The notes under the pieces: generated by a model
Database searches by the model: none
Told to the model about the DNA's origin: nothing
What the model saw: the letters and a program-made list of their open reading frames with translations, nothing else
Origin: Patescibacteria group bacterium
Lineage (GTDB): Bacteria > Patescibacteriota > Patescibacteriia > UBA9934
Reading direction: 5' to 3'
Assembly: GCA_018062825.1 (NCBI GenBank)
Contig: JAGORL010000004.1
Location: 7,409-71,408 of the forward strand
DNA: 64,000 bases
Shown: positions 1 to 64,000 of the stretch, piece by piece
How the letters are laid out: the number at the start of each line of letters is the position of its first letter
How positions within the stretch are numbered: position 1 is the first letter of the stretch
Made by a program: the position numbers and the translations under genes

Positions 1-762
1 ACTCATGCCAGGCGCATCGGGTCCATAACGGGTAAATAAACGCCGAACCTCATCGATGAGGCCCTCGGCAACCATTGCGTCAACACGCGCATTAATACGT
101 TCAAATAACTCTTCACGCTCAACCGCCACACCCAGTCTAAGCGCTTCATAACGAGGCGACTCCTCACGGCGTGCTGCCGCAAATGTTCCACCAGTCCCAA
201 TAATTACCTCAAGCGCCCGCTCCAGCCGCCGACGATTCTTAGCATCAATCACACTCGCGGCATCAGGATCACGTTTTGCGATCTCTTCAAGGAGCTCTTC
301 ATTTGATTGCATAGCCATAGCAGCCCGAAGTTCCGGGTTCGGCGGCACATGAGCAAGCGATACCCGGTCCAAAATCGCTGACAAATAAAAACCGGTTCCA
401 CCAACTAAAATCGGAACCTTGCCACGCTTAACGATGTCGGCAATCGTCTTATCTGCAAATGCCTGAAAATCTGCCGCACTAAACGCCTGATCAGGCGCTA
501 CCAGATCAAAACCCCAATGCACCACACCCTCAACAAGAAACGTAGGCGGACCAGCTAGTGCCGCCAAATTACCAGTCATAGCCGCAGTAATGCGATCACC
601 CTTAGGTTTTGCGGTGCCGATATCCATACCTTGATAAATGGTACGGGAATCACAAGCGATCACTTCCCCATCAACGGCACGAGCAATCGCAATACCAAGC
701 GCCGTTTTTCCGGACGCCGTGGCTCCAACAATGGCAATAATTCGTGGCAACGCTTGAGGCAT
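1..762 (-). CDS. miaA: tRNA dimethylallyltransferase MiaA (N-terminal 254 codons; rest lies beyond window start)
   Basis: Reverse complement of 1-762 reads from the ATG (complement of 760-762) as MPQALPRIIAIVGATASGKTALGIAIA. This contains the MiaA P-loop GATASGKT. The frame stays open to position 1. The listed 3..200 minus ORF is a different frame. Confidence 0.85.
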   Translation of the reverse strand, partial: MPQALPRIIAIVGATASGKTALGIAIARAVDGEVIACDSRTIYQGMDIGTAKPKGDRITAAMTGNLAALAGPPTFLVEGVVHWGFDLVAPDQAFSAADFQAFADKTIADIVKRGKVPILVGGTGFYLSAILDRVSLAHVPPNPELRAAMAMQSNEELLEEIAKRDPDAASVIDAKNRRRLERALEVIIGTGGTFAAARREESPRYEALRLGVAVEREELFERINARVDAMVAEGLIDEVRRLFTRYGPDAPGMS

Positions 763-815
763 ATACACAGGGCACTTTACCTGAAAACAATAAAAATCGG
801 TATCCTCAAGAGCAT

Positions 816-1667
816 ATGCGAAAAGAAGGAGCAATTCACAACTACGGCGCTGAGAATAAACCAGCCAGAAGACACATTGATCAAGATTTAATGAAAAGAG
901 CGCAAAATGACTTTAAAGAGCAAGGGATTTATAAGGCGAAAGACAGTCTAGAAAATGTAAGCAAGCGTCGCTTTGCAATTATCGCTGAGGTAAAAAAATC
1001 CCTTCCTGAATTAAAAAACTCCCAAGCAATCACTGCCTTTGATGAAGCATTGGAAAAGAATCCAAATGTTTGGAAGTCTTTTAGTGAAGCAAAAACTCAG
1101 GAAGATATAGATGCAATTGCAAGCGCGATCGTAGCGCAACTTGAACGCGAGATGCCGGTAAAGATGCCGGACATCAAGCAAGTTGGCGAAACTTCACCAG
1201 ACGAAGTGCTTGAAATGCCTGCAGATGAAGATGAACTCCAAGAATTAGACGAGGCGCAAATCGAAGAAATTCCTGAACCAGTCGCACAACCACAAAAAGC
1301 ACAAATCGCAACCGCCTACGGTGGCCACGTCGCCGAAGCAGCTATGCGCGGTGAGTCAATGGAATCTATCGCGCAACAAACAAGTCAAAATGTGGAACAG
1401 GTAAAGGGCGTAACAAATATTGATAGTAAAACCGTAAAACAGAAAACCCGTGAAAACGCAGTAAACATCGCTCGTGCAAAAATTGAAGCCGGCATGGATC
1501 CCGATGATCTGCAAGACTCCCTTGAGGGCGAACTTGAGGAACTAGAGGCGACAATTGAAGAATTAGAAGATGATGAACCGGTAACTCTAGATGCCGCCGT
1601 CACTAAAGCTGAAGCCGTACGAGCACAGCTCAAATGGCTTGCCGAACAAAAAGAAAGTGCCACTTAA
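816..1667 (+). CDS. acidic Glu/Lys/Ala-rich hypothetical protein (acidic protein 1); start uncertain (track gives 744, which would overlap the miaA start)
   Basis: Long ORF with backbone-like AT composition, strongly acidic and low-complexity (..EDELQELDEAQIEEIPEP.., ..EGELEELEATIEELEDDEP..). An in-frame ATG at 816 avoids the divergent overlap with miaA. No clear SD. Confidence 0.5.
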   Translation: MRKEGAIHNYGAENKPARRHIDQDLMKRAQNDFKEQGIYKAKDSLENVSKRRFAIIAEVKKSLPELKNSQAITAFDEALEKNPNVWKSFSEAKTQEDIDAIASAIVAQLEREMPVKMPDIKQVGETSPDEVLEMPADEDELQELDEAQIEEIPEPVAQPQKAQIATAYGGHVAEAAMRGESMESIAQQTSQNVEQVKGVTNIDSKTVKQKTRENAVNIARAKIEAGMDPDDLQDSLEGELEELEATIEELEDDEPVTLDAAVTKAEAVRAQLKWLAEQKESAT

Positions 1668-1673
1668 AGCAAC

Positions 1674-1711
1674 AATCCCGCCTCCCTATACAGGGGGCGG
1701 GATTTAGTTTT
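1674..1711. terminator. bidirectional intrinsic terminator between convergent genes
   Basis: Stem TCCCGCCTCCC / GGGGGCGGGA with a small loop, followed by TTTAGTTTT. It lies between the stop of acidic protein 1 (1667) and the stop of the minus-strand gene at 1712. Confidence 0.6.
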
Positions 1712-2293
1712 CTAGCGCCAGCCGACACGTTCGGCAAAGTCGCTAGAAAGGAACGAGACCTCGGGGAACTCAGTGCGTAGCTTGTCGAGGCGCTTTACAC
1801 GCTCGAGCTGCTTAGCGCCAAGGCACGTGAGTGCGAAGACCTCATTGAGGAGCAGGATGAACATCGCTACTCCCTCATCTGACTCGTCCTGACGCACCGG
1901 ACGCAAGATCGAGACGTAGGTGAAAATCTTGAACGTGACTGTGAGCCACGTATCAAAGCTCAGCTCCTGACGAATCACCTGCGGCGCCCAATCGTACGGG
2001 CGCGCGAGTCCATCACGCAGCTGCTCACCGGAGATGTCCGGCGCGCACAGGACGTCGAGCATCCTGCCAATCGCCTGGGCGTACCACAGCGCCATACGAT
2101 GATCCACATAGCGCTTGTTTGCCACGTGCTCACGTATACGAGCTAGGAAGAGCCCCTCGACTCCTGGCCACGGATGCAAGAGCATCCGGATCTGCCGTTC
2201 ACGCCCTAACTTCGGCGTGAACTTAGGGTCTGTCTTGTCCTCATCGGGCGGCACATCGTGCCGGCCGCCTGGAATCAGGTCGAACTTCAGCAT
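1712..2293 (-). CDS. hypothetical protein, high-GC gene A (likely horizontally acquired); ATG start at 2293 rather than the TTG-extended 2305
   Basis: 193-aa ORF whose GC is visibly higher than its flanks (runs such as cggcgcgcacaggacgtcgagcatcctgccaatcgcctgggcg). ATG at complement 2291-2293 is preceded by GGAGG (ttggaggctttcATG) and promoter module A. No family recognised. Confidence 0.6.
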   Translation of the reverse strand: MLKFDLIPGGRHDVPPDEDKTDPKFTPKLGRERQIRMLLHPWPGVEGLFLARIREHVANKRYVDHRMALWYAQAIGRMLDVLCAPDISGEQLRDGLARPYDWAPQVIRQELSFDTWLTVTFKIFTYVSILRPVRQDESDEGVAMFILLLNEVFALTCLGAKQLERVKRLDKLRTEFPEVSFLSSDFAERVGWR

Positions 2294-2317
2294 GAAAGCC
2301 TCCAATTTGGTTGGCTG

Positions 2318-2346
2318 ATATTAGCAGAAAAAAGCGTTTTTGTCAA
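2318..2346 (-). promoter_or_regulatory. sigma70-type promoter, module A: TTGACA-N17-TAATAT with T-rich spacer AAAACGCTTTTTTCTGC
   Basis: Minus-strand read: ttgacaaaaacgcttttttctgctaatatcagccaaccaaattggaggctttcATG. It is nearly identical to the modules upstream of the genes at 13900, 3923-4681 and 51500. Confidence 0.55.
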
Positions 2347-3872
2347 TGTCTGCTATAATAAAACTATCTATGACTGAACGACGCGGCACGCATCGCGAAA
2401 TTCCAGAACAGGAATCGCAAAAGAAAAATTACGCCTCATTTGTTGAGAGCCTCAATATCGGTCCAGGCGAAAAAGTATTACGCCTCGCAGATGATGGCAG
2501 TACCGATTCTTGGAACGTGGACACCATGGAGAATGACATGGTGTATCTTTCACGATCAGTATCAAATAAAGAAGAACCGGAGCGAGCAATGATGAAACTT
2601 GAGGAGTTAGCTCGCGAACAATACACACTAGAAACCAGTCAAAAGCTTCTCGAATCATGGCCAAAAATTGTCGAAAAGGCCCTTGAAAATACGCACCTAC
2701 CTGAGGAGAGAAAAAACATGCTCGCCCGACTTGAATCAGTAAAAAATGATTCCCTGGAAGGAGCAGCGTTAAATATCGTACTTAAAGAAATTGACCCAGA
2801 CAGCGAGACTGCTCGCAACCTTTTGCTTGATACAGTCGCTGCCGAAATCCAAAAAGATGTTGCCGATCTTATACAGGGCGAAGCTCGTGCTGAAGAGATT
2901 GTTAAAAAAGCCAAGCAGCCAAAAGTTACAAAACGTGGCGCCATTTCTGGATTAGCATTCGGTAAAGCAAAAGAACAAACAATCAGAAGCGAGGAAGTAA
3001 CCGAATCCCTGCCGGAAGATCCATCAATCGAGAAAACAACCGATATCAGCATTGATGAACCGGAGAAACCAGCCCTTGACCTTGAAACACGCCTCTCGCA
3101 AAAAGATGCTGCCTTTGCTGACTTTGTAACAAAAGCCAACATACGATCACGCAAATTCCATGATCGATCCCTACCACAACATGAATGGGATATCTTCACT
3201 AATGAAGCTCAAGAATCGATCAAGGAGTACTTAAAAATTGCCGGAGACAATCCATCAATTGCAGATGAAGAACGCCTATCGGTAATGCGCTCTCACCTTG
3301 AAGCGCTGAAGGAAAGAAAACTCATGGCAATCGCCGAGGTTGAATACACCCCGGACGCTGATGAAGTTCTAGAAACCCTAGCTCCAGTTGAGGCAAAAGA
3401 CGACGACCTCATGTGGTCAACGTTAGAAAACGACATGCACATGGTGGAGAATGAGATCGCCAGTCGCCAAGCTGCTGGCAAGCCGTTCTCCGCGGAAACA
3501 CTCAAAAAAGACCGAGAGCTTCTCAAGCGCGATCTTGATCTCTATACCAAGACCGCTCTCAAAGAACCAAATCCAGTCGCTGAGAAAAATATCGATCGCG
3601 CCATCGCATTTCTAGCCACCCTGGATATCCTTGCGCGAAAGGCCGAACTTACAGAAGAGCAAAGCATCGCCGAAGAACAAGACACCGATCTTGATGCTAC
3701 CCCGGTCATGGCTCCAAACCGAGAAGCAAGTGAACCAAGCTCTAAAAACAATGCAAAGAACACTAATGTGAACGCCGGCTCCAGCCTCATGAGTGAGGCT
3801 ATAAAATCCGGTTATAAACCAAAACCACCAGGCCAAGCCCTAATGGATTGGATAAAAAATATCTTTAGTTAA
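2340..3872 (+). CDS. acidic Glu/Lys-rich hypothetical protein (acidic protein 2); alternative start at 2370
   Basis: 510-aa ORF, AT-rich like the backbone and highly charged. A TATAAT hexamer lies at 2354-2359 just upstream of the in-frame ATG at 2370 (MTERRGTH..). It is divergent from gene A. Confidence 0.55.
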   Translation: MSMSAIIKLSMTERRGTHREIPEQESQKKNYASFVESLNIGPGEKVLRLADDGSTDSWNVDTMENDMVYLSRSVSNKEEPERAMMKLEELAREQYTLETSQKLLESWPKIVEKALENTHLPEERKNMLARLESVKNDSLEGAALNIVLKEIDPDSETARNLLLDTVAAEIQKDVADLIQGEARAEEIVKKAKQPKVTKRGAISGLAFGKAKEQTIRSEEVTESLPEDPSIEKTTDISIDEPEKPALDLETRLSQKDAAFADFVTKANIRSRKFHDRSLPQHEWDIFTNEAQESIKEYLKIAGDNPSIADEERLSVMRSHLEALKERKLMAIAEVEYTPDADEVLETLAPVEAKDDDLMWSTLENDMHMVENEIASRQAAGKPFSAETLKKDRELLKRDLDLYTKTALKEPNPVAEKNIDRAIAFLATLDILARKAELTEEQSIAEEQDTDLDATPVMAPNREASEPSSKNNAKNTNVNAGSSLMSEAIKSGYKPKPPGQALMDWIKNIFS

Positions 3873-3878
3873 AAGAAG

Positions 3879-3910
3879 AGGCCCACACGCGTTACGTGTG
3901 GGCCTTTGAG
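3879..3910 (-). terminator. GC-rich intrinsic terminator of high-GC gene B
   Basis: Perfect stem GGCCCACACG / CGTGTGGGCC with a 5-nt loop. On the minus strand it is followed by UCUUCUUUU. Its GC-rich composition suggests it travels with gene B. Confidence 0.5.
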
Positions 3911-3922
3911 TCACGGGTCACG

Positions 3923-4681
3923 TCAGCCGACACTCGGCGAACGACCCCACGTGTGCTCCGGGAAGCGATCGTAGTAACGCGTCATGAACGTGTACCAACA
4001 AGCATCGAGCGCGGTTGGCGTCGGACAGACGCACAGCATGCAGAAGAGCGGCACGACCGCGCTGATGGCGCGATAGCTCTTCGAGCCGCTGTCGATCCCG
4101 GCGAGGCTCGCCTTGTTGCGCAGAAGCGCCTGGAGATCGATCACGAACTGGTACCGATCCACAGTGACGACCCCAGGAGTTCCGAGGCGCCGGTGCTTGT
4201 CCTCCCGATCCCAGATCGTCATCGTCTCACAGACGATGGGCGTGATCTTGCGATCGCCACTCGCCTCGAGCGCTGCGTAGAACGCCATCGCGAGCTTCTC
4301 GTGCATGTCATGCACGATCGAGTGCGGCTCGCTGTCGCCATCGATGTTCAGCATCGCCGGATCGAAGAGCACGCTCTGCACGAGGCGTGCCATCGCGACC
4401 GCATTCTCGCCAAGAAGAGGGGTCACGATCTCCTTCGCGAACTTCGGGAAGTGCTGGAGAGCACCCCGGATCTCCTTCGGCCCTTCACGGACCAAAGGCT
4501 GCGTGCTTCCCCGTACCGCGGGAAGCTGCGAGCCCCTCGGCTTCGCGGACAGCTCGATGAGCTGTCCCCGGCCCGGATGATCCACCCTGGCCTTCACGAG
4601 GTGCAGAGGAACGTGCCGCTGCGGAAACGGCAATACGTTGTCGAGGCCATCGGCCTCATCTTGGCAACTGTCATTATTCAA
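3923..4681 (-). CDS. hypothetical protein, high-GC gene B (likely horizontally acquired), TTG start
   Basis: 252-aa balanced-composition ORF. The opposite-strand ORF 3896..4726 is Arg-rich antisense noise. The TTG start (complement of 4679-4681) lies 4 nt after AGGAGG. No in-frame ATG occurs until far downstream. No family recognised. A weak H-x3-HD (HSIVHD) motif is noted. Confidence 0.55.
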   Translation of the reverse strand: MNNDSCQDEADGLDNVLPFPQRHVPLHLVKARVDHPGRGQLIELSAKPRGSQLPAVRGSTQPLVREGPKEIRGALQHFPKFAKEIVTPLLGENAVAMARLVQSVLFDPAMLNIDGDSEPHSIVHDMHEKLAMAFYAALEASGDRKITPIVCETMTIWDREDKHRRLGTPGVVTVDRYQFVIDLQALLRNKASLAGIDSGSKSYRAISAVVPLFCMLCVCPTPTALDACWYTFMTRYYDRFPEHTWGRSPSVG

Positions 4682-4719
4682 GGTGCCTCCTTTGCCCCAT
4701 CACGGGGCACTCGTGGCGA

Positions 4720-4748
4720 ACAATAGCAAAAAAATGCAATTTTGTCAA
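4720..4748 (-). promoter_or_regulatory. sigma70-type promoter, module B: TTGACA-N17-TATTGT with spacer AAATTGCATTTTTTTGC, then a CCCC/GGGG hairpin in the 5'UTR
   Basis: Minus-strand read: ttgacaaaattgcatttttttgctattgttcgccacgagtgccccgtgatggggcaaaggaggcaccTTG. Confidence 0.5.
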
Positions 4749-4760
4749 TCAAAAACAGCC

Positions 4761-4838
4761 AATATTAGCGAAAAGCACAAATTAAATAGCAAATATTTGT
4801 TATCCACACAAGCCGCAAATATTAGCGAAAAAAGGCGT
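4761..4838 (-). repeat. two orphan partial copies of the promoter module (T-tract plus GCTAATATT -10 part, no good -35)
   Basis: Plus strand 4761-4775 aatattagcgaaaag and 4818-4838 aaatattagcgaaaaaaggcg. Their reverse complements, cttttcgctaatatt and cgccttttttcgctaatattt, match the TTTTTTCTGCTAATAT core of modules A and E. Confidence 0.45.
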
Positions 4839-4869
4839 AAAATAGAGACAGTATTCTTCAACGAAACCT

Positions 4870-6600
4870 ATGGTCATGAAAGGCGAAAGACGTTTTGATC
4901 CGATGGACGCACCGGACGTAAAAAGCACCCGTTGGTATCAAGAGAAAAATCTTGATGCAACCGTTGAAGATGTTGGCGATGAAGACCTTGATATCGAGGC
5001 TATTGCCGCTCGCAATGAAACACCAAACCTCAAAGCCCTGATGGCCGCTGATATTGATGCGAATATTCGCGCAGAGAATAAGGCCGAGCATGAAGAGCGC
5101 ATGCGAGTAAAATCTGAACAAAAAGCAGAAAAGCCGCTAACAGAAATCGAGATCAATCCTGATGCGCAAAATAACCCCGAAGCTGTTGTAGCAAAAGCAG
5201 AAGTATCAATGCTGCGTCGCGTATCCTCTGGCATGCGCGATGTCTTTGGCGTTGCTGCAAGCGCCTACGAAAGCCTTAAAAGCATCGGCACAATTGATAA
5301 CGGAGAGGGTAAAAAAATCGAGGTTGGAGCTCGTGCGAGCGTAACAGACATGAAACGCGGCGTTGCCGATTTCTTCGCCGACATGCGCACAACACTTTTT
5401 GGTGGCACAGAGAAACAAACAATCGACGTCCTTGAGCAAGATGAAACAACCGAGGGTTGGGAAGAAAAAGAAGGTGTTGTAGATAAGAAATACCCAGGAC
5501 TCCTTGAGGAATTAGTTTCCCGCCTGCCAGATGCACCAAAAACAATGAAGCGCGCCTTCTTAGCCGTTGCCGTTGATGTACCAGTTGGAATCTACGAGTC
5601 CTGGAAGCGCAATAAAGAGCTCAACGCCTCGCTAGAACAAATGCTCAAGGAAGAGCACGGTGAGGAATACACGCTCGACATGTGGCGCGCTAAAGAAGCT
5701 GATGATCAATTAGAATTCTCTCCTGACGCCATTCGCGCACGAAATGATGCTCAGGATGAACTGTACTACGACGGGATCATTGAAGCGCCTACCTTTAAGG
5801 AGGCGTTGAAGCAAGATGTCGTAACAATTGTAGGCGCTGGCTCTGAAGCCATGAAGAGCATGCATGTCGCTATTGGCCGTGCCGCAAAACACGCTTTCTA
5901 TGAAGAGCCGCTTGATCTTCTTCGTGGCTACGGCATGATCGCAGAATCCCTCGCAAGCGATGTAAAGCGTGGCGCGGAAGTAGCTAAAGGCAAAGGAAAA
6001 GAAATCGCGCAAGGCGCTACAAAGGCAGCTGAAAGTCTCAAGGTTGGTACAAAAGAACTGCAAACCAAAGCGGAAAAAGCATTCGGCAGCTTCAAAGAAA
6101 AAACCTGGGGCGCCAAAGCAAAACGAAATGAAATCATCCGAGAACGCAACGGAAGGCGCATTGCGGTCTACATTGAAAGCATGAAGTCAGAGGCTGAAGC
6201 AAGTGAACTAGCCAAAGATGAAGAAAGAGAAGCGGTGCCAATGAGCAGGAGCGACCGAGAAACAGTGATTGCAAAACGAGCCCTTCAGTTGAGTAAGCAA
6301 ATTACCGAACTAAAATCTGCTGTAGAGAAAGGTGAAACACACAAAAAACGCCTTCTTACCGCCCTAGAGCGCGTACAAAAAAACAACACGCTACGCGAGC
6401 AGACGCTCGAGGATATAAAACGAGCTATTGCAAGCGAAGCGGTTGATGTCGCAAAAAATAAAAATCGCATACTCGATCTTCAGCACCTATTAAACGCCTA
6501 CACCGAAAAGATAACTCCTATCGAGCTACCTGAGGCAGAGATAGATGAGGCAGATGAAGTGACTGATGAAATGCCACGCTCAACCGAAGAATCGGCCTAA
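4870..6600 (+). CDS. acidic Glu/Lys/Ala-rich hypothetical protein (acidic protein 3)
   Basis: 576-aa ORF with backbone composition. It is charged and coiled-coil-like, with no recognisable enzymatic motif. Confidence 0.55.
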   Translation: MVMKGERRFDPMDAPDVKSTRWYQEKNLDATVEDVGDEDLDIEAIAARNETPNLKALMAADIDANIRAENKAEHEERMRVKSEQKAEKPLTEIEINPDAQNNPEAVVAKAEVSMLRRVSSGMRDVFGVAASAYESLKSIGTIDNGEGKKIEVGARASVTDMKRGVADFFADMRTTLFGGTEKQTIDVLEQDETTEGWEEKEGVVDKKYPGLLEELVSRLPDAPKTMKRAFLAVAVDVPVGIYESWKRNKELNASLEQMLKEEHGEEYTLDMWRAKEADDQLEFSPDAIRARNDAQDELYYDGIIEAPTFKEALKQDVVTIVGAGSEAMKSMHVAIGRAAKHAFYEEPLDLLRGYGMIAESLASDVKRGAEVAKGKGKEIAQGATKAAESLKVGTKELQTKAEKAFGSFKEKTWGAKAKRNEIIRERNGRRIAVYIESMKSEAEASELAKDEEREAVPMSRSDRETVIAKRALQLSKQITELKSAVEKGETHKKRLLTALERVQKNNTLREQTLEDIKRAIASEAVDVAKNKNRILDLQHLLNAYTEKITPIELPEAEIDEADEVTDEMPRSTEESA

Positions 6601-6609
6601 ACCTCACCT

Positions 6610-6948
6610 ATGTCGCTTACCACAGACTTTGTTAACATCGTGGAACAATCAAGCATCCCTGAAGAAGTAAAAGCCGGAATCGTAAAGGAGGCAAAAAACA
6701 ATGGCGTATCTGCACAACTTGTTGATCTCTTCTTTGATGCTTTAAACATCATCGAACGCCAAGCATTAGAAGATGCCGGCATTGCACTTAATGCAAACGA
6801 TGCAGAACTCAAAGCAGGCCTCACTGAAGCTGATGAGCAAGCAAAAGTTGCAGCCAGCGATCTTGCCAAGGCTCTCAAGGAGATTGAAGGCGATGCAGAT
6901 TCGCTATTCAAGCAGGTTGGTGCAAAACTAAACGTTGCTACCGCCTAA
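6610..6948 (+). CDS. small acidic hypothetical protein (acidic protein 4)
   Basis: 112-aa ORF starting 10 nt after the previous stop. It is acidic and Ala-rich, and a terminator follows. Confidence 0.45.
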   Translation: MSLTTDFVNIVEQSSIPEEVKAGIVKEAKNNGVSAQLVDLFFDALNIIERQALEDAGIALNANDAELKAGLTEADEQAKVAASDLAKALKEIEGDADSLFKQVGAKLNVATA

Positions 6949-6954
6949 ACAAAA

Positions 6955-6990
6955 ATCCCGCCAGCAAATGTGGCGGGATTTTTGTTTTTA
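6955..6990. terminator. bidirectional intrinsic terminator (acidic protein 4 / thrS convergent)
   Basis: aaaaATCCCGCCAgcaaatgTGGCGGGATttttgttttt: 9-bp stem flanked by an A-run and a T-run. Confidence 0.65.
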
Positions 6991-8727
6991 CGCTTTTGGT
7001 AATTGAGAAGCGCTGACAGCTTGACTGATCAACTGATCAGCTGCAATCACCAGCGACTCCTCCTTGCCGTACACCTTCACTTGGAAATCACCCCCTTCAG
7101 CTTCCTTGGCGCCGATAACGATCGTCCACGGCACCTTCTGCATCGCAGCATCACGAATCTTCTTACCAACCTTCTCAGAGGCATCATCAAGCTTCACGCG
7201 AATACCCGCAGTGCGAAGTGAAGACACGATCTTTTGAGCAGCTGGAATGTAATCATCGGAAACAGTAGCAATGCGCACCTGCTCAGGCGCTAACCAAAAC
7301 GGAAACGCTCCCGCAAGATGCTCAATGATAACGGAAGTGAAGCGCTCAATAGAACCCATGATCGCACAGTGGATCATAAGAATTCCCTCCTTCTCACCCT
7401 TCTCATTCACACACTCCAAGCCAAAATTCTTTGGTTGATTAAAATCGAGCTGAATAGTCGCTACCTGATGCGTTCGACCAATGGCGTCGTTAGCCATAAA
7501 GTCGATCTTAGGGCCATAAAAAGCCGCTTCACCCGGTCCATCAACCCACTCCACACCCTTCTCGGTCAAAATATCGCGAAGCGCGGCCTCAGCCTTATCC
7601 CAGTCCTCCGGAGCGCCTAAGTACTTTTGCGGCTGTTCTGGGTCACGTAAAGACAATCGTGGCTTCAAAGAGAAACCAAAAGCGCCATAGAACGTCTGAA
7701 TGATTCCCCAAATAATTTCCGCCTCCTGACGCACCTGTGATACTCGGCAAAAAACGTGCGCATCATCTTGAGTGATAGAAAGCACGCGTGATAAACCGGA
7801 AAGCTCCCCAGACTGCTCATCTCGGTACACCATCGTTGTTTCCGCGTAACGTATTGGTAATTCACGATATGAGTGCTGCTCGCTCGCATAAATCTGCGCA
7901 TGGTGCGGACAGTTCATCGGTTTCATGGCAAATACATGGCCCTCACGTGTTTCGATCTTAAACAGATCTTCAGCATACTTTGCCCAGTGACCAGAAGTCT
8001 CATACAGATCCTTCTTGGTGATGTGCGGGATAGCTACTCGTTCATAGCCGTACGGTCTACGCAGCTCCCAAACAAACTGATTAAGCACTTCACGAATAAC
8101 GGTTCCCTTTGGAGTCCAAAGTGGTAAACCCGGACCAACAAGATCGGAAAAAACAAAGAGTCCGAGCTCTTTGCCAAGCTTGCGATGATCACGTCGCTTT
8201 GCTTCTTCAAGCATGGTCAAGTGAGCCTCAAGCTCCGTCTTTGTTTCAAAAGCTAAACCGTAAATACGAGTAAGTTGATCATTCTTCTCGTCACCGCGCC
8301 AATATGCGCCGGCCACCTTGGTGAGCTTAAACGAATCTGGATCAATGCCTGCCAAACCTTCACTATGACCACCTCGGCAAAGATCAACAAATTTTCCGGA
8401 AGTATACAAGGACAACGTCTGACCATCCTTAGCAAACTCATTAATAAGCTCAAGCTTGTACTTATTATCCGCAAAAACAGTACGCGCCTCATCCGCATGC
8501 ACCTCATTTCGCTCAAAAGCTTTAAATGTTGGTAAAAGCTTACGCATGCGCTTCTCAATCTTAGGAAGCGCATCTTCTGAAAGCGGTTCGGTAAAGTAAA
8601 AATCGTAATAAAAACCGTTTTCAATCGCAGGACCAATCGTGCGCTTAGCATCTGGATACAGCTCCAAAACTGCGGCCGCCAGAAGATGCGCCAATGAATG
8701 TCGACGGTGTTCAAGATCGTGGCTCAT
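6988..8727 (-). CDS. thrS: threonine--tRNA ligase, short form lacking the N-terminal TGS/N1 domain (ATG at 8727; track start 8850 is a GTG extension through the leader)
   Basis: MSHDLEHRRHSLAHLLAAAVLELYPDAKRTIGPAIENGFYYDFYF matches the N2/editing-domain start of ThrRS. The class II core and anticodon-binding domain follow. 580 aa. Confidence 0.9.
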   Translation of the reverse strand: MSHDLEHRRHSLAHLLAAAVLELYPDAKRTIGPAIENGFYYDFYFTEPLSEDALPKIEKRMRKLLPTFKAFERNEVHADEARTVFADNKYKLELINEFAKDGQTLSLYTSGKFVDLCRGGHSEGLAGIDPDSFKLTKVAGAYWRGDEKNDQLTRIYGLAFETKTELEAHLTMLEEAKRRDHRKLGKELGLFVFSDLVGPGLPLWTPKGTVIREVLNQFVWELRRPYGYERVAIPHITKKDLYETSGHWAKYAEDLFKIETREGHVFAMKPMNCPHHAQIYASEQHSYRELPIRYAETTMVYRDEQSGELSGLSRVLSITQDDAHVFCRVSQVRQEAEIIWGIIQTFYGAFGFSLKPRLSLRDPEQPQKYLGAPEDWDKAEAALRDILTEKGVEWVDGPGEAAFYGPKIDFMANDAIGRTHQVATIQLDFNQPKNFGLECVNEKGEKEGILMIHCAIMGSIERFTSVIIEHLAGAFPFWLAPEQVRIATVSDDYIPAAQKIVSSLRTAGIRVKLDDASEKVGKKIRDAAMQKVPWTIVIGAKEAEGGDFQVKVYGKEESLVIAADQLISQAVSASQLPKA

Positions 8728-8917
8728 ACAATGGAAATAAAAATAGCCGAATACCCCTCCATGGGGATTCGGCCGGGCTCCAAAACAACGTTCGGAGGGT
8801 TCCACCCGGGTTGTAATAGGGATGTCTCCCCTATCACCACTCAATGACACCTAATAAACAAGTAGGTGCGACCTGTTCGCTCCTGGGGCGGTACTCCCAT
8901 TCATCGCGAATATTTGT
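8728..8917 (-). promoter_or_regulatory. T-box-like leader RNA of thrS (stem III, antiterminator with UGGAACC bulge, intrinsic terminator)
   Basis: Minus-strand RNA: ..AUAGGGgagacaUCCCUAU uacaa CCCGGG UGGAACC CUCC gaacguuguuuu GGAG CCCGG ccgaaucccc.., giving helix A1, the 7-nt bulge UGGNACC and helix A2. Then comes hairpin GCCGAAUCCCC-AUGGA-GGGGUAUUCGGC followed by UAUUUUUAUUU, about 8 nt before the ATG. A Thr codon candidate ACC/ACU lies in GCACCUACUUG. Confidence 0.5.
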
Positions 8918-8945
8918 ACTATAGCTTAACGACAACCGTTGTCAA
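8918..8945 (-). promoter_or_regulatory. sigma70-type promoter of the thrS leader (TTGACA-N16-TATAGT)
   Basis: Minus-strand read ttgacaacggttgtcgttaagctatagt. The leader length to the ATG is about 190 nt. Confidence 0.5.
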
Positions 8946-9017
8946 AACATTGACAAAACAGCAAAAATGTGATATGATTCTTCTTGTACCCAAAAAATGT
9001 TATTAGGCTAACATTAA

Positions 9018-9048
9018 ACAAAAAATCGGCTTTTCAGCCGGTTTTTTG
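9018..9048 (-). terminator. intrinsic terminator after gene 9049-10227
   Basis: aaaaaaTCGGCTtttcAGCCGGttttttg. On the minus strand it reads CCGGCUgaaaAGCCGA followed by UUUUUU, immediately after the stop. Confidence 0.55.
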
Positions 9049-10227
9049 TTATTTTGCAGCCTCAATAGTAATGCGCACATGATCAGCTAAACTTGGCACG
9101 CGCTGTAGCCAAAATGGTGTAAAACTCACATGAACATCACTTACCGCTTCACTTGCTCTAAGAAGCGTTTCAACCTCTTTAGCGGAACGCCCCAAGAAAC
9201 GATCCTTAGCTACGATGGCAGCATCCTCAGAGAGTAAAGCGACGCCATCAAGGTACGCCTGCACACGAGCCGTCTTATTTGCCACACTAAATTCCAAGAC
9301 CTCCATTTGAAGCGCATCAAGCTGCTCATCAATGAGCTTAAAGCCATCAGGCAACTGCTCCTGAAGGCGCATGGTAGCCACGCTACCCACCGCTTCTTTA
9401 TCAAAGTACACCACAGCAACACGTGCACGCATGGTAAGCGTAAATGCGCCTGCCTCAGTACCAATCTGCGTATCAGTACCCTGTGAAAGAATCTCAATAT
9501 CAAAAGCCTCGCCCTCAAGACCAGCCCGATCAACATCAGCCTGTAACTGCGCCTTTGCCTCCGCAAGTAATTCAGTCTGCAAAGCGGAAGAAGCATCAGC
9601 GACATCAGATTCAGTAAGGGTACGCACATACTGCACACCTCCAACCATCGGCGCACTACTTACTCCAACAATAGACTGCTGAAGCGTGGGGTTAAGTCCA
9701 GGAATGGTAAATGTACCTGCCGGAATCTCGCCAGCCTTTCCCGCCTGATCTGCGATGGCATACGCCTCAACCTGACCATTAGCAGGAACGGTGACAAAGT
9801 CACGCAAGCGAAAAAGGACTCCTGTTTCAGAAAGTAAACGAGTAGTAGCCACAAGCGGTTGATCACCATTTGTGCCGTTAACAAGCGTCACGTAACCACC
9901 AGCCTTCTGCTCAACTGCCCGAGCGCCATCTGCCGGTAAAATAAAGAGTCGTGATCGATCAAGGGTAATCTCGTTTACAATACCTCGAATATCATTGGTG
10001 TCCTGAGGAGCTGCGACAACGTCAGCAAAGGCGTTCACCGAGATGGTCTTTGGTTCACTAATAACTTTAATCGTTGCCCTGGAAATAGAGAGGTAAACAA
10101 CACCTATCAAAAGCAAGAAAGCAACCGCCACGAAGCCCACAGCAATGCGTTGATACAAACGCAAAGAACGAGAAAGTGGTCTACTCCCCGCTTCAGACCG
10201 CGTGCGTACTGTCTTTACCATACGCAA
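9049..10227 (-). CDS. hypothetical membrane-anchored protein (single N-terminal TM, large extracytoplasmic domain), co-transcribed downstream of dnaE
   Basis: 392 aa. The hydrophobic segment IAVGFVAVAFLLLIGVVYLSI is followed by a long Ala/Thr/Gly/Val-rich domain. It lies 15 nt after the dnaE stop. Confidence 0.55.
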   Translation of the reverse strand: MRMVKTVRTRSEAGSRPLSRSLRLYQRIAVGFVAVAFLLLIGVVYLSISRATIKVISEPKTISVNAFADVVAAPQDTNDIRGIVNEITLDRSRLFILPADGARAVEQKAGGYVTLVNGTNGDQPLVATTRLLSETGVLFRLRDFVTVPANGQVEAYAIADQAGKAGEIPAGTFTIPGLNPTLQQSIVGVSSAPMVGGVQYVRTLTESDVADASSALQTELLAEAKAQLQADVDRAGLEGEAFDIEILSQGTDTQIGTEAGAFTLTMRARVAVVYFDKEAVGSVATMRLQEQLPDGFKLIDEQLDALQMEVLEFSVANKTARVQAYLDGVALLSEDAAIVAKDRFLGRSAKEVETLLRASEAVSDVHVSFTPFWLQRVPSLADHVRITIEAAK

Positions 10228-10242
10228 GTTAGTATAACACGC

Positions 10243-13200
10243 CTAAACCTTAACATTTCCCTCACCTACAAGACCGGTAACAAGCTTCATTAAAGCGTGA
10301 TTTGGCGAAACCGAATATTCCGTAGCAATCCGCTTACGCTCACCACCGGCAACAACCTCAAGATACACCCGCGTTTCTCCCTCGTGCGCTTTTAACGCGT
10401 CACGCAAGCGCATAATAAGATCATTAGACGGCGAGTCTGGAACAACAACCACAAACTGACGCTGAACGCTCGTCACAGGAACCGCTTCACGCTTCATGGG
10501 AGCGCCACGCCTCTCAAACGTTGGCGATCCCCCAGCACGCAGCGACTGCACAAGCATAGGGATCTGCTCTTCGGTAAACGCCGTCACTTCATCAACAAGC
10601 ACTGACCATTCCTTTGTAGAAGATTCTTCACGCTCCCGAATAGAAACCTTACCGGAAATAAGAACAAAGGTGTCTGGCAAAAGAATGTCACGCACCTTCT
10701 GATACGTCTTAGGAAAGACAACTGTCTCAAGTGATCCTGATGGATCATCAAGGCGCACAAACGCCATTGGTTCATTTTTTTTCTTAGTGTAAATCTGCTT
10801 AAAGTTAGAAATAATGCCACAGACACGTACCATATCGCCATCAGCCATCGCTAAAACCTCTTTCAACTTAGTAACAAACGGCGAAAGCGGCTCAGCAAAA
10901 AGTGCAGCAGGGTGCTCGGAAACATACATACCCAAAAGCTCCTTCTCCCAAGAAAGTTGGACGCTTTTTGAAAGCGGCTCAACGGCCCGCAACTCAAGAG
11001 ACTGGACCTGCATCTCGGGAGCAAACTGAAAAAGAGATGACTGATTACGTTCTTTCTCCTGCTGAGACTGCTTGTTGTACTGCACCATCTGATCCAAATT
11101 CCCCGCCATGGTGACACGATCACCAAATCGATCCAAAGCACCACACTTCACAAGCGCCTCAAGCGTCTTACGATTAAAGGCATGGCTCTTCACGCGTGAC
11201 AAAAGATCAGCCAAGTCCACAAATGGACCATGAGCCTTGCGTTCCTGCACGATAAATTCCGCAACCTCTTCACCAACATTCTTAATAGCTCGCAAACCCC
11301 AGCGAATATTGTTGGTATCTTTAACAACTGCAAATCCCGGGAATGATTCATTAACGTCCGGCTGCAAAACCTTCAAACCCATGCGATTACACTCCTCAAC
11401 CTCAATAGTGATGCGATCAATATTTCCGGCATCAGAATTCATGAGCGCCGCCATGAAACAAGCCGGATAATGCGCTTTAAGGTATGCCGTACGATACGCA
11501 ATGAGCGCATAACAGGCCGCGTGCGATTTATTAAAACCATACGCCGCAAAATCCTCCAACTTTTGGAAGATCTTAGTCGCCGTCGCTTCTGGAACATTAT
11601 TTTTAACCGCGCCCTCGATAAACTTAACCTTCATCTTGGCCATCAACTCCGCAATCTTCTTACCCATGGCTTTACGAAGTCCATCAGCTTCACCAGCCGT
11701 AAAGCCCGCCATGTCTTTAGAGACCTGCATCACCTGCTCCTGATACACCGGGATACCATATGTTTCCTTAAAGGCATTCTCCATGAGCGGATGCTCGTAC
11801 ACCACCTTCTCTAAACCGTGCTTACGACGAATAAAGCTCTCGATAAACTGCATCGGACCCGGACGATACAAAGACACCATGGCAATGATGTCTTCAAAAG
11901 CTGATGGTTGCAGCTCCTTGATGTAGCGCTTCATGCCGTCAGATTCAAGCTGGAATACACCAGTCGTCTCACCACGACCAAGGAGTGCAAACGACGGCTT
12001 GTCATCAAGTGGCAAGGTATTGATATCAACCTCTACTTTATGAACGGCTCGAATAATCTCAAGCGCATCCTCAATAATTGTTAAGTTAGAAAGTCCAAGA
12101 AAGTCCATCTTCACTAAACCCGCCGCTTCAGCGGAGTTAAGTGAATACTGGGTAACAAGCGCCATGTCTTCATGCTGGCCAGCCTGGAGCGGCACACGTT
12201 CAACAAGCGGCCTATCACCGATCACAATGCCACACGCGTGCTGCGAGGCATGACGCGGATTTCCCTCCATTTTCATGGCAAGCTCAATAACTCGGCGTAC
12301 CATGGCATCCGTGTCATACAGCTGCTTAAGTTCCGGCGCCTCTTCAATCGCTTTCTTCAAAGGTGTGTGCTTGCCCTGCACGGGCGGCGGAACCACCTTG
12401 GCAATCACATCAGCCTCCTGAAACGATAAGCCGAGAACACGCGCTGCATCTCGAACCGCAGCACGTGGCATGAGTGTTCCAAAGGTAATAATGCCCGCCA
12501 CGTGATCAGCGCCATACTTTTTTGTCACGTACTCCAAAACCTTTCCGCGACCACGGTCCGCAAAGTCTGTATCAATATCAGGCATCGAAACACGATCAGG
12601 GTTCAAGAAACGCTCAAAGAGGAGTCCATAACGAAGCGGATCAAGGTCCGTAATCTGTAACGCGTACGCAATAATGGAACCAGCCGCCGAACCACGACCA
12701 GGACCGACGAGAATGTCGTTCTTCTTGGCCCACGTAATGTAATCTTGAACGATTAAAAAGTAAGATGAAAAACCCATCTTAACAATCGTCGCAAACTCAA
12801 ACTCAAAACGCTCCATTACTTCAGGAGGGATCGGATCAGCATACCGCAACTTCAAACCTTCAATACACAACTCGTGCATGACATCGTTATCAGTCTTACC
12901 TTCAGGCAGCGGAAAATGCGGCAAGAAATTTTTGCCAAGTTCCATCTGAAAATCAACACGATCGGCAATTTTACGAGTATTCAAAAGCGCCTCAGGAAGA
13001 TGCGCGAAGCCATCGATTATCTCCTGAGGTTCACCAAAAGAAAGATCTACTTCGTCGGTATTTGTGCGGCGAAATTCTTCAAGCGTGCGACCACGCTGAA
13101 TACACATAGATGCCTCATACCCCTCCCTATCTTCCGGATCAAGATAGAAAACATTTTTTGTAGCAACAAGCTGGGCGCCAGTCTCTTTTGCTAGTTGCTC

Positions 13201-13779
13201 AAAGGCCGTATTCACTTCAACCTGACGCGGCATGTCCGGATGATGAATAAGCTCCAAGAAAAAGTTATCTTTACCAAAAATATCTTGATACTCACCAATG
13301 AGCGTTTTGGCCTTAGCAAGATCACCGTTAGCAGCTGCAGTGGCTATCTCTCCCCCAACCGCACCGGAAAGTGCAATAAGACCCTTAGCGTGATCACGCA
13401 AAAATTGCTTATCAACACGGGCTTTATAGTAAAAACCTTCTAAGTAGGCCGCGGTAACGATACGTGCCAAGTTTCGATATCCTTCATCGTTCTCAACAAT
13501 CAAAACCAAACGAAACGGTCGATCATCAACACGGGGTCGCTTATCTGTCATGCGGTATGGCGCCACGTAAATATCGCACCCAATAATCGGCTTAATCTCT
13601 GCATCCTTACAAGCCTTAAAAAACTCAACAGCGCCATACAAATTGGCGTTATCAGTAAGAGCAAGTGCCGTCATTCCTAAATCTTTAGCACGCGCAACAA
13701 GCGCCTTAGGCTTAGGAAGCGCCTCAAGGAGCGAGTAGTGGGAATGTGCATGGAGATAAACAAAATCCTTCGGATCCAT
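10243..13779 (-). CDS. dnaE: DNA polymerase III alpha subunit
   Basis: 1178 aa. N-terminal PHP domain YLHAHSHYSLLEA, then polymerase core and C-terminal OB-fold region. Confidence 0.95.
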   Translation of the reverse strand: MDPKDFVYLHAHSHYSLLEALPKPKALVARAKDLGMTALALTDNANLYGAVEFFKACKDAEIKPIIGCDIYVAPYRMTDKRPRVDDRPFRLVLIVENDEGYRNLARIVTAAYLEGFYYKARVDKQFLRDHAKGLIALSGAVGGEIATAAANGDLAKAKTLIGEYQDIFGKDNFFLELIHHPDMPRQVEVNTAFEQLAKETGAQLVATKNVFYLDPEDREGYEASMCIQRGRTLEEFRRTNTDEVDLSFGEPQEIIDGFAHLPEALLNTRKIADRVDFQMELGKNFLPHFPLPEGKTDNDVMHELCIEGLKLRYADPIPPEVMERFEFEFATIVKMGFSSYFLIVQDYITWAKKNDILVGPGRGSAAGSIIAYALQITDLDPLRYGLLFERFLNPDRVSMPDIDTDFADRGRGKVLEYVTKKYGADHVAGIITFGTLMPRAAVRDAARVLGLSFQEADVIAKVVPPPVQGKHTPLKKAIEEAPELKQLYDTDAMVRRVIELAMKMEGNPRHASQHACGIVIGDRPLVERVPLQAGQHEDMALVTQYSLNSAEAAGLVKMDFLGLSNLTIIEDALEIIRAVHKVEVDINTLPLDDKPSFALLGRGETTGVFQLESDGMKRYIKELQPSAFEDIIAMVSLYRPGPMQFIESFIRRKHGLEKVVYEHPLMENAFKETYGIPVYQEQVMQVSKDMAGFTAGEADGLRKAMGKKIAELMAKMKVKFIEGAVKNNVPEATATKIFQKLEDFAAYGFNKSHAACYALIAYRTAYLKAHYPACFMAALMNSDAGNIDRITIEVEECNRMGLKVLQPDVNESFPGFAVVKDTNNIRWGLRAIKNVGEEVAEFIVQERKAHGPFVDLADLLSRVKSHAFNRKTLEALVKCGALDRFGDRVTMAGNLDQMVQYNKQSQQEKERNQSSLFQFAPEMQVQSLELRAVEPLSKSVQLSWEKELLGMYVSEHPAALFAEPLSPFVTKLKEVLAMADGDMVRVCGIISNFKQIYTKKKNEPMAFVRLDDPSGSLETVVFPKTYQKVRDILLPDTFVLISGKVSIREREESSTKEWSVLVDEVTAFTEEQIPMLVQSLRAGGSPTFERRGAPMKREAVPVTSVQRQFVVVVPDSPSNDLIMRLRDALKAHEGETRVYLEVVAGGERKRIATEYSVSPNHALMKLVTGLVGEGNVKV

Positions 13780-13840
13780 ACAATGTCAGGCCACCCTATC
13801 AAAACCCCATCTTTCTCACGAGTGGATAACATGTGCAAAC

Positions 13841-13869
13841 TTTACCTTTCATAAAAGCTTTGCTAATAT
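13841..13869 (+). promoter_or_regulatory. promoter module C: weak -35 TTTACC, N17, TAATAT, then GCTAATATCCGCCAA...GGAGGCT UTR homologous to module A
   Basis: tttacctttcataaaagctttgctaatatccgccaagttcttcggaacatggaggctacATG, compared with module A ..ctgctaatatcagccaaccaaattggaggctttcATG. Confidence 0.45.
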
Positions 13870-13899
13870 CCGCCAAGTTCTTCGGAACATGGAGGCTAC

Positions 13900-14502
13900 A
13901 TGCTTAGGACCGTTCTCGTCGACCTCGATGACGTCGTCGCCGACTGGCGGGGACAGGTGATTCGAGACGCACAGAAGATCCTCGGGGACTCAAACGTGTT
14001 CATTCACGGACGAGACTACGAGGTCTGGGACATGATCAGTGAGTACCGCAAGGGATTCGGCGAGGAGGCGGTGCAGGCGATCCTGCAAGCAATCAATGCC
14101 CCCGGCTTCCACGAATCCCTGCCGCCGATCGAAGGAGCGATGGACGCACTGCAGCAACTCGATCACGACGGCTTCGACGCCTACATCGTCACCTGGCCGT
14201 GGCTTGGTCACCGGTCATGTGCCGGTGAGAAGCTCAACTGGGTTCGCGACAAGCTCGGCAGCTACTGGGAAAGGCGCACGATCATCAGCGCCAACAAGGT
14301 GCTCGTGCGCGGTGATCTGCTCATCGACGACCGACCAGATGCCGCGAAGCACGGCAACGGTCACGATCCGTCGTGGCAACACATCTTGTTCACGAACGAA
14401 GACTGGCCGTTCCGCCCGCACCTGAGCGACCACCCCGCCACGCACCGCATGCACGGCTGGGCAGAACTCCCCCGCATTCTGCAGGAACACAAACTCCTGT
14501 AG
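13900..14502 (+). CDS. 5'(3')-deoxyribonucleotidase-like HAD hydrolase (NT5C family), high-GC gene C (likely horizontally acquired)
   Basis: N-terminal HAD motif I VLVDLDDVVADW and NT5C-like length (200 aa). About 62% GC with GC-rich third positions (GTC/GAC/CTC/GCC codons). The overlapping ORFs in other frames are artefacts of the GC richness. Confidence 0.7.
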   Translation: MLRTVLVDLDDVVADWRGQVIRDAQKILGDSNVFIHGRDYEVWDMISEYRKGFGEEAVQAILQAINAPGFHESLPPIEGAMDALQQLDHDGFDAYIVTWPWLGHRSCAGEKLNWVRDKLGSYWERRTIISANKVLVRGDLLIDDRPDAAKHGNGHDPSWQHILFTNEDWPFRPHLSDHPATHRMHGWAELPRILQEHKLL

Positions 14503-14507
14503 CAAAA

Positions 14508-14547
14508 ACCCCGACATCCTCGCTAGGATCGTCGGGGTTCTTCTTAT
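14508..14547 (+). terminator. GC-rich intrinsic terminator of gene C
   Basis: CCCCGACATCCTcgcTAGGATCGTCGGGG long hairpin followed by ttcttcttatctc. Confidence 0.55.
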
Positions 14548-14596
14548 CTCACCTCACTTCACCACTTTACTCTTTTAACGTTACTCTTTAATCTCC

Positions 14597-14875
14597 CTAC
14601 CACTGCCCCGTATTATCCCGCACTTTGAGGGCTTCAATGATCTTCTTAATACCCTCAGCAATCCCGCTCACCATGGCGATATTTCCCTCAAACTTACGCT
14701 TCATGCCGTGAATTGCCTGTTCAAGTTCACCAACCTTTGTGCGCATTTCATCAACAAGAACATGCAATCGCTTCAAAAGTGAAGCAAGTTGAAACAGGAC
14801 AAAACACAAGAAGATCGTAAACCACAGGGCGCAAAACGCCAGGACGATGAAGAGAATGTCTTGTGAGTCGAGCAT
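14597..14875 (-). CDS. small membrane protein (N-terminal TM plus C-terminal coiled coil; DUF948-like), last gene of the pheS-pheT operon
   Basis: 92 aa. The hydrophobic N-terminus ILFIVLAFCALWFTIFLCFVLF is followed by a charged helical segment. Confidence 0.45.
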   Translation of the reverse strand: MLDSQDILFIVLAFCALWFTIFLCFVLFQLASLLKRLHVLVDEMRTKVGELEQAIHGMKRKFEGNIAMVSGIAEGIKKIIEALKVRDNTGQW

Positions 14876-14898
14876 AGATAGCCTTAGTGTATCACAAC

Positions 14899-17280
14899 TT
14901 AGCGAACGGTAGCCTTAAAACGCTCAGCAATCGTGGCGCCAGCGGCATGAACAACGCCATCAATCTCTTCAGTAGTGAGCGTTCGATCAGGTGCGCCAAT
15001 TGCATACGAAATAGTCACGCTCTTCATACCCTCCGGAATACCTTTGCCTCGATAAATATCAACAAGCGATACGCCGCGTAACAAAACCCGATCCGAAAGT
15101 GATGCTACTAAATCACTAAAGGACACTCGTTCCTGCATAAGATACGCAACGTCACGAGTTGCCGTTGGAAACGCTGGCACCGGCACGTACGCACGAGAGG
15201 CTCGTGCGCTAGCAAAAAGGATTTCTAGATCAAGGCTAAGAGCAAAAACCGGTCGCAAAATACCATACGCTTGCTGGATATCAGGGTGAACCTGACCGAT
15301 AACGCCAACAGACTGTCCATCTACAACAATACGAGCCGATCGCCCCGCATGCCACACGGCACTTGCCTCTTCGCGCTCAAGGGTAAACGAAAGGCCAAGA
15401 TGCGCCGACAAACGCTCAAGCGTTCCCTTGACTCGGCGAAACGCCATCTCAGCATCCTCCTCGCCATAAACCGCAAGCGCTAACGCGAAGCGTTCGTCCG
15501 GTAAATCACCCGCCCGCTTCACGTACACACGTGATAACTCAAATACTTCAGCGCTCGGAGTTGTAGCCTGATTGCGTTCAATATCTCGAAGTACGCTCGG
15601 CAAAAGCACTGGTCGCAAATGCGACAATTCCTCAGAAAGTGGGTTTAAAACCTCCACCGCTTCTTTTGGTGATACTAAATACTTCTCAAGAGTTACCGCG
15701 TCAACAAATGAATACCCGAAAAACTCCGTATAACCATCATTGGCAAGAAAACGCTTCGTTTCCTGCTCAAGCGACAAGCTAACATCGTCACCATAAGAAG
15801 GAGGCGGCGCTGAAGGAAGCGTATACGGCATCTGGTGATACCCATATAAACGAGCAATCTCTTCAGTAAAATCGATCTCACCTTCGATGTCATGATCGCG
15901 CCAGTATGGAACGGTGGCCTTCATGTTTTTACCGCTTGGGGTCAGAGAAAACCCAAGACGCGTAAGCATGGAGTACATATCAGCGTCAGGAATCTCAACA
16001 CCAATGCGTGACCGAATCTTCTTCGGAACAACCGCAAAACTAAGCGGTTTGTATGGCGCTACCCGCTCATCAACGACAACCGAGGTGACACGACTATGAG
16101 CAAGCTCGCTGCAAAGCTGAACCGCACGCGCCAAAGCTTGAGGCAAAGCTTCTGTGGAAAGTCCTTTTTCAAAAAGAAGCTGTGACTGTGACTGAAGATT
16201 CAAATCACGAGATGTCTTACGAATAGAAACCTCATGAAAGGTTGCCGCCTCAAAAACAATTGAGGTCGTTGCGTCAGAAACGCCGGACGCTAAACCTCCC
16301 ATAACGCCCGCAATCGCAAGCGGCCCCTCAGTGTCCGCAATCACCAAATGCTTAGCGGTAAGCGTATATTCCTTACCATCAAGTGCAACAAGTTTTTCGC
16401 CCTTCTTTGCTAAACGTACTTCAATCTTGCCGCCGCTAATTTTAGCGGCATCAAATGCATGCATCGGCTGGCCAAGTTCATGCAAAACAAGATTCGTAAT
16501 GTCGACAACGTTGTTTATTGGAGTAAAGCCTGCTAACAGCAGCTTCTTCTGCACCCACCATGGCGACGGACCTACCTTCACATCATCCATACGCACCGCC
16601 ATGTAACGCGAACAAAGCTTCTTGGCAGCATTCACAACCTCAAGCTGCTCACTTCCGGAAACAATCGGCGCCACAACTGGAGCAGTAAAAGTTGCACCAA
16701 GTGCCGCACCCGCCTCACGCGCCAAACCAACCACGCCCATGCAATCCGGGCGGTTAGTTGTGATCTCAATATCAAACAAAACGTCATCCAGCCCTAGCGC
16801 TTGAGCAATTGGCGCACCAGCCTTAGCATCAGTAATCTCAGTTAAATCCCAAATTTCTCGTTCGCTAGCTTTTACATTTGGAAAGCCGACCTCAGCAGCC
16901 GCACAAATCATGCCAACACTCTTCACGCCTCGAATTTCTGTCTCTGCAAGTTCAATTAAATCCCCTTCCCCGTGCCAACGAACCTTAGCTCCAGGAAGTG
17001 CCACGAAAACTTTTTGATCTACGTATAAATTTGATCCGCCACAAACAATCTCAACCGTACGCTCGCCAACATCAGTCACGGCAATGCGCAGCTTGTTAGC
17101 GTTCGGATGCTCTTTTAGTTCACGAATCACACCAAGGACCATGCGATCAAAAGAATCAGCAAGCTTTTGTACAGACTCAACCGACATCGATCGCAAACTA
17201 ACTTCGCGAGCAAACTCCTCAGGGGAAGCATTCGTTTGCAGATACTCTTTTAGCCAACTATATGACGCTAGGATATTCAT
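14899..17280 (-). CDS. pheT: phenylalanine--tRNA ligase beta subunit
   Basis: 793 aa with tRNA-binding, B3/B4, B5 and FDX-ACB-like C-terminus. Its start lies 1 nt after the pheS stop. Confidence 0.95.
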   Translation of the reverse strand: MNILASYSWLKEYLQTNASPEEFAREVSLRSMSVESVQKLADSFDRMVLGVIRELKEHPNANKLRIAVTDVGERTVEIVCGGSNLYVDQKVFVALPGAKVRWHGEGDLIELAETEIRGVKSVGMICAAAEVGFPNVKASEREIWDLTEITDAKAGAPIAQALGLDDVLFDIEITTNRPDCMGVVGLAREAGAALGATFTAPVVAPIVSGSEQLEVVNAAKKLCSRYMAVRMDDVKVGPSPWWVQKKLLLAGFTPINNVVDITNLVLHELGQPMHAFDAAKISGGKIEVRLAKKGEKLVALDGKEYTLTAKHLVIADTEGPLAIAGVMGGLASGVSDATTSIVFEAATFHEVSIRKTSRDLNLQSQSQLLFEKGLSTEALPQALARAVQLCSELAHSRVTSVVVDERVAPYKPLSFAVVPKKIRSRIGVEIPDADMYSMLTRLGFSLTPSGKNMKATVPYWRDHDIEGEIDFTEEIARLYGYHQMPYTLPSAPPPSYGDDVSLSLEQETKRFLANDGYTEFFGYSFVDAVTLEKYLVSPKEAVEVLNPLSEELSHLRPVLLPSVLRDIERNQATTPSAEVFELSRVYVKRAGDLPDERFALALAVYGEEDAEMAFRRVKGTLERLSAHLGLSFTLEREEASAVWHAGRSARIVVDGQSVGVIGQVHPDIQQAYGILRPVFALSLDLEILFASARASRAYVPVPAFPTATRDVAYLMQERVSFSDLVASLSDRVLLRGVSLVDIYRGKGIPEGMKSVTISYAIGAPDRTLTTEEIDGVVHAAGATIAERFKATVR

Positions 17281-17281
17281 A

Positions 17282-18349
17282 TTAAAACTGCTTCAAGAAA
17301 CGAAGATCGTTGCGATACATGATGCGAATATCGTCGATATTCAAGCCTGATCGCATCATAAGCGTGCGCTCTACTCCCCAACCGAAAGCAAAACCTTGGT
17401 ACTTCTTTGGATCAAGTCCACCAGCTTTCAAAACGTTCGGATGCACCATGCCAGCTCCCCCAAGTTCCAACCAACCACCTTTACACAATTTGCACTTCAC
17501 ACCGTTTAAAACGCCATCACCTCCGCAAACACTACAAGAAACATCGAGCTCAAAACTTGGTTCAGTGAATCTGAAGTGAAACGGGCGCAAGCGCGTCTTT
17601 CTGTCCTCGCCAAAAAAACGCTTCACAAAAAAATCAAACACGCCTTGCAGGTCAGTAATCGTTACTTTTTCATCAATCATTAAACCTTCAAACTGATGAA
17701 ACATTGGCAAATGACGCGCCGTTGCCTGACGACGGTATGTCTTACCAATAGAGATCATGCGAATTGGCAGGCGCCCCTTTTCCATTTCGCGCACCTGACC
17801 GTTACTTGTGTGCGGAGTAAGAACCATCTTGCCCTTCTCGCCAGTCACAAGCCCACCCCCTTCACCAATGAAAAACGTCTCCCATTCATCACGTGCCGGG
17901 TGCTCCTTAGGCATGTTGAGCGATTCAAACGCATAATAATCCCAATCGACTTCCGGATGGCGCGAACGAACAAAACCAAGCTTACTAAAAATCTCCATGA
18001 CTTCATCTATGGCTTGCGTGGTCAAATGCGTGTGACCAACCTTGGAATCTGAACCAGGCAGCGTAATATCAAGCCACTCTCGCTCAGTTGCCTGCGCTGC
18101 CGCAAGCTCACGAACGCGAGCCTCGGCAGCGGTAAACGCGCCTTCCACGGTTGCCTTGGTGGTATTCACAAGCTGACCCATGGTCTTACGCTCCTCTGGA
18201 GAAAGCGATCCAAAATCAGCCAGCATCTCAGCTAAGCGACCTTTACGACCAAGAAAAGAAACACGCGCCGCCTCCAAGGCCTCAAGTGTTGCTACCTCAC
18301 GAAGCGCGGCAAGCGCCTCTTGTTCAAATGTCTGCAATTGGTCACGCAT
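17282..18349 (-). CDS. pheS: phenylalanine--tRNA ligase alpha subunit
   Basis: Class II motifs and a C-terminus ..GMVHPNVLKAGGLDPKKYQGFAFGWGVERTLMMRSGLNIDDIRIMYRNDLRFLKQF. It contains a CSVCGG..CKLCKGG Cys4 knuckle insertion. Confidence 0.95.
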   Translation of the reverse strand: MRDQLQTFEQEALAALREVATLEALEAARVSFLGRKGRLAEMLADFGSLSPEERKTMGQLVNTTKATVEGAFTAAEARVRELAAAQATEREWLDITLPGSDSKVGHTHLTTQAIDEVMEIFSKLGFVRSRHPEVDWDYYAFESLNMPKEHPARDEWETFFIGEGGGLVTGEKGKMVLTPHTSNGQVREMEKGRLPIRMISIGKTYRRQATARHLPMFHQFEGLMIDEKVTITDLQGVFDFFVKRFFGEDRKTRLRPFHFRFTEPSFELDVSCSVCGGDGVLNGVKCKLCKGGWLELGGAGMVHPNVLKAGGLDPKKYQGFAFGWGVERTLMMRSGLNIDDIRIMYRNDLRFLKQF

Positions 18350-18356
18350 ACGGGTT

Positions 18357-19442
18357 TTAGAAGAAAAGCTTCACTAGATCACGATAGGTCACAAATACCA
18401 CAAGTAGGAGTAAAAATGCGAATCCAGCCGCATGCACCCCTTGCTCAAAACGCGCACTCGCACGCTTACGGCGCACAGCCTCTAGGAACAAAAACGCAAT
18501 ACGGCCACCATCAAGAGCCGGGAAAGGTAGGGCGTTCAAAACTGCTAGGTTAATAGAAAGCATCGCGGCAAACTGCACCAAATGTGAAAAACCAAGTGAT
18601 GCTACCTGACCCGTCATGACTGCAATACCAACCGGTCCCGAAAGTTCTGCTGCCACATTTTCACGCTGGACAAGCCCAGCAATAAGACCACCAAAGGCCT
18701 GCACAACCTGAATAGTCATCACCGTAGCCGCCTCAATTCCCTTAGGTAGAACAAGGTACCAAGGGTAACGAACGGTACCGGTCGTCAAAACCCCAACCCC
18801 AACCGCCTCACGCCCGACCTCTTCAATAAAAGCCGGTTGAACCAAGAACGTCTGCACCTCGCCCGCACGACGAACATCGATGCTAAGCGGCGATCCGTCA
18901 GCCTTTGGCGTGAGCGCTACACGAGCCTCCTCACCCGTCAAAACAGCCGCGCCGTCAATCGTTAGAATTGCATCACCCTCTAAAATACCCGCGGTCGCTG
19001 CCGGTGAATCAGGGAGCACCTGCAAAACGCTTACTGAAATATCAGAAACCTTGGCGCCCGCCGGTGCGTCTTCAATAACTGCCGGCAAACCAACCGCAAA
19101 CCCAAAAGCAAACAATAACGCCGCTACAATAAAATTCATGAGTACGCCACCGGAAAGCGTTAAAAAACGCCACGGGATGCTTTTACTGGCAAAGCTCCCG
19201 GGAAGCTCAGCATCGTGCCCATTTTCACCAAAAATCTTTACAAAACCTCCGAGCGGAATGAGGTTAATGCTCCAATCAGTTCCTCGCGCATCTTTCCAAG
19301 CAAAAAGGCGCGGCGGAAAGCCAACACCAAATTCCTCAATCTTCATACCTGCCTTGCGTGCCGCCATGTAATGACCAAACTCATGCGCAACAACAAGGGC
19401 GGAGAGAATGACAATGAAAAGGATGACCGTCAAAATCGCCAT
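18357..19442 (-). CDS. rseP: RIP (site-2) zinc metalloprotease RseP; ATG at 19442 (track start 19511 is an extension)
   Basis: HEFGHYMAARKAGM HExxH motif within the first TM region, PDZ-like middle and C-terminal TMs. Its start lies 1 nt after the stop of the upstream gene. Confidence 0.9.
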   Translation of the reverse strand: MAILTVILFIVILSALVVAHEFGHYMAARKAGMKIEEFGVGFPPRLFAWKDARGTDWSINLIPLGGFVKIFGENGHDAELPGSFASKSIPWRFLTLSGGVLMNFIVAALLFAFGFAVGLPAVIEDAPAGAKVSDISVSVLQVLPDSPAATAGILEGDAILTIDGAAVLTGEEARVALTPKADGSPLSIDVRRAGEVQTFLVQPAFIEEVGREAVGVGVLTTGTVRYPWYLVLPKGIEAATVMTIQVVQAFGGLIAGLVQRENVAAELSGPVGIAVMTGQVASLGFSHLVQFAAMLSINLAVLNALPFPALDGGRIAFLFLEAVRRKRASARFEQGVHAAGFAFLLLLVVFVTYRDLVKLFF

Positions 19443-19443
19443 A

Positions 19444-20808
19444 TTAAGCTTCAATAATCGATCGAACCTGCGCCGTTTTTGCTTGCATAACCTCTTGCGA
19501 CACCGCCTCAAGATTCAAACGCAAGAGCGGCTCGGTATTTGAGGCTCGAACATTGAACCAAAAATCAGAATACGTAAAAGACAGTCCATCAAGATCGGAT
19601 TGCACAGCATCAGCAAAAGTAGATTTGAGCTGAGCAAGCACCGCTTCTTTATCAGCAACCTTGAAGTTGATCTCCCCCGAATGAGCATACTTACGAAGCG
19701 GGGCAACGATCTCAGACAGTGGTTTATTTTCACGCTTCATCTCTCCAAGAACAAACAAAAGGGTAACAAGCGGCGCCTCAAATGATCCTTGCGGTAAACG
19801 GAAGTAGAAATGACCAGAGGATTCACCAGCAAAAACCGCATCCTCCTTAAGCATGGTGTCTTTAATAAGCGCGTGACCAACTTTGGTAACAATCGGCACA
19901 CCCCCAGCCTCACGAATCATGTCCTCAGTAATTTTACCGGGACGAATGTCATAACAGATCTTTGCCCCCGGATACCTGCGCAAAACCGCCCGCGCCACAA
20001 GTCCGCGTACAATCGCCGGATCAACCAGCTCCCCCTTATCATCAATAAAAAAGATGCGATCACCATCACCATCGGTTGCAATACCGATATCAGCACCAGC
20101 CTCCTTAATCCGATGACGAATCGCTTCAGTGTTCTCTTCCTTAAATGGATCCGCCTCATGATTAGGAAAGGTTCCATCAAAATCCCAAAACATTCTTTCT
20201 ACTGTTGCCGGTAAAAGCTTAAAGAGTTCATCAAGGTACTGTGCGCCCATGCCGTTCGCACTATCACAAATCATGCGATACGACGGCAAATCTCCCACAT
20301 CAGCTACCGCCACCTCGTTTTCAGCATGCAAACGAGCGATGTCACCCACGCTCTCAAAAGAACCTCCTGGACGCAAAGAAAAGTCATCAGCCTCCATCAT
20401 CTGACGCAAGGTTTGCAAACCAGTGCCACCACCTACCGGAACGCCACGGGCACGAACAATCTTAAAACCGTTGTACTCCGCTGGGTTATGAGATGCGCTT
20501 ACCATAGCGCCACCATCCGCATTCAAGTAACTTACTGCAAAATAAAAGGCCGGCGTGGAAACAAGTCCAACCCGCAAAACCTGAGCGCCCACCTCCTGCA
20601 ACCCTCGTGTGAGCTCGTCACTAAAGGTCGGCGACGTTGGCCGCATATCCTCACCAACAACAACTACCGGCTGATCCTTATGGGTCTCTCGAGCTAAAAG
20701 GGTGCCAAGCGCCTTACCTAAACCATAGGCAAACTCATTTGTAAGCTGAGAATCAACAAGGCCACGAATGTCGTAGGCTTTAAAAACGCCAGAAGGGATA
20801 TTTTGCAT
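19444..20808 (-). CDS. alpha-D-phosphohexomutase (phosphomannomutase/phosphoglucomutase family)
   Basis: Active-site loop GAMVSASHNPAEYNGFK and metal-binding loop GIATDGDGDR. 454 aa. Confidence 0.85.
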   Translation of the reverse strand: MQNIPSGVFKAYDIRGLVDSQLTNEFAYGLGKALGTLLARETHKDQPVVVVGEDMRPTSPTFSDELTRGLQEVGAQVLRVGLVSTPAFYFAVSYLNADGGAMVSASHNPAEYNGFKIVRARGVPVGGGTGLQTLRQMMEADDFSLRPGGSFESVGDIARLHAENEVAVADVGDLPSYRMICDSANGMGAQYLDELFKLLPATVERMFWDFDGTFPNHEADPFKEENTEAIRHRIKEAGADIGIATDGDGDRIFFIDDKGELVDPAIVRGLVARAVLRRYPGAKICYDIRPGKITEDMIREAGGVPIVTKVGHALIKDTMLKEDAVFAGESSGHFYFRLPQGSFEAPLVTLLFVLGEMKRENKPLSEIVAPLRKYAHSGEINFKVADKEAVLAQLKSTFADAVQSDLDGLSFTYSDFWFNVRASNTEPLLRLNLEAVSQEVMQAKTAQVRSIIEA

Positions 20809-20912
20809 AGAAATATACTCACCAATTGTAGTCGATTTAAAAAAGAAACAAAAGATAAAACCCCTGAAAGAAAGCTAATGGCTAAGGTTGGCGATTTTTT
20901 AGAAACCGTCAA

Positions 20913-20941
20913 TTGACGCCCTGGGTCAAAAACCGTAAACT
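20913..20941 (+). promoter_or_regulatory. candidate sigma70 promoter for lemA (TTGACG-N17-TAAACT)
   Basis: ttgacgccctgggtcaaaaaccgtaaact, 26 nt upstream of the lemA ATG. Confidence 0.4.
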
Positions 20942-20967
20942 CTAGCTAAGATTTTTCTTTTTTTGCT

Positions 20968-21534
20968 ATGCCTACTTTGATCCTTGTCATCGTTCTAGGT
21001 TTCGTAGGATTTGCCGCCCTTATCCTTGGCTGGCTCGTTCTCACGTTCAACGGACTAGTTGTAGCAAAAAACCGTGTTGAGGAAGCCCTCGGAGACATTG
21101 AGGTACAACTGAAGCGTCGCTATGACCTCATTCCAAACCTCGTAAACACCGTAAAAGGCTATGCCAAGCATGAGGATAGCGTGTTTACCAAGGTAACAGA
21201 GGCGCGCTCTCAAGCAATGCAAGCCACTACTCCAGCACAACACGCTCAAGCAGAAGGCATGCTCACCGGTGCTTTGAAGTCTCTGTTTGCGGTCGCTGAA
21301 GCCTACCCAGATCTTAAAGCCTCAGATAATTTCCGCCACTTACAAACAGAACTCGTAGACGCCGAAGACAAAATTCAGGCATCACGTCGCTTCTACAATG
21401 GTCAGGTTCGCGACTTCAACACCAAGCTTCAGGTATTCCCAACAAACATGATCGGTTCCATGCTCGGCTTCAAGGGTTACGCCTTCTACGACGCTCCAAC
21501 CGAACACGAGGCAAATCCGGAAGTACAGTTCTAA
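20968..21534 (+). CDS. lemA: LemA family protein
   Basis: 188 aa with an N-terminal TM and a conserved LemA body (..EAYPDLKASDNFRHLQTELVDAEDKIQASRRFYN..). Confidence 0.85.
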   Translation: MPTLILVIVLGFVGFAALILGWLVLTFNGLVVAKNRVEEALGDIEVQLKRRYDLIPNLVNTVKGYAKHEDSVFTKVTEARSQAMQATTPAQHAQAEGMLTGALKSLFAVAEAYPDLKASDNFRHLQTELVDAEDKIQASRRFYNGQVRDFNTKLQVFPTNMIGSMLGFKGYAFYDAPTEHEANPEVQF

Positions 21535-21558
21535 AGTCACCTTCAGCTACCAATTCGT

Positions 21559-22437
21559 ATGTACAGCGCCATTAGCGCTAACAAACGCCGCACCTGGGTG
21601 CTCATCTTTCTGATGAGTGCCTTTATTATTACGCTTTTTGCAGTACTAGGCACAGCGTACGGCATTGATGCGGGAGCAGCTATCGTGCTTGGCACCATGT
21701 TCTCAACCATCTACACACTCTTCTCCTACTACGCATCAGATAGCGTGGCACTCATGACCGCCGGTGCAAAGCGTATTGAAAAAAAGGATGCCCCAGAGAT
21801 CTGGAACCTCGTTGAAAATCTCTGCATAGCAAATGGGCAACCAATGCCAGCCGTCTACATCATCAATGATGATAGCCCAAACGCTTTTGCTACCGGCCGC
21901 GATCCAAAGCATGCTTCAATCGCCTTCACAACCGGCATCTTACGCATCCTGGAAAAACAGGAACTCGAGGGTGTTATCGCGCATGAGCTTTCGCACATCA
22001 AAAACTACGACATTCGCGTCATGACAATTGTAGTTGTGCTCGTTGGCGCCGTCACTCTCGCCGCTGATATCTTCTTGCGCGGCAGTCTCTTTGGTGGCGA
22101 TAACCGCCGAGGCAACAACCTACCGCTTATTCTCATCGGCCTAGCGCTCGCTATCTTGTCCCCGCTTTTCGCCGAGCTCATCAAGCTCGCAGTCTCACGA
22201 CAACGCGAATTCCTCGCCGACGCCTCAGGTGCACTACTTACCCGTTACCCGGAAGGCCTAGCCTCAGCACTTGAAAAGATTGCTAGCGTTGGGAAGCCGC
22301 TCAAAAACGCTAATCACGCCACTGCTCACCTGTATATCAGTAATCCTTTCAAGAAAAAGGGCACCTTCCAAAAAATGTTCTCAACCCATCCGCCAACCGA
22401 GGAACGCGTCAAACGTCTTCGCTCAATCGGTGCGTAA
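21559..22437 (+). CDS. htpX: zinc metalloprotease HtpX (M48 family)
   Basis: HELSHIKN HExxH motif between TM segments, in the usual lemA-htpX pair. Confidence 0.9.
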   Translation: MYSAISANKRRTWVLIFLMSAFIITLFAVLGTAYGIDAGAAIVLGTMFSTIYTLFSYYASDSVALMTAGAKRIEKKDAPEIWNLVENLCIANGQPMPAVYIINDDSPNAFATGRDPKHASIAFTTGILRILEKQELEGVIAHELSHIKNYDIRVMTIVVVLVGAVTLAADIFLRGSLFGGDNRRGNNLPLILIGLALAILSPLFAELIKLAVSRQREFLADASGALLTRYPEGLASALEKIASVGKPLKNANHATAHLYISNPFKKKGTFQKMFSTHPPTEERVKRLRSIGA

Positions 22438-22446
22438 TGTCGCTCT

Positions 22447-24900
22447 ATGGATCCACTCGATCGTTTTACCGGCCATCTAAAAAACGTCCTTACTCGGGCG
22501 CTTGTTCTTGTGGTTGAGATGGGTGGAGAAACGATCACTCCAGCACATTTACTCTGGGCAATCGGAACCGAGCGTGAATCACTCGGCTCCGACATCCTCC
22601 TCAAGGCCGGAATCGAACTTGATGAACTGCGAGTACTTGCTGGCGCCCCCAAAGACCCATCGCAACTTCCTGGAAGTAACGCCGCACACGCCACCCCACT
22701 ACTTTCAGATGACGCTAAGCGCGCTATTGAAAAAGCCATGCTCGCTGCAAGTTTGCATGAACACAAATACGTCGGCACTGAGCACGTACTCTACGGGCTC
22801 CTACGCATCAATACGCCACCAATCGCCACCTTCTTCACAACACACAACACCAAACTCCAAGCCATCGATGCTCGTTTAGCAAGTGTTTTCCAATCGCTGA
22901 AAAACAGTGAAAAGGGCAAGGAAAAAACCGCAGAACAACAAGCATGCGATGACTGCGGCCAAGTACATGACAAGGACGAACACGATAAATCTGCTCTAGA
23001 TTTCTTTGGCGTTGAACTAACTGCTAAGGAAAAAATTAAAACCCTCGATGACCTCAGTGGTCGTGAGGGAGAGATTGAACGCCTCGCATCTATCCTTTCC
23101 CGTCGCACTAAAAATAATCCACTACTCCTTGGTGAAGCCGGTGTTGGTAAAACCGCTATCGTTGAGGGCTTGGCAAAGATGATCGCTAACAAAACCGCCC
23201 CCACCGCCCTGCACGGCAAGCGTATTTTTCAAATCGACATGGCCTCACTTGTCGCTGGCGCTATGTACCGCGGTGACTTTGAAGCTCGCTTAACCGATAT
23301 TCTAGAAGACATTAAAGACCTTGGCGGTAACGCTATTGTCTTTATTGACGAACTCCACACCGTTATCGGTGCAGGTGCCGGCGGTGGCGCACTTGATGCA
23401 AGCAATATCCTAAAACCCGCTCTTGCCCGCGGAGAGCTTAGGCTTATCGGTGCGACAACGCCAGCTGAGTACAAAAAAATCATCGAACCAGACCCAGCAT
23501 TCTCACGCCGCTTTGCGCCAGTAAGTGTGCATGAAATGTCTATTGCGCAAACCCGCGAACTCCTAACTGCTGCGGCAAAAAACTACGGCGAACACCACGG
23601 CGTCACCTACACAGAATCAGCGCTCGATAGCATTGTCGCTCTAGCAGATCGCTACATGCACAATCGTCATTTCCCAGACAAGGCCATCGATCTTCTCGAT
23701 GAAGTTGGGGCCATGGTAGCGAAAAGCCGAAAAACCGATACCTCACTTTCACAAAAAGCTGAAAAAGAAAAGGATCTTGAAAAAGCTCGTCTTGCAAAAA
23801 AAGAAGCCATTGAACAGGAGCGCTTTGCAGACGCCACCACTCTCAAAGAAACTGAAGAGCGCTTAGTGGCGCAACTTAATGCTTTCAAAAAAGCTGAACG
23901 AGAAGTTTTAAAAATCGATGTCAAAGAAGTAACACAAGCAGCAAGCTCCATGCTCGGCCTTCCGCTACACACTTTGTCAGAAAACGAGCGTGAAGAACTC
24001 ACAACTCTCGCGCCACGAATAAAAGAACGCATCATTGGGCAAGATGACGCAATAGAGCGAGTAACGCAAGCTTTAAAGCGCAGTCGACTAGGTCTACAAC
24101 GCCAAGATCGCCCACTTGCTTCTTTCATGTTCGCAGGACCATCTGGCGTAGGCAAAACAGAACTCGCGAAACTTTTAGCTGAACTTGGTTTTGGTAACAA
24201 AAAAAACCTCTTAAAGCTCGATATGAGCGAGTACGCTGAAGGCTTTGCCGTAAGCAAACTCATCGGCTCCCCGGCTGGCTACGTAGGCTTCAGAGAAGGC
24301 GCAAAGCTAACCGATCATCTCAAAAATAAACCGCACGGCATCATCGTGTTTGATGAAATAGAAAAAGCCCACAAGGACGTGCAAGGTCTACTTTTGCAAA
24401 TCCTGGAAGATGGTCAGTTAACAGATGCAGCCGGTAGCGTAGTAAACGCCAGAAACGCCGTTATTATTCTCACCACAAACATCGGACGTGAACTCTTCTC
24501 CGGAAAATCACTCGGCCTTGAATCAGCACAAGCTCCAACCGAAGGAGCGCTCCGCGGCTCACTTGAAGAATCATTCCGTCCAGAACTCCTGAACCGCCTT
24601 GATCAAATCATTGCGTTCAATGAGCTTACTAAAAACGACCTGTTAAAAATCGCTCAAAAAGAACTACGAGAGATAAAAGACCGCTTAAAAACACAGGATA
24701 TCAACATCGTGGTCGACAAAACAATCGCCGCACTCATTGTCACAAACTGCAAAGTACACCTCGGCGCCCGAGATATTCGCCGTGTCATTCTTGAATGCAT
24801 TGAATATCCACTTACCGATCTCGTTCTCAGCAAAAAACCAGTAAAACCCGTACAAATAACAACGGATAAAGCAGGTAAGCTAAAAATAAAAGCTAACTAG
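22447..24900 (+). CDS. clpC: ATP-dependent Clp protease ATP-binding subunit ClpC-like (class I AAA+ with two nucleotide-binding domains)
   Basis: Clp_N repeats, Walker A GEAGVGKTAIVEGLA, a short coiled linker, and second Walker A GPSGVGKTELAKLLA. 817 aa. Confidence 0.85.
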   Translation: MDPLDRFTGHLKNVLTRALVLVVEMGGETITPAHLLWAIGTERESLGSDILLKAGIELDELRVLAGAPKDPSQLPGSNAAHATPLLSDDAKRAIEKAMLAASLHEHKYVGTEHVLYGLLRINTPPIATFFTTHNTKLQAIDARLASVFQSLKNSEKGKEKTAEQQACDDCGQVHDKDEHDKSALDFFGVELTAKEKIKTLDDLSGREGEIERLASILSRRTKNNPLLLGEAGVGKTAIVEGLAKMIANKTAPTALHGKRIFQIDMASLVAGAMYRGDFEARLTDILEDIKDLGGNAIVFIDELHTVIGAGAGGGALDASNILKPALARGELRLIGATTPAEYKKIIEPDPAFSRRFAPVSVHEMSIAQTRELLTAAAKNYGEHHGVTYTESALDSIVALADRYMHNRHFPDKAIDLLDEVGAMVAKSRKTDTSLSQKAEKEKDLEKARLAKKEAIEQERFADATTLKETEERLVAQLNAFKKAEREVLKIDVKEVTQAASSMLGLPLHTLSENEREELTTLAPRIKERIIGQDDAIERVTQALKRSRLGLQRQDRPLASFMFAGPSGVGKTELAKLLAELGFGNKKNLLKLDMSEYAEGFAVSKLIGSPAGYVGFREGAKLTDHLKNKPHGIIVFDEIEKAHKDVQGLLLQILEDGQLTDAAGSVVNARNAVIILTTNIGRELFSGKSLGLESAQAPTEGALRGSLEESFRPELLNRLDQIIAFNELTKNDLLKIAQKELREIKDRLKTQDINIVVDKTIAALIVTNCKVHLGARDIRRVILECIEYPLTDLVLSKKPVKPVQITTDKAGKLKIKAN

Positions 24901-25433
24901 CCTTTTGTTAAGGCATCAGGAACGTACAACGGCGCAACTACGAGATAATAAAAAGTTCCAGCAGCAAAAATCGTTACAAGGAGCGTTGCGCTATAAGGAA
25001 CGCTAAGAACAGTAGCCGCATATCCAACTCCCCCAAATACCGCCCCTAAAATATCAGCGGTTATTTTTCGTTGTAAAAGAATAGGCTGACGCAATCTACC
25101 AATAAGAAGCGCGTACTTCATTGTGGCAACAAAAAAGACCCACACAAATACTACAAAAAAAGCTGCTAGATCATGCATTGAAAATGCAAAGGCTGCATAA
25201 CTCACAACAAGGACGATATCAATCACCCACTGTCGTAGATCACGCACATCAATCAACGCTGAAAAACAACGAATAGAGAAAAATGTATGTATCAAAATAA
25301 ATGCATACAAAAGCATTGCCAGAGGCTGTGGCGGCATAAAAAAAGAACTCACCACAGCAAAGAGTGCAAAAAGTGAAGTAACAACTCCTGCCTTCATGGT
25401 AGCTGGCTGGTATTTCATAAGCACAGTATACAA
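24897..25433 (-). CDS. hypothetical polytopic membrane protein
   Basis: 178 aa, about 5 hydrophobic segments. Its last codons overlap the clpC stop by 4 nt, convergently. Confidence 0.45.
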   Translation of the reverse strand: MYTVLMKYQPATMKAGVVTSLFALFAVVSSFFMPPQPLAMLLYAFILIHTFFSIRCFSALIDVRDLRQWVIDIVLVVSYAAFAFSMHDLAAFFVVFVWVFFVATMKYALLIGRLRQPILLQRKITADILGAVFGGVGYAATVLSVPYSATLLVTIFAAGTFYYLVVAPLYVPDALTKG

Positions 25434-25465
25434 GAACAGGTCATTATTCGTGCTAAAATACTAGC

Positions 25466-26272
25466 ATGGTAACGACTGCGTCACAGCCATCTTTTTCTCC
25501 ATCTGCCGCGCGGGCCGACCTGCGCTCTGCTCGAATTGCCGGACTGCGCAATCAAGCAACAACGCCACAAGGTGCACAAGCTATCAATGCAGATACCTGG
25601 ACGCCAGATAAAGATCAGCGTCGACTAAGGCAACTAACCCAAGGCCTCTCACTCCCCGCTTCACTTTCTCAAGCAATCCAAGAAGCGGAATCAGCTCTAC
25701 CGGAAGAAAGTCAAAACGAACGCGAGTTCGAGCGCTCACGCCTCCTCTCGCGCCAACAGGGGCAATCAAACGCTCAATCGCTTGCGAGCGGACTTGCTAA
25801 TCGCAGCCTTGATACTGCGCGCAGTAAGCTCAAAGGTATGGCTAGCGCGAAAAAAGATGCGCTGCAAAAAGAAGCGATGGAAAAAATGAAAAAGCTCGCT
25901 TTAGAGAAAACAAGTCGCTGGGGTGCAAAGCTTGGCGGTCACGGATTAAACGCTATCGACATTTTCGGTGAAGACGCTTGGTTTACCTACGTCGTGACCT
26001 ACATCTACGACTGGTGTCGCGCTGTAGTTACTATTCTTGTTCCTGAGCCAACAAATGAGGCTGACCAGTTAATGGCCGCCGGCAGCAAAGGCATTCGCTT
26101 CTTCATTCCACCGTATCGCCTCACAGAGCCGGGCGATCTCCTCTATTTTATCGGTGAGTTCATCATCACCATGCTCATTCTCGTGCTCATTATCGCTGTC
26201 CTCGCCGCTATCTACGTTATCTTCACTGATCCGCTCGAACTTCTTACCCTAGCGGCTGGTGCAATTTTCTAA
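25466..26272 (+). CDS. hypothetical protein with C-terminal membrane anchor
   Basis: 268 aa with a low-complexity N-terminus and a C-terminal hydrophobic tail IITMLILVLIIAVLAAIYVIF. Confidence 0.4.
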   Translation: MVTTASQPSFSPSAARADLRSARIAGLRNQATTPQGAQAINADTWTPDKDQRRLRQLTQGLSLPASLSQAIQEAESALPEESQNEREFERSRLLSRQQGQSNAQSLASGLANRSLDTARSKLKGMASAKKDALQKEAMEKMKKLALEKTSRWGAKLGGHGLNAIDIFGEDAWFTYVVTYIYDWCRAVVTILVPEPTNEADQLMAAGSKGIRFFIPPYRLTEPGDLLYFIGEFIITMLILVLIIAVLAAIYVIFTDPLELLTLAAGAIF

Positions 26273-26278
26273 AAATAT

Positions 26279-27511
26279 ATGATGTCCGAACAGCAAAAAA
26301 TGTACGCCAAGCTCGCCGCCCTTTTTGGAATAACGGCCGTCATTGCCGTCGGACTCTTTGTGCTTTTTACCTCAGGGGGTCCACAAATCACTGAAACACC
26401 AACCCCAGAAACGCCAAGCGTAGGCTCGGGCAGCTTACCAGGCTCCGGCGTCCGCCCACCGGGTGGAACCGGTGGTAATGGCACAGATCCAGGTGGCCCA
26501 ACAACCCCTGGCCAACTTCCGGTAGCTGATGTTGCCCAAGGTGGCGTAACCGCTACAAACGTCTTAACAACCAGTGCAGTAGTAAGCCCTACACCAACAA
26601 CTGACGGCATCTCGTACTACGATCCAGCCGACGGTCGCTTTTACACCATCAATACCGATGGCGATGTTGAACGACTCGGTGATGTGCAATTCCCAGATGC
26701 GGACAATATTGTATTCTCCCCTACCGCCAATCAAGTCGCCGTTGAATTCCCCGACGGCAGCAATGTCATTTACGATTTCACAACAGCCTCACAAGTAAGC
26801 CTCCCGGCGCATTGGGAAGAATTTGATTTCTCAAATGATGGCCTATCTGTTGTAAGTAAAAGCATCGGTAACGATGCCTCAAACCGCGCTCTTGTCATAA
26901 GTAGTACCGATGGCAGCCAAACAAGCGTGATTGCCGCCCTTGGTGAGAATGATGACCTTGTAGACGTCAGCATGTCACCAAATAGCTCCGTAGTTGGCTT
27001 CTCGCGCACAGGCGGCGGAGGCGATGTCTTTGGTGAAAACACTATTTATCTCCTTGGTCCTGACGGCGAAGCTTCAGGCGCACTCTTTGTAAATGGCACG
27101 AATTTTAAAAACATCTGGTCACCTGACGGCACCAATCTCCTCTACTCCGTCGCTGACGCCGGTGACAATTACCGACCAAGTCTTTGGTACGCCGATAGTC
27201 GCGGAGATCGCGCCGGTGAATCGCGTATGAAGATCGATCTGAAAACAGTCGTTGAAAAATGCGTCTTTGCGTCAGAGTCTTTGGCGTACTGCTCGGCACA
27301 AAATAACGCCCCAGCTGGAAGCGGCAATCTAACTACACTTCTAAGCGGGCCAGACAATCTATACAAAGTGAATCTAAGTAGCGGCCTTGTAACACTCATC
27401 GCTGAACCCGAGGACGAAACTGTCATGAATAATCTCAGCATCTCAAGTGATGGTGCTAATATTTTCTACACAGATGCCGGCGGAAGACTAGGAACAATTC
27501 GCCTCAAATAA
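26279..27511 (+). CDS. membrane-anchored PD40/TolB-like beta-propeller repeat protein with Pro/Gly/Thr-rich linker
   Basis: N-terminal TM, linker TETPTPETPSVGSGSLPGSGVRPPGGTGGNGTDPGGPTTPG, then repeated SPDG/SxDG motifs (SPNSSVVGFS, SPDGTNLLYS, SSDGANIFYT). Confidence 0.55.
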   Translation: MMSEQQKMYAKLAALFGITAVIAVGLFVLFTSGGPQITETPTPETPSVGSGSLPGSGVRPPGGTGGNGTDPGGPTTPGQLPVADVAQGGVTATNVLTTSAVVSPTPTTDGISYYDPADGRFYTINTDGDVERLGDVQFPDADNIVFSPTANQVAVEFPDGSNVIYDFTTASQVSLPAHWEEFDFSNDGLSVVSKSIGNDASNRALVISSTDGSQTSVIAALGENDDLVDVSMSPNSSVVGFSRTGGGGDVFGENTIYLLGPDGEASGALFVNGTNFKNIWSPDGTNLLYSVADAGDNYRPSLWYADSRGDRAGESRMKIDLKTVVEKCVFASESLAYCSAQNNAPAGSGNLTTLLSGPDNLYKVNLSSGLVTLIAEPEDETVMNNLSISSDGANIFYTDAGGRLGTIRLK

Positions 27512-27514
27512 GCT

Positions 27515-28168
27515 ATGCGATCGTTCAACTACTTCATCATCGCCATCATCACCATCGCAAGCATCACCTTTTTGTTTTTTGCCTTTTCCGTACAGGTAAA
27601 AGATCGGATCATCTTTACTGATGTATTACCAGATATTTCAGAACCAACAATAACCGTCGCCGATCCACAACTCGGACCAAAGGAGGCCGCAGTGACAATT
27701 GTAAACTTTGGAGATTATCAGTGTGAAAGCTGCGCAACCCTAGACGCCACGCTAACAGAACTTCATGCAACCTATCCAGATGATGTGCGCATCGTCTGGA
27801 AAGACATGCCAAATCGCTCAAGTCATGAGCAGGCATTTCCAGCCGCTATCGCCGCACGCTGCGCCGCTGAGCAAGATGCTTTTTGGGAATTCCATAAAGT
27901 ACTCTTTGCTAATCAAGCGCTCTTAAGTGACGCTCTCTATACCGCACTTGCCACTGAACTTGGACTGAATGAAAACAAGTTTAATAAGTGCTACAGCACG
28001 CAGGCTTCGGCTCCATATGTTGAACGTACGGAAGCCGAAGGCTACGCTCTTGAAATCACTGCCACGCCAACGCTCTGGATTAATGGCGAACGATCAACCG
28101 GAGCTTCAAGCCTAAGAGACCTAAGCCGAATTGTAGAAGATGCACTTCGGGCACGCGCACTTGAATAA
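27515..28168 (+). CDS. DsbA-like thiol:disulfide oxidoreductase, membrane-anchored
   Basis: N-terminal TM and thioredoxin-fold CxxC (NFGDYQCESCATLD). 217 aa. Confidence 0.7.
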   Translation: MRSFNYFIIAIITIASITFLFFAFSVQVKDRIIFTDVLPDISEPTITVADPQLGPKEAAVTIVNFGDYQCESCATLDATLTELHATYPDDVRIVWKDMPNRSSHEQAFPAAIAARCAAEQDAFWEFHKVLFANQALLSDALYTALATELGLNENKFNKCYSTQASAPYVERTEAEGYALEITATPTLWINGERSTGASSLRDLSRIVEDALRARALE

Positions 28169-28174
28169 TCACCT

Positions 28175-29275
28175 ATGAACGCCACAGTAATTCCAAAATG
28201 GATCTTAATCGCAGTCGCCATAAGCGGCTTAACCCTTGGAATTACCCAAAACGTCGCTCATGCCCAAGATGCCGCCACAGTCACTGCAAACGTTCGAGAA
28301 ATGGTCGTGCCGGATAACAGCCGAATCCCAATACTAAACGTTCCGATTCCAGGACTTGATCTTTCAGGCGCAGTCACAATCGATGTTGCCGGCGGTAGCG
28401 TCAAAAGTAACATGTTGGGACTCTATATCAACGCTATCTACGGCTGGCTCATTACCGCAGCCTCGGTCATGGCTGTTGTCATGATGATGATTGCAGGTCT
28501 GCAGTACGCAACCGCACGCGGCAACGCCGGTCAAGTAAGTGACGCCAAGGATCGAATGAAAAATGTCGTCATCGGCATGATCATGCTGCTGGGCGCGAAC
28601 ACCATCGCCACTTTTCTCGATCCAAATCTAACGATCTTTGAACCATTATCCGTACAACGAGTCTCGGGTTACGACGTTCCAAACGAAACGCCTACCACCT
28701 TTAATCAAAACTACAGCTCAACCGCCGCTGAAGGCCTCATTTCAATTCCTTTAAAAAGCCAAAAAGACTACGTCAACGTTCCTTACGGACCGGGACGATG
28801 CCGAACCGTTGATTCTGGCAACATTAAATCAAGCGGCTGCGGCGTCGTATCGTTTAGCATGGTCGCAGAAGCGCTCTCCGGCCAAAGCGTGAATCCACCA
28901 GACGTCGCTGAATCATTCTACGTTGAGGGCTTCAGACCACTAGACAGTAACGGCTGCGGACACAACGGAACCATGCGCTCCGCCTTTACCGGATCATCGC
29001 TTGTAAAACAATACGGTATTAAAAGCCGAGACATTCCAATTGGCAATCAACAAGAGATCGTTGATTTACTCGAGCAAGGCAAGGTGCTCATCTTGCTCTA
29101 CAAAACTGATTCAGGTGGTGGACACTACGTCGTCATGTCGGGTATAGATACAAATGGTGAGGCTATCATTAGCGATCCATGGGGCGGTGTTCGCTACACG
29201 CGTTCATTCCAATGGATATTTAGCCGCATCAAACACACTACCTATCTTGATACCGAGGCGAATTTCATACAATAG
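28175..29275 (+). CDS. secreted/membrane protein: VirB2/TrbC pilin-like two-helix hydrophobic hairpin fused to a C39-like papain-fold cysteine peptidase domain
   Basis: Signal peptide (..NVAHA-QD), hydrophobic helix / charged loop ARGNAGQVSDAKDRMK / hydrophobic helix. The C-terminal domain has a Cys motif SGCGVVSFSMV and a His motif GGGHYVVMSG..DPWGG. Confidence 0.5.
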   Translation: MNATVIPKWILIAVAISGLTLGITQNVAHAQDAATVTANVREMVVPDNSRIPILNVPIPGLDLSGAVTIDVAGGSVKSNMLGLYINAIYGWLITAASVMAVVMMMIAGLQYATARGNAGQVSDAKDRMKNVVIGMIMLLGANTIATFLDPNLTIFEPLSVQRVSGYDVPNETPTTFNQNYSSTAAEGLISIPLKSQKDYVNVPYGPGRCRTVDSGNIKSSGCGVVSFSMVAEALSGQSVNPPDVAESFYVEGFRPLDSNGCGHNGTMRSAFTGSSLVKQYGIKSRDIPIGNQQEIVDLLEQGKVLILLYKTDSGGGHYVVMSGIDTNGEAIISDPWGGVRYTRSFQWIFSRIKHTTYLDTEANFIQ

Positions 29276-29279
29276 ACCT

Positions 29280-30569
29280 ATGTTCTCGTGCCAAAAGTGT
29301 GATTCCCAGTATCCAAAATGGACCGGTCGCTGCACAAGCTGCGGAGCCTGGGGAACAATTGCAGAGGAGGACGGCGCCCAAGCGCCGTCTTTGCGTTCGT
29401 CAAAATCTGGAAAGAAAGCAAAAGCCGCGCCAGTACTTGATCTAGGTAGCGCCGCAGAAAAACCTATCGCACAAAATCCCACTGGTTTATCAGAGGTTGA
29501 TCGCGTTCTAGGTGGCGGGATTGTTCCAGGATCAGTCACGCTCTTAGCCGGCGAACCTGGAATAGGTAAATCAACACTCGTCGCCATGCTCTGCGGAGCA
29601 CTAGCAAAAAATGGCGCCAATGCCTATTACGCTTCTGGTGAAGAATCAGAAGGGCAAGTTCGCCTGCGCTTCAAACGCCTAAGTATCGATCCAGCAAAAA
29701 TCGCCTTCTCAAATGCGGTAGACGCCGAAGCAATCATCGCAGCCGCGGAATCAATCTCCCCCACGCTTCTTGTTGTCGATTCTATTCAAACCCTCTTTGT
29801 TGAAGCCGCTGATGCCCTTCCCGGAACACCAAATGCCGTCCGCGCCGCCACAAGTACGCTTATTGGGTACGCCAAGCGAACTGGAGTGCCAGTACTTATC
29901 ATTGGACAAGTCACCAAAGACGGTAACGTTGCTGGTCCAAAAACGCTTGAGCACCTCGTAGATACCGTTCTTACCCTAGAAGGCGATCCTGCCTCACCGT
30001 ACCGCCTCCTACGCGCCGCTAAACACCGCTTCGGAAGCACTGAAGAGGTTGGAGTTTTTGAAATGACTGAAGCCGGCCTCATGGCCGTTGATAACCCATC
30101 AAGCCGCTTCCTTTCAGAACGCTCGCAAAGCGCCGGAAGCGCTATCGCGTGCGTCATGGAAGGCAATCGACCTTTCCTCGTTGAAGTACAGGCGCTTGTT
30201 GATCGCAGCTTCTTGCCAGCCCCAATTCGTCGCACCTCCGGCTATGATGCCAGTCGGCTGCAGCTCATTCTCGCTATCTTAAGTAAACGCGCCGGCGTAC
30301 GCCTTGGCGATCAAGATGTCTATATTAACGTAGTTGGTGGCCTCAAGGTCAGCGAGAACGGTGCTGACCTCGCTATTGCTGCCGCCTTACTTTCCGCACA
30401 CAACGATAAACAACTTCCAGCCGACAGTGTCTATATTGGCGAACTCGGCCTTGGCGGAGAAATTCGATCCGTCCCCTTCATTGATCGCCGCATAAAAGAA
30501 GCCGAGCGCTTAGGCATGAAAACAATTCACACGCCAAAAACAGTAAGAAACATCGGAGAACTTAAATAA
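29280..30569 (+). CDS. radA: DNA repair protein RadA/Sms (ATG at 29280; track start 29154 is an extension)
   Basis: Zinc finger CQKCDSQYPKWTGRCTSCGAWGT, Walker A GEPGIGKST, KHRFG motif (RadA-specific KNRFG equivalent) and a Lon-like C-terminus. Confidence 0.9.
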   Translation: MFSCQKCDSQYPKWTGRCTSCGAWGTIAEEDGAQAPSLRSSKSGKKAKAAPVLDLGSAAEKPIAQNPTGLSEVDRVLGGGIVPGSVTLLAGEPGIGKSTLVAMLCGALAKNGANAYYASGEESEGQVRLRFKRLSIDPAKIAFSNAVDAEAIIAAAESISPTLLVVDSIQTLFVEAADALPGTPNAVRAATSTLIGYAKRTGVPVLIIGQVTKDGNVAGPKTLEHLVDTVLTLEGDPASPYRLLRAAKHRFGSTEEVGVFEMTEAGLMAVDNPSSRFLSERSQSAGSAIACVMEGNRPFLVEVQALVDRSFLPAPIRRTSGYDASRLQLILAILSKRAGVRLGDQDVYINVVGGLKVSENGADLAIAAALLSAHNDKQLPADSVYIGELGLGGEIRSVPFIDRRIKEAERLGMKTIHTPKTVRNIGELK

Positions 30570-30582
30570 AAGTTCGAAGTTT

Positions 30583-30620
30583 AAAAAGAGCACCGGCATC
30601 ACGCCGCGTGCTCTTTTTTC
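30583..30620. terminator. bidirectional terminator between radA and recG (convergent)
   Basis: aaaaAGAGCACcggcatcacgccgcGTGCTCTtttttc. Confidence 0.6.
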
Positions 30621-30655
30621 TTCCTACTCCCCACTCACTATTCCCTATCCCCTCT

Positions 30656-32731
30656 CTACTCAAAATGCACCTCCTTCACATAGCGAATAAGTCGCTCAAG
30701 AAGTTTTGGATAAGCAGTGATATCTGGACTGCGATCAAGAATCTCCTTAGCGCCATCCTTAGCCGCTGCCATAAGATCAATATCATGCATGGTGCCAAGC
30801 TTGAACTGATCAAAACCTGACTGCGAAGTGCCGAACATGCTTCCCGGGCCGCGCAACTGCAAATCTTTCTCAGCAAGATCAAAACCATCCTGAGAATCTT
30901 CAACTGCCTTCAAGCGCTCACGAGCAACCTCGCCAAGAACGCCGGATGGATGCAAGTAACAATAGCTCTGAATACCACCACGGCCAACACGTCCACGAAG
31001 CTGGTGAAGCTGCGCTAAACCGAATCGCTCAGCGCCTTCAACGTACATAACAGTTGCATTCGGCACATCAACACCTACCTCAACAACTGTTGTTGAAATA
31101 AGCATATCCGCCTTACCACTAGCAAACTCCGCCATCACGTCATCCTTCTCTTTAGTCTTCATGCGACCATGCAGCATGACAATGCGGTAACCCTTAAACG
31201 GGCCTGTCATAAACTCCTTATAAACCTCGTGCACGGAATTCACACCAAGCGCATCTGATTCTTCAATAAGTGGGCAAACCACAAACACCTGGTGCTTAGC
31301 ATCCATCTCTTCGCGCATCTTCGCATACACCGGTAACTCCCTACCCATTTCAACAATCTCAGTCTTAATCGGCTTACGACCCGCTGGATACTCATCCAAG
31401 ATCGAACGATCAAGATCTCCGTACAAAACAAGAGCAAGCGAACGAGGAATCGGCGTCGCTGTCATGGACAAAAGGTGCGGGATGCCATCAGCGTCACCCT
31501 GCTTATCCTTAAGCGCCTGACGCTGCTTCACACCAAAGCGGTGTTGTTCATCAACCACAATGAGTCCAAGACGATCAAAAAGCACATCCTCAGTCAAAAG
31601 CGCATGGGTACCAATCACCATTTGCGCGCCACCATTTTTAAGTGCACTCAAAAGCTGAGCTTTGGTAACCTCCTTACCGCCAACACGACGCTTTGTTCGT
31701 GTATACAAAGCAATCGTCAATCGCTTACCAAACAATTTCTCCAAAGACTGAGCATGCTGTTCGGCCAAAATCTCAGTTGGTGCAAGTACAGCGCTTTGCC
31801 AGCCGCTTGCCGCAGCGTTAAGCGCCACTAAAGCAGCAACCACCGTCTTTCCGCTACCAACGTCACCCTCAAGTAAACGGTTCATTGGCTCTGGCCTATC
31901 CATGTCCTTAATAATTGCCCAAATAGCTTTCTTCTGAGCTCCAGTAAGTGGAAACGGCAACTCCTCTACCGCAGTCTTCATGAGATCTTCATGAAAGGCA
32001 ACGCGCGGCGCTTTCTGCGCATTGAGTTCACGTCGATTCTTGGCGATCAAAAGCTGATGCAAGAAAAACTCATCAAACTTCAACCGGCGCATGGCGCGAT
32101 CCTTGGATTCTGTTGATGCCGGGAAATGCATCTCTTTTACCGCCTCAGGAAGACCAATGATCTCCGCGGTTGAGCGCAAAAAATCCGGCATCCACTCTTC
32201 AACTTCTTTGGCACAAACAATCGAGGCTTCCGTTACTCGGCGACGCATCTTTTGCGTAAGCGCACCGGCTAGGCGATAAATAGGCAAAATACGACCCGTG
32301 TCACGCGTTACTTTGGCGCTTCCTACAATTTCATACGCCGGATTCACAAGCGCCAAACCGTAACGATCATCAGCCTTACCTGCAAGCGACACCACCTGGC
32401 CAGGCTTAAGAACCTTGGTCAAAAAACCTTGGTGAAACCAAATGCCCTTAATAGTGCCCGTACCGTCCTCAATCATCGCCTCAGTCACCATCATGCGAGC
32501 CGACTTCTGGCTCTTCCGATTTTGAATCGCAGTAATAGTTCCTTGAATCGTCACTTTCTGACCAGATTTTACCTCTTCGATATGAACAGCATTCGAAAGA
32601 TCATCGTAACGAAAAGGGAAATCAAAAAGCGCGTCTTCCAAAGTCTCAATACCTAAACGATGAAAATCGCGCGCTTTTGCAAGTCCAACATTCGGAATCG
32701 CCGAAACCTTATCTTTGAGATGAAATCCCAT
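30656..32731 (-). CDS. recG: ATP-dependent DNA helicase RecG
   Basis: N-terminal wedge domain, helicase motifs GDVGSGKT and DEQHRFG. 691 aa. Confidence 0.95.
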   Translation of the reverse strand: MGFHLKDKVSAIPNVGLAKARDFHRLGIETLEDALFDFPFRYDDLSNAVHIEEVKSGQKVTIQGTITAIQNRKSQKSARMMVTEAMIEDGTGTIKGIWFHQGFLTKVLKPGQVVSLAGKADDRYGLALVNPAYEIVGSAKVTRDTGRILPIYRLAGALTQKMRRRVTEASIVCAKEVEEWMPDFLRSTAEIIGLPEAVKEMHFPASTESKDRAMRRLKFDEFFLHQLLIAKNRRELNAQKAPRVAFHEDLMKTAVEELPFPLTGAQKKAIWAIIKDMDRPEPMNRLLEGDVGSGKTVVAALVALNAAASGWQSAVLAPTEILAEQHAQSLEKLFGKRLTIALYTRTKRRVGGKEVTKAQLLSALKNGGAQMVIGTHALLTEDVLFDRLGLIVVDEQHRFGVKQRQALKDKQGDADGIPHLLSMTATPIPRSLALVLYGDLDRSILDEYPAGRKPIKTEIVEMGRELPVYAKMREEMDAKHQVFVVCPLIEESDALGVNSVHEVYKEFMTGPFKGYRIVMLHGRMKTKEKDDVMAEFASGKADMLISTTVVEVGVDVPNATVMYVEGAERFGLAQLHQLRGRVGRGGIQSYCYLHPSGVLGEVARERLKAVEDSQDGFDLAEKDLQLRGPGSMFGTSQSGFDQFKLGTMHDIDLMAAAKDGAKEILDRSPDITAYPKLLERLIRYVKEVHFE

Positions 32732-32864
32732 AATTTCGAAGCTTTTGTTCGGCGGATAATATCATAATCCAGATTAAATGCAAGGTTTCATCCTCACGAG
32801 CTAACTCCCTATCCCCTTCCCAAAATCAGCCAAACCACCTATACTTCTTCAGACTTTAGGATAA

Positions 32865-33066
32865 CCTACTAAGTTCGCTCAGCTTCAAGGAGCAATAACG
32901 ATAAGCAACGAGGACCTACTAAGTTCGTTAGCGGGTCATACATAACAAAAACCTATTAAGTTAGTCATATACAAGGAGACGATACGACGCAGGCCGAATC
33001 GTACTGATAAGTACGAGGAGGCCGAGTCGAGTATCGACGACACAGTAGATGACTAACTTGGATAGG
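32865..33066. repeat. repeat/inverted-repeat element upstream of tRNA-Ser: three direct copies of CCTA(C/T)TAAGTT(C/A)G and one inverted copy flanking an ~85-nt hairpin-rich core
   Basis: Copies at 32865-32877, 32915-32927, 32952-32964 (direct) and 33051-33066 (inverted; gactaacttggatagg). The core contains the palindrome TCGTACTgataAGTACGA. Confidence 0.5.
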
Positions 33067-33071
33067 TTTTT

Positions 33072-33159
33072 GGAGAGGTGGCCGAGTGGCTTAAGGCACA
33101 GGTTTGCTAAACCTGCGTACCGCAAGGTACCGGAGGTTCGAATCCTCTCCTCTCCGCCA
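33072..33159 (+). tRNA. tRNA-Ser (anticodon GCU), type II with long variable arm, CCA encoded
   Basis: GGAGAGG acceptor, anticodon loop TTGCTAA, variable arm CGTACCGCAAGGTACCG, T-loop GGTTCGAATCC, 3' CCTCTCC-G-CCA. Confidence 0.9.
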
Positions 33160-33207
33160 GGTCAACTGTACTGAACAATCTGTTAAGTGAAGTTGACCTG
33201 AATTAAA

Positions 33208-33240
33208 AAACAACCTGTAAGGGTTGTTTTTTAATTCTTA
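33208..33240. terminator. bidirectional terminator (tRNA-Ser / VOC gene)
   Basis: aaaaaACAACCtgtaagGGTTGTtttttaattc. Confidence 0.55.
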
Positions 33241-33639
33241 AACGAGCTGCGCTGGATCCATCCAAAAAACCTCCCAAATGTGTCCATCAAGATCTTCAAA
33301 GCTGCGACTATACATAAACCCATGATCTTCAGGATCACGATGCTCATTACCACCAGCCTTCAGAGCCTTAGCAAGCAGCTCGTCAACCTCTGCACGAGAG
33401 TCAAAGGATAAAGCTAGGAGTACCTCAGTAGCCGTAGATGCATCAACAACCTTCTTCTTAGTAAATTGAGCAAACTTTTCATGAGTAAGAAGCATGGCGT
33501 AAATCGTCTCGCTAATAACAAGACACGCTGCGGTTTCGTCTGTAAATTGAGGATTAAAGCTATATCCAAGCTGAACAAAAAATGCTTGAGATGCCGCAAG
33601 ATCCTTAACAGGTAAATTGATAAAAACATTCGTTGGCAT
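33238..33639 (-). CDS. VOC (glyoxalase/bleomycin-resistance/dioxygenase) family protein
   Basis: 133 aa with the beta-alpha-beta-beta-beta VOC pattern (MPTNVFINLPVKDLAASQAFFVQLG..HIWEVFW). Confidence 0.7.
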   Translation of the reverse strand: MPTNVFINLPVKDLAASQAFFVQLGYSFNPQFTDETAACLVISETIYAMLLTHEKFAQFTKKKVVDASTATEVLLALSFDSRAEVDELLAKALKAGGNEHRDPEDHGFMYSRSFEDLDGHIWEVFWMDPAQLV

Positions 33640-33711
33640 AAAAAAGAAGCTTAGGTATCATCAAGAAATACAATAACTGATATCGCTCAAGCACTCAACA
33701 ACAGGGCACGT

Positions 33712-34299
33712 ATGAAGAACCTAAAAGTGGATGATATTCAAGAAATCATACAACTCCTCAAGGAAGGAGCCGTGATTGCGTACCCAACTGAAACCTCATA
33801 CGCCATCGGTTGCGATGCCAAAAATACGAAGGCTGTCGCCAAAGTCTTTGCTATCAAAGACCGACCAACGGGAAAAGGAACACCGATCATCATTCCAAAT
33901 AGCCACAATCCTGAGCAATATATTCTTCTATCTTCGGAAGCTCAGAGGCTAGCCGAAAAACACTGGCCAGGCGCCTTAAACATCATTGGTCACCGACAAC
34001 CAAAGTCGCAAGTAAGCGAGCTTTGCGAAACAGGTGGCACGCAGTCTATTCGTAAATCAAGTAGCAGTGTCGCAAGTCAGCTAGCTACACTCCTTGATCG
34101 CCCACTCGTGGCAACAAGCGCTAATAAATCAGGTGAACAGGCTATCTACGATCCAGCAATCATTCAACAACAGTTCGGAGATAGTAATCTTGCCGCCATC
34201 GTCGACGTTGGTGTTCTGCCAATAACCCTCGCCTCTACCACCATTGACTGCACCGCAGACATAGCAAAAATAGTACGACAAGGAGGTCTACAGCTATAA
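33712..34299 (+). CDS. tsaC: L-threonylcarbamoyladenylate synthase (Sua5/YciO/YrdC family)
   Basis: AVIAYPTETSYAIGCDA and ..ATSANKSG.. YrdC-domain motifs. 195 aa. Confidence 0.85.
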   Translation: MKNLKVDDIQEIIQLLKEGAVIAYPTETSYAIGCDAKNTKAVAKVFAIKDRPTGKGTPIIIPNSHNPEQYILLSSEAQRLAEKHWPGALNIIGHRQPKSQVSELCETGGTQSIRKSSSSVASQLATLLDRPLVATSANKSGEQAIYDPAIIQQQFGDSNLAAIVDVGVLPITLASTTIDCTADIAKIVRQGGLQL

Positions 34300-34340
34300 A
34301 GAATCACAAACAAAAATATCGTCCTAAGACGATATTTTTG

Positions 34341-34417
34341 TGGTGCGCCCGGCACGATTCGAACGTACGACCCTCAGCTCCGCAAGCTGATGCTCTATCC
34401 AGCTGAGCTACGGGCGC
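34341..34417 (-). tRNA. tRNA-Arg; anticodon read as GCG from the loop UUGCGGA
   Basis: Minus-strand sequence GCGCCCGTAGCTCAGCTGGATAGAGCATCAGCTTGCGGAGCTGAGGGTCGTACGTTCGAATCGTGCCGGGCGCACCA forms a full cloverleaf with CCA encoded. Confidence 0.85.
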
Positions 34418-34441
34418 AAAGCGGAAAGTAACTAGAAAACG

Positions 34442-34975
34442 CTATAATTTATACACTCTTTGGAGGATATCTGTCAAACTCTCCCCCTCCTGCTCAAGAT
34501 TCTCAAAGATATACGGCAAAAGGTTCTGGCGAAGCTCATTTGGGTTAATTCCCTCAATGCCAATAGAGAGCGCTGGTCGCATCCGGCTAGCAAAGGAAAC
34601 GTAGAGATTCTTTACATGCGGTGGCTCATACGCAATGAAGAAATCGCGGATCTCTTCATAGGTATAAAACTCATGGCCAAATAAAATACCTGAAGTCGTC
34701 ACGTACACCTCAATACGGCGCGGTGGACGAACATCTTTTAAAACCGTCAAAACTGCAAACATCAGCAAAAGCAAAGCAAATACGAAATTCGCGGTAATAA
34801 CCGCGTATACGAGCATGCCTGCCAGCAAAAGACCCCAGATAATGTACCAACGCATATTTCGAGAAACCGGTGGATATTCCCAGGTTTCCCAAGACATGAT
34901 CACGTTGCCAATATCAACAATCTCTTCCTCTTCTTGCTTTTTTCGTCCAAACATAGGTCGAAAAAAGTATACCAC
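34442..34975 (-). CDS. hypothetical membrane protein (two TM segments plus C-terminal soluble domain)
   Basis: 177 aa with the hydrophobic region WYIIWGLLLAGMLVYAVITANFVFALLLLMFAVLTVL. Confidence 0.45.
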   Translation of the reverse strand: MVYFFRPMFGRKKQEEEEIVDIGNVIMSWETWEYPPVSRNMRWYIIWGLLLAGMLVYAVITANFVFALLLLMFAVLTVLKDVRPPRRIEVYVTTSGILFGHEFYTYEEIRDFFIAYEPPHVKNLYVSFASRMRPALSIGIEGINPNELRQNLLPYIFENLEQEGESLTDILQRVYKL

Positions 34976-35079
34976 GCCGGGATTTGAAATATCAGAAGCA
35001 TTCAGGTACGATGCGCACGGCGTTTAGACCAAGCTAACCGTCAAAAAGATGGTAGATACACAACTTGGGCAAGCTATCC

Positions 35080-35167
35080 GGAGGGGTGGCTGAGTGGTTT
35101 AAGGCAACGGTCTTGAAAACCGTCGTATTGAAAGGTACCGCGAGTTCGAATCTCGCCCCCTCCGCCA
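35080..35167 (+). tRNA. tRNA-Ser (anticodon UGA), type II, CCA encoded
   Basis: GGAGGGG acceptor, anticodon loop CTTGAAA, long variable arm CGTATTGAAAGGTACCG, 3' CCCCTCC-G-CCA. The listed ORF 35034..35264 is an overlap artefact. Confidence 0.9.
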
Positions 35168-35221
35168 CGTGAGCCGCGACAATGGTCGTGCTAACGTGCA
35201 ACAAAACAACCCCACGCGGGG

Positions 35222-36139
35222 TTGTTTTGTTTACCACGAACCGTATACTCGCTCTATATGCCAATCGATTACGCTATCTCACGCGCCATCAACCAAGCCA
35301 CAGGCCTTGCCGGAAAAACGCCTGCCATTAAAAAGAAAATTTTAGAAAACTTGAGCATCTTTCTTCGAGTAACTCCACCTACAAAGCCCTTCAACCACAA
35401 GCCTTGGCTTTACCTCGCGGTAAATTGCGCACTCTTTGCGAGTCTCGGATTGCTCCTTGGTCTTGGCTACCTCTACCCAATCCTACAAGATACATTCCTA
35501 CCAACAAATGATCTTCGTTTTACCAATAACGGGCAATACTTCCTTGTCATGGCCTGGTTGTTTATCCTCCCATTTCTTATTTCAGCTATCAGCTATAGCA
35601 AACTCTGGTTGGTGCCAAGCTGGCGAGACAGCTTCTTCACCTCACTACTTGGAGAACAGCTGCTCTACATCGGAGAAAAAATGACTCCTGAAGAAATCTA
35701 CAAAACATACGACCCAGAAAAATATGGTCGATCAATGATTAAGAGATACATCTTAATCACTACCGCATTATGCCTCATCACCCTCCCTTTGCAGTATCAA
35801 GCCCTGCAAAGCGCTACAACCCTAAATAACGAAGGCGTAGCTATTACCAGCACTTTTCGCCTGGCAAAGCAAAGCTACTCCTGGAGTGAGGTCACAAAAG
35901 CGGAACGATCTTTTGAAATTGATGAGAGCATTATCCCCCAACTCATCATTACGTTTTCTGACGGAAAAACGATCAACCTTTGGGATACGGGCTTCAACGG
36001 TACAAAAACAACAGACCTCCTATCAGCAATCGACCTCTTACGTGAACACAACATCTTTATAACTACACAGAGCATCTCGTCACTCAAAAGCTTACGCAAA
36101 GGTCGTGAAGCGCAAGTACAAACCGTGTTTAATTACTAA
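35222..36139 (+). CDS. hypothetical polytopic membrane protein (start possibly 35253)
   Basis: 305 aa with several hydrophobic segments. Its stop overlaps the znuB stop convergently by 4 nt. Confidence 0.45.
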   Translation: MFCLPRTVYSLYMPIDYAISRAINQATGLAGKTPAIKKKILENLSIFLRVTPPTKPFNHKPWLYLAVNCALFASLGLLLGLGYLYPILQDTFLPTNDLRFTNNGQYFLVMAWLFILPFLISAISYSKLWLVPSWRDSFFTSLLGEQLLYIGEKMTPEEIYKTYDPEKYGRSMIKRYILITTALCLITLPLQYQALQSATTLNNEGVAITSTFRLAKQSYSWSEVTKAERSFEIDESIIPQLIITFSDGKTINLWDTGFNGTKTTDLLSAIDLLREHNIFITTQSISSLKSLRKGREAQVQTVFNY

Positions 36140-36945
36140 TAACGAGACTTCACGAGAGATATAACAATATACAAAGCAAGCGAACACAAAACCACCGCTC
36201 CCCCGGCAGCAAGATCAAAGTAATACGAAGCCAACAAGCCAGAAATAACCGCAATCTCTGCAAAAACAACGCTAGCAATGAGCGTCGCTACAAAGCCGCG
36301 TCGCAAACGCATGGCAGTTACAACTGGAATAACCATAAGTGCACTCATAAGCAGTACGCCGGTAACGCGCATACCAACTGCCACAATAGCCGCAACAAGC
36401 GCTGCAAAAAGTAAATTATAAAAAGAAACACGAATCCCTTGAGAGAGGGCTAATTTCTCATCAAGCGTAATGAGAAACCATGGCCGGTAACAAAGAAGCA
36501 TTGCTACAAACGCAATCAAAGTCACAATGAGAAGTCCGAAAAGATCCGTCTCGCTCACAGTAGTTATACTTCCAAAAAGATATGAAAGAATGCTGGCATT
36601 AAAAGACTTTGCAAAACCAAATAACACAACGGCAAGTGCTAAGCCACCGGATAGAACAAGTGCGAGCGAAGCGTCCGCAGCGGCTCCAGATCGTGCACGC
36701 AATCTTTCAACAAGGAGCGCCGAAAGAACCGCTGCACCCATACCTGCCACAAGCGGCGGAATACTCGTCAAAGCGCCAAAAGCCACACCCGCTAAAGCGG
36801 CATGCGCTAGCGTGTCAGCAATGAGCGCCTGCCGTCTAACAGTAAGAAATACCCCGTAAAGTGGTGCAATAAAACCAACAAGCATGCCGGCATACAGGGC
36901 TCGACGAATGAAACTAAGCGAAAGTGCAAATGTGATGCTATCCAT
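36136..36945 (-). CDS. znuB: metal ABC transporter permease (ABC-3/ZnuB family); ATG at 36945 fits the stop-1nt-ATG coupling seen elsewhere
   Basis: Polytopic ABC-3 type permease. The track start 36990 would overlap the upstream gene by 44 nt, whereas ATG at 36943-36945 follows the upstream TAA (36947-36949) after 1 nt. Confidence 0.75.
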   Translation of the reverse strand: MDSITFALSLSFIRRALYAGMLVGFIAPLYGVFLTVRRQALIADTLAHAALAGVAFGALTSIPPLVAGMGAAVLSALLVERLRARSGAAADASLALVLSGGLALAVVLFGFAKSFNASILSYLFGSITTVSETDLFGLLIVTLIAFVAMLLCYRPWFLITLDEKLALSQGIRVSFYNLLFAALVAAIVAVGMRVTGVLLMSALMVIPVVTAMRLRRGFVATLIASVVFAEIAVISGLLASYYFDLAAGGAVVLCSLALYIVISLVKSRY

Positions 36946-36946
36946 A

Positions 36947-38107
36947 TTAGTGGCTATGACCATGAGAAGCTCGCTCTTCTCCCGCCTCAACTACACCGCG
37001 TCCAAACAAAAAGGCTGCAAGAAGCGTAGCAATAGGCACGGCTAGCATAAGCGACATGCCACCAACTAACGCGCGCAATATCTCTTCAACAATGTTCTCG
37101 CCATTAGCAATAACCCAAGCCGGTGGACTATCCGGAGTTGAAAAAAGAAGAAAAAGCGGCATGCTCGCGCCAACGTACGCAAGCGCTAGCGTGTTTACTA
37201 GTGCTGCAATATGCTCACGCCCAACAGACAAGCCACGCCTGTAAAGCTCACCCATCGATAACTTAGGGTTAGCACGGTGAATCTCCTCAACAGCCGCTAC
37301 CTGAGCAGTGGTGACGTCATCAAGAACACCAAGCGCACCAATAACAATCGCTCCGAGCAAAAGACCCTGTAAATTCAAATCCGGAAGAACACTAAGTTTT
37401 AAATACATTGCTTCCTCTGTTCCCGTACCAGAAACTCCAGTCAAGAAAACAGCTAGAGCCGCCAAGGCAAACGCTAAAAGTAACGAAAGAAGCGTAGAGG
37501 CAAGTGACACGAATGAACGCTTACTAAAACCATGGGCAAAAAGTAACGAAACGGTCATGATGCAGGTAGCCGCAATAACACTTACAAAAACCGGCGAATC
37601 GCCCGCAAAAATACGCGGTGCGACGTAAAAAAGAAGTACCAAAATACTCAATGACAAACCAACGATGGCACCAAAACCACGCCGACCACCAAGCACAACC
37701 GCGAGCGCAAAGAAAGCAAAAAACAACCACATGACACTTGGCAAACGATACGTGTCTACAATGTAATAAAAAGTCTCAGGCGCCGCTCCATAGGTAGATA
37801 AAATAACAACATTCCCACGCTTCAGTTCCTGCGCCTCAAACCCAGGACCATTAATCACATACTCGATAGTTTTCACCGCTCCATCGTCAGCACCCGTAAC
37901 GATCTCAACAAGCACTGTCTGAGTGGTACTAACATACCCCATGAGCTCCTCCCGCTCAGTAGAGACAATATCGATAACCCTGCCTCGCTCATAAGAAACA
38001 GGCGCGCTAGAGACCTCGTCCGCGAGCGGCAATGCATCTTGAGCAAATCCTGTGTTCGGCAACAGAAGCGCTGTGGCTAAAAAAAGTAGGGAGAGAATCT
38101 TGCGCAT
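36947..38107 (-). CDS. YibE/F family membrane protein inserted in the znu operon (ATG at 38107)
   Basis: Signal/TM, a roughly 120-aa soluble domain, then about 8 TMs (..LVLLFYVAPRIFAGDSPVFVSVIAATCIMTVSLLFAHGF..), the typical YibE/F layout. His-rich tail HGHSH. Confidence 0.6.
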   Translation of the reverse strand: MRKILSLLFLATALLLPNTGFAQDALPLADEVSSAPVSYERGRVIDIVSTEREELMGYVSTTQTVLVEIVTGADDGAVKTIEYVINGPGFEAQELKRGNVVILSTYGAAPETFYYIVDTYRLPSVMWLFFAFFALAVVLGGRRGFGAIVGLSLSILVLLFYVAPRIFAGDSPVFVSVIAATCIMTVSLLFAHGFSKRSFVSLASTLLSLLLAFALAALAVFLTGVSGTGTEEAMYLKLSVLPDLNLQGLLLGAIVIGALGVLDDVTTAQVAAVEEIHRANPKLSMGELYRRGLSVGREHIAALVNTLALAYVGASMPLFLLFSTPDSPPAWVIANGENIVEEILRALVGGMSLMLAVPIATLLAAFLFGRGVVEAGEERASHGHSH

Positions 38108-38108
38108 A

Positions 38109-38837
38109 CTAACTATGGTTATGCGTATGAGCTGATCGACCAAATGCCGCTGCCAAATCAGTCGTCTTTAAAATGTGCCGTGTCTCGCCATGGCACACAA
38201 CACGCTTGTTAACACACAAAAGCGTATCAGCGTCGTCGGCAACAAGATCAAGATCATGCGTCACAATAATAATCGCGATCCCCTGCTCTTTTAATCCTTT
38301 CATGAGCTGAGAGAATGTCGTCTTTGCTAAGTCATCAATAGCACTTGTTGGCTCATCAAGAAGGAGAACCGATGGCTTTCGCACAAGCGCCGCCGCAATA
38401 AGAACGCGTTGCCGCTCGCCGCCCGACAACTGACCAAAAAGCCTAGTGCGTAAATGTGTAATACCTAGTGATGACAATACTTCCGCAATACGAACCTCGT
38501 CATAATTAGGCAAAGATGCAGAAAGGACCTCGTGCACTGTAGCTGGAAAATCTGAATCAATACGCTGCAAACGCTGCGGAACGTAACCAATGATCGACTC
38601 AGTAAACGCTCGATCAAGCGGTCGACCATGGAGCAAAATAGTGCCGTGCGTTGGCTTAAGAATCCCTAAAAGAAGCTCAAGCAGCGTTGTCTTGCCGCCA
38701 CCATTTGGTCCAACGATACCAAGAATCTCTCCAGGTTGAACACGAAAAGTAACATGATCAAAGACTGCGGATTCACCGTAGGAAAATCCAAGATCATGCA
38801 CTTCGTAAACACTCTGTGGGACTTTCTTTACTGGCAT
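38109..38837 (-). CDS. znuC: metal ABC transporter ATP-binding protein
   Basis: Walker A GPNGGGKTTL, signature LSGGERQRV and Walker B LLLDEP. Confidence 0.85.
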   Translation of the reverse strand: MPVKKVPQSVYEVHDLGFSYGESAVFDHVTFRVQPGEILGIVGPNGGGKTTLLELLLGILKPTHGTILLHGRPLDRAFTESIIGYVPQRLQRIDSDFPATVHEVLSASLPNYDEVRIAEVLSSLGITHLRTRLFGQLSGGERQRVLIAAALVRKPSVLLLDEPTSAIDDLAKTTFSQLMKGLKEQGIAIIIVTHDLDLVADDADTLLCVNKRVVCHGETRHILKTTDLAAAFGRSAHTHNHS

Positions 38838-39787
38838 ACGAGCGCCTGAGTTAGCGCCTCAAGGTTATTCCTCATAACTGAAGTATACGTGGCTCCCGCG
38901 GTTGACTGCTCGGTAGTCACATTCTCAAGTGGTGATAACACAGCCGGAGTAACTCCAACTTCATTAACAAGCGTTTGAGCAAGTGACTGTCCTGCTGCTT
39001 CTTCAAAAAAGAGCGTCGTCACCCCCTCTTCGCGAATGAATTGTGTTAAGTCCGCAAGTTCACCAACACTTGGCTCATCTTCTGGCGATAAACCAAGAAT
39101 GGCATGCGTTGAAAAAGCATATCGCGATGCCAGGTAGCTATACGCATCATGAGTGACCACGATCTCACTATTCTCGCAAGTAGCAAGCTGCGTCTCATAC
39201 GCCGTATGAAGCGCTAACAATTCCGCCATGTACGCCTCAGAATTCGCACGATACAAGGCAGCGTTCTCAGGATCAGCGACAATAAAAATCTGTTCGATCT
39301 TAGGCACAAGCACCATCATACGTACCGGATCAAGCCAAAAATGTGGATCTTGTCCGCCTTCATGGTGATGCTCTTCAGCCCCTTCATCATCGTGGTGATC
39401 AAGCTCCTCACTTGCAAGTAAATCAACCTGAGCACTAGCAACAACTGAAAACCCACCCCCTTGCGTAACGGCAAGAGCAGTCTCATCAGCCCAACCATCA
39501 AATCCCGCCCCTACAGTAAGAAACACCTCAGACTGAGCAGCAGACACGAGCTCACGAACGCCCGGAGTGTAGTCATGCGCCTCTACTCCAGGTGGAACAA
39601 GAGTCACTACCGCAACCGTATCACCACCAACTGCTCGCGCTATCTCAGCAAGCGGAAAAATAGTTGCAGTAACGGTAAATTGATCATCAGCCGTGCGAGA
39701 GCTTGGTTGAGCCAGCAAAAAACCAACGCTAAAAAGCACAAACGCCCCCGCAACCAATAAACCTACCTTTGGATAAGAAATAGACAT
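38828..39787 (-). CDS. znuA: metal (probably zinc) ABC transporter substrate-binding lipoprotein, ZnuA/TroA-like
   Basis: Cluster 9 SBP with a His/acidic loop DHHDDEGAEEHHHEGGQDPHF typical of ZnuA. Confidence 0.7.
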   Translation of the reverse strand: MSISYPKVGLLVAGAFVLFSVGFLLAQPSSRTADDQFTVTATIFPLAEIARAVGGDTVAVVTLVPPGVEAHDYTPGVRELVSAAQSEVFLTVGAGFDGWADETALAVTQGGGFSVVASAQVDLLASEELDHHDDEGAEEHHHEGGQDPHFWLDPVRMMVLVPKIEQIFIVADPENAALYRANSEAYMAELLALHTAYETQLATCENSEIVVTHDAYSYLASRYAFSTHAILGLSPEDEPSVGELADLTQFIREEGVTTLFFEEAAGQSLAQTLVNEVGVTPAVLSPLENVTTEQSTAGATYTSVMRNNLEALTQALVCQ

Positions 39788-39790
39788 ATA

Positions 39791-40201
39791 TTATCGACAA
39801 GCTCCACAAAAGCCGTAATAAACAAGCGCGTGAGTAATGTGAGTAAATCCGGACTTTTTAGCAACCAGCGCTTCACGTTTTTCAAAATCTTCATCATCCG
39901 CTTCAAGTTCTGCCACAACGCCACAATTCCGACACACGGCATGGTGATGATGATCATCACTAAGCTCATATCGCAGCACCCCATCAAGAAGTCGAATCTC
40001 TTCAATAAATCCCTCACCCACAAAAGTGGCGACATCTCGATACAACGTTGTTTTATGAGGCGTGACCCCCTTTTGCGTCATACGATCCAAAAGTTCAGGA
40101 ACGCCAAGCGGCCCCTGCGCCGCCTCAAGAACAGCACACAGCGCCTTGCGCGACGCTGTTATGCGAAATCCTCGCTTACGAAGTGTATCGATAAGTTGCA
40201 T
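39791..40201 (-). CDS. zur: Fur family transcriptional regulator (probable Zur)
   Basis: Winged-helix N-terminus, HHHH metal site and CxxC..CxxC (CRNCG...CGAC). It sits upstream of znuACB with a palindromic box in its promoter. Confidence 0.8.
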   Translation of the reverse strand: MQLIDTLRKRGFRITASRKALCAVLEAAQGPLGVPELLDRMTQKGVTPHKTTLYRDVATFVGEGFIEEIRLLDGVLRYELSDDHHHHAVCRNCGVVAELEADDEDFEKREALVAKKSGFTHITHALVYYGFCGACR

Positions 40202-40214
40202 ATACAAAAACAAT

Positions 40215-40233
40215 AATGCAACCAAGTTGCATT
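40215..40233. promoter_or_regulatory. candidate Zur/Fur box: 19-bp palindrome AATGCAAC-CAA-GTTGCATT lying in the spacer of the zur promoter (TTGACA-N17-TATTGT)
   Basis: Minus-strand read cATTGACAatgcaacttggttgcatTATTGTttttgtatATG. Confidence 0.55.
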
Positions 40234-40234
40234 G

Positions 40235-40897
40235 TCAATGGGCAGCTCCCCTGGCGTAAGTTAAAAGCAGAACCTTCGCAACGCCAGCCCGCTCCAGCGC
40301 CTCAATCGCCGCCTTTGCCGTGGCCCCAGTCGTATAAACGTCATCAATAAGCAAAACCATTTCTGGCCAAACTCCAGTGGCAACAAACGGTGTATCCCTC
40401 ATTAATTCCTTACGTTCAACGTCAGTCTTCCCCGCTAGCTGACCAACATCAACCGATCGTTGCAAACGATCCTCAAGTGGAAGAACGAGGACTTGAGCAG
40501 CGACTCGCCCGAGAACCTCAGCCTGATTAAAACCACGCTCCAGGAGCTTGCGACGGCTAAGTGGCACAGGAATAGCACAAGCCGCTAAGCTAATGTCAGA
40601 CAAAAACCAAGCTTGTGTTAATCGCTTCTGAAAAAGACGCACGAGCGCCTCGCCCGCGGCTAACTCTCCGTTATATTTATACCTAATTAATAACTTACGA
40701 ATGCCCGGATGAGCATAAGCAAAACAGCTGTAAACGCCCGGTATATCCTGCGGCGGCCAAGCATCCGCAAGAAGCGCGATCTCACAAGTCTCACACAAGG
40801 AAGCACCGACACGAGAACAAGAAACACACGTCAAAGGAAAAAGCGCGTCAAGCACAAATGTGCCAAACGCGCTTCCTAATCGATAGAGTGACTGCAT
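40235..40897 (-). CDS. comF: ComF family protein (phosphoribosyltransferase-domain competence protein)
   Basis: N-terminal Cys4 (CVSCS..CETCE) and C-terminal PRTase motif LLIDDVYTTGATAKAA. ATG at 40897 overlaps the upstream stop by 1 nt (TAATG). Confidence 0.8.
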   Translation of the reverse strand: MQSLYRLGSAFGTFVLDALFPLTCVSCSRVGASLCETCEIALLADAWPPQDIPGVYSCFAYAHPGIRKLLIRYKYNGELAAGEALVRLFQKRLTQAWFLSDISLAACAIPVPLSRRKLLERGFNQAEVLGRVAAQVLVLPLEDRLQRSVDVGQLAGKTDVERKELMRDTPFVATGVWPEMVLLIDDVYTTGATAKAAIEALERAGVAKVLLLTYARGAAH

Positions 40898-41460
40898 TAC
40901 TCGGCTAACCACACAAAGTCATCAACAAGCCAACCTGTCCCGTCAAAAAGAAGCGTAACCTCAAGCGTCTGGTAACGAACCGCAACGTTCCCAGGGCTAC
41001 CAACCGCTTCCTGGCGCTGCGTTCGAACATTGATAACCTGAGTAGTCTCAGTTGAGGAAATTTCATCAAGACCAAGAATGGTAGTGGAAATACCGTAATA
41101 ACTCTCACCAAGAACAGTTGTAGCCTTCATGTTCTCAATCTTAGCCTGAAGCTTGGCTGTGCCAAGCGCAGCAACGTCATCAAGATTGGCAAAGTCCGCC
41201 TCAGACGAATAACTACCTATACGCTCAGCAAAAGTACGGGCAATGGTTTGCGCTGAAACCGCCTGCGGCTCAGGAACCTGAGCTAACTGAGTTGGGGTAA
41301 GGGTAGTTGATGGCGTGGCCTGACTTGTTGAAGGTAAATTATTTTGTGGCGCAGTATCTGGTAAAACCGCTTGTCGACGGTTCAAAACAAGAAACAAGAT
41401 GAGCAAAATAAGCGCTATAACAACTCCCAAGGCTAGTGCAATCTCTGTTTTTCGCTGCAT
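40897..41460 (-). CDS. membrane-anchored hypothetical protein at the end of the secretion locus (possible VirB8-like bitopic component)
   Basis: 187 aa with an N-terminal TM ALALGVVIALILLILFLVL, a Pro/Thr/Gln linker and a roughly 110-aa C-terminal domain. The VirB8-like call rests on topology and position only. Confidence 0.35.
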   Translation of the reverse strand: MQRKTEIALALGVVIALILLILFLVLNRRQAVLPDTAPQNNLPSTSQATPSTTLTPTQLAQVPEPQAVSAQTIARTFAERIGSYSSEADFANLDDVAALGTAKLQAKIENMKATTVLGESYYGISTTILGLDEISSTETTQVINVRTQRQEAVGSPGNVAVRYQTLEVTLLFDGTGWLVDDFVWLAE

Positions 41461-41468
41461 AGGAAAAA

Positions 41469-43409
41469 TTAACTCTTCTTCGCTTCCCCGCCCTCTTTAC
41501 CAACATTCGACAGAGCTCGCTGATACTCTTCACGAGCACGCTCCTGCTCCAAAAGCTGCTGAGGATTGGTAGTAATAATCTGATCCTCTGTATATGAAGC
41601 CACAACCTTCAAAGCGGCATGCTTCTGACCAGCGAAGAAGATTCCCTCACCAAGCGCCGCTTCAAGTAAGAGGTACTTCTCGCTTTGCGTTAAATTGAAG
41701 GTCTTGGAAACAAGCTCAACGCCCGCTGGCGATTGCTTAAGAAGAATCTGCATGGACGAGTTAGTCACAATCGCCTGCCCGTACTGCGATGTCAAAAAGT
41801 CATTAACGTCTTGAGTAATGGTGGTAACACCAAGATAGTACTTACGCGCACGCTTCACAAGCGCAAAGATAAACTTGGCTGAATCCTCATTTTGCATGAG
41901 CCACCAAGCCTCATCAATAACCAAAATACGCTTCTTACGCTCAGAACGAACGACATTCCAGATATAGTTAACGATCGTATAGATCGCCATTGGTCGTAAT
42001 TCATCTTCAAGGTCACGTACTGAAAAAATAACCAGCTGATTGCGCATCTCAACGGTGGTCGGCGAGTTCAACAATCCCGAGAACGTTCCAGTAACAAATT
42101 TCTGCAAACGAGCAACAAGATTGTCAGCCCCATCCATGCCCTCCAAAACATCCAAAAGATCGTTCAAGATTGGATAGTCAGTAATGCTCGAAAGGTTTGG
42201 CAAGTCCGGCGTAATATCTTTCTTAGCATACGCCTCAAGAAGCGCTCGATCCAAAATACTATCTTCTTCAGGTGTAAAACCAAGCGTTCCCTTTTCGCCC
42301 ATCGGCTTACCGATCATGATACGCAGCAATCCCTTCAGGGTAATAACCGCGCTACGTAAAATATCTTCAACCGATGACTCTTCACCCTTTGGTCGAGGCA
42401 GATCAAACGGATTCACCTTAGCCTCAGAAGCCAAAGAGACGTTAATAAACGTGCCACCGACCGCATCAGCCAGCTGGCGATACTCCATTTCCGGGTCGAT
42501 CGCGATGACATCCGTACCCATCATCATGGAACGCAGAATCTCAAGCTTGATGGTGTAACTCTTACCAGCACCGGAAGTAGCAAAAATAACTGAATTCGCA
42601 TTCTGCAAAGAAAAGCGATCAAACAAGATAAGCGAATTATTATGACGGTTGATGCCGTACAAAATACCGTTATCACTCGTAACATCACTTGAAGTAAATG
42701 GAAACGACGACGCAATCGGCGACGTGTTCATGTTAAACGAGATGAGAAGCTCGTCGTTGCAAAGTGGCAGCGTAGAGTTAAAACCCTGCTCTGTCTGATA
42801 AAAACCACGCTTCGTGTAAATAAGCTTCGTCGCAAAAATCGACTCAATCTCCTCTGTGCGTTTATCAAGCTGTTCTTTGCTGGTAGCGTACAGCGTGACG
42901 TAAAAACAAAATTGAAAGAAATGCTCAATACCTTGAGTAAGATCGTCACGCAATTGTTCAACATCGCGAAGCGCCGTTTCCCGAATCGGATCACGCGGTT
43001 TACCGGATTCATTATCGGAAATGATCTGCGCCTCTAAAATACCGGTCTTATCACGTAGCTGTTTCAAAATAACTTCCGATTTAATCGGATAAAAGAACAT
43101 GCCGATATCAATCGTTCCTTTAAAGTTGATAATTGGCGACCCCCAACCGATGCCCACATATCGAGGATACGTCGTAACAAAAAGCGTACGAGCAAAGCGA
43201 TCATTAAGCTTCAAGAACGTTGGATCAACCGCAAAAGATGATGGCGCAATCAAATCACGAACCGAAACCGTACCGCGACGATAAACGCGCTCTTCTTCAA
43301 GCGTTGCCCGCTCCTGGATCTTCTTCTGATCCTGAGTAGACATGGGACGTGCCTTCATGGCATCACGCGCCGACTGCTGTTTCTTGAGGTCTTCAATGTT
43401 AAATGCCAT
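41469..43409 (-). CDS. VirB4/TrbE-family type IV secretion ATPase, C-terminal two-thirds (ATG at 43409; track TTG start 43430)
   Basis: Conserved VirB4 middle region ..RDLIAPSSFAVDPTFLKLNDRFARTLFVTTYP.., Walker A SGAGKSYT and Walker B-region ILVIDEAWWL. Confidence 0.85.
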   Translation of the reverse strand: MAFNIEDLKKQQSARDAMKARPMSTQDQKKIQERATLEEERVYRRGTVSVRDLIAPSSFAVDPTFLKLNDRFARTLFVTTYPRYVGIGWGSPIINFKGTIDIGMFFYPIKSEVILKQLRDKTGILEAQIISDNESGKPRDPIRETALRDVEQLRDDLTQGIEHFFQFCFYVTLYATSKEQLDKRTEEIESIFATKLIYTKRGFYQTEQGFNSTLPLCNDELLISFNMNTSPIASSFPFTSSDVTSDNGILYGINRHNNSLILFDRFSLQNANSVIFATSGAGKSYTIKLEILRSMMMGTDVIAIDPEMEYRQLADAVGGTFINVSLASEAKVNPFDLPRPKGEESSVEDILRSAVITLKGLLRIMIGKPMGEKGTLGFTPEEDSILDRALLEAYAKKDITPDLPNLSSITDYPILNDLLDVLEGMDGADNLVARLQKFVTGTFSGLLNSPTTVEMRNQLVIFSVRDLEDELRPMAIYTIVNYIWNVVRSERKKRILVIDEAWWLMQNEDSAKFIFALVKRARKYYLGVTTITQDVNDFLTSQYGQAIVTNSSMQILLKQSPAGVELVSKTFNLTQSEKYLLLEAALGEGIFFAGQKHAALKVVASYTEDQIITTNPQQLLEQERAREEYQRALSNVGKEGGEAKKS

Positions 43410-43413
43410 ACGC

Positions 43414-52434: not shown

Positions 52435-55400
52435 CTACTCACGCGAAACCGTAATCACGCCATCGTAATACACCCAAGGAGAAATGATCCCATCGTAGTC
52501 TGAATATTCATCGTAAGAACATTCAGCGGTAGAATCCGAAGGACTTAATAAGCTATTTCCACCACCATCAAAACATCCCTCTCGCCCATCGAGACCTGGA
52601 TCGCAACTACCCGTACACCATCCCCAGTTATCACGCACGTGAACTCGAGGCTGGAAGGTACACTGCGCATCAAGACCAGGATTTGTCACACATGGGCTAG
52701 CGTCCAAGATACCGTCACCGTCATCATCTGAACAAACCGGCGCAGTCTGAATGATGTCAGACGTACAGGTATAGATGTGATTGTACGATAGATAGTTTGG
52801 ATCACAGCTCTCATCAGTGAGGCCCCATTCGCTAGCAAGGTCACAGCGGCTAACGGTTGTATTGTTCTGCAAACCACGGTGGTTCTTGTAGAAGTTGTCA
52901 TCGGCATCCGAACCGCTTTCAATGCCATCACCCCAATCAATGATAATACGACGAAGTGGCAATTGATTCTTATCTGCTGCCGCATAGAACTTCAGGTTGG
53001 CGCGGTAGAACTTGATAGCCGAGATATTTCCGCCATCCTGGGTATTGATGGTAAAGGCATTCTCTTGATTCTCAGCACACTCCGTACCAGAACAGTTGTT
53101 CATGTCGAGTGACCAGATCTTGGGAGGAACACCTGAAGTACCACGAATGTCCCAGTCGAGCCCAACATCTGAAGGCTCCTCAACACCATCCTCATAGGAA
53201 CCAAGCGCCTCACCTCCAATGTCGCTTACGGTGAAGTTCGTATCACCGATAACCCAGCTAATTAATCCGGCCGGCTTAGCAAAAAGCTGCTGCAAACGAC
53301 CAATGATATCAGATGCATCTTCCGAGGTAGCCACATCTTCAGAGAATGAACCGAGTGAGTCCCAGGCAAGGAATGGCTTAGCCTGCGAAGACCCTGCACT
53401 GGCGAAAGCTGGCTCAAAATCACCACCCCAGAACGAACAATCTTCTGGGTTGTCAGCATCAGGTACTGGCAACAGGGCTCTCGTTTGAGGTGTGGAATTT
53501 GGATTTGCACATGCTGGAATGACAGCCGGTGTTGGATCTTCCAGATCATTGAATCCACTATTTAAGGTCGGGACAGTAATAGTGCCAGCCCACGGAGTAT
53601 TAATCGTTGCATACTCGTAAACATAGTCGCCAACGGTAATTTGCGATAACGAAGTGCTTTCAGGGTTCAAGACCCGATCTGTCCAAGCATAATTCTGCAC
53701 ATCCGCAACATCAGCCGAGCTACCGAGAATTAAATTCTCACAGGCAGGGTATGTTTCCCAATCCGGTCGCTGCACCGAAGATATATGGAAATCATCACCA
53801 TTAGGATCAAAGCCCTCATTAGAGCCACCATCAGCTAAATCTATAGCCATCGGCCAGGCAAAGAACCCGAGTTCATCCTCAACTACAGAAGAGCCGTAAT
53901 ACGTACAATCTAGATAATTATCCATCAAGATTTGAGCATTATCGTAACCAGCTTCATCTGAAGCAGAAAGGAAGAAATACTCAGTGCGTTCCTCAAAAAG
54001 ACCATTACCAGACGTGACGGAAAAACCAAGATCTTCTTCAGACGGCGTTTCACAAGCGTCCCCATTAGCATGAAACGAATTGTACGGAACACAAACGTAA
54101 GGACAAGCATTAACGGCATCCGTACAAGCTTCAGCGAATGAATTTGTATCCGTACCACCGTTATTCTTAGCTCGTCCACCCACTGCCCAGAATCCCTCAG
54201 GGCATGAAATAGTATGACGACAGTCATCCGATCTCTCAGTATTGATGCTTGCAGGCCTACTCGGAGCATTTAACGGATCTTCGCCGAGACTTTCAGCACA
54301 CGCCGTATAGGAATCAATATTGGCATAACCCCGAATCTCACCACAGTAGTTCAAATCACTAGCAACACCAGCGGTGGTGTACTTAGCAAACAAGTTCGTC
54401 TGACCAGCTAGCTGATCAACCGGTAGCCAAGTAACACAAGCCTGCTCATCACGATCACCATTTATATTGATTGCGCTATCACGCTCCAAACAGTAACCAG
54501 TGATGCCGTACAAATCATCAGCCCGAACAACTGGCTGACAAACGCCACCGCCTGTCTCACAATCACCTTCAGAAATAGCGCTCGAATCCGTAGAGCCAAA
54601 TGAACAGTAAACGTTATCAAACTCACCACCGGAACAAAGACCGATATTTGAGTCAGGGAAACGAGACTCAGTTGAGTAATAACGACTATCCCCTCCCTGC
54701 TGTCCATAACTGACCTTAGTGTAGGAACACAGACATTCCTCACCAGGCGCACACGTATTCACCTGATCAAAACCAGCACGCGTGCTGTACACCGTAGCAT
54801 CAAGGGTTTCGTTATCAATCTCCTCAATAGTGTTCTTAGCCTCTGGATCGTACCAACGCTCAACAACATCAGTAGAGAATGGACTTGTCTTCTCAGGATA
54901 GAGTCGGCACTCAGCAGCCTCAGCAGTTGCGGTATCAAAGGTATTACCATCTGGAGTCAACAAACAACGCTCGTTCAAACAAGTTCCAACCTTGAGCTGA
55001 ATATCTTCAATGAATGATTCGCCAGAACCACAGGAGAGTGTTGGATTGCTTGGTACAAAACTTTCAACCGTCACCGTAGCGCCCGGAGTAGCACATGAAC
55101 CAGCTAAACAGATATCACCCTCGTCACAATCAGCATCAGCGGCACAGAAGTCTGCGGTATCAATGTCGTAACAACCTCCAACAACGCACGTATCCCCTGA
55201 TCCACAGGATGCAGAAGAAGAACAAGCAGCGCCGCTCGTCTCACACACACCAACGCTACAGCTTTCACCAAAGTAGAAACCGTCATTCTCTTCACAGCTA
55301 CCGGCATCAAGCGCTAAACGATAGTCCGGCTTAATGCCTTCAGGAGCACAGTGATTATTCGATGACCCTGCGAATGTTCCAGTGATACCACAATCCGAAT

Positions 55401-58400
55401 CAACTATACACGTGTCACCCTGATTATCATTAAAGACCGTTTGCGTAATATCACCATTAGCAAGCGCTGCTCGCAAATCACACGTCAAAGGCTCTGGGGC
55501 AATATTCGCCTGGGTAAGCGCCTGTACTGGGTACAGGTCAGGAATCGCCATACCAGAATATTCATCGCCGTACCAAGAAACATCACGAGAGGTGTAGCGC
55601 TCTACATCAAGAACGATTTCTGGATCTTCAAAGTTCCAATCATCACAGAATGAAGCGTCACCAAGTGCCGTGTAACCACTACACAATTCAACATCAGAAC
55701 ACACCGTCTTGAATGTTGCGGAGTTCTCATCCCAAACGGTTTCGTAGTTTGCACAAGTTAACCACTCAGAACACTGACGATCACGGTTCACCTTCAAAAG
55801 CGTATTTGTATCGTTTTCAAGGCGATCAACCGGAGCATTCTGAACTCCAAGAGCCGGCGGCGTAACTCGAATCTCAGTCGTACAATCGTACGCCTTAATC
55901 ATTTCACCTGTTTCACTCTCAAGTGGTGAACAGTCACTCACCGAGTAACAAGACGTACCAAGAATCGCTACATCAGAAGCCTCGGTATAAAGACCGCTAT
56001 TACCAGCAGATGTTTCCTGGCTCATCTTCGCAACACGTCCAACGCCATCGGTAATATCAAGCACCTGACCTCGGTCGTACACACAGCGCTGAGCACAAAG
56101 GTCGATCGTTTCCCCACCAACTGTTACCACCTGGGTATTAGAAGCATCACAGTTAATTGGATCAACAAGGGAGTACGGCGCCTGACCAAAGATGACATCC
56201 GCATTCTTGCTTGCCGCCTCGGTGGCAGAAGCGTTGTACAAACGTGAAGACGTACCAGTGTCTAAGAACAAGGCACAGCCCTCCTTCAAAGAGGCTTGAC
56301 CATCGCAACGCTGGCTCGCTGGCAACACGTTCTCATCAAGATTGTCGTTATTCAAGAAAACGTAACTCTCACCATCAGCGTCTGAATACACCTCGTCAGA
56401 ATCAACATCTAATGGATCAAAGTACTCTGTACAGGTGCTGTACTCAGGCTCACACATACCTGCCCAGCCACCAAACTGAGCATCACCATTGCGCCACAAA
56501 CCGGACAATTCCCCGCCTACTAAGTAAGAGGGATCCTGGGTGTTACATGTATCAGCCGCGCCACCCGTACAATCCGCGGTTGAAGAACAGGCATTGCCGC
56601 CAATAGTACATGTGCCGTAACAGAATGAATCAGAACCTTCACGGAACCAACCATCATACGAACTACCAAGAATAGTGACGTCCGTACGGTACTCACAACG
56701 CTGACCTAATGGATTTTTGAAATAATACGTGGTATTCGCGTCATCAGACCAAGCCTCACAGAAAAGCTCATCCTGTTCACAAAGAACCTCATCAAATGTA
56801 TCAGGATCAATCGTGCGATAAACGCTGGCAGCTCCAAGTGTGCTGTTGCGATCCTGAGAGAAAGTCGGAAGACCGATCTCGGTACAACCAGCAGCACCCG
56901 TTGCGCAAGTAACGTCATCCGTTACTACCAGGAAGGCGTCCGTATCAGCCAAAGCTACCTGAGTAGAAGAAGCAAAGGTCAGATGCGCTGTTGATCCCGT
57001 GCTAAGAAGCGAAGTGGATGTATAACCATCGTAATCAAAGGTACAGAAACTAGTACCAACACCGATCGTACACAAGTACTGACTAGTGGTGTCATAAACT
57101 GCACCATTTGATTCGTAGTAACAGGAAGTAGCGGAGGTAGCCGGCAAACCATTTAACGTATTACAACGCAAATTGTGTACCGAAGCATACGGATCCTCGC
57201 TCTCCTGCGTCATGAAAAACGCATCACAACCAACAACGTCATCGGAACAGAGCTTACTAAACGACTTCAAGTAAACCGTTTCATCCTCATGCGTGGAATA
57301 CTCCTGACAACCCAAGTAATACTGCGAGCTAGCAGCGCCCGTTGGCGACTGATCACAAATTGCTGGCGTTGACCAAGAGCCACGAATCAAAGCGAGATTG
57401 TCCTCACCCTCACGAACAGTAAGGTTGTCGATATATGCGGTAGCACTTGGGTCAAAGACAAGAGCCGTACCGGTACCAAAGGCTGCAAAGTCAGCGGCAT
57501 TAAGGTTAGCGGTATCCATCGGGCCAGCGCTAATCTCAGTCCAACCATCTGTGAGCGTAAATGTTCCAAGATCAATATCAATAGCTGTTGAACCATTTGC
57601 TGGCGACAGATCAAAACCAACGCGCACGGTACCCGTACCCTTTGCTAAGAAGCTAATGGTATACGTCTTACCGGAGAACAGTTCATCACTAATCGTTCCA
57701 CAATAGGTCTCGCCCTCAGAAACCACACAAGATCCACCCAAAGGAGATGCCACGGAAGAACATCCGCCATCAGTCGTACAGGTAGAACCGGTGGAATACG
57801 TGTGGGTACGAACAACGTCAGTGAAAACCATGCTCTGACCACCGGTAGCAAGCGATTCGCTACTCAAACTTGCAAATGAAGCGGAAGATGCCTCAAAGGC
57901 ACTCACCGTTCCGTCTTCAAAATTCTCACTAAAGGCGACACGCGAGTTGCGACCACGACCACCCGTATAAGAACGACAACCGTTATCATTATCAGAACAC
58001 TCATCACTCTCCTCTGCTAGCCCAAGGTATCGGCAAGTACCAAGTACCGAATCAAAGTAACCGCCAGACGACTCACAAGAAAGTTCACGCTGTGCGCTTG
58101 TAGCTCCTGCAATATCCGTCTTGCGATAAGCCTGACAAGCTACATCAACAGAGACGGTTTTGCTCCACAATCGATAATGAATACCTCCAGCAGCATCATA
58201 AAACTCACGGCAATCTGGATTGGTGTAAATATCAGCGTTCTCGTCACACGCTGAAGTATCCCAGTCGTAAATACCGTTACCATCTAAATCGATCGCATCA
58301 GAACAGGTCACCCCGTCATCCGTAGCATTCCAGTTAGAACACGGCGCTGCTCCCGGATCTGTATCAGTGCCACCACTAGCGCCATAAGAGTAATCTGCGC

Positions 58401-61400
58401 CACTCAAGCCAGATTCAAGCAAATTCCACTCACGCAATTGGTAACCAGAGGAGTCTGAGCCCTCCCAGGTATAGAAAACCGCTCCCTGATCGCCACCAAT
58501 ATTTGCCGCTGCTTGCTCTGGAGTAACGCAAGATCGAAGGTAAGTGTAATACTCCAACTCTTCAGTCGCAAGATTGGTAAACTCAGAACAGCCAACAGCA
58601 TCTTCTGAACAGGTTTCAGCGGTTGTTGGAATGAAATAAAGCGGGAACTCCCCATCCGGTTCGTAACGAGTTGGTTCTTGCTTATACGTATCGTAACCAG
58701 AACAAATAGACGGACAAGAATCAAGCTCATTGGCAACGCCCGTGATCGTTGGATTGCCATTTGTTGGGCTATACGCCGTACAGCCAACATCATTCTCAGA
58801 ACAAACTTGCGCATACGCTACACACGCCTCAGGATCAGTTGCTGCGCCAGTACAACCTAAATAACTCGGAGCAACCTTGGCAACAACCGTATCAAGTGAC
58901 GCGCTGCTGTAACCAACGGCAAACGTCGAGGCATCTTCACCCTGCTCAACCTGCACGTCATCAATATAGAGATCACCGATAAACTGAATCTCAGCCGTTA
59001 AACGATCCGCAGGATCAGCAAGGACTGGTGCGGTAAAGGTACAAGAAAACCGTTCATAACCAGTTGAGGTCGGAGAGCCACCAAAGCTGACCGTTTCATC
59101 ACCTCCACTTGCGTCATTATCAGCAAAAGAACAATTAGCGCCAGCGCTTGTTCCAGCTAGATCAATAGTAGATCCGGAATCAGAGGTAAAAACAATCGAC
59201 ATCTTAGCTGAAGCACTACCAGTGCTCACTTTTTGACGAGCATAGAAGGATGCTGAGTAGAACGTGCCCTGAGAAAAGGTAACGCCCGGCTGATAAACAG
59301 AACCGGTCGCCGGATTAACGCCAGCCAAGCCGGAACGAGCAAAGACACCCGTCGTATCAGTAACAACCGCCGCGGAAGAAACCATCCAACCATCCGCAAC
59401 GTCATCATTATTTGCATCATCCTCTAAACCTGGATTCTTCAAGATATTCAGGCGTAAATCTGAAGAACGACGTACTAGTTCTCGGCAACCGCCATCTTCT
59501 TCATCACACTCCTCAGCAGCAGATGTAAGGTAGATGCGATCGTCATAAACCTCAGTTGTACTCTCGGTTACCGCTAAATTAGTAACGGCTGGCCAGGCAA
59601 AAGACCCATCTCCTTGAACAACTTTTTGCGTGTCATACCACAAACAACCGGCATTACCTTCAGTACAAGGACCAGGATCAACGGAGTTACGAAGTAAAGA
59701 AATATCTTCACCCTGAGAATCTTCAAGTGTTAAACACGATGCGTACTGTTCAGGGCAGGAATCGCCACGGAAACTCCAGGCATTCTCTTCTCGGACACAA
59801 TAACCAAAGCCACCGATACAATTACCGTTCTCATCCTCATAAATACAACTCGGCATGTCGACACACTCCTCAGAACGAGCATTCGTGCCACTAACCGCCA
59901 AAAGCTGACCGTTACCCTGCATGCGACACTGTGTTTCTGGATATTTCAAAACCCAAGACGGATCAATGAGCTTACACCATGGGTGGTTAGCATCACGCTC
60001 CCCTGCTGTATTACAGTCGTCAAAACCATTAACTACCTGTTGAAGAGTTGGCGCAGTGCCGCTTGTAGCACTCTCAGCAGCCAATTCCCAACCAATAGGA
60101 AGCACACGAGCCTTGCGAAGTTTTACAAGGTTAGTATGACAATAACCGTAGGTATAACAATACGGATCTTGGTTACGAGCCACATCCTGTGAGCCAATAA
60201 GCGGGAATGATCCACGCAAAAGACCCTCTTCAATCGCCTCCTCAACAGTAATCGGCACCCCAGACGCCGCGCGTGCAACAGCGGACAAAAATGACGCATC
60301 CATGACACAGTTATACAAACCGCGATTCGTTGCCGATGGACAGGCAGCAAACTCAGAAAGAATGCTAAAGTTATCAATCTGCGTAGGAGCAGCTGCTAAA
60401 AACGAGCGGTAGGAAGCACGCGCTCCGTCAGCGTTCGATGAATTGATGGAAGCAATATCACCAAATGGATCAGGGATATCCATGTCAAACTTGAAAAGAC
60501 CCTGATAAATTTTCTGAGTAAGCTCAGAAAGAAGCGTGTTGGTAAAAACGGAAGCCGTATGAATACCAACACCTAAAAGCACATCCTGATCACCAAGTGC
60601 ACTAATTGCGAAATTCTTCTTAGTTTCACCCGGCTCATTAAGCTTATTGGCAAGGTCGTCAGCTAAGATATTTGCCGGAGTCTCAACGTTACCCGTAATG
60701 ACGTTCGTAAGATCCTTAAAACCGTTATTCTTAATATGAGCAACCGTCTCGATCTTTGCCTTCTCCAAAGCGTCAGCAATGGCATCATGCTGAATAGTGA
60801 CACCAACCTGAAACTCGTTAACAGTTGGATCATACGCATTTGCCAACTGTGTCAAAATCGTACGATTCTTCAAAAGATTTCCCTCTTCACTTGAAACGTC
60901 AGCAATAAAGCTATCCCAATTTTCAACAATCTCGTTAAATTCACACTGTGGCTCAGGGCGATCAAAAACACCCTGAATACCAAACATGATGGAAAGTCCA
61001 ACGTTAAAACGAGGTGCACACAAATTAAAATCCCCAAGAACGCCACCAAAGCCAGAACTTGCCGCTAACTCTGCCTGAAGTGAACCTACAGCCTCGCCAG
61101 CAACAGCCTGAGCATAATCAGTCCAGTAGTTTCCACCATCTCGACCATCAAAAAGCGGCTCATCCGCAGGACCACCCGCAGCAATAAAAACTGCGGCGTC
61201 GTATGCCAAACGATCAAGCGCAAAAGTAACCGTGTTCATCAAAATCTGAGCAATCGCAATCGATCGAACCTGTTTAGCCGTTAGTTCCGCAGTCTCAATA
61301 GCATCCTCCAAAGCACGAGGAGCATCAGTCAAGGTATTAGCTCCTACAACAAGCTGAGCAGAAGCAATAGTTGGCAGGAAAAAGCTCGTAAAGAGCGCCA

Positions 61401-61440
61401 ATCCTATACTTGCTCGTAAAAATCGATTGATAACACCCAT
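52435..61440 (-). CDS. giant (3001 aa) secreted Cys/Asp/Gly/Thr/Ser-rich surface protein of the secretion locus
   Basis: Single uninterrupted 9-kb ORF with backbone-like composition. N-terminal signal peptide (..LPTIASA-QLVVG). Dozens of Cys and many D-x-D/G-rich segments suggest an extracellular disulfide or calcium-stabilised repeat architecture. Confidence 0.8.
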   Translation of the reverse strand: MGVINRFLRASIGLALFTSFFLPTIASAQLVVGANTLTDAPRALEDAIETAELTAKQVRSIAIAQILMNTVTFALDRLAYDAAVFIAAGGPADEPLFDGRDGGNYWTDYAQAVAGEAVGSLQAELAASSGFGGVLGDFNLCAPRFNVGLSIMFGIQGVFDRPEPQCEFNEIVENWDSFIADVSSEEGNLLKNRTILTQLANAYDPTVNEFQVGVTIQHDAIADALEKAKIETVAHIKNNGFKDLTNVITGNVETPANILADDLANKLNEPGETKKNFAISALGDQDVLLGVGIHTASVFTNTLLSELTQKIYQGLFKFDMDIPDPFGDIASINSSNADGARASYRSFLAAAPTQIDNFSILSEFAACPSATNRGLYNCVMDASFLSAVARAASGVPITVEEAIEEGLLRGSFPLIGSQDVARNQDPYCYTYGYCHTNLVKLRKARVLPIGWELAAESATSGTAPTLQQVVNGFDDCNTAGERDANHPWCKLIDPSWVLKYPETQCRMQGNGQLLAVSGTNARSEECVDMPSCIYEDENGNCIGGFGYCVREENAWSFRGDSCPEQYASCLTLEDSQGEDISLLRNSVDPGPCTEGNAGCLWYDTQKVVQGDGSFAWPAVTNLAVTESTTEVYDDRIYLTSAAEECDEEDGGCRELVRRSSDLRLNILKNPGLEDDANNDDVADGWMVSSAAVVTDTTGVFARSGLAGVNPATGSVYQPGVTFSQGTFYSASFYARQKVSTGSASAKMSIVFTSDSGSTIDLAGTSAGANCSFADNDASGGDETVSFGGSPTSTGYERFSCTFTAPVLADPADRLTAEIQFIGDLYIDDVQVEQGEDASTFAVGYSSASLDTVVAKVAPSYLGCTGAATDPEACVAYAQVCSENDVGCTAYSPTNGNPTITGVANELDSCPSICSGYDTYKQEPTRYEPDGEFPLYFIPTTAETCSEDAVGCSEFTNLATEELEYYTYLRSCVTPEQAAANIGGDQGAVFYTWEGSDSSGYQLREWNLLESGLSGADYSYGASGGTDTDPGAAPCSNWNATDDGVTCSDAIDLDGNGIYDWDTSACDENADIYTNPDCREFYDAAGGIHYRLWSKTVSVDVACQAYRKTDIAGATSAQRELSCESSGGYFDSVLGTCRYLGLAEESDECSDNDNGCRSYTGGRGRNSRVAFSENFEDGTVSAFEASSASFASLSSESLATGGQSMVFTDVVRTHTYSTGSTCTTDGGCSSVASPLGGSCVVSEGETYCGTISDELFSGKTYTISFLAKGTGTVRVGFDLSPANGSTAIDIDLGTFTLTDGWTEISAGPMDTANLNAADFAAFGTGTALVFDPSATAYIDNLTVREGEDNLALIRGSWSTPAICDQSPTGAASSQYYLGCQEYSTHEDETVYLKSFSKLCSDDVVGCDAFFMTQESEDPYASVHNLRCNTLNGLPATSATSCYYESNGAVYDTTSQYLCTIGVGTSFCTFDYDGYTSTSLLSTGSTAHLTFASSTQVALADTDAFLVVTDDVTCATGAAGCTEIGLPTFSQDRNSTLGAASVYRTIDPDTFDEVLCEQDELFCEAWSDDANTTYYFKNPLGQRCEYRTDVTILGSSYDGWFREGSDSFCYGTCTIGGNACSSTADCTGGAADTCNTQDPSYLVGGELSGLWRNGDAQFGGWAGMCEPEYSTCTEYFDPLDVDSDEVYSDADGESYVFLNNDNLDENVLPASQRCDGQASLKEGCALFLDTGTSSRLYNASATEAASKNADVIFGQAPYSLVDPINCDASNTQVVTVGGETIDLCAQRCVYDRGQVLDITDGVGRVAKMSQETSAGNSGLYTEASDVAILGTSCYSVSDCSPLESETGEMIKAYDCTTEIRVTPPALGVQNAPVDRLENDTNTLLKVNRDRQCSEWLTCANYETVWDENSATFKTVCSDVELCSGYTALGDASFCDDWNFEDPEIVLDVERYTSRDVSWYGDEYSGMAIPDLYPVQALTQANIAPEPLTCDLRAALANGDITQTVFNDNQGDTCIVDSDCGITGTFAGSSNNHCAPEGIKPDYRLALDAGSCEENDGFYFGESCSVGVCETSGAACSSSASCGSGDTCVVGGCYDIDTADFCAADADCDEGDICLAGSCATPGATVTVESFVPSNPTLSCGSGESFIEDIQLKVGTCLNERCLLTPDGNTFDTATAEAAECRLYPEKTSPFSTDVVERWYDPEAKNTIEEIDNETLDATVYSTRAGFDQVNTCAPGEECLCSYTKVSYGQQGGDSRYYSTESRFPDSNIGLCSGGEFDNVYCSFGSTDSSAISEGDCETGGGVCQPVVRADDLYGITGYCLERDSAININGDRDEQACVTWLPVDQLAGQTNLFAKYTTAGVASDLNYCGEIRGYANIDSYTACAESLGEDPLNAPSRPASINTERSDDCRHTISCPEGFWAVGGRAKNNGGTDTNSFAEACTDAVNACPYVCVPYNSFHANGDACETPSEEDLGFSVTSGNGLFEERTEYFFLSASDEAGYDNAQILMDNYLDCTYYGSSVVEDELGFFAWPMAIDLADGGSNEGFDPNGDDFHISSVQRPDWETYPACENLILGSSADVADVQNYAWTDRVLNPESTSLSQITVGDYVYEYATINTPWAGTITVPTLNSGFNDLEDPTPAVIPACANPNSTPQTRALLPVPDADNPEDCSFWGGDFEPAFASAGSSQAKPFLAWDSLGSFSEDVATSEDASDIIGRLQQLFAKPAGLISWVIGDTNFTVSDIGGEALGSYEDGVEEPSDVGLDWDIRGTSGVPPKIWSLDMNNCSGTECAENQENAFTINTQDGGNISAIKFYRANLKFYAAADKNQLPLRRIIIDWGDGIESGSDADDNFYKNHRGLQNNTTVSRCDLASEWGLTDESCDPNYLSYNHIYTCTSDIIQTAPVCSDDDGDGILDASPCVTNPGLDAQCTFQPRVHVRDNWGWCTGSCDPGLDGREGCFDGGGNSLLSPSDSTAECSYDEYSDYDGIISPWVYYDGVITVSRE

Positions 61441-61450
61441 ACAAGCTCAA

Positions 61451-62134
61451 TTATTGAGACGCTTCAGCATTCTGCGCCTGAGTTAGCGCAGTTTGGTATA
61501 ACTCTAAAATCTGTCCATCGGTTAGCTGCCCAACTTCAGCCTCACTCACCCCGAGCGCTACCAATAACTCTCGTATATCGGCAACGGTTAGAGTGGAAAG
61601 ATCAACGTCTGCTGCAGTGTCAGTAGTAACAACGCCTTCCGCTGTAAGAGCGGCTTCTAACCCCTCAGGCTCAACCGGAACCGGCACATCATCCAAGAAC
61701 GTACCTGATGCATTGGTTGGCAAAACGGCATCAGCATCTTCAACAAGATCATCAGCTACGCACACCTCACCCGGAGAACAAAGCGGATCATCCCCTGCCA
61801 AGATCTCTGTACCATCAGCAATGCCATCGCCATCTGTATCTTGAAGATATGCGGAGGTCTTGAATACAAAACGTTCATCGTAATCACTTACACCATCCTC
61901 ATCTGTATCAGCGGCGCGCAACTGCGCCATCTCTGCTGACTCTTCTTCGTCAGAAGTTTGAAAACGCGGACCGGTATACGTAACAACAAATGGCACAGCA
62001 GCGTGCTTCCACAAGTAAAAACCACCTAAAACAAGGCCACCAAGCGCACAAATAAAAACAAAACCGATACCGACTCTCTGTTCAGAGGTCAGCGGCGGTT
62101 TGCGTGCCGGAAGAATAATCCGCCCTTCATCCAT
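61451..62134 (-). CDS. membrane-anchored acidic protein with thrombospondin type-3-like calcium-binding motifs
   Basis: N-terminal TM GIGFVFICALGGLVLGGFYLW. Motifs DTDEDGVSDYDE and DTDGDGIADGTE (D-x-D-x-D-G). It lies 10 nt upstream of the giant gene. Confidence 0.5.
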   Translation of the reverse strand: MDEGRIILPARKPPLTSEQRVGIGFVFICALGGLVLGGFYLWKHAAVPFVVTYTGPRFQTSDEEESAEMAQLRAADTDEDGVSDYDERFVFKTSAYLQDTDGDGIADGTEILAGDDPLCSPGEVCVADDLVEDADAVLPTNASGTFLDDVPVPVEPEGLEAALTAEGVVTTDTAADVDLSTLTVADIRELLVALGVSEAEVGQLTDGQILELYQTALTQAQNAEASQ

Positions 62135-62184
62135 ACTTCAGGAAAAGTATATCACGGATGATGGGTAATTTTGGTGTGCAAAAC

Positions 62185-62964
62185 TTACAACGAGGTGTTC
62201 AAAACTGCGGCAAGCTGTATCCAAGTAGCAACCGGAATATCCTCAGCGCGCACCGATGCTGATAACTGAACTGCGGAAAGCGCCGCTTCAACTGCAGCCG
62301 CCTCAAAACCTGCATGAGTAAAATTATTACGAACCTGTTTACGCGGATGAGCAAAGCCAACGCGTACAAGCTTCATAACCGCCTCGCGATCAACGCCAGC
62401 TGGCGCAGCCTTAGGAACAAAGCGCAAAACAATCGAATCAACCTTCGGAGGCGGCGCAAACGAACCAGGCTTCACATTCACAACACGTGAAAAATCCCCG
62501 TACAGCTGACCTGCAACACTTAAAATACTAAACTTCACCTTGGCAAGAAGCGCCTCCCCCACCTCTTTCTGGAGCATAACAACACCAACCCGCGGCGGAC
62601 GAGGCAGCGTAAGAATGCGCATTAAAATAGGTGTCCCAACGTTATACGGCAAATTACTAACAAAAACCCAAGAACGCCCGCCTATAAGTTGTTCATAATC
62701 CATCGTCGTCGCATCGGCTCGCAAAATCGCTACTTCAGGAAACGCCTTCCGTAAGCTCAAGATAAGATCACTATCCGCCTCAATAAGCGTCAGATCCTTA
62801 GCGCCACACTCCTGCATACGCTGCCAAAGCGGTACGGTTAACGCTCCTTGCCCTGGCCCAACCTCAATAACAGCGTCATTGCCCTTGATATCGGCCGCTT
62901 CTAAAATCTTCGCAATAACCGATTCATCACGCAAAAAATGCTGTCCGTACGATTTCTTAGCCAT
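62185..62964 (-). CDS. rsmA: 16S rRNA (adenine1518-N6/adenine1519-N6)-dimethyltransferase
   Basis: AKKSYGQHFL N-terminus and SAM motif VIEVGPGQGALT. 259 aa. Confidence 0.9.
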   Translation of the reverse strand: MAKKSYGQHFLRDESVIAKILEAADIKGNDAVIEVGPGQGALTVPLWQRMQECGAKDLTLIEADSDLILSLRKAFPEVAILRADATTMDYEQLIGGRSWVFVSNLPYNVGTPILMRILTLPRPPRVGVVMLQKEVGEALLAKVKFSILSVAGQLYGDFSRVVNVKPGSFAPPPKVDSIVLRFVPKAAPAGVDREAVMKLVRVGFAHPRKQVRNNFTHAGFEAAAVEAALSAVQLSASVRAEDIPVATWIQLAAVLNTSL

Positions 62965-63007
62965 ATTCTATTCTCCTTACCAAACTCCCAACTTCGAACT
63001 TTAATCT

Positions 63008-64000: not shown

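Follow-up and report, generated by a model that had tools for sequence, protein, structure and literature searches.

Similar promoters and ribosome-binding sites upstream of unrelated GC-rich genes in a Patescibacteria chromosome probably reflect a lineage consensus

Why should unrelated genes of one chromosome begin behind nearly the same DNA? In a 64-kb stretch of a Patescibacteria genome (the whole stretch analysed, hereafter the window), two GC-rich genes, A and C, both carry TGCTAATAT-C[A/C]GCCAA and GGAGGCT. A sequence-only reading had quoted these upstream sequences, which are present where it placed them, and had called the two ORFs unrelated, which also holds: the gene A protein has no Pfam match, and gene C encodes an NT5C-family 5′(3′)-deoxyribonucleotidase (E = 3e-20). 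It judged the likeness too close for independent evolution and proposed a portable expression module fused to imported ORFs, or else a regulon signal. We conclude that the segment at 2294–2346 is probably the conventional promoter and ribosome-binding site of gene A, and that the kits upstream of the GC-rich genes resemble one another through a lineage consensus rather than through recent copying.

Gene A (1712–2293, minus strand; 193 aa; GC 0.59, GC3 0.73) starts with an ATG at 2293–2291, and position 2291, given in the sequence-only reading as an end of the segment, is the final base of that codon. The predicted core promoter (2318–2346, minus strand) comprises a −35 TTGACA (2346–2341), the 17-nt spacer AAAACGCTTTTTTCTGC and an extended −10 TGC-TAATAT (2326–2318). 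It is followed by a discriminator and short 5′UTR, CAGCCAACCAAATT (2294–2317, minus strand), with CAGCCAA at 2317–2311 and GGAGG at 2303–2299, 5 nt 5′ of the ATG. This promoter has the best position-weight score in the window (31.9) and is also reported by a consensus scan, with TG preceding the −10. It would belong to the housekeeping sigma-70/sigma-A type, with TTGACA, a 17-nt spacer made of an A-tract, a short G/C-containing middle and a T-tract, and an extended −10 TG(C)TAATAT. Transcription probably begins at the adenines of CAGCCAA, some 7 nt past the −10, which would give a 5′UTR of about 20 nt with its GGAGG Shine-Dalgarno (SD) site 5 nt from the ATG. A two-way terminator hairpin at 1674–1704 (12-bp stem, 8 G-C pairs) is common to gene A and the convergent gene at 744–1667.

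A word-indexed search found gene A alone, as though it were a complete orphan; an exhaustive HMMER search then recovered a single true homologue, P0111, from a sister species (62–65% identity). A second candidate, P0112, was spurious, being a translated tandem repeat.

Genes B′, C and E would use the same kit as gene A, and gene D the same SD site. Gene C (13900–14502, plus strand; GC 0.61, GC3 0.79) lies behind a core promoter at 13841–13869 (plus strand) with −35 TTTACC (13841–13846), a 17-nt spacer and the same extended −10 (TGC-TAATAT, 13861–13869). The discriminator and 5′UTR, beginning CCGCCAAGTTC (13870–13899, plus strand), hold CCGCCAA at 13870–13876 and GGAGG at 13891–13895, 4 nt 5′ of the ATG at 13900. 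Gene B′ (3923–4681, minus strand; 252 aa; region GC 0.625; no Pfam match) has the core promoter TTGACAAAATTGCATTTTTTTGCTATTGT (4720–4748, minus strand; TTGACA-17-TATTGT; score 30.3), in which the consensus scan flags TG before the second hexamer, and the 5′UTR TCGCCACGAGTGCCCCGTGATGGGGCAA (4682–4719, minus strand), with AGGAGG at 4691–4686, 4 nt 5′ of a TTG at 4681. A terminator lies 3′ of it at 3905–3879, and a plus-strand ORF that overlaps it (3896–4726) is probably spurious. Upstream of B′, two extra copies of a T-tract plus (C)GCTAATATT form a direct-repeat family (4750–4838, minus strand); they have no recognisable −35 and are kept in the sister species L169.

Gene E (51500–52246) encodes a 248-aa predicted lipoprotein (GC 0.65, GC3 0.90). 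Its promoter, TTGACAAAATCACTTTTTTCTGCTAATGT (51355–51383, plus strand; TTGACA-17-TAATGT; score 31.7), is 27/29 identical to that of gene A, and its transcribed region (51384–52246, plus strand) opens with a leader of about 115 nt and places GGAGG at 51491–51495, 4 nt 5′ of the ATG at 51500. An RNA gene behind this promoter, from 51384 onward, was considered and rejected, as the region codes for a signal-peptide lipoprotein with an SD-preceded ATG; Rfam gave no match at the gathering threshold across the window, nor at E ≤ 1 in 50800–51560.

Gene D (49253–50893, minus strand), an M23-peptidase lipoprotein gene of GC 0.57, has GGAGG at 50893–50889, 4 nt 5′ of an ATG at 50884, and a terminator-like hairpin at 49248–49219. 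It heads a conserved type-IV-secretion-like operon behind a conserved leader of about 300 nt, and a search upstream for its promoter returned just −10-like segments at about 51179–51222 (minus strand).

All four promoters (A, B′, C and E) show sigma-70-type −35 and −10 elements (TTGACA-like, TAnnnT, 16–18 nt apart) with TGC directly before the −10. The distance from predicted −10 to start codon ranges from 24 to 116 nt, with UTRs of about 20, 30, 45 and 115 nt, and GGAGG-type sites lie within the usual 4–10 nt of the start (5 nt in A; 4 nt in B′, C, D and E).

The match between A and C therefore stands as described, but it is part of a wider set than the sequence-only reading recognised, which includes 29-nt promoters at 51355–51383 and 4748–4720 and five GC-rich genes. 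A, B′ and E have in common the entire −35-to-(−10) stretch, TTGACAAAA-N3-C-N-TTTTT-N-TGCTA, and the 29-nt pattern has three matches in the window (at A and at these two sites) against 0 expected, a count on which chance matching was rejected. The sequence GCTAATATCMGCCAA occurs exactly twice in the window, and with up to three mismatches it has 13 matches against 3.2 expected. In a position-weight scan of the window, A, E and B′ score 30–32, the next site 22 and the remainder ≤ 12, within the range of shuffled controls; the three best promoter matches each lie upstream of a GC-rich gene.

The ribosome-binding sites follow the same division. GGAGG stands 3–5 nt 5′ of the start in 6 of the 47 window genes, all five GC-rich ones included (hypergeometric p ∼4e-6, calculated by hand from window counts), a rarity that the sequence-only reading had overlooked, and SD sites occur in ∼6% of genes in related loci. 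Hairpin terminators follow A, B′, C and D, and a weaker one follows E; each GC-rich gene is thus predicted from sequence to be a separate transcription unit, running from promoter to hairpin. Most neighbouring genes have GC ∼0.48 and GC3 ∼0.43, and the normal-GC core genes lie in long operons without SD sites, at least two of them appearing leaderless. The suggestion that these promoter and 5′UTR signals are tied to compositionally atypical genes is accordingly borne out.

Comparison with sister species indicates which bases of the kit are constrained. The intergenic regions A/g2370 and B′/g4870 are 92% and 90% identical to their L169 counterparts, in a setting where the flanking proteins are 47–68% identical and four-fold sites 33–54% identical. 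Changes concentrate in the middle of the spacer and between SD and ATG. The gene A promoter differs from that of L169 at only two bases, both mid-spacer, and its UTR at one base plus the four bases separating SD and ATG. For gene B′, whose L169 counterpart is 47% identical by tblastn, promoter differences are confined to the mid-spacer and the UTR is identical save for one C-to-A change within TCGCCAC. Across the orthologous promoters in L169, L166 and L123, the −35, the tracts, the TG and the −10 are kept as the mid-spacer varies; the gene E copy sits at the edge of L166. In L123, the orthologous gene C promoter reads TGTACA-17-TAACCT, with TTGCTAA kept, and its UTR keeps GCCA[A/C]GTTCT and GGAGGCT.

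The positions that vary between orthologues, mid-spacer and between SD and ATG, are also the ones that set A, B′, C and E apart. Because the differences among A, B′ and E fall where sister-species promoters vary, we read the promoter likeness as a shared consensus. GGAGG is likewise kept in orthologues as the bases between it and the start change, and orthologue conservation alone suggests that these sites are in use. The window holds no rRNA gene and hence no 16S sequence, and part of the Parcubacteria lacks the anti-SD motif (PMC9297842). From the sequence we infer that RNA polymerase and ribosomes recognise these sites. The GC-rich messages may need a strong SD, as the host's SD-independent initiation would depend on unstructured, A/T-rich leaders.

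The consensus extends far beyond this genome. A 20-base skeleton, TTGACAAAANNNCNTTTTTNTGCTA, has at least 119 exact matches in other genomes, mostly Uhrbacteria, Magasanikbacteria, Saccharibacteria and other Patescibacteria, often two per genome. They lie upstream of unrelated genes, among them DeoR regulators, glycosyltransferases, ribosomal protein S20, a sortase and a DinB-type polymerase. The bases after the skeleton complete a −10 of the form TA(t)(a)nT, with the final T in 118 of 121 sites, and 77 other TTGACA-N17-TAnnnT sites in the same loci, an unbiased set, repeat the A-tract, the T-tract and the TG. Some strict promoters lie in Patescibacteria loci with a GC content of 59–65%. The claim that the A and C sequences are too similar to have arisen independently does not survive these comparisons: the shared bases are those constrained in promoters of the lineage, they recur at these 119 or more places, and the remainder varies between sister species. 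The sequence-only reading had also named a finding that would count against it, namely that the motif is the ordinary consensus upstream of most genes of the genome; it is the lineage's ordinary consensus, yet it does not stand upstream of most window genes.

A discrete portable module, a short promoter/5′UTR segment copied within the genome and fused 5′ of incoming ORFs, either by promoter propagation or as a small repeat element whose promoter points outward, would account for some of these observations. A and E agree at 27 of 29 bases in front of unrelated ORFs, A and a site in L129 at 26 of 29, and the T-tract with GCTAATATT stands three times in tandem 5′ of B′. The proteins beside the L129 site show no detectable homology to those beside gene A (E = 0.027 and 0.66), and the two sites may still be orthologous. 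Within the family, spacer position 19 is preferentially C and the third base of the −10 preferentially A, each a minority choice among sites of the broad set. We nevertheless regard such a module as highly improbable. The likeness of A, B′ and E ends at the functional edges of the promoter, with upstream flanks and transcribed parts unrelated and UTR lengths divergent, and the paralogous copies vary at positions that are also free between orthologues. A search found neither terminal inverted repeats nor target duplications, and the same skeleton is spread over other, unrelated genomes. With no flanking homology, terminal repeat, integrase or transposase to mark a promoter element, the portable expression module is not supported in its proposed form.

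A regulon is also very unlikely. It would have a dimeric regulator bind GCTAATAT(C/T)AGC, the near-palindrome GCTAAT|ATTAGC over the −10 of A and C, and place the GC-rich genes under common control. With up to two mismatches, GCTAATATTAGC has 10 matches in the window against 2.2 expected, half of them upstream of GC-rich genes, one each at A, C and D and two at B′, and the two extra B′ sites are kept in L169 despite having no −35. One half of the palindrome, though, is the TGCTAAT of the extended −10 and the other the lineage's frequent (T)AGCC discriminator, and the sites keep a fixed promoter register. Gene C agrees at only 8 of the 12 palindromic positions (hand count); the gene E −10 region (51376–51387, GCTAATGTTCGT) departs from GCTAATATTAGC at four bases, the nearest reported match, at 51179, lying 176 nt upstream of the E −35. 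No candidate regulator adjoins any of these genes, the Fur-family gene at 39791–40225 heading a zinc-uptake operon, and L169 is so closely related that the survival of the extra sites there weighs little.

The lineage consensus is not the whole account. A and C agree at 10 of the 11 bases after TGCTA, and agreement at 10 or more occurs in 0.3% of independent promoter pairs from other genomes; the match exceeds chance for a single pair and is borderline once the number of promoter pairs is allowed for. Of the four promoters, three place GCC at the same offset, a feature of 7% of sites in the broad set. A phylum-level consensus is therefore incomplete as an explanation, and one has to assume a narrower consensus within the family or a degree of shared ancestry. 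TGCTAAYnT followed by nAGCCA does recur at unrelated GC-rich genes in L129, L133, L134 and L123.

A GC-rich ORF follows 34% of strict promoters against 14% of other TTGAC-N18-TAnnnT sites (p = 0.0016), figures confounded by crude gene calls and single-gene units; a purely generic signal would not lead one to expect so strong an enrichment. Strong promoters as a peculiarity of GC-rich genes generally were considered and rejected: on a generic sigma-70 scale the sequences before GC-rich genes do not score higher than those before other genes that come first in their unit, and in the broad set ORFs behind the strict promoter carry SD sites with a frequency that shows no difference by GC. Shared cargo families were rejected too. 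Most GC-rich ORFs behind strict promoters have no Pfam domain, and all-against-all BLASTP of 50 of them returned two weak pairs only, the L129 stretch being in a stop-containing frame.

Whether the GC-rich ORFs were imported is a separate matter, on which gene C speaks most clearly. An imperfect 22-nt direct repeat encloses its promoter and ORF: the left copy (13801–13822, plus strand) is 73% identical to 14505–14526, the 5′ arm of the two-way terminator at 14504–14542. The repeat is more evident in L123, where ∼17 of 22 bases agree (hand count). The site beside dnaE is ∼90 nt long, that is, empty, in L135, L136, L138 and L141, and elsewhere holds other, unrelated GC-rich ORFs. That of L139 encodes a phosphoribosyltransferase and that of L149 belongs to the OMP-decarboxylase family, and the ORFs of L130, L134 and L137 match no Pfam entry. 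Flanking repeats were sought around the cargo of these last five loci and none was found. The nearest outside relative of the NT5C protein (40% identity) is encoded on a 66%-GC contig that resembles a jumbo phage. With a hot spot beside dnaE and a bracketing repeat, gene C, at least, acts like an insertion.

The proposed import of the ORFs oversimplifies. Between sister species, A, B′, C and D show vertical inheritance, and their four-fold sites, 33–57% identical, have kept a GC of 0.63–0.83. D is part of an operon conserved in Patescibacteria and has raised GC in each of the four genomes examined. Since GC-richness has been kept over near-saturated synonymous divergence, simple recent import does not explain it. 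Simple amelioration fails a rough calculation: once some two thirds of the four-fold sites have turned over, a decaying relic would no longer show GC of 0.71–0.83. The units may still have been acquired horizontally, possibly as whole promoter–ORF units, and this sits uneasily with the GC3 held over such divergence.

In its strongest form, acquisition would have brought each GC-rich gene as a ready transcription unit with promoter, SD, ORF and perhaps terminator, from another Patescibacterium or its mobile element, possibly of a high-GC lineage sharing the promoter consensus. The module would then be portable only along with its ORF, as in phage morons but in a chromosome. We hold this to be doubtful. 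The repeat around the gene C unit, the dnaE site that is empty or differently filled in relatives, the jumbo-phage-like contig, the strict promoters in loci of 59–65% GC, the promoter and terminator of each unit, and the mutually unrelated, mostly Pfam-less ORFs behind such promoters are all consistent with it. Against it, the window genes yielded no integrase, transposase or (by Pfam) phage gene, flanking repeats are absent at A, B′ and E as at the other dnaE-site cargo, no donor has been identified, and the skeleton has only 16 single matches in 2.9 million viral contigs. The vertical descent of A, B′, C and D with GC maintained is unlike a foreign relic drifting to host composition, and D is a conserved operon member. 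The window itself is not phage or plasmid DNA, given its chromosomal gene content, the lack of any phage match by megablast of the window and the rarity of the skeleton in viral contigs.

More speculatively, and we would not expect it to prove correct, this Patescibacteria family may house, within one genome, two gene classes with different expression grammars, with the kit marking a moron-like economy of cassettes in the chromosomes of candidate-phyla bacteria. One class would be an SD-less or leaderless core packed in operons, with GC3 ∼43%; the other would consist of individually promoted, SD-led accessory genes with GC3 of 65–90%. The latter would turn over at terminator-proximal hot spots such as that beside dnaE, where enzymes of nucleotide metabolism recur as cargo. 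Selection linked to SD-dependent translation or to mRNA structure, GC-biased conversion, or repeated exchange with a GC-rich pool would actively keep the GC3 of these accessory genes high, and it would not be a fading trace of recent import.

If, as we think probable, the kit at gene A is a lineage consensus, the motif reveals no new mechanism and is a clean example of an uncultured lineage's consensus promoter and ribosome-binding site. It could aid annotation of Patescibacteria transcription units and true start codons; here it settles where genes A and B′ start and shows the public 157-aa gene call of P0111 to be 5′-truncated. The more useful result is the contrast between a mostly SD-less core and a few GC-rich accessory genes with full kit and terminator. 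Should this extend genome-wide, it would offer a simple sequence mark by which the flexible genes of these symbionts could be found, and a test case for the expression and GC upkeep of foreign-looking genes under a different translation-initiation habit. The signal is of a known kind, and the genome organisation is the moderately interesting part.

Among known systems, integron cassettes are also small single-gene units of varied and often unknown function at a preferred site. They are normally promoterless, attC-ended and arrayed in one orientation, and need IntI and attI, whereas the units here bear promoters, are scattered and end in T-tailed hairpins of the usual terminator kind; the window showed neither an integrase nor an attC-like site. 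Putative mobile promoters, spread by promoter propagation, are similar promoters upstream of non-homologous genes within one genome. The likeness here covers only ∼29–45 nt and constrained positions only, ending at the −35 and shortly after the −10, and the skeleton is spread across the phylum. A, B′ and E have no inverted repeats or target duplications around them, and the only flanking direct repeat surrounds gene C together with its promoter rather than a bare promoter.

Phage morons come closer, being single ORFs of deviant composition with their own sigma-70 promoter and hairpin terminator (all predicted here), inserted between adjacent genes, with cargo that varies at the same site in relatives. 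The GC-rich genes match morons as autonomous units of deviant composition but do not lie within a phage or prophage: their flanks are core chromosomal (dnaE, pheT/pheST, thrS and a type-IV-secretion-like operon), the 64 kb hold no phage genes, and the units are stably inherited between species. The SD sites are of the familiar form, GGAGG (once AGGAGG) 4–5 nt 5′ of ATG or TTG, and differ in being used by a minority of genes, most window genes having none and some appearing leaderless.

The closest likeness is to the sigma-70/sigma-A promoters of Firmicutes and other Terrabacteria, with which these sites share TTGACA, a 17-nt spacer and TGn before TAnnnT. They differ in a −10 that is usually TAAYnT rather than TATAAT, often followed by nAGCC, and in having C rather than a purine before the TG, unlike the Firmicute TRTG. 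They also share the four-region spacer layout reported across 49 bacteria (PMC12641261), with an A/T tract by the −35, a slightly G/C-richer middle, an A/T tract by the −10, and TG.

Five genes of the window stand out by per-gene composition (GC 0.57–0.65 and GC3 0.64–0.90, vs ∼0.48 and ∼0.43 for most other window genes): gene A (1712–2293, minus strand; 193 aa, ATG at 2293–2291), gene B' (3923–4681, minus), gene C (13900–14502, plus; ATG at 13900), which encodes an NT5C-family 5'(3')-deoxyribonucleotidase, gene D (49253–50884, minus), an M23 peptidase lipoprotein, and gene E (51500–52246, plus), a predicted lipoprotein. A plus-strand ORF overlapping B' is probably spurious. The window is bacterial chromosome, carrying genes for DnaE, ThrRS, PheST, ClpB-like, RadA, RecG, and KsgA proteins, a zinc-uptake operon with a Fur-family regulator, and a type-IV-secretion-like operon. 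The sequence-only reading had paired A with C, describing a similar upstream region before unrelated cargo; the similarity is real and the two genes are indeed unrelated (A has no Pfam match), but the set extends to five. The public protein call for the gene A orthologue in the sister species (P0111; locus L169, 10001–10474) begins 36 codons too late, the longer ORF being real given its SD-preceded ATG at 9893 and conserved N-terminal peptide.

The shared motif reads as a consensus sigma-70-type promoter with an extended −10, followed by a Shine-Dalgarno (SD) site; together we call these the kit. Upstream of A (minus strand) stands TTGACA-AAAACGCTTTTTTCTGC-TAATAT-CAGCCAACCAAATT-GGAGG-CTTTC-ATG and upstream of C TTTACC-TTTCATAAAAGCTTTGC-TAATAT-CCGCCAAGTTCTTCGGAACAT-GGAGG-CTAC-ATG, and re-reading the window bore out the sequences and coordinates first quoted for both. 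A, B', C, and E each have a −35 hexamer, a 17-nt spacer, and TG(C) then TAnnnT, predicted sigma-70-type features with an extended −10; the spacer runs from an A-tract through a short G/C-containing middle to a T-tract, and GGAGG lies 4–5 nt ahead of the start codon in each kit gene. The entire −35-to-(−10) stretch of gene A is repeated upstream of E (51355–51383, 27/29 identical) and of B' (4748–4720), and a pattern search of the window with TTGACAAAANNNCNTTTTTNTGCTANTNT gave three matches vs zero expected; gene C has in common with A only the extended −10 and the bases after it. In a position-weight scan of both strands of the window, A, E, and B' scored 30–32, an orphan site at 8950 scored 22, and all remaining sites fell at ≤12, inside the shuffled-control range. 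This orphan, a strong candidate promoter (8950–9040, plus; TTGACA-17-TATGAT with TG) located between ThrRS and the gene that follows, reads into a terminator ∼60–80 nt downstream and may drive a small RNA.

GGAGG stands 3–5 nt before the start in 6 of the 47 window genes (A, B', C, D, E, and the gene at 44588–46315), a count unaffected by allowing alternative in-frame starts, and the hypergeometric probability that all five GC-rich genes fall within these six is ∼4e-6 (hand calculation). Core window genes have no such GGAGG sites, and most lack any SD motif. Two of them look leaderless, with TGCTATAAT 10 nt before the ATG at 2370 (2350–2372) and TGCTAAAAT 6 nt before the ATG at 25466 (25451–25468). 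Every GC-rich gene lies between a promoter of its own and a hairpin terminator, the promoter sequence being pinpointed for A, B', C, and E. The kit appears to mark a distinct GC3-rich accessory set, SD sites being otherwise scarce in this genome.

In related loci, GGAGG precedes ∼6% of normal genes and 22% of GC-rich genes, and nearly all clear TTGAC-type promoters, those of ThrRS and LemA aside, precede a GC-rich, SD-led ORF. Across a broad Patescibacteria set, in which GC-rich genes make up ∼11% of all genes, the strict promoter stood before GC-rich ORFs in 34%, vs 14% for other sites (p = 0.0016); neither a generic promoter score nor SD frequency among promoter-proximal ORFs differed by GC in that set. 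The link between kit and GC is therefore weaker there than in the window and related loci.

An exact search for the 20 specified bases of TTGACAAAANNNCNTTTTTNTGCTA, with one genome per species, matched at least 119 loci. Among the matches listed, most were in Uhrbacteria, Magasanikbacteria, Saccharibacteria, and other Patescibacteria, with a few in Clostridia, and many genomes were matched twice. The bases that follow, left unspecified, complete a −10 hexamer whose last position is T in 118/121 sites among the matches listed, which argues that these are real promoters. At 77 further sites in the same loci, chosen solely as TTGACA-N17-TAnnnT, AAA again follows the −35, TTT precedes the TG, and the TG is present. 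The genes downstream of the TTGACAAAANNNCNTTTTTNTGCTA promoters are mutually unrelated. Among the listed matches (L002–L111), many third-party metagenome bins labelled 'uncultured Gammaproteobacteria' (e.g. CAZKGL010000001.1 and OZ246400.1) have chromosomes of 0.7–0.9 Mb; these bins look mislabelled, and at least one bears the Patescibacteria type-IV-secretion-like operon.

Gene order in L169 is that of the window, A and B' included, with core proteins 90–96% and fast-evolving neighbours 61–68% identical. The promoter-bearing intergenic regions of A and B' are 92% and 90% identical to L169, compared with only 33–54% at four-fold degenerate sites of the genes on either side. The intergenic differences fall in mid-spacer (CGC vs TGG; TTGCA vs GTCAA) and in the stretch separating the SD from the start codon. 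A, B', C, and E differ among themselves at these positions, so that the resemblance is best taken to mean that several promoters are each kept near a single tight consensus. The E promoter is likewise kept in a related genome (L166) and the C promoter partly in another (L123), and TGCTAAYnT then nAGCCA forms a family-level flavour upstream of unrelated GC-rich genes in related genomes; an example from L129 (TTGACAAAAACGTTTTTTTCTGCTAACTT) is 26/29 identical to the gene A promoter. Nothing in the window pointed to a separate mobile promoter element: there was no homology in the flanks, no terminal repeat, and no recombinase gene. Promoter propagation draws its sole support from a local tandem triplication upstream of B' (4727–4838, minus), where a T-tract + (C)GCTAATATT segment occurs in three copies, all kept in the sister species, with a −35 at the proximal one only. 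A candidate operator, the near-palindrome GCTAATATTAGC, is over-represented in the window (10 matches vs 2.2 expected, half beside GC-rich genes), but most of it overlaps the extended −10 and the frequent AGCC discriminator. A caveat to the tight-consensus reading is that the A–C match after the −10 is equalled by only 0.3% of independent promoter pairs: either consensus at family level must be tighter than at phylum level, or a degree of shared ancestry persists.

About 20 related metagenome loci share the order PGM-RseP-PheS-PheT-g14597-[gap]-DnaE-g9049-ThrRS. The dnaE-side gap serves as an insertion hot spot: four loci leave it empty at ∼90 nt, and elsewhere it holds different GC-rich ORFs, namely a phosphoribosyltransferase (L139), an OMP-decarboxylase-family protein (L149), several ORFs without a Pfam match (L130, L134, and L137), and, in the window (13780–14596) and its closest relatives, NT5C. 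The cargo is thus repeatedly a nucleotide-metabolism enzyme. An imperfect 22-nt direct repeat (13801–13822 and 14505–14526), clearer in L123 (about 415–440 and 1125–1144), brackets promoter and gene, which suggests that at least the NT5C unit was inserted together with its own promoter. The right-hand copy doubles as the 5' arm of the terminator hairpin, and the repeat may have arisen as an insertion scar or through duplication of an attachment site. A phage-like contig of 66% GC carries the nearest outside relative of NT5C (40% identity). Import as a whole-unit cassette is the most plausible account of the origin of gene C and is compatible with a consensus promoter plus SD as the main explanation of the motif. 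L123 and L124 carry an identical copy of a 27-nt block (ttctcacgagTGGATAAcatgtgcaaa, 13816–13842), which lies between dnaE and the gene C promoter and includes a DnaA-box-like TGGATAA; a perfect DnaA box (TTATCCACA, 4800–4808) stands between B' and gene 4870 and is kept in L169.

A, B', C, and D are vertically inherited between sister species. Their four-fold-site GC is 0.63–0.83 both in the window and in the counterparts compared (L169, L123, and L166), vs 0.27–0.46 in neighbouring genes, and these sites are only 33–57% identical, near saturation; the GC-richness is maintained and not a fading relic. Gene D heads an operon conserved across Patescibacteria and is GC-enriched in 4/4 genomes examined, one of them 61% GC. 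Import of the ORFs would be only part of the account, given the inheritance and retained GC3 of A–D and the conserved operon of D.

That operon belongs to a conserved Patescibacteria cluster (41469–50884 and 52435–61440; also L166–L168) of M23 peptidase, ∼900- and ∼575-aa proteins, PrgI, TraC-like, and VirB4-like ATPase (type-IV-secretion-like), adjoined by a 3001-aa protein; between them lies a small GC-rich opposite-strand gene (E here, a 236-aa ORF in L168). The GC-rich leader of gene D (∼300 nt, 50885–51200, minus; L166 about 180–677) is kept in a relative whose protein is 80% identical, its atcccctggggagtgg motif recurs in a distant homologue's leader (L167, upstream of 8001), and it had no Rfam match at E ≤ 1. 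The ThrRS leader (8851–8917, minus) carries a motif, ..ggactaccaa.ccgggagcg.. (here ..gggagtaccgccccaggagcgaac..), conserved across related genomes (L133, L137, and L149), with no Rfam family at gathering threshold.

The portable-module idea is only partly supported: the kit marks individually expressed GC3-rich accessory genes, and nothing found in the window points to its moving independently. Follow-up would best go to this genome organisation, the hot spot beside dnaE, and the persistence of high GC3. Promoter and SD alike are signals of known kinds, and a four-region spacer organisation matching the layout seen here has been reported across 49 bacteria (PMC12641261).

Follow-up and report, generated by a model that had tools for sequence, protein, structure and literature searches.

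A single gene can be preceded by tandem promoters, as in E. coli rrn P1/P2, where each promoter has its own -35 element. Fur and LexA boxes are AT-rich palindromic operators that overlap -10 elements, and the DnaA box is a 9-mer, TTWTNCACA, which occurs in clusters at the replication origin or singly in DnaA-regulated promoters. An UP element, the site of alpha-CTD, is an A/T-rich tract at about -40 to -60 of a sigma-70 promoter. To our knowledge, the promoters and regulators of Patescibacteria (CPR bacteria) have hardly been studied by experiment, and a literature search on promoter or start-site mapping in this group returned nothing relevant. For sigma-70 promoters, some initiation is reported to need no more than a T at -18 together with -11A and -7T, and polymerase is reported to bind in either orientation to -10 elements that are nearly symmetric (Warman et al. 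2021, summarised in PMC10268837).

Here we analyse two short sequence elements, O1 and O2, in the intergenic spacer between two divergent genes, gene B and acid3, in a 64,000-nucleotide stretch of DNA (hereafter, the window) assigned to a Patescibacteria group bacterium. The original prediction, made from the sequence of this window, had drawn attention to both elements as orphan fragments of a promoter module. We compare them with the promoters of the window and with the same spacer in relatives, and weigh regulatory roles against an origin as remnants of gene insertion.

The divergent spacer and its flanking genes

The window, taken from a contig of 84 kb, is a piece of bacterial chromosome with an overall GC content of about 48%, on which a domain scan identified ThrRS (6988-8850, minus strand) and DnaE (10243-13779, minus strand). 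Gene B (3923-4681, minus strand) is an orphan ORF of 251 amino acids with a GC content of 63%, a GC3 of 0.79 and a ribosome-binding site, GGAGG. The way in which substitutions are spread over the codon positions confirms that the minus strand is the coding one: identity between gene B and its orthologue is 0.59, 0.68 and 0.52 at codon positions 1, 2 and 3, respectively, and the same comparison for gene A gives 0.77, 0.80 and 0.48. In searches of 5.8 billion clusters, and of 1.84 billion representatives with full HMMER, the sole relative of gene B was its own strain variant, at 95-96% identity. The gene B protein has no Pfam or NCBIfam match, and its AF2 model has a mean pLDDT of 44.8 (i.e., about 45), a low-confidence model that is unusable. 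The divergent partner of gene B, 'acidic protein 3' (acid3; 4870-6600, plus strand), encodes 576 amino acids, and its product is identical to the NCBI hypothetical protein KBC55_04110 from 'Patescibacteria group bacterium'.

With gene B starting at 4681 and acid3 at 4870, the divergent spacer covers positions 4682-4869, or 188 nt. The figure of 190 nt originally proposed for the distance between the gene B promoter and acid3 therefore has to be corrected, because the promoter (4720-4748) lies 121 nt from acid3; it is the whole spacer between the two genes that measures 188 nt.

Five genes in the window are GC3-rich (GC3 of 0.64-0.90 vs. 0.44-0.47 elsewhere), and each is preceded by one of five promoters, here designated A-E. 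A search with Pfam and NCBIfam revealed no DNA-binding domain in the proteins of genes B, A and acid1-3 or in that of the small ORF. No integrase or transposase domain was detected among the 17 window ORFs scanned, and positions 1-12000 of the window had no match in a phage database by megablast.

Two copies of a 14-nt element

The window contains two exact copies of the 14-mer AATATTAGCGAAAA (TTTTCGCTAATATT on the minus strand), O1 at 4761-4774 and O2 at 4818-4831, with a spacing of 57 nt. No further copy was found in the window, even when two mismatches were allowed. Exact direct repeats of at least 14 nt appeared in 0.3% of first-order Markov simulations of a 203-nt sequence of the same composition, and a chance origin of the repeat was rejected. 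The two copies correspond to the fragments of the original prediction. The first, at 4761-4775 on the minus strand, reads CTTTTCGCTAATATT as described there; the second, cgccttttttcgctaatattt, was also given with the right sequence, but its coordinates are 4817-4837 rather than 4818-4838, a shift of one base.

Read on the minus strand, each copy is made up of a T-run, CGC and the -10-like hexamer TAATAT, which is located at 4767-4762 in O1 and at 4824-4819 in O2. Each copy is also associated with a palindrome, GCCAATATTAGC for O1 (12 bp, 4758-4769), the centre of which is about 50 nt upstream of the inferred start of the gene B promoter, and GCAAATATTAGC for O2 (4815-4826). Both palindromes fit the pattern GCnAATATTnGC without mismatch, in the window and in the related species described below (L003), and their arms are short, at 2 bp. 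No longer tandem duplication of 57 nt underlies the repeat: outside the 14-mer, an ungapped alignment matches at about 26%, and there is no similarity past a core of 14-19 nt.

Scattering of the same motif through intergenic DNA would have counted against the original prediction. We found instead that the 14-mer is unique to the spacer and that, elsewhere in intergenic DNA, the shorter core occurs only as the -10 of real promoters.

Conservation in related genomes

Three independent contigs with this locus were obtained from Logan assemblies (L001, L002 and L003). The organism itself is present in run SRR11088486, and relatives of it are in SRR25896850 and SRR17347193. L001 is identical to the window. 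L002 represents a strain in which gene B is 95% identical at the protein level; its arrangement matches that of the window as far as the contig extends, and its spacer has two differences, both outside O1 and O2. L003, 13.5 kb long, derives from a related species and is syntenic with the window, having the same gene order: acid1 (+), A (-), acid2 (+), B (-), acid3 (+), a small ORF (+) and ThrRS (-). In L003, genes A and B are equally GC-rich, and no cassette is extra or missing. Given their presence in three independent assemblies, O1 and O2 are not an assembly artefact.

Protein identity between the window and L003 is 94% for ThrRS, 61-68% for the acidic proteins, 65% for A and 49% for B, and four-fold degenerate sites are 38-54% identical, i.e., essentially saturated. 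The spacer between B and acid3 is 86% identical (175 of 203 positions) and contains no indels. Within it, 27 of the 28 bases of O1 and O2 are kept, at the same positions and with the same 57-nt spacing; the lone change, G4770C in O1, falls just outside the palindrome, and O2 is unchanged. The longest substitution-free run is 39 nt (the B leader and ribosome-binding site), followed by runs of 37 nt (4814-4850), 17 nt (4795-4811, the block around TTATCCACA) and 13 nt (4757-4769, the O1 palindrome). The most variable part of the spacer, 4778-4794, lies between O1 and the TTATCCACA block. Relative to their surroundings within the spacer, the two 14-mers are marginally better conserved (permutation P = 0.056), in a conservation comparison that draws on two informative relatives only.

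Because O1 and O2 are kept at 27 of 28 positions and at fixed spacing despite saturated four-fold sites, they appear to be cis-regulatory sites under strong purifying selection. We consider it very probable that they have a regulatory function and are not relics. With synonymous sites saturated between the two species, the common ancestor of both would already have had the fragments as well as the GC-rich genes.

The lineage is rare, being absent from GTDB representatives and JGI metagenomes. A scan of GTDB genomes with acid3 yielded no relatives, and a scan with ThrRS gave 80 loci, the best at no more than 64% identity, none of which contains the 14-mer, so that they were of no use for footprinting. 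A scan of JGI metagenomes with an alignment of acid3 also yielded no relatives. Searching with the small-ORF protein produced one more relative, at 79% identity, on a 1161-bp contig too short to include the spacer. The single JGI metagenome match to the 20-mer AATATTAGCGAAAAAAGGCG (L084) occurs in an unrelated context and was judged to be due to chance. As a separate observation, a gene next to this match appears by eye to encode a Crp/Fnr-type regulator and has a TGTGA-N6-TCACA site.

Likeness to the promoter cores of the GC-rich genes

Promoter A (2346-2318, minus strand) and promoter E (51355-51383, plus strand) both consist of TTGACA, a 17-nt spacer and TAnnnT with a TG extension. The gene B promoter (4720-4748, minus strand), identified by a promoter scan and a regex search, has TTGACA, 17 nt, TATTGT, a TG extension and a T7 run, with an inferred start at about 4713. 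Promoters A, B and E are mutually 78-93% identical across 28-36 nt and have in common the hexamer TA(A/T)T(A/G)T at -10 and a run of six or seven T. The two others, promoter C (13853-13874, plus strand) and promoter D (51199-51178, minus strand), read TTTGCTAATAT and TTTGCTAATCT, respectively.

A 22-nt weight matrix trained on the cores of the five module promoters (A-E) was used to score about 128,000 positions in the window. Among all positions outside the training set, O2 ranked first, with 18.4 bits and an equal score in L003; its wider match to the module core, CCTTTTTTCGCTAATATTTGCG, extends over 4835-4814 on the minus strand. O1 is weaker, with 10.0 bits and rank 13 overall. The claim that the fragments reproduce the module core is therefore borne out. 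The shorter sequence GCTAATAT occurs five times in the window (1.3 expected), namely in two of the promoters (A and C), in each of O1 and O2 and once within coding sequence, and 12 of the 14 repeated positions equal the consensus of the promoter core (T-run, GC and TAATAT). As TAATAT on the minus strand, both O1 and O2 contain the sigma-70 -10 hexamer TAnnnT with -11A and -7T. They have the same orientation as the gene B promoter, and both are upstream of it.

Two components of a strong promoter are missing from both copies. There is no -35 hexamer at 16-18 nt: O2 reads CTCTAT, TCTATT or TCTCTA at this position and O1 reads GCTATT or TGCTAT, with at most two of six matches, and in O1 the position falls in the segment of the spacer that varies most relative to L003. 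Nor does either copy have an ORF of its own before the gene B promoter, so that this part of the original description stands as well. The promoter scan reported the gene B promoter alone in the spacer. The TG extension at -15/-14 is also absent from O1 and O2, in which TAATAT is preceded by CGC (GGC for O1 in L003). TGC is present at the corresponding place in promoters A, B, C, D and E, in the acid2 promoter and in the promoter of the gene at 25466. Candidate -35-less promoters elsewhere in the window, those of acid2 (TGCTATAAT), promoter D (TGCTAATCT) and the gene at 25466 (TGCTAAAAT), all carry TG. Promoters of the -35-less kind thus seem to be in use in this genome.

A similar -35-less core with a score of 14.1 bits, at 9027-9006 on the minus strand, is upstream of the canonical promoter of ThrRS and has been kept in L003; it is possibly a second example of such a copy. 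Read by eye, GC follows two bases after the -10 in six of seven module or orphan cores vs. none of five other promoter candidates.

Other elements of the spacer

The 37-nt block without substitutions relative to L003 (4814-4850; CGCAAATATTAGCGAAAAAAGGCGTAAAATAGAGACA) has the size of a core promoter and holds both O2 and, on the plus strand, TAAAAT (4838-4843). This hexamer, read from the sequence and conserved in L003, is a candidate -10 of the acid3 promoter (P1), with an inferred start at about 4850. Relative to P1, O2 is located at about -33 to -20, in the -35/spacer region, and an A6 tract is located at -17 to -22. An alternative candidate -10 of acid3 (P2) is TATTCT (4852-4857, plus strand; TATTAT in L003), which ends 12 nt before the ATG. 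Use of P2 would give a near-leaderless acid3 mRNA, comparable to the arrangement at acid2, where TGCTATAAT is followed after 10 nt by the ATG at 2370.

Between O1 and O2 there is a further conserved block (4796-4812, plus strand; TTTGTTATCCACACAAG), within which TTATCCACA (4800-4808) is the only perfect DnaA-box consensus in the window and is conserved in L003. The block is identical at 11 of 13 positions to TTTTCCACACCAG, which is located directly upstream of the promoter E -35 (51341-51353). A replication origin at the spacer was considered and rejected, there being a single DnaA box, no cluster and no skew inversion. With respect to the gene B promoter, O1 occupies about -48 to -61, 12 nt from the -35, and is A/T at 10 of 14 positions but includes GCG; O2, at -105 to -118, is too far away for an UP element.

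Taken as a whole, the spacer would be a compact, phylogenetically footprinted control region with two full promoters, two -35-less cores and a DnaA-box-like block. This divergent control region was overlooked in the original prediction, and judging from its layout O1 and O2 probably serve both genes.

Possible functions of O1 and O2

Our best explanation, which we put forward tentatively, is that O1 and O2 may be low-affinity docking sites for RNA polymerase. The core used by the GC-rich genes comprises a T-tract over -18, GC, a TAATAT -10 and GC two bases downstream, and O1 and O2 would be copies of this core minus the strong recruiters, the -35 hexamer and the TG extension. The polymerase holoenzyme would dock weakly at them, within a compact control region that works in both directions. 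On the minus strand, they could serve as additional promoters in tandem, weak or conditional, that feed gene B from starts expected at about 4755 and 4812. When occupied, they would compete with both main promoters: a polymerase footprint at O2 would overlap the acid3 promoter (TAAAAT, 4838-4843), and one at O1 would overlap -40 to -60 of the gene B promoter. Such competition could couple or balance the expression of B and acid3. We infer polymerase binding, start sites and competition from sequence features, among them a T-run that covers -18 and an AATATT core that is self-complementary in both copies. Weak docking would explain why four sub-elements of the core are copied in O1 and O2 and why their orientation is that of the gene B promoter; the identity of O1 and O2 would follow because 12 of 14 positions are core consensus. 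Its main weakness is that both copies lack TG and a -35, and that this lack is itself conserved, so they may be transcriptionally silent. In addition, the two 14-mers are only marginally better conserved than the rest of the spacer, and a dimeric regulator would account at least equally well for a palindrome that has no mismatch in either copy or either species.

A dimeric transcription factor with the 12-bp palindromes GCnAATATTnGC as its operators is the main rival, a close one that we regard as somewhat less likely. At O2, such a regulator would cover the -35/spacer region of acid3; at O1, its place would be just upstream of the gene B promoter -35. The same protein could bind, with one mismatch, the -10 of promoters A, C and D, thereby co-regulating the GC-rich genes. 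The palindrome is perfect at O1 and O2 in the window and in L003, with the change at 4770 in O1 falling outside it, but the arms are only 2 bp and an AATATT centre is self-complementary by nature. In the window, GCNAATATTNGC with at most one mismatch is found 13 times vs. 2.5 expected, a five-fold excess, and 7 of these 13 near-matches are intergenic (intergenic DNA being 2.8 kb, or 4.3% of the window), including the -10 of promoters A, C and D; this enrichment, however, is confounded with the promoter -10 consensus TGCTAATAT. The palindrome at 5059-5070, inside the acid3 gene, has no conserved counterpart in L003. The fixed, indel-free spacing of 57 nt is typical of operator architecture, the sites overlap or abut core promoter elements and are colinear in L003, the conserved lack of TG and -35 suggests that selection is not on promoter strength, and the GC two bases after the -10 is confined to module and orphan cores (six of seven, vs. 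none of five others). Against this, the conserved T-run is one-sided and would be left unexplained by a symmetric dimer, and no regulator was found nearby, the B, A, acid1-3 and small-ORF proteins having no Pfam or NCBIfam match. Weak promoters in tandem and operator sites, in either case directed at gene B, had both been named in the original prediction, and this part of it agrees with all of our findings, since weak polymerase docking and operator binding are the best explanation and its main rival.

The two copies could instead be parts of the full promoters, O2 supplying the -35/spacer portion for acid3 and O1 acting as an UP-like element for gene B, with their identity due to common descent. 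In favour of such a division of roles, which we consider unlikely, O2 belongs to the 37-nt invariant block, which ends at the expected start, 7 nt past TAAAAT; a strong promoter at 8950, which has no ORF, carries an A5 tract in the corresponding part of its spacer; the order of TTTTCCACACCAG and the promoter E -35 parallels that of TTATCCACACAAG and O2; and O1 is, by computed position, where a classical UP element of the gene B promoter would be. Yet the putative -35 position of acid3 reads CGCAAA or GCAAAT, with at most two of six matches, no conserved plus-strand -10 follows O1 (4778-4794 being the most variable segment), and neither the 14/14 identity of two differently employed elements nor the mimicry of the core by both copies, down to the downstream GC, is explained. 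The original prediction had also suggested scars of repeated insertion, duplication or gene capture, that is, neutral and decaying remnants of promoter-plus-gene modules with no present function. The similarity to the module core on which that suggestion was built is real according to the weight matrix, and by eye O2 plus TAAAAT can be aligned to promoter A or the acid2 unit if a 16-nt -35 segment is taken as deleted. Neutral remnants nevertheless appear extremely improbable given that L003, despite near-saturated four-fold sites, matches at 27 of the 28 positions and has exactly the same spacing. Comparison of the orthologous locus, a check proposed with the prediction itself, showed the same genes in the same order in L003, with A and B likewise GC-rich, and no cassette turnover. 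Furthermore, neither A and B nor acid1, acid2 and acid3 have detectable paralogy, leaving no sign of unit duplication, and the repeat is not extended into a 57-nt tandem duplication (about 26% beyond the 14-mer). The main support for reading the fragments as traces of cassette capture is thereby removed, and an ancient duplication of the promoter core is a possible origin of O1 and O2. Hardly credible, finally, is a structured or small RNA encoded by the spacer in which O1 pairs with O2. The two are paired in the minimum-free-energy folds of both strands, which follows from each being palindromic, but the folds are not significant (z-scores of -1.8 and -1.4), G4770C in L003 breaks a predicted pair without a compensating change, no Rfam match was obtained even at E up to 1, and a scan found no terminator.

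O1 and O2 would be cis-regulatory DNA of an ordinary kind. Of greater interest is why five GC3-rich genes should have one promoter type in common. A far-reaching reading, which we think very unlikely, is that the core (T-run, GCTAATAT, two bases and GC) is a lineage-specific code that marks a small regulon of compositionally foreign, GC3-rich genes, A-E, in a reduced Patescibacteria genome, with O1 and O2 as conserved, cargo-less titrators or landing pads. If true, the locus would be a gene-capture platform that supplies promoters and not an ordinary divergent promoter, and O1 and O2 would titrate polymerase or a dedicated regulator, or give newly acquired genes their expression signals.

Comparison with known systems

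The likeness to integron attC/attI sites is limited to the shared idea of short repeats beside compositionally foreign genes with their own expression signals. Unlike in integrons, there is no cassette turnover between relatives and the sites are conserved; where attC is an imperfect hairpin, O1 and O2 are a promoter core, and no integrase domain is present in the neighbours scanned. O1 and O2 miss two features of canonical promoters, the -35 and TG, as well as both expectations for a cassette footprint, neutral decay and turnover of content.

As with Fur or LexA boxes, an inverted repeat (12 bp) occurs twice in a divergent region, once in O1 and once in O2, with position and spacing conserved, and similar sequences lie over the -10 of other promoters in the window. 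O1 and O2 differ from such boxes in having arms of 2 bp and a one-sided T-run, and no cognate regulator was found in the neighbours. No match was obtained to the named operator consensuses tested, and the DnaA box is a separate, neighbouring element. The arrangement also recalls tandem promoters of the rrn P1/P2 kind, in that several cores facing the same way occur within about 100 nt of one gene, with GC after the -10; unlike at rrn P1/P2, the gene-proximal promoter alone is complete.

A further parallel is with the -35-less sigma-70 promoters, both those with an extended -10 and the -18T, near-symmetric bidirectional ones (Warman et al. 2021, summarised in PMC10268837). O1 and O2 differ from these in having no TG at -15/-14 and, on the plus strand, an AATATT without -12T. 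They share with these promoters a TAATAT hexamer with -11A and -7T, a -18T within a T-tract, the reciprocal -11A/-7T provided by AATATT and a location in a divergent intergenic site. O1 and O2 would thus represent a known kind of element in an unstudied lineage.

Shared features of the GC3-rich genes

The five GC-rich genes A-E (1712-2293, minus strand; 3923-4681, minus strand; 13900-14502, plus strand; 49253-50884, minus strand; and 51500-52246, plus strand) have GC3 values of 0.64-0.90, compared with 0.44-0.47 in the genes for ThrRS, DnaE and the acidic protein acid3. All five share a promoter composed of a T-run and a TGCTAAT-type element, and their products comprise two orphans, an NT5C nucleotidase, an M23 peptidase and a lipoprotein-like protein. 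In L003, a syntenic 13.5-kb contig from a related species, genes A and B are syntenic and equally GC-rich despite saturation of synonymous sites between the two sequences. Thus, the unusual composition of A and B is maintained and does not reflect recent import.

The Logan gene call on L001, a contig identical to the window, places a 276-aa plus-strand ORF over gene B (3896-4726). This ORF is disfavoured: the codon-position substitution pattern, promoter, ribosome-binding site and terminator all favour the minus-strand ORF, i.e., gene B.

Translation starts of the acidic-protein genes

At least genes A, B, C and E carry a GGAGG ribosome-binding site, whereas none of the three acidic-protein genes has a Shine-Dalgarno sequence. 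Instead, each of the three has a TAnnnT hexamer ending 9-12 nt ahead of the ATG (hexamer/ATG regions at 2354-2372 and 4852-4872 in the window and at 1033-1053 in L003). Together, the hexamer position and the missing Shine-Dalgarno sequence suggest that the acidic-protein mRNAs are near-leaderless.

Candidate regulatory elements and RNAs

A third core-like element without a -35 (GATTTTTTGTTTAATGTTAGCC, 9006-9027, minus strand) scores 14.1 bits against the 22-nt weight matrix built from promoter cores A-E and has TAATAT in L003. It precedes the canonical ThrRS promoter (8945-8918, minus strand), ~60 nt upstream of that promoter's -35. Gene B shows this arrangement too, with a crippled core ahead of a complete promoter. 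Between the window and L003, the ThrRS 5' leader (8851-8917, minus strand) shows ~95% identity, far higher than neutral, and it had no match in Rfam; it is possibly an uncharacterised regulatory leader of thrS.

On the plus strand, a near-consensus promoter (8950-8978; TTGACA, 17 nt, GATATGAT) has no ORF downstream and is followed ~65 nt later by a bidirectional terminator (~9020-9048). The region 8950-9048 is conserved in L003, its sole Rfam match is a weak, sub-threshold hit to IS128 (E = 0.13), and this promoter-to-terminator unit could encode a small RNA. A ~290-nt GC-rich leader (50885-51178, minus strand) separates promoter D from the M23 peptidase gene start; Rfam gave no match, and the leader could act as a structured regulatory RNA.

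Five copies of the DnaA-box-like motif TTWTNCACA are present in the window, the number expected by chance; four of the five sites are intergenic, and intergenic DNA makes up 4.3% of the window. DnaA-box-like sites lie at 51254-51262 and 62175-62183 (both minus strand), at 4800-4812 and at 51341-51353. TTATCCACACAAG (4800-4812) is kept in L003 and is located between O1 and O2, the two promoter-core copies without a -35 in the B-acid3 spacer. TTTTCCACACCAG (51341-51353), immediately upstream of the promoter E -35, matches it at 11 of 13 positions, and the pair may represent a common activator site or DnaA site.

Follow-up and report, generated by a model that had tools for sequence, protein, structure and literature searches.

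The leader of the threonyl-tRNA synthetase gene (thrS) in the analysed 64-kb stretch of DNA, here called the window, most likely contains a functional threonine-specific T-box riboswitch that represents a minimal subclass found in Patescibacteria; we assign this reading a probability of roughly 0.8. The identification as a T-box and the specificity for threonine are very probable when taken by themselves, and transcription termination is the probable readout in the family. Judging from sequence, the family unites an ultrashort Stem I, the absence of Stem II and a putative transcription terminator. The first-pass annotation had proposed a T-box-like attenuator in this leader, with the antiterminator architecture of T-boxes. 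The T-box reading is borne out by a covariance model match, a modelled Stem I and covariation, while the truncation that sets this subclass apart, i.e. the missing upper part of Stem I, had escaped notice. By its sequence the organism is a member of Patescibacteria, and literature searches pairing T-boxes with CPR or Patescibacteria returned no paper when all terms were required and, with looser terms, none naming a T-box riboswitch among the results listed.

The element and thrS, with all the features described for them below, lie on the minus strand of the window. The leader is preceded by a sigma-70-type promoter (8945-8918; TTGACA at 8945-8940, a 16-nt spacer and TATAGT at 8923-8918), which had been predicted in exactly this form and has 11 of 12 consensus matches; in all close relatives the -10 box is placed 21-26 nt 5' of the K-turn GA. 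The transcript probably starts near 8911, a few nucleotides before Stem I, and the leader preceding the thrS AUG at 8727 measures about 184 nt, close to the earlier estimate of roughly 190 nt; its assignment to the minus strand is a correction. As the gene upstream (10227-9049) is equipped with a terminator (9040-9027) and the thrS promoter follows it, the leader is a separate transcript, and the suggestion that the hairpin before thrS could be just the terminator of an upstream transcript is thereby excluded.

The thrS gene (8727-6988) encodes a protein of 579 amino acids, 100% identical to a threonine-tRNA ligase of Patescibacteria in NCBI, with the Pfam domains tRNA_SAD, tRNA-synt_2b and HGTP_anticodon; the same length is common among homologs from Patescibacteria. 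The protein opens directly at the motif HRRHSLAHLL of the second additional (editing-associated) domain and therefore has no N-terminal TGS domain, and its homologs begin at the same residue. No Shine-Dalgarno (SD) sequence precedes the thrS AUG, as had been noted before, nor does one precede thrS of the relatives. An SD-like motif is found before only about 10 of 38 genes (long ORFs) in the window, about 28 of 38 being without it, so the missing SD of thrS is a trait of the genome, a point that the first-pass annotation had missed. Many genes of the window carry a TATACT -10-like box 7-12 nt 5' of the ATG (e.g. at 10221, 49189, 62134 and 36139), which suggests that leaderless or very-short-leader mRNAs may be widespread in this organism.

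In a set of species-level genomes and a metagenome set the nearest ThrRS was about 64% identical, while a large protein database yielded nearer sequences at 94%, about 80% and 73-77% identity, from which ten loci were fetched (L161-L170). The motif GGUGGAACC recurs 70-255 nt 5' of thrS in more than 20 loci of Patescibacteria and Chloroflexi, and the variable position of the bulge is always A. The Chloroflexi leaders are canonical T-boxes that score 88-94 bits against the Rfam T-box model (RF00230) and have the same UGGA, whereas the thrS leaders of Patescibacteria in the genome and metagenome sets score at most 31 bits. The leader of L161 (94% ThrRS identity) is the same as that in the window; L162-L168 (77-82%) share the K-turn, the 4-bp helix and the loop AGUACCGC, and the K-turn and short helix recur in L169 (74%), L045 (Moranbacteria) and L006 (Doudnabacteria), capped there by a 7-nt loop, CUACCAA. 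In L170 (73%, Uhrbacteria) thrS has no T-box leader. A different 5' domain, located 150-200 nt 5' of the T-box core, characterizes a number of more distant leaders (L001, L003, L059, L084, L093, L094, L096, L099); it consists of CAGAGAUUGUU, a hairpin with the loop CUACCAA, a second hairpin and CCUAAUCUG, shows no obvious K-turn, and again has the specifier in a terminal loop. In L162 (397-759) and L163 (378-731), two relatives at about 81% identity, thrS is separated from the terminator of the T-box by an inserted small gene of the 23S_rRNA_IVP family (four-helix bundle), and there the riboswitch would control a two-gene unit.

The RF00230 model reports nothing at its gathering score in the window and nothing at E<=10 in the 501-nt region 8600-9100. 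When only the leader is searched, it returns a full-length alignment (8913-8771) that scores 25.2 bits (E = 4.6e-4), the gathering score being 93. This alignment matches both halves of the K-turn (GCGAUGAAUGGGA...GUA and CCCAGGAGC) and the series AGUG-Stem III-AA-GGGUGGAACC, and it reduces 69 model positions, corresponding to the whole upper Stem I, to 4 nt in the leader; it is because this whole region is missing that the score falls below the cutoff. Two results had been named beforehand as jointly speaking against a T-box, an Infernal score below threshold and the failure to model a Stem I with a Thr specifier; the score is indeed below threshold (25.2 vs 93 bits), while such a Stem I can be modelled. 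We built a covariance model, R1, from L162-L168 only, leaving out the window and L161, with Stem I, A1 and A2 annotated. Searched against both strands of the whole window, R1 gives a single match at 8912-8772 of the minus strand, with 53.1 bits and E ~8e-13, so the element is far beyond chance.

Covariation was scored in a model-based alignment of 12 family members, which is fitted to the model by construction: 97.6% of its cells are standard pairs, and 13 of 18 pairs have changed on both sides, a level reached by none of 500 shuffles, with pairing at 52% or less when the partners are slid. Both-side changes affect 4/6 annotated pairs of Stem I, all six of which are kept, 4/6 of A1 and 5/6 of A2. 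The same three helices are predicted independently by RNAalifold. When whole leaders were aligned with MAFFT, Stem I and Stem III fell out of register, for which reason the model-based alignment was used; Stem III cannot be aligned in columns and was checked by folding each sequence.

The earlier annotation could place no convincing Stem I or specifier. We modelled a short Stem I at 8910-8876, with the specifier ACC and with covariation across the 12 relatives. It consists of a K-turn, a 4-bp helix and the terminal loop AGUACCGC. The K-turn, predicted from the string CGC-GAU-GA ... GA-GCG that matches the Rfam consensus, has the C-stem UUCGC/GCGAA, the bulge GAU and the tandem G.A pairs G8902-A8881 and A8901-G8882; the GA/GA positions do not vary among relatives, and the stems on either side covary. 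The upper helix comprises UGGG (8899-8896) paired with CCCA (8887-8884), and the 8-nt loop occupies 8895-8888. ACC (8892-8890), preceded by U8893 and followed by the purine G8889, is the sole feature common to the AGUACCGC loops of the window and L161-L168 and the CUACCAA loops of L169, L045, L006 and more distant Patescibacteria leaders. Because it stays constant across both loop types, we identify it as the specifier, a Thr codon that would pair with the GGU anticodon of tRNA-Thr. The CUACCAA loop is laid out like an anticodon loop, with U, three bases and two purines. Complementary anticodon-loop complexes are far more stable than the pairing of free trinucleotides, and stability of this type could explain why a loop of 7-8 nt suffices.

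The position of the specifier in a terminal loop departs from the norm for RF00230 T-boxes, in which it lies in an internal loop. According to the Rfam alignment of the leader, a long Stem I with the AG bulge and the distal loop (the elbow-binding IDTM) is absent, and the upper Stem I is truncated also in L161-L169, L045 and L006. The Thr codons that had been proposed as specifier candidates lie in GCACCUACUUG (8869-8859), within a lineage-specific hairpin. We rejected both this segment and the alternative hairpin ACAGGU-CGCACCU-ACUUGU as the site of the specifier, since the insertion is confined to the window and L161 and the L161 changes are not consistently compensatory.

This insertion, which lies in the linker between Stem I and Stem III, forms a 7-bp hairpin, GCACCUA-CUUGUUUAU-UAGGUGU (8869-8847), found in the window and L161 alone; the single L161 change inside it falls in the loop. 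The linker of the relatives is about 15 nt long, unstructured and variable in sequence. A Stem II with an S-turn and a IIA/B pseudoknot are absent: the hairpin in the window has no S-turn, no pseudoknot partner and no purine string. In several of L164-L169 Stem I is followed by a conserved motif, (U/A)CCACAAU; L162 and L163 have a purine-rich stretch in its place, and the window has the hairpin. The idea that CCACAAU imitates the 3' end of tRNA within the leader was dropped, as the motif is missing in L162, L163 and the window.

The 5' part of the discriminator (8842-8811) consists of GAGUG (8842-8838), Stem III (8837-8813) and AA (8812-8811), and corresponds to the defined motif RRRNG (RAG)-Stem III-AA (PMC7778990, PMC11297988). 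Stem III, GUGAUAGGG-GAGACAU-CCCUAUUAC, is a 9-bp hairpin that includes the AUAGGG/CCCUAU stem-loop already seen in the first-pass annotation, where it was not recognised as Stem III with its GAGUG...AA flanks. With the exception of L006, all relatives have at this position a hairpin, unrelated in sequence and followed by AA, and a G.U pair of Stem III in the window is an A-U pair in L161. In L164 (~565-700) and L167 (~555-715) Stem III contains an insertion of about 100-130 nt with repeats of the AAUUAAG(A/G)A type, which folds as a long hairpin (-47 to -55 kcal/mol).

The antiterminator (8810-8773; its helices and bulge at 8809-8773) has the arrangement described before, a UGGAACC bulge between helices A1 and A2. 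A1 is formed by 5 bp, CCGGG (8809-8805) with CCCGG (8777-8773); the 7-nt bulge UGGAACC occupies 8804-8798, within GGGUGGAACC at 8807-8798, and A2 is the 7-bp helix CUCCGAA-CGUUGU-UUUGGAG (8797-8778). The variable base of the bulge is A, which predicts a U73 discriminator on tRNA-Thr. The window contains genes for two tRNA-Ser and one tRNA-Arg and none for tRNA-Thr; a single tRNA-Thr was present among the fetched loci (L130, from another genome), and it ends in U-CCA, in keeping with UGGA. UGGA is common to all of the approximately 25 thrS leaders that contain a T-box core. Among the tRNA genes encountered, tRNA-Arg at 34341-34417 (minus strand) has the anticodon GCG instead of the usual bacterial ACG (inosine) type, and a tRNA-Val(GAC) gene lies directly 5' of thrS in many unrelated lineages (L008, L009, L044, L054, L068, L136, L154 and L159).

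The strong hairpin and U-tract reported before the start codon (8773-8735) are likewise present: the terminator-like hairpin GCCGAAUCCCC-AUGGA-GGGGUAUUCGGC (8773-8746; -17.8 kcal/mol) is followed directly by the U-tract UAUUUUUAUUU (8745-8735), and 18 nt separate the end of the hairpin from the AUG. The two together would act as an intrinsic terminator. The hairpin adjoins A1 and overlaps with the antiterminator in G8773 only, or in two nucleotides if the G8774-U8745 wobble is counted, exactly the single shared nucleotide that had been remarked upon. In the minimum-energy fold of the 3' domain both structures are present together (-30.9 kcal/mol in the window, -27.1 in L161), so in the window there is no thermodynamic switch. 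Thus, terminator and antiterminator are not mutually exclusive in the window and L161, whereas in L162-L168 they are, because the 5' arm of the terminator (e.g. GCCCGACG) includes the 3' strand of A1. The fold evidence comes from unconstrained folds only, as hard constraints forcing the antiterminator were not fully enforced in some relatives. Alternative pairings were considered and rejected. The alternative antiterminator CCCUCC (8800-8795) x GGAGGG (8759-8754) is reduced to 5 bp, ACCCU x GGGGU, by deletion of GGAG in L161, and the long-range pairings GGUGGAA x UUCCAUU and AAUGGGAGUA x UAUUUCCAUU, which appear in minimum-energy folds, have partners that are not conserved in L161.

Comparison of the window with L161 shows that selection has acted on the leader. 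The two sequences differ at 130 of 248 four-fold sites of thrS (52%) and at 19 of 190 positions of the leader (10%). There are no differences in Stem I (0/40), one in the 5' strand of A1 and the bulge (1/13) and none in the 3' strand of A1 (0/5); the L161 changes in A2 keep the helix, and the 3' arm of the terminator and the U-tract are identical, while the hairpin loop is not conserved. As changes are far fewer than at neutral sites, both the sensor and the adjoining hairpin are under purifying selection, and the non-overlapping platform of the window and L161 is, on this pattern of substitutions, not a product of decay.

The features shared with canonical transcriptional T-boxes (RF00230; e.g. 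tyrS and thrS of B. subtilis, and L068 and L031 from Chloroflexi) are the location in the leader of an aminoacyl-tRNA synthetase gene, the basal K-turn, the specifier followed by a purine, RAG/RRRNG-Stem III-AA, the UGGNACC bulge between A1 and A2, and a hairpin with a U-tract, which in close relatives is an overlapping terminator. Unlike them, the present element has a Stem I that ends just above the K-turn helix, without the S-turn specifier internal loop, AG bulge, distal loop and IDTM; it has neither Stem II nor the IIA/B pseudoknot, and in the window its terminator does not compete with the antiterminator. Transcriptional T-boxes generally need a long Stem I with an elbow-binding IDTM (PMC7583486). 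Intermediate or "ultrashort" forms of Stem I are found in translational T-boxes of Actinobacteria, and Stem II is then essential; truncated Stem I RNAs barely bind tRNA without it. In the current structural view, pairing with the anticodon is by itself too weak and has to be reinforced, either by a Stem I platform contacting the tRNA elbow or by the S-turn of Stem II (PMC7583486). The lack of both the IDTM and Stem II counts against the present element being a functional T-box, as do its Rfam score far below the cutoff and, in the window, the coexistence of antiterminator and terminator in the minimum-energy fold.

To the extent that the short-Stem-I ileS T-boxes of Actinobacteria (Sherwood et al. 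2015, as cited in PMC7583486; structures from M. tuberculosis and N. farcinica) are described there, they resemble our element in the natural truncation of Stem I, the lack of an elbow platform, the retained K-turn and the canonical discriminator; they differ from it in that the element described here has no Stem II domain and no SD, possesses a terminator with a U-tract, is directed to Thr rather than Ile and comes from another phylum. The compensation by Stem II that accompanies an ultrashort Stem I is thus not found here despite the truncation, and instead of an SD sequestrator/anti-sequestrator platform there is a hairpin with a U-tract. Glycine T-boxes of the glyQS type, the one class otherwise lacking Stem II and the IIA/B pseudoknot, also have no Stem II domain, a single-stranded linker between Stem I and Stem III, and control by transcription termination. 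In contrast to our element, however, the Stem I of glyQS is long and carries an IDTM stacking against the elbow of the tRNA, a part wholly missing here, and the linker in the window has an additional plain hairpin that glyQS does not.

The following mechanism can be proposed, in which tRNA binding and its effect on termination are predictions by analogy with characterised T-boxes. The 8-nt loop of Stem I would present U-ACC-G to the GGU anticodon of tRNA-Thr, and the linker would then lead to the discriminator, i.e. GAGUG, Stem III, AA and A1/UGGAACC/A2. UGGA of the bulge would pair with the free 3'-UCCA of uncharged tRNA-Thr, thereby locking the antiterminator. In relatives with 77-82% ThrRS identity the locked antiterminator would prevent the overlapping terminator from forming, which amounts to a classical switch. 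In the lineage of the window two variants may be envisaged: a tRNA-locked A1 could withhold G8773/G8774 and hence the bottom pairs of the terminator beside the U-tract, such bottom pairs of the terminator stem being critical for termination, or the bulky tRNA-RNA complex could sterically hinder completion of the adjoining, spacer-less hairpin. That either of these couples sensor and terminator in the window is plausible, although we would give it slightly less than even odds. The strongest form of the proposal can be put forward only tentatively, namely that this is the smallest natural T-box, which reads tRNA-Thr co-transcriptionally by an anticodon-loop-like loop on a K-turn and an NCCA-binding discriminator, with neither elbow platform nor Stem II, and in this lineage controls its terminator without strand competition.

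Coupling is the point disputed by the first of the rival explanations, according to which the element of the window and L161 is a decoupled relic: the sensor would control nothing and be kept by inertia, and the hairpin would be a constitutive leaky attenuator or a 5' structure that stabilises the RNA. The coexistence of antiterminator and terminator, which do not compete, fits this idea, and so does A1, now a stronger helix of five G-C pairs that would fold even in the absence of tRNA. The substitutions tell against it: 0/40 in Stem I and 1/18 in A1 plus bulge against 52% at neutral sites, with changes in Stem III and A2 that keep pairing, a pattern indicating that the parts in contact with tRNA were under purifying selection once the platform had been rearranged. 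We therefore regard a relic as unlikely. A further step down in probability comes translational control, as in actinobacterial ileS, in which either the hairpin 8773-8746, or UUCCAUU near the AUG by pairing with GGUGGAA of the core or with the 5' end, would gate ribosomes until tRNA relieves the block. The short distance of 18 nt between the hairpin and the AUG would suit such a role, the minimum-energy fold of the full leader pairs 8901-8892 with 8740-8731 and CCGCCC with GGGUGG, and local structure could matter in a genome in which initiation is mostly SD-less. There is, however, no SD or anti-SD to sequester, the partners UUCCAUU and UAUUUCCAUU are changed to UUCUAUA in L161 without compensation, and the hairpin has a U-tract, as do the bona fide terminators of the relatives. 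Both explanations are less likely than a T-box with a coupled terminator.

The possibility that the leader is no riboswitch at all appears very remote. Besides the terminator of an upstream transcript, contradicted by the terminator at 9040-9027 and the promoter that follows it, it could then be a Thr leader-peptide attenuator of the RF00506 type or an operator of the E. coli ThrRS type that mimics the anticodon arm of tRNA-Thr. A 12-codon uORF (8762-8724; MEGYSAIFISIV*) does begin in the loop of the hairpin, and its end overlaps the start of thrS as AUGA, but Thr codons are absent from it and L161 has lost its AUG by deletion, for which reasons we rejected it as a leader peptide. The A2 loop CGUUGU contains CGU and UGU, as an operator might, but it is UUUA in L161, and what the conserved loop of Stem I displays is a codon, ACC, rather than an anticodon. 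Core, K-turn and covariation all favor the T-box.

T-boxes serve as the textbook example of an RNA sensing which tRNA is present and whether it is charged. A selected family with neither the elbow platform nor Stem II, yet with terminators, would define the minimal requirements of tRNA sensing and, if the proposal made here is true, would overturn the rule by which a long Stem I is required in transcriptional T-boxes and Stem II in the short forms, besides adding a new mode of coupling between sensor and terminator. The conserved, adjoining and non-competing terminator would be a test case for riboswitch control of termination without strand exchange, and a minimal T-box would offer a scaffold of about 130-140 nt for structural and synthetic work. 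Standard annotation misses the T-boxes of Patescibacteria, because their scores of 20-50 bits lie below the Rfam cutoff of 93, and regulation is otherwise poorly known in these reduced genomes.

Two further observations concern other parts of the window. On the plus strand a strong divergent promoter-like site (8950-8978: TTGACA, a 17-nt spacer and TATGAT, with an upstream TG) faces a bidirectional terminator at about 9027-9050; the transcript expected from the region 8946-9056 would be about 70 nt long. A search of this region (plus strand) against Rfam found no family above the gathering score. The spacer 8946-9056 is about 88-90% identical in L161, compared with 52% differences at neutral sites, the promoter hexamers are kept, and the region may encode a small RNA. 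On the minus strand, a single ORF of about 3001 amino acids extends over 52434-61440.

Follow-up and report, generated by a model that had tools for sequence, protein, structure and literature searches.

A chromosomal type IV secretion locus of the Patescibacteria clade, conserved beside a giant secreted cysteine-rich protein in an ABY1/Uhrbacteria-like bacterium

The 64-kb stretch of DNA analysed here (the window) derives from an ABY1/Uhrbacteria-like patescibacterium and carries a type IV secretion system (T4SS) gene cluster of a non-conjugative type already described for ultra-small Patescibacteria. With a probability of roughly 80%, the cluster is best explained as a T4SS of the 'Patescibacteria clade', encoded on the chromosome, inherited vertically, and kin to the monoderm MPF-FATA conjugation machinery. 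The core is a single, tight minus-strand operon, with spacers of 4-27 nt and one TAATG overlap, encoding a VirB6-like protein, a 575-aa protein, PrgI/VirB3, a TrsD-like protein, VirB4, a VirB8-fold protein, and ComF. The first-pass annotation had listed its ORFs at or near the coordinates given here and considered the gene set a possible undescribed variant; the ORFs exist, but a T4SS clade with TrsD, PrgI, VirB6, VirB8, M23-type hydrolases, and a missing relaxase has been published (PMC12102498, PMC10633639, PMC12857230). Specifically, Quinonero-Coronel 2025 (PMC12102498) described the Patescibacteria clade, its TrsD and missing relaxase, VirB8 in ABY1, and comF, recG, radA, and ksgA near virB4; epibiotic growth of Saccharibacteria was found to require the T4SS (Wang 2023, PMC10633639), and a 2025 review covers these systems (PMC12857230); the non-conjugative character is likewise on record. 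Two observations add to this literature: upstream of the T4SS, across a variable spacer, lies a conserved block of ksgA and the genes for a TSP3-repeat protein and a giant protein, and the M23 peptidase gene is vertically inherited yet has a higher GC3 than its neighbours.

The VirB4 ATPase (41469..43409, minus strand, refined start ATG 43409) is a short, TrsE-like form of 646 aa. ORF 41469-43430 matches PF19044 (E 5e-26), NF045971 (344.6 bits, cutoff 325), and PDB 4AG5 (E 5e-48), with alignments spanning residues 36-617 of pGO1 TrsE and 222-772 of pCF10 PrgJ. The adjoining 232-aa TrsD-like protein (43414..44112, minus strand, refined start ATG 44112) corresponds to a detached N-terminal part of VirB4: among NCBIfam models it matches positions 2-102 of VirB4 CD1110 (E 1e-5), positions 85-211 of Mbov_0397 VirB4 (E 7e-11), and, below cutoff, TrsD (E 2e-7), and hhalign pairs it with pGO1 TrsD (prob 79%, E 1.5e-5). 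TraC_F_IV matches were found in 14 of 32 relatives. The earlier description of VirB4 as two ORFs is thus corrected to a normal, conserved pair of TrsD and short VirB4 rather than a frameshifted or broken gene; VirB4 homologs are all ~640 aa long. The PrgI-family (VirB3-like) small membrane protein (44117..44560, minus strand; PF12666, E 7.4e-9, 36.5 bits, cutoff 27) is syntenic in 74-75 of 80 virB4-anchored loci from relatives, the set on which all conservation counts per 80 loci are based. The order of VirB3-like (TrsC/PrgI), TrsD, and short VirB4 (TrsE) genes is the same as in pGO1.

HMM searches thus bear out the VirB4 and VirB3 assignments, whereas VirB6 reached only sub-threshold similarity. 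The extended VirB6-like polytopic membrane protein (46337..49189, minus strand, refined start ATG 49189) has 950 aa; the ORF as first called (964 aa) comprises ~8 TM segments and then a hydrophilic tail of ~600 aa, and most of the 10,519 cluster representatives of the family are 800-1000 aa long. TrbL/VirB6 similarity was sub-threshold in 3 of 90 relatives scanned, and hhalign against pGO1 TrsL gave an E-value of 0.015. The assignment is therefore a weak one, made from topology and position with no significant sequence match. Its length of ~950 aa and its long tail set the protein apart from its pGO1 and pCF10 counterparts. It shares a polytopic N-terminal VirB6-type domain and a large hydrophilic C-terminal domain with the extended VirB6 proteins of Rickettsiales (PMC12857230), although there is no detectable sequence relationship and the gene here is single-copy in a monoderm. 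Between the VirB6-like and VirB3-like genes lies a conserved gene for a 575-aa cytoplasmic, all-alpha protein (44588..46315, minus strand), which is clade-specific and undiscussed in the papers on Patescibacteria-clade T4SSs.

Of the two proteins for which the first-pass annotation had proposed structure prediction, the 575-aa one is all-helical with no recognisable fold and the 187-aa one has a VirB8 fold. The 187-aa bitopic protein (40897..41460, minus strand) consists of a TM helix, a disordered linker, and an NTF2-like domain; its AF2 model (pLDDT 80) retrieved CagV, TrwG/VirB8, and PrgL as top PDB matches in Foldseek (E 6e-5 to 1e-3, TM 0.5-0.67), and hhalign aligned it with PrgL (prob 83%). 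Like prgL, the gene lies downstream of virB4; within Patescibacteria T4SSs, VirB8-like proteins are described mainly from ABY1.

The best-matching VirB4 loci (84-86% identity) belong to MAGs of Uhrbacteria and other Patescibacteria, and most of the 80 loci share the order M23, VirB6-like, 575-aa protein, PrgI, TrsD, VirB4, VirB8-like, comF. Because the synteny is conserved across Uhrbacteria/Magasanikbacteria genomes and housekeeping genes flank both sides, the locus is an episymbiont-type chromosomal system and not an integrative and conjugative element (ICE), in line with the earlier preference for an episymbiont-type over a conjugation system. Neither VirD4, a relaxase, nor an integrase was detected in the window by Pfam, applied to the ORFs of ≥110 aa and to two shorter ones, or by tblastn with pCF10 and pGO1 proteins, which argues against a conjugative DNA exporter; the search covered 64 kb of the genome, and either of the first two could be encoded elsewhere, as VirD4 homologs in Patescibacteria mostly lie far from virB4 (PMC12102498). 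The earlier view of a minimal T4SS without coupling protein or relaxase thus holds, and the system is of monoderm type. In contrast to pGO1 and pCF10, this chromosomal, vertically inherited locus lacks VirD4 (TrsK/PcfC), relaxase, oriT, and LPXTG adhesins. The homology of its components to MPF-FATA conjugation proteins and the absence of the hallmark DNA-processing genes would also fit the non-functional remnant of a Gram-positive ICE that is without relaxase, coupling protein, and integrase. We consider such decay highly improbable: none of the ORFs is broken and they are closely spaced, dozens of genomes whose VirB4 is only 68-86% identical to that of the window share the same gene order and content, the divergence of the accessory proteins parallels that of VirB4, and the GC content equals that of the genome except in the M23 gene and gene E. 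Nor was an integrase gene or att-like structure found adjoining the locus between its housekeeping flanks; the nearest tRNA genes lie ~5-8 kb beyond comF.

The T4SSs of the Patescibacteria clade likewise lie on the chromosome, away from any relaxase or coupling protein gene (PMC12102498; S. epibionticum SEML1_0006-0019, PMC10633639), and the comparison with Saccharibacteria and other CPR loci suggested earlier revealed a common set of VirB4, separate TrsD, PrgI/VirB3, VirB6, VirB2-like pilin, and peptidase-type wall hydrolase. The pilin had been missing from the gene set first drawn up for the locus, as had radA and recG, yet all three are present in the window, 9-13 kb downstream of the T4SS operon. 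The candidate (28175..29275, plus strand) combines a signal peptide and a VirB2-like T4SS pilin domain (PF18895, 36.4 bits, cutoff 26.6) with a fused C39-like cysteine peptidase domain (PF13529, 38.8 bits, cutoff 24). It is probably the pilin of the T4SS encoded ~12 kb away, and 10 relatives also have a VirB2-like pilin gene downstream of virB4. While other Patescibacteria-clade loci contain an in-cluster array, here there is a single, distant pilin gene with the peptidase fusion. Directly upstream, genes for a 410-aa TM-anchored exported protein and a DsbA-like thiol oxidoreductase (26279..28168, plus strand) accompany the pilin in four further loci as well (L034, L044, L062, and L065).

The recombination genes radA (plus strand) and recG (minus strand) occupy 29280..32731; they commonly accompany virB4 in ABY1 (PMC12102498), whose T4SS neighbourhoods also include comF and ksgA, and occur within 10 kb in 14 and 21 of the 80 loci, respectively. 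The gene for the ComF-family protein (40235..40897, minus strand, refined start ATG 40897; TIGR00201, E 3e-20) starts within the stop codon of the VirB8-like gene (TAATG) and immediately follows it in 72 of 80 loci. The zur-znu genes reported after comF are present, yet zur and znuA, which in the window are as close as comF, were retained at only 10 and 13 loci. This translational coupling of comF, together with radA and recG, the absence of relaxase and coupling protein, a weak match of VirB4 to CedB (E 1e-11), and the same co-localisation noted in ABY1 (PMC12102498), could indicate that the T4SS and ComF, RadA, and RecG take up host or environmental DNA, supplying nucleotides or genes to an organism unable to make them. 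Helicobacter pylori ComB and archaeal Ced are such importers: T4SS-derived, genetically linked to both competence and recombination, and without relaxase or coupling protein. However, ComB belongs to diderms and has VirB7/9/10 homologs, unlike the locus; CedA/CedB are only distantly related, the CedB match being confined to the P-loop region; and no patescibacterial T4SS is known to act in import. Neither comEC nor comEA is in the 64-kb window, and adjacency is not function. The 2025 review (PMC12857230, citing Wang 2023) reports that competence of S. epibionticum depends on type IV pili and that deletion of comEC ends competence but not viability, whereas the T4SS is essential; T4SS essentiality in that species therefore does not operate via ComEC-dependent uptake. 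We therefore regard DNA import as unlikely.

A giant gene (52435..61440, minus strand) lies upstream of the T4SS and encodes a 3001-aa secreted protein that contains 128 Cys, carries an N-terminal signal peptide, and is not anchored at its C-terminus. It includes two segments with weak resemblance to CBM_4_9 and, at the C-terminus, a conserved domain of ~200 aa with the motif HVRDNWGWC; no PDB sequence matched. All 27 complete homologs (2538-3205 aa, 93-152 Cys) have a signal peptide. Encoded 10 nt upstream is a 227-aa bitopic protein (61451..62134, minus strand; one TM segment, aa 21-39) with two TSP3 (DxDxDG) calcium-binding motifs read directly from the sequence (DTDEDGVSDYDE and DTDGDGIADGTE); TSP3_bac and MtsD matches were sub-threshold. 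In 27 of 28 loci, its gene lies upstream of that for the giant homolog. The TSP3-like membrane protein and the secreted Cys-rich giant noted previously are thus both confirmed, the latter as a recurrent T4SS neighbour. The block is undiscussed in the Patescibacteria-clade papers, which report no adhesins, and the giant protein, Cys-rich and of ~3000 residues, is the only part of the locus that we did not find in the literature.

The two genes form a transcription unit separate from the T4SS, with a hairpin (ATCCCAC/GTGGGAT, flanked by A and T runs; 52398..52431, minus strand) directly 3' of the giant stop codon that is terminator-like in both directions; owing to its 12-nt loop it was read directly from the sequence and not flagged by the scan tool. 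Of the 17 loci whose sequence extends ≥8 kb downstream of the giant gene, 12 have T4SS-linked genes within 10 kb on that side and 5 have no T4SS gene within 10 kb; the link could therefore reflect nothing more than the conserved gene order of a small genome. Both proteins might then be mere neighbours of the T4SS, like ksgA and the epimerase genes, a reading to which we give somewhat less than even odds. The own terminator-like hairpin, the variable spacer to the VirB6-like gene (0.7-9 kb), the equal conservation of housekeeping ksgA beside the two genes, and a signal peptide implying Sec export independent of the T4SS all agree with it. Conversely, the genes have stayed adjacent although the gene content of the spacer has turned over extensively, even in relatives with VirB4 only 56-71% identical, the giant and VirB6-like genes are <1 kb apart in the distant relatives L121 and L155, and all neighbours are envelope or host-contact proteins. 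The giant and TSP3 proteins are most likely disulfide-stabilised, calcium-binding surface or host-contact proteins beside the T4SS, and not its substrate.

In the mechanism we propose, the M23 lipoprotein would open peptidoglycan, either the cell's own or that of the host. The extended VirB6-like, PrgI/VirB3, and VirB8-fold proteins would form the membrane platform, on which a docked VirB4 hexamer (TrsD-like protein plus TrsE-like ATPase) may power the assembly of a pilus or channel; this structure would reach a host bacterium and transfer protein or nucleic acid. The giant protein, exported via Sec, and the TSP3-repeat protein could act alongside at the cell surface or in host contact. The T4SS essentiality data come from Saccharimonadia, a class other than ABY1.

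The M23 metallopeptidase lipoprotein (49253..50884, minus strand; 543 aa, 12 Cys, lipobox LSGC) contains an M23 domain at aa 65-151 (PF01551, 51 bits, cutoff 28.7) and a ~390-aa C-terminal part of no assigned kind. It is probably the cell-wall hydrolase of the T4SS, a functional analogue of VirB1; pGO1 and pCF10 also have such a hydrolase, although of CHAP or lytic-transglycosylase type and not an M23 lipoprotein. A G+C-rich hairpin of 13 bp followed by a T-rich tail (49219..49248, minus strand), terminator- or attenuator-like, separates its gene from the VirB6-like gene. The lipoprotein genes had been described as high-GC interruptions of the locus. Their composition is indeed distinct (GC3 of 0.64 for M23 and 0.90 for gene E vs. 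0.38-0.50 in neighbouring genes), but 36-37 of the 80 loci have an M23 homolog in synteny (36 of the 60 relatives whose VirB6-like gene was captured as well), and the divergence of M23 follows that of VirB4 (Spearman 0.75), so that the M23 gene is vertically inherited and not a recent insertion. Its GC3 exceeds that of neighbouring genes in 34 of 35 loci. Only gene E (51500..52246, plus strand, GC 0.65), convergent with the giant gene, looks variable. Its coordinates assume a start at M41, which yields a 248-aa lipoprotein with lipobox LMGC and no family match. Weak homologs on the same relative strand occur in L001, L028, L083, L084, L100, and L107, and opposite-strand ORFs of high GC3 recur at this position.

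The minus-strand gene array listed in the first-pass annotation exists, and it comes from an ABY1-class patescibacterium, not from a Saccharibacterium. The closest VirB4 proteins and loci belong to Candidatus Uhrbacteria and other Patescibacteria MAGs (identity up to 86%), and the named entries among the best 120 of 8000 scored VirB4 matches are Patescibacteria or unclassified MAGs. When the proteins of the window were searched against 80 virB4-anchored loci of relatives with tblastn and blastp, the order M23 peptidase gene, VirB6-like gene, p575, PrgI gene, 244-aa ORF, virB4, p187, and comF proved to be conserved in nearly all of them. TrsD is present in 78 of these loci, PrgI and p575 in 75 each, comF in 72, p187 in 68, and the VirB6-like protein in 60; M23 is found in 36-37, and most of the remaining loci end early on the M23 side.

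The genes from the VirB6-like gene through comF form a true operon, with spacers of 4-27 nt at the junctions read, an RBS-like GGAGG or GAGGA ahead of two starts (p575 and the VirB6-like gene), and a TAATG in which the p187 stop overlaps the comF start. Between the M23 gene and the VirB6-like gene lies a 13-bp hairpin whose tail is T-rich, and a second hairpin with flanking A and T runs directly follows the gene for a giant secreted protein (52435-61440, minus strand). The two hairpins indicate that the giant gene with p227 (the gene of a TSP3 protein), gene E, and the M23 gene are separate transcription units. The upstream side of the array is occupied by ksgA and an epimerase gene, and comF is followed by the gene of a Fur/Zur-family regulator (zur) and then by znu genes. 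Past the right edge of the window, only further sugar-epimerase genes are found.

Among the first-pass family assignments, VirB4 and VirB3 pass the HMM cutoffs, whereas the VirB6 matches are sub-threshold. The VirB4 ATPase (41469-43430, minus strand) is matched by NF045971 (344.6 bits, cutoff 325), PF19044 (91.7 bits, cutoff 25.8, E 5e-26), and PDB entry 4AG5 (E 5e-48), and two genes upstream of virB4 a PrgI/TrsC-type VirB3 homolog is encoded (44117-44560, minus strand; PF12666, 36.5 bits, cutoff 27). The first ~166 model positions are missing from VirB4, and full-length VirB4 models align over their first ~100 positions with the product of the 244-aa ORF (232 aa from ATG 44112; 43414-44112, minus strand). 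This product matches the NCBIfam TrsD model below its curated cutoff (E 2e-7), its family profile aligns with pGO1 TrsD (hhalign probability 79%, E 1.5e-5), and 14 of 32 relatives match the N-terminal Pfam domain of TraC (TraC_F_IV). The ATPase aligns end to end with pGO1 TrsE and over residues 222-772 only with pCF10 PrgJ. Judged from these alignments, the two genes represent a TrsD + TrsE arrangement as in the pGO1 subclass, with a separate VirB4 N-terminal protein plus a short ATPase; Quinonero-Coronel et al. report that no T4SS component is found more often in Patescibacteria than TrsD (PMC12102498). A frameshifted virB4 is ruled out, since the homologs are all ~640 aa long and a separate gene of ~230 aa lies upstream of each.

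The last gene before comF, p187 (40897-41460, minus strand), encodes a bitopic VirB8-like protein of the PrgL/TraM-like class. Its AlphaFold2 model (pLDDT 80) consists of a TM helix, a disordered linker, and three helices on a four-stranded curved sheet, and the best Foldseek matches in the PDB are nearly all VirB8 homologs (CagV, TrwG, PrgL, Brucella VirB8, TraE, and TcpC). The p187 family profile also aligns to PrgL (hhalign probability 83%); comparison of the TrsD-like and p187 family profiles with PDB sequences was uninformative. This identity of p187 fits the published distribution of VirB8 homologs, which in Patescibacteria are almost confined to ABY1 (PMC12102498).

The 964-aa ORF encodes, from its true start ATG at 49189, a protein of 950 aa (46337-49189, minus strand) in which ~8 TM segments are followed by a hydrophilic tail of ~600 aa; this protein is a member of a very large family. 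We name it VirB6-like on the basis of topology, position, and literature. Only sub-threshold matches to Pfam TrbL were obtained, for 3 of 90 relatives (40, then 50 scanned), and in PLSDB the TrbL matches are nearly all identical staphylococcal copies. With hhalign, the family aligned to TrsL with an E value of 0.015, did not match PrgH, and gave nothing significant with TrsF; its profile matched no PDB sequence, and its HMM found nothing significant among all pCF10 and pGO1 ORFs. The neighbouring p575 (44588-46315, minus strand) is a cytoplasmic, all-alpha protein whose model is confident in three blocks, and it matched no family and no solved fold.

All genes listed in the first-pass inventory exist, but a VirB2-like pilin as well as radA and recG had been overlooked. 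The pilin is encoded at 28175-29275 (plus strand), ~12 kb from virB4, and carries a signal peptide, the VirB2-like T4SS-pilin domain at aa 84-148 (PF18895, 36.4 bits, cutoff 26.6), and a C39/C70-like cysteine peptidase domain at aa 191-347. This pilin-C39 fusion, of which we found no mention in the Patescibacteria T4SS literature, is found as a whole in two relatives (L022 and L046), and other relatives match the pilin part alone. Genes for a DsbA-like thiol oxidoreductase and for a TM-anchored exported protein of 410 aa (p410) precede it (26279-28168, plus strand), and radA and recG follow. The pilin/dsbA/p410 group recurs in relatives 7-11 kb downstream of virB4, with the DsbA-like and 410-aa proteins accompanying the pilin in L034, L044, L062, and L065. 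Elsewhere in the window, a run of plus-strand ORFs at 744-6948 (307, 510, 276, 576, and 112 aa) yielded no Pfam match.

With these parts, the system corresponds to the MPF-FATA-derived T4SS of the Patescibacteria clade, of which the VirB1 analogue (M23), VirB2-like pilin, VirB3, TrsD, VirB4, VirB6-like protein, and VirB8 are present here. A bioinformatic description of this T4SS (PMC12102498), a demonstration of its essentiality in S. epibionticum (PMC10633639), and a review (PMC12857230) have been published, and comF, recG, radA, and ksgA were already noted as its ABY1-specific neighbours (PMC12102498). The locus adds no new class of system; the first-pass interpretation was right in kind, but its claim of novelty fails because the T4SS clade is already published.

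The reported absence of VirD4, relaxase, and VirB9/10/11 from the window was borne out. Pfam and NCBIfam found none of these and no integrase among the scanned ORFs of the 64-kb window, nor did they match the VirB7/9/10 outer-membrane core or VirB11 there, and tblastn with pCF10 and pGO1 proteins (PcfC, TrsK, PcfG, Nes, and MobV among the queries) retrieved no VirD4, relaxase, or integrase in the window. An adjacent conjugative module, which the first-pass annotation had named as the mark of an ordinary integrated conjugative element (ICE), was likewise not detected, as no relaxase, coupling protein, or integrase was found in the window. That the locus is the remnant of an ICE is very unlikely; it is flanked by housekeeping genes and shows synteny across the 80 virB4-anchored loci.

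The system most likely serves host contact and translocation, rather than conjugation, through a pilus or channel driven by VirB4. The main rival reading holds that the T4SS imports DNA; it is favoured by the adjacency of comF, which is kept in 72 of the 80 loci, whereas zur keeps its place in 10 and znuA in 13. However, deletion of comEC in S. epibionticum abolishes competence and not viability, while the T4SS is essential (PMC12857230, citing Wang 2023). The conserved comF coupling bears on whether Patescibacteria T4SSs import DNA.

A second module lies beside this putative host-contact channel. The 3001-aa giant protein has a signal peptide, 128 Cys (4.3%), and no C-terminal anchor, and its C-terminal ~200 aa (52438-53040) form a conserved Cys-rich domain with KFYAAADKNQLPLRR, HVRDNWGWCTG.C, and PWVYYDG. 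This domain, which had no Pfam or PDB match, was used as a family probe on metagenome contigs and recovered 74 loci, with a complete homolog in 27. The complete homologs (2538-3205 aa, 93-152 Cys) all have a signal peptide and align over nearly their full length, and self-BLAST of the giant protein revealed no internal repeats. By these sequence comparisons, the giant protein is orthologous and non-repetitive, and does not belong to the repeat adhesins. It had no match among PDB sequences and weak or sub-threshold matches only to CBM_4_9. The DsbA-like protein encoded beside the pilin may act on the cysteines that abound in the giant protein and in M23.

Upstream of the giant gene, p227 (61451-62134, minus strand) encodes a protein with a single TM segment and a pair of typical thrombospondin-type-3 motifs (DxDxDG); this TSP3 protein is found there in 27 of 28 loci, often with ksgA further out. 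T4SS genes follow within 10 kb of the giant gene in 12 of the 17 loci with enough downstream DNA, and the stretch separating the giant gene from the VirB6-like gene differs among loci in gene content and in length, from 0.7 kb to ~9 kb (<1 kb in L121 and L155). The giant module is thus a frequent but not universal T4SS neighbour, and the association may reflect either a functional link or mere conserved gene order. The spacer is a hot spot of gene turnover (L101, L113, L116, L129, and L149). Directly after the giant gene, at the position of gene E, an opposite-strand high-GC3 ORF of ~200-290 aa is often found, and its sequence is barely conserved. A survey of Patescibacteria T4SSs detected no adhesins (PMC12102498), and our literature search found no paper describing the giant-protein module; a conserved, giant, Cys-rich secreted protein beside the T4SS has not been flagged in published surveys.

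Much of bacterial diversity belongs to the Patescibacteria, yet little is known of the ways in which they exploit hosts. The T4SS is among the few of their machines proven essential, so far only in one cultivated Saccharibacterium (PMC10633639). The present locus offers a clean case from ABY1, with a full minimal set of parts that includes a confident VirB8-fold protein and the clade-specific cytoplasmic p575, and it provides two modest leads, the giant-protein module and p575, plus one compositional oddity in GC3. A broader reading, which we consider improbable, would unite the T4SS, pilin-C39 fusion, M23 lipoprotein, extended VirB6, TSP3 protein, and ~3000-aa disulfide-rich giant protein in one ABY1 host-contact apparatus. 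The T4SS would then be reversed and import host DNA or nucleotides for ComF, RadA, and RecG, the giant protein would recognize the host, and the variable, high-GC3 genes of the spacer, as a hot spot of recombination, would tune the host range. If true, a DNA-importing T4SS of this kind would give ComB/Ced a counterpart in a monoderm bacterium.

The M23 peptidase gene (49253-50884, minus strand; lipobox LSGC) and gene E (51500-52246, plus strand), which encodes a lipoprotein when started at the internal Met (51500), had been described as high-GC lipoprotein genes interrupting the locus. Both are indeed compositionally odd, with a GC3 of 0.64 and 0.90, respectively, vs. 0.38-0.50 in their neighbours, but "interrupted" is wrong for M23, which is syntenic and vertically inherited, as its protein diverges in step with VirB4 (Spearman 0.75 for pairwise divergence; VirB6-like protein 0.80, p575 0.81). 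Synteny and this correlation show that M23 is no recently inserted high-GC gene. Compared with the remaining T4SS genes of its own locus, M23 has the higher GC3 in 34 of 35 relatives (syntenic genes in L001-L074), with means of 0.67 vs. 0.49, a difference of about 0.18 (Wilcoxon p 4e-10). The excess is persistent and gene-specific despite vertical inheritance, and biased gene conversion in a recombination hot spot could hypothetically lie behind it. Further isolated high-GC3 genes occur at 1712-2305 (minus strand, 0.73), 3896-4726 (0.63), and 13900-14502 (plus strand, 0.79), compared to ~0.43 for the genome. One of these three encodes a cytosolic NT5C-type 5'-nucleotidase, so the GC3 anomaly is not confined to lipoproteins.

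Follow-up and report, generated by a model that had tools for sequence, protein, structure and literature searches.

A cysteine-rich giant protein with a predicted Sec signal, conserved across Candidatus Uhrbacteria and varying between strains mainly near its C-terminus

Introduction

Large, cysteine-rich and strain-variable extracellular proteins, for which a role in attachment was proposed, have been described in the CPR Peribacteria, where they number about 20 per genome, average 1655 aa and 7.2% cysteine, and in many cases occur in a 14-gene cluster (Anantharaman et al. 2016, PMC4736985). [quoted passage not shown] Here we describe a giant cysteine-rich protein encoded close to a T4SS-like block in a 64,000-nucleotide stretch of DNA (the window) from a Patescibacteria group bacterium.

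Gene, family and composition

The minus strand of the window carries a single uninterrupted ORF (52435..61440; ATG start, 3001 aa plus stop), as the initial annotation had stated, and its product is identical to NCBI MBP9828343.1, 'hypothetical protein KBC55_04325'. The Sec signal peptide that had also been proposed (residues 1-28; 61357..61440, minus strand; predicted cleavage between A-S-A and Q) corresponds to the only Kyte-Doolittle window above 1.6, and its P..A.AQ motif is conserved in the orthologs. No second hydrophobic segment occurs in the protein at this threshold, in agreement with the annotated lack of a transmembrane (TM) anchor, and no LPxTG or TM anchoring motif was recognized.

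The one argument that we found for an assembly collapse, or for several genes having been fused into one, is the general worry that a giant ORF from a metagenome bin may be a chimera. Tandem repeats and long direct repeats are missing from the DNA of the gene, an independent assembly from a different sample (the 98%-identical strain) has a 2992-aa ORF at 97.7% nucleotide identity, and among unrelated assemblies there are more than 50 complete ORFs that are collinear with it and 2900-3500 aa long. These observations rule out both the collapse and the hidden in-frame stops that the initial annotation had raised as concerns; with dS also far above dN, we regard an artefact as vanishingly improbable.

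The family comprises 207 matches, with more than 100 collinear full-length orthologs of 2900-3300 aa at 34-51% identity. In GTDB, relatives are present in 119 species genomes; the named ones are nearly all from Ca. Uhrbacteria/Patescibacteria, and many others are labeled generically as 'uncultured Gammaproteobacteria'. A profile of the N-terminal 636 aa matched 1346 clusters (50% identity); for 1109 of these E is 1e-30 or lower, and in 117 of the best 150 clusters the length is at least 2500 aa. There is one such gene per contig, at the same locus. Judged by sequence, conservation extends over the full length of the protein in the Candidatus Uhrbacteria, which are uncultivated.

The protein is acidic (pI 4.05) and, as first noted, rich in Cys (4.27%, 128 residues), Asp (8.9%), Gly (9.2%), Ser (9.4%) and Thr (8.3%), with only 1.6% Lys; the other proteins of the window have 0-1.3% Cys, apart from an M23 peptidase with 2.2%. 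The 'backbone-like composition' of the initial annotation holds for GC content only (0.478 vs 0.491): GC3 deviates (0.398 vs 0.452 +/- 0.053), and in tetranucleotide usage the gene correlates less well with the remainder of the window (0.61) than other 9-kb pieces do (about 0.90), which we attribute to the odd amino-acid composition. The conclusion drawn from it, that the gene was not recently imported, nevertheless stands, since the synteny conserved throughout the lineage points to vertical inheritance better than composition does; by this evidence the gene is native to the genome.

Cysteine framework and domain architecture

The many D-x-D or C-x-C segments reported earlier do not withstand comparison with shuffled sequences: D-x-D is at chance (25 vs 23.9 +/- 4.6), C-x-C is depleted (1 vs 5.3 +/- 2.2), and C-x-x-C is absent from the protein. 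The true motif is instead a C-x6-C hairpin of the form C-[ST]-[ED]-[DN]-x-x-G-C-x-x-[YF], with C-x6-C (16 vs 5.4 +/- 2.2) and C-x5-G-C (7 vs 0.5 +/- 0.7) both enriched. Across the orthologs 109 of the 128 cysteines are invariant and 124 are at least 90% conserved, a level reached by all 24 cysteines of the variable C-terminal 650 aa. They could form about 64 disulfides after export, for which a membrane-anchored DsbA-like thiol:disulfide oxidoreductase encoded 24 kb away (27515..28168, plus strand; Pfam Thioredoxin_4 1.3e-24, DSBA 9.3e-15; TM residues 8-26) is a candidate catalyst.

Following the signal peptide, the protein (all segments on the minus strand) begins with a cysteine-poor region (residues 29-340; 60421..61356) that is predicted to be mostly long helices, at a confidence (AF2 pLDDT about 44) that yields no usable model of the N-terminal third, and has no relative in PDB or Pfam. 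Next is the most conserved core (341-660; 59461..60420), with 53-68% mean identity in residues 351-600 and motifs such as CYTYGYC.GNLVKLRKARI and GGYGYCVREEN, for which no family match was found. The only known domains are two CBM_4_9 modules, which span about 350 of the 3001 residues. Module 1 (about 665-835; 58936..59448) matches Pfam PF02018 in two stretches (33.9 bits, cutoff 25.9), and module 2 (about 1170-1347; 57400..57933), its duplicate (hhalign 721-890 vs 1253-1408, probability 96.8%), matches the profile of 1gui, the laminarinase 16A CBM4 from T. maritima (E=0.0014); these matches are weak. Between them lie highly conserved modules with the Cys-hairpin motif (860-1165; 57946..58863) and a DxDxNGxxD loop at residue 1051. 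The remainder comprises a non-repetitive cysteine-rich beta region lacking known domains (1355-2350; 54391..57378), of which residues 1971-2311 are modeled as all-beta (pLDDT 62-89 by 10-residue blocks); a variable, indel-rich region (2351-2780; 53101..54390) in which 12 of 12 cysteines are at least 90% conserved; and a conserved cysteine-rich beta domain with variable loops (2781-3001; 52438..53100), featuring the motifs DWGDG, HVRDNWGWCTG.C and PWVYYDG.I.V and a DxDxDGxxD loop at 2905. The last 240 aa are confidently modeled as all-beta (block pLDDT 64-93, mostly 80-93), but for residues 2781-3001 neither Pfam nor PDB contains a relative, and a specific function is not indicated by any fold match to the models. 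Beyond the single duplication of the CBM unit there are essentially no repeats. Being non-repetitive and collinearly conserved, with its largely invariant cysteines, the protein is thus not the typical giant surface protein for which it was initially taken.

Since glycoside hydrolases are the usual carriers of CBM4/9 modules, a laminarinase CBM being the only relative with a solved structure, and the core displays invariant acidic and aromatic motifs (e.g., TWEGSD and REFYD), the protein might be a secreted glycan-active enzyme whose core conceals a new type of catalytic domain, targeted by the CBM modules. Alternatively, its variable C-terminus, which resembles the logic of polymorphic toxins, might make it a contact-dependent toxin with a polymorphic effector at that end. 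However, no catalytic or toxin family was recovered with Pfam, NCBIfam, PDB profiles or Foldseek, and the Rhs/YD, VENN and PxxxxDPxGL motifs are absent. Moreover, the last 220 aa form a conserved framework with variable loops rather than swapped cassettes, and no immunity-like gene is conserved downstream, the genes 3' of the giant gene differing between genomes. We accordingly consider an enzyme or toxin quite improbable.

Strain-level variation and selection

In the comparison with the 98%-identical strain, variation is focused in three patches: patch 1 (residues 1997-2036; 55333..55452, minus strand), a disulfide loop (C2011-C2031) with an 8-aa indel; patch 2 (residues 2594-2685) in the indel-rich region; and patch 3 (residues 2945-2986) among the loops of the C-terminal domain. 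Outside the patches this pair differs by 84 synonymous and 7 non-synonymous codon changes, and inside them by 50 and 51, respectively, plus indels. In four independent clusters (at least 90% identity) variation likewise concentrates at residues 2351-2780 and 2901-3001; one strain-level cluster has about 335 of its 340 variable columns there. These substitution patterns indicate strong purifying selection on residues 1-2350, and place strain-level variation and the recombined patches almost entirely in the last ~650 residues, within a conserved cysteine framework.

Such extreme purifying selection over 2350 residues, the presence of one copy per contig at a constant locus, named matches from nearly a single lineage, the acidic pI of 4.05 and a conserved small membrane partner that could serve as anchor (see below) are also what one might expect of an envelope structural protein, such as the unit of an S-layer-like coat or another fixed element of uhrbacterial surface architecture. 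The C-terminal variation would then reflect phage or predator pressure on an exposed face, not the choice of ligand. Characterized S-layer proteins are typically Cys-poor, and many have SLH or similar anchoring domains. No such domain was detected in the giant protein with its 128 cysteines, and a non-repetitive 320-kDa monomer would be an unusual lattice unit; hence, we view a structural role of this kind as improbable.

Gene neighborhood

Directly upstream on the same strand lies a gene for a 227-aa protein (61451..62134, minus), which ends 10 nt before the ATG of the giant gene. This protein combines an N-terminal TM helix (residues 21-39), a Cys pair, two thrombospondin-type-3-like Ca-binding repeats (DTDEDG..., DTDGDG...) and a helical tail. 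In about 55 of 66 loci a membrane-anchored partner of ~225 aa with DxDxDG motifs precedes the giant gene by 1-30 nt, and the two genes form a tight cassette. At the other end, 3 nt after the stop codon, there is a predicted intrinsic terminator (52397..52432, minus) with a 15-bp stem between an A run and a U run (-21.8 kcal/mol, z -4.7; 0 of 200 shuffles equally stable). Homology with the 98%-identical strain stops at this terminator, and the opposite-strand ORF beyond it sits in a GC-rich, strain-variable patch.

Next comes a T4SS-like block (41469..50884, minus), comprising genes for the M23 peptidase (49253-50884), a 964-aa polytopic VirB6-like protein (46337-49231), a 575-aa protein (44588-46315), PrgI (44117-44560), the N-terminal part of VirB4 (43414-44148) and the VirB4 ATPase (41469-43430), all on the minus strand. 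The initial annotation had placed the giant gene directly upstream of VirB6/VirB4; it is indeed nearby on the same strand, but the terminator, the opposite-strand ORF and the M23 peptidase gene intervene, and the VirB4 ATPase gene is about 9 kb away.

Hence, the protein might be a T4SS-coupled adhesin, pilus-tip protein or substrate, i.e., the contact element of a chromosomal MPF-FATA-like machine, filling the role that PrgB-type adhesins play in Gram-positive conjugation. Consistent with this, M23 peptidase, VirB6-like protein, PrgI and VirB4 are encoded on its strand within 1.5-9 kb, and the same neighborhood recurs at orthologous loci (34-44% identity). T4SS pilins and VirB5 are Sec-exported, with which its Sec signal peptide is compatible. 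The adhesin role, as mentioned above, is vacant in the Patescibacteria T4SS (PMC12102498). Against this, the strong terminator immediately follows the giant gene, the DNA past it is strain-variable, with the opposite-strand ORF in this window, and 2 to 16 genes, including those for SerRS, NUDIX, HIT and a kinase, separate the giant and VirB6-like genes across genomes. The close neighbor of the giant gene is the partner gene and none of the T4SS genes, and the T4SS-related genes of the window are scattered over 25-51 kb. On the other side, the housekeeping genes for KsgA, an epimerase, RF1 and GroEL are equally syntenic, so that proximity to the T4SS is not specific. T4SSs are reported to occur phylum-wide (PMC12102498), whereas the named matches of the giant are nearly all from Uhrbacteria; it also lacks LPxTG and similarity to PrgB-type domains. 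We thus find the coupling unsupported and the reading built on it unlikely; the earlier view of the protein as the 'extracellular business end' of the T4SS drew on proximity alone, a weak argument here, and is not borne out.

Proposed mode of action

The best reading, in our view, is of a rigid scaffold on the cell surface whose C-terminal end is variable and contacts a ligand. With moderate confidence, we propose that Candidatus Uhrbacteria export the protein through Sec to their surface, throughout the lineage and from a single locus, and that it serves there as a rigid device to recognize or attach to a host cell or a glycan surface, host or glycan recognition being its most likely role. 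Disulfides would lock it into a long, mostly beta, non-repetitive scaffold, held non-covalently at the cell surface, probably through the N-terminal helical region and the co-encoded partner, whose anchoring role we infer from gene adjacency only. The CBM modules could provide low-specificity glycan binding, while the distal end would consist of the variable region near the C-terminus together with the loops of the last domain; this end may contact a strain-specific ligand or be the face exposed to phages and competitors, and homologous recombination with diverged alleles would keep it changing. Nearly unchanged collinear conservation over 2350 residues is, however, unusual for adhesins, and a structural or enzymatic role would also fit it.

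Comparison with known systems

PrgB-type adhesins of MPF-FATA systems are likewise large and secreted, and their genes have those for VirB4, a VirB6-like protein and PrgI of the same T4SS class nearby; the giant protein differs in lacking LPxTG and PrgB-like domains, in its roughly twofold size and richness in disulfides, and in lying outside the T4SS operon, at a variable distance and followed by a terminator of its own. The RTX adhesins of Gram-negative bacteria, LapA and MpIBP among them, are equally giant, acidic and Ca-binding, and their N-terminal retention end and C-terminal ligand-binding end resemble the layout proposed here. However, these are built from many near-identical Ig-like repeats, have a T1SS signal in addition to RTX nonapeptides, and contain essentially no Cys, in contrast to a protein with a Sec signal and 128 cysteines but neither repeats nor GGxGxD. 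A conserved scaffold bearing a hypervariable, recombining distal part recalls phage receptor-binding proteins, although we found no relatives in viral contigs and no viral-protein fold match, and also the Giardia VSPs, in which a Cys-rich framework bears a variable surface; unlike the VSPs, the giant lacks CxxC motifs and is encoded by one gene per locus, with no silent cassettes within the window. Two modules match the CBM4/CBM9 family (PF02018), one above the gathering score and the other through the laminarinase 16A CBM4 profile, but in a small part of the protein and with no catalytic domain alongside. By description only, the closest likeness is to the Peribacteria proteins (PMC4736985): it too comes from a CPR bacterium, has a signal peptide and more than 1000 aa, and is Cys-rich, unannotated and strain-variable, with attachment again as the proposed role. 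In contrast to these, it is encoded by just one gene, at a fixed locus, has ~3000 aa and 4.3% Cys, is collinearly conserved throughout its lineage and is accompanied by a small TM protein. By this analogy, it is best read as a new protein of the known large Cys-rich extracellular CPR kind.

The giant ORF and its product

The ORF at 52435-61440 on the minus strand, proposed in the initial annotation as a single giant gene, is real: it begins with an ATG, codes for 3001 residues and corresponds to the NCBI entry MBP9828343.1 (KBC55_04325). That it is an artefact is vanishingly improbable; a search of 5.8 billion proteins recovers 207 matches, more than 100 of them spanning the full length in collinear order (2900-3300 aa, 34-51% identity). 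The sole strongly hydrophobic stretch of the giant protein is its signal peptide at the N-terminus, which has a cleavage-type site, A-S-A↓Q. The protein contains 128 cysteines (4.27%; the M23 peptidase has 2.2% and the remaining proteins in the window 0-1.3%), with D, G, S, T and A at 8-10% each, lysine at only 1.6% and a pI of 4.05. The D-x-D and C-x-C segments to which the initial annotation drew attention are not enriched: the former occur at chance level (25 versus 23.9 +/- 4.6 expected) and the latter are depleted (1 versus 5.3 +/- 2.2), while C-x-x-C is absent altogether. Instead, the spacings in excess are C-x6-C (16 versus 5.4 +/- 2.2) and C-x5-G-C (7 versus 0.5 +/- 0.7). Behind both is a hairpin motif, C-[ST]-[ED]-[DN]-x-x-G-C-x-x-[YF], which recurs about ten times across residues 590-1725. 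Canonical calcium-type DxDxDGxxD loops are present at two places, residues 1051 and 2905. The gene itself is free of tandem and of long direct DNA repeats.

Distribution and conservation of the family

The homologs of the giant protein are named 'hypothetical protein' in their sources, except for one 'carbohydrate binding domain-containing protein', and come, where the organism is named, from Ca. Uhrbacteria, Patescibacteria, Parcubacteria or simply a 'bacterium'. When GTDB species, each represented by one genome, are scanned with a sequence pattern, relatives turn up in 119 genomes; the informative record titles mostly read Uhrbacteria or Patescibacteria, while many records are titled only with the generic 'uncultured Gammaproteobacteria'. 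The family is large: in a library of 1.84 billion proteins clustered at 50% identity, a profile of residues 25-660 matches 1346 clusters (1109 with E<=1e-30). A single major CPR lineage accounts for nearly all of its named matches. Among the best 150 of these clusters, 117 (counted from the table) have a length of at least 2500 aa, and the shorter matches are assumed to be contig-end fragments. We found no description of the family in the literature. A phage origin is rejected, as no relatives occur among the viral contigs of IMG/VR. Of the 128 cysteines, 109 never vary in an alignment of 30 orthologs and 124 reach 90% conservation or more, which is the pattern that structural disulfides would be expected to leave.

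Domain architecture and predicted structure

Sequence conservation in the giant protein peaks over residues 350-600 and 850-1000 and remains good to about residue 2350; residues 2350-2780 are poorly conserved and indel-rich, and conservation is high again at 2780-3001. The only internal similarity is that of residues 721-890 to 1253-1408 (probability 96.8% in an hhalign profile self-comparison, flanking hairpins included), recovered as two overlapping pairs that both lie inside a duplicated CBM unit. By this profile evidence, the duplication is one of the CBM unit and the rest of the chain is non-repetitive. The sole Pfam family recognized in the protein is CBM_4_9 (PF02018), which scores 33.9 bits against a gathering cutoff of 25.9 over two stretches, the best being residues 665-758. 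The second module (about residues 1170-1347) is tied to the first (about 665-835) by hhalign, at 96.8% probability, and matches the CBM4 structure 1gui (E=0.0014). This match, to the CBM4 of the Thermotoga laminarinase 16A, is the only one that the whole-family profile has among PDB sequences. With a profile score above the gathering cutoff, the modules are predicted members of CBM_4_9. The protein has no family in NCBIfam, and profile searches recovered no PDB-sequence relatives of its N-terminal third or its C-terminal domain.

A model of the N-terminal 636 residues built from an 18-sequence alignment is unusable (pLDDT 43.8); it shows long helices over roughly the first 300 aa and returned only noise in Foldseek (E>1). 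The model of residues 1802-3001 (pLDDT 67.5, 43-sequence alignment) has confident all-beta blocks at 1971-2311 and especially at 2761-3001, where 10-residue blocks range over pLDDT 64-93 and are mostly at 80-93. Foldseek searches against the PDB and viral predicted structures yielded no match at E<=1e-3, the best being weak likenesses to generic Ig-like, FN3 or PKD sandwiches (E>0.006). A PKD domain was considered because of a 'DWGDG' motif close to the C-terminus; this candidate was dropped, as none of 53 orthologous domains matches PKD models at E<=1. These structural comparisons brought up no fold of an enzyme, a toxin or a known adhesin, and we consider it quite improbable that the giant protein is an enzyme or toxin that has escaped detection.

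The partner gene and the downstream boundary

Directly upstream of the giant gene, at 61451-62134 on the same strand, is a gene for a 227-aa partner protein that stops 10 nt before the giant ATG. A single TM helix at the N-terminus of the partner is accompanied by two thrombospondin-type-3-like calcium-binding repeats. A gene of this type (205-255 aa, encoding a TM helix and DxDxDG motifs) is found at the same position in about 55 of 66 loci, a count made with crude start-codon calling, such that some of the misses may be artefacts. Across 61451-62134 and about 55 related loci the conserved core of the partner reads DTD.DGL.DYDELYVYKTSPYL.DSDSDG..D.TEI.SG.DPNC, i.e., two bacterial TSP3-type calcium-binding repeats with a Cys pair, followed by a variable linker and a short helical tail. 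The DxDxDGxxD loop at residue 2905, in the C-terminal domain of the giant protein, resembles these repeats. A homolog search with the partner itself returned only 4 matches, the sequence being too divergent for its wider distribution to be mapped.

At its other end, the giant gene is closed by an intrinsic terminator 3 nt past the stop codon (15-bp stem, -21.8 kcal/mol, z -4.7). Homology to L086, a locus of an independent assembly with a 98%-identical giant allele, stops exactly at this terminator, and unrelated DNA lies beyond. The ~1.5 kb past the terminator (about 50885-52396) are GC-rich (0.558 versus about 0.49) and include an opposite-strand ORF of 288 aa (51380-52246) that matches no family and carries a lipoprotein-type signal (…LSLMGC). 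Since the 98%-identical strain has unrelated DNA here and other genomes have different genes, this segment is, by sequence comparison, a strain-variable insertion site.

Strain-level variation

The L086 allele differs from the giant gene at 275 nucleotides, about 170 of which fall in three short patches: residues 1997-2036 (window 55333-55452), a disulfide-bounded loop with an 8-aa indel; residues 2594-2685 (53386-53661); and residues 2945-2986 (52483-52608). Nucleotide divergence reaches about 40% in the patches as against about 1% elsewhere. Outside them, 84 codon differences are synonymous and 7 non-synonymous; inside, there are 50 synonymous and 51 non-synonymous differences plus indels, with synonymous change saturated. 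This distribution fits a scaffold under strong purifying selection and patches that would be old, diverged alleles imported via recombination. The ~40% divergence, the indels and the saturated synonymous change point to a probable mosaic recombination of surface loops. Mutagenesis by a diversity-generating retroelement (DGR) was rejected as the source of the patches, which hold indels and saturated synonymous change, and the window has no repeat of at least 40 nt; silent cassettes were likewise rejected, tblastn having found no fragments elsewhere in the window.

The same pattern recurs more widely. In four independent strain clusters (>=90% identity), variable columns concentrate at residues 2351-2780 and 2901-3001, which in one cluster account for about 335 of 340 such columns, while residues 1-2350 are nearly invariant. 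All 24 cysteines of the variable C-terminal part are conserved. The picture suggested by these alignments is a C-terminal part with a fixed disulfide framework and changing loops.

The type IV secretion neighborhood

Beyond the GC-rich patch lies a gene for an M23 peptidase, along with one for a 964-aa protein with 7-8 TM helices that is VirB6-like by topology and position only; after the latter come a 575-aa protein, PrgI and VirB4. VirB4 (41469-44148) occurs as two ORFs overlapping by 17 nt, a 244-aa N-terminal VirB4/TrsD-like protein and a 653-aa ATPase, which could represent either a genuine split or a frameshift. A further 15-25 kb on are additional T4SS-related genes, namely a T4SS-pilin/C39-peptidase fusion, RadA, RecG and ComF, interspersed with Znu, Fur and Sua5 genes. 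The fusion is an unusual 366-aa protein (28175-29275) with T4SS_pilin and C39/C70 papain-like peptidase domains; RadA and RecG follow it, and directly upstream is a gene for a membrane-anchored DsbA-like oxidoreductase (27515-28168). The layout of the T4SS genes matches that described for the class ABY1 (PMC12102498).

Orthologous loci display the order GroES-GroEL-RF1-epimerase-(Sua5)-KsgA-partner-giant, followed by two to five variable genes (NUDIX, HIT, SerRS, kinase, GIY-YIG) and then by the M23 peptidase and a ~950-aa membrane protein. In one further genome the locus tags imply 16 genes between the giant and the VirB6-like gene, the spacing across genomes thus being 2-16 genes, with opposite-strand and housekeeping genes among them. 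A homolog search with the 964-aa VirB6-like protein returned only Uhrbacteria-type matches, a result that does not set the distribution of the T4SS apart from that of the giant protein. As the whole region is syntenic, housekeeping genes included, the proximity of the giant gene to the T4SS carries little specific weight.

The initial annotation saw in the giant protein the extracellular business end of this system. The idea addresses a real gap, as the survey of Patescibacteria T4SSs reports no adhesin and leaves that role vacant (PMC12102498), yet it finds no support in the present evidence: the gene has its own terminator, and the 2-16-gene spacing and housekeeping synteny dilute the argument from proximity. 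Coupling to the T4SS is hence unlikely, if still the foremost of the alternatives. Slightly less likely is a specific form of it, wherein the chromosomal T4SS-like machine of Patescibacteria would, in the Uhrbacteria, have its missing contact module in the giant protein together with the small TM/calcium-binding partner. The pair would work as a functional analog of PrgB-type adhesins, and the recombining C-terminal loops would choose the host cell engaged. If true, host range in this uncultivated lineage could be read from the C-terminal alleles.

As to the remainder of the window, GC skew is negative in 31 of 32 2-kb bins and AT skew positive in all 32, and the longer ORFs are mostly on the minus strand; for these reasons, the window appears to lie within one replichore with a strong strand bias. 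A high-AT-skew region at 744-6600 contains four consecutive plus-strand ORFs of 307, 510, 276 and 576 aa with no Pfam match, three starting with GTG or TTG and the 576-aa one with ATG. The 307-, 510- and 576-aa products, for which composition was computed, are Cys-free and Lys-rich (8-9%).

Proposed role

The giant protein combines a Sec export signal, a disulfide framework, lectin-type modules, a partner cassette and an autonomous terminator with a split between a conserved scaffold and a variable C-terminus. Its most likely role, in which we place about even confidence, is that of a surface recognition or attachment device. Under such a scenario, the extracytoplasmic DsbA (candidate at 27515-28168) could fold it oxidatively, the N-terminal helical region together with the partner may retain it non-covalently, and the distal C-terminal end would contact a strain-specific ligand or bear phage pressure. 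Its function stays inferential because the Uhrbacteria have no cultured member. What is known of how Patescibacteria (CPR) recognize and attach to hosts comes largely from a few cultivated Saccharibacteria. With its almost frozen 2350-residue scaffold and recombining C-terminal end, the giant protein is a concrete candidate for a determinant of host specificity or one exposed to phages, and its C-terminal alleles could be tracked in metagenomes. Moreover, as a non-repetitive chain of 3000 residues with ~109 invariant cysteines, it is an uncommon subject for structure determination.

Comparison with known systems

The giant protein was compared with several described types of large surface protein whose defining features it does not show. 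Unlike PrgB-like adhesins, it lacks LPx[TSA]G anywhere (its C-terminus being ...YYDGVITVSRE), lies outside the T4SS operon (terminator after the stop codon, intervening genes, spacing of 2-16 genes) and has none of the PrgB adhesin or stalk domains by Pfam and NCBIfam. It is set apart from RTX or T1SS giant adhesins by the lack of tandem extender repeats, DNA repeats and GGxGxD; from polymorphic toxins of the Rhs or CdiA type, by the lack of YD, VENN or PxxxxDPxGL motifs, by a C-terminal framework that is conserved rather than swapped and by downstream genes that are not conserved. Nor does it have the marks of known S-layer proteins: Pfam and NCBIfam recognize no SLH or other S-layer domain, and the Cys content of 4.27% compares with proteins that are usually Cys-poor. 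A broader envelope or S-layer-like structural role for the giant protein is improbable.

Of the kinds described so far, the giant protein comes closest to the large extracellular proteins of the CPR Peribacteria, which are Cys-rich and strain-variable and have been proposed to function in attachment (PMC4736985). It shares with them a CPR origin, a signal peptide, a length of >1000 aa, elevated Cys and strain variation, the class being a descriptive one in which placement is by such features. It differs from them in its lower Cys content (4.3% versus 7.2 +/- 2.4%; PMC4736985), in being a single gene at a fixed locus, and in its non-repetitive chain of about 3000 aa, which is collinear across the whole lineage and paired with a TM/calcium-binding partner.
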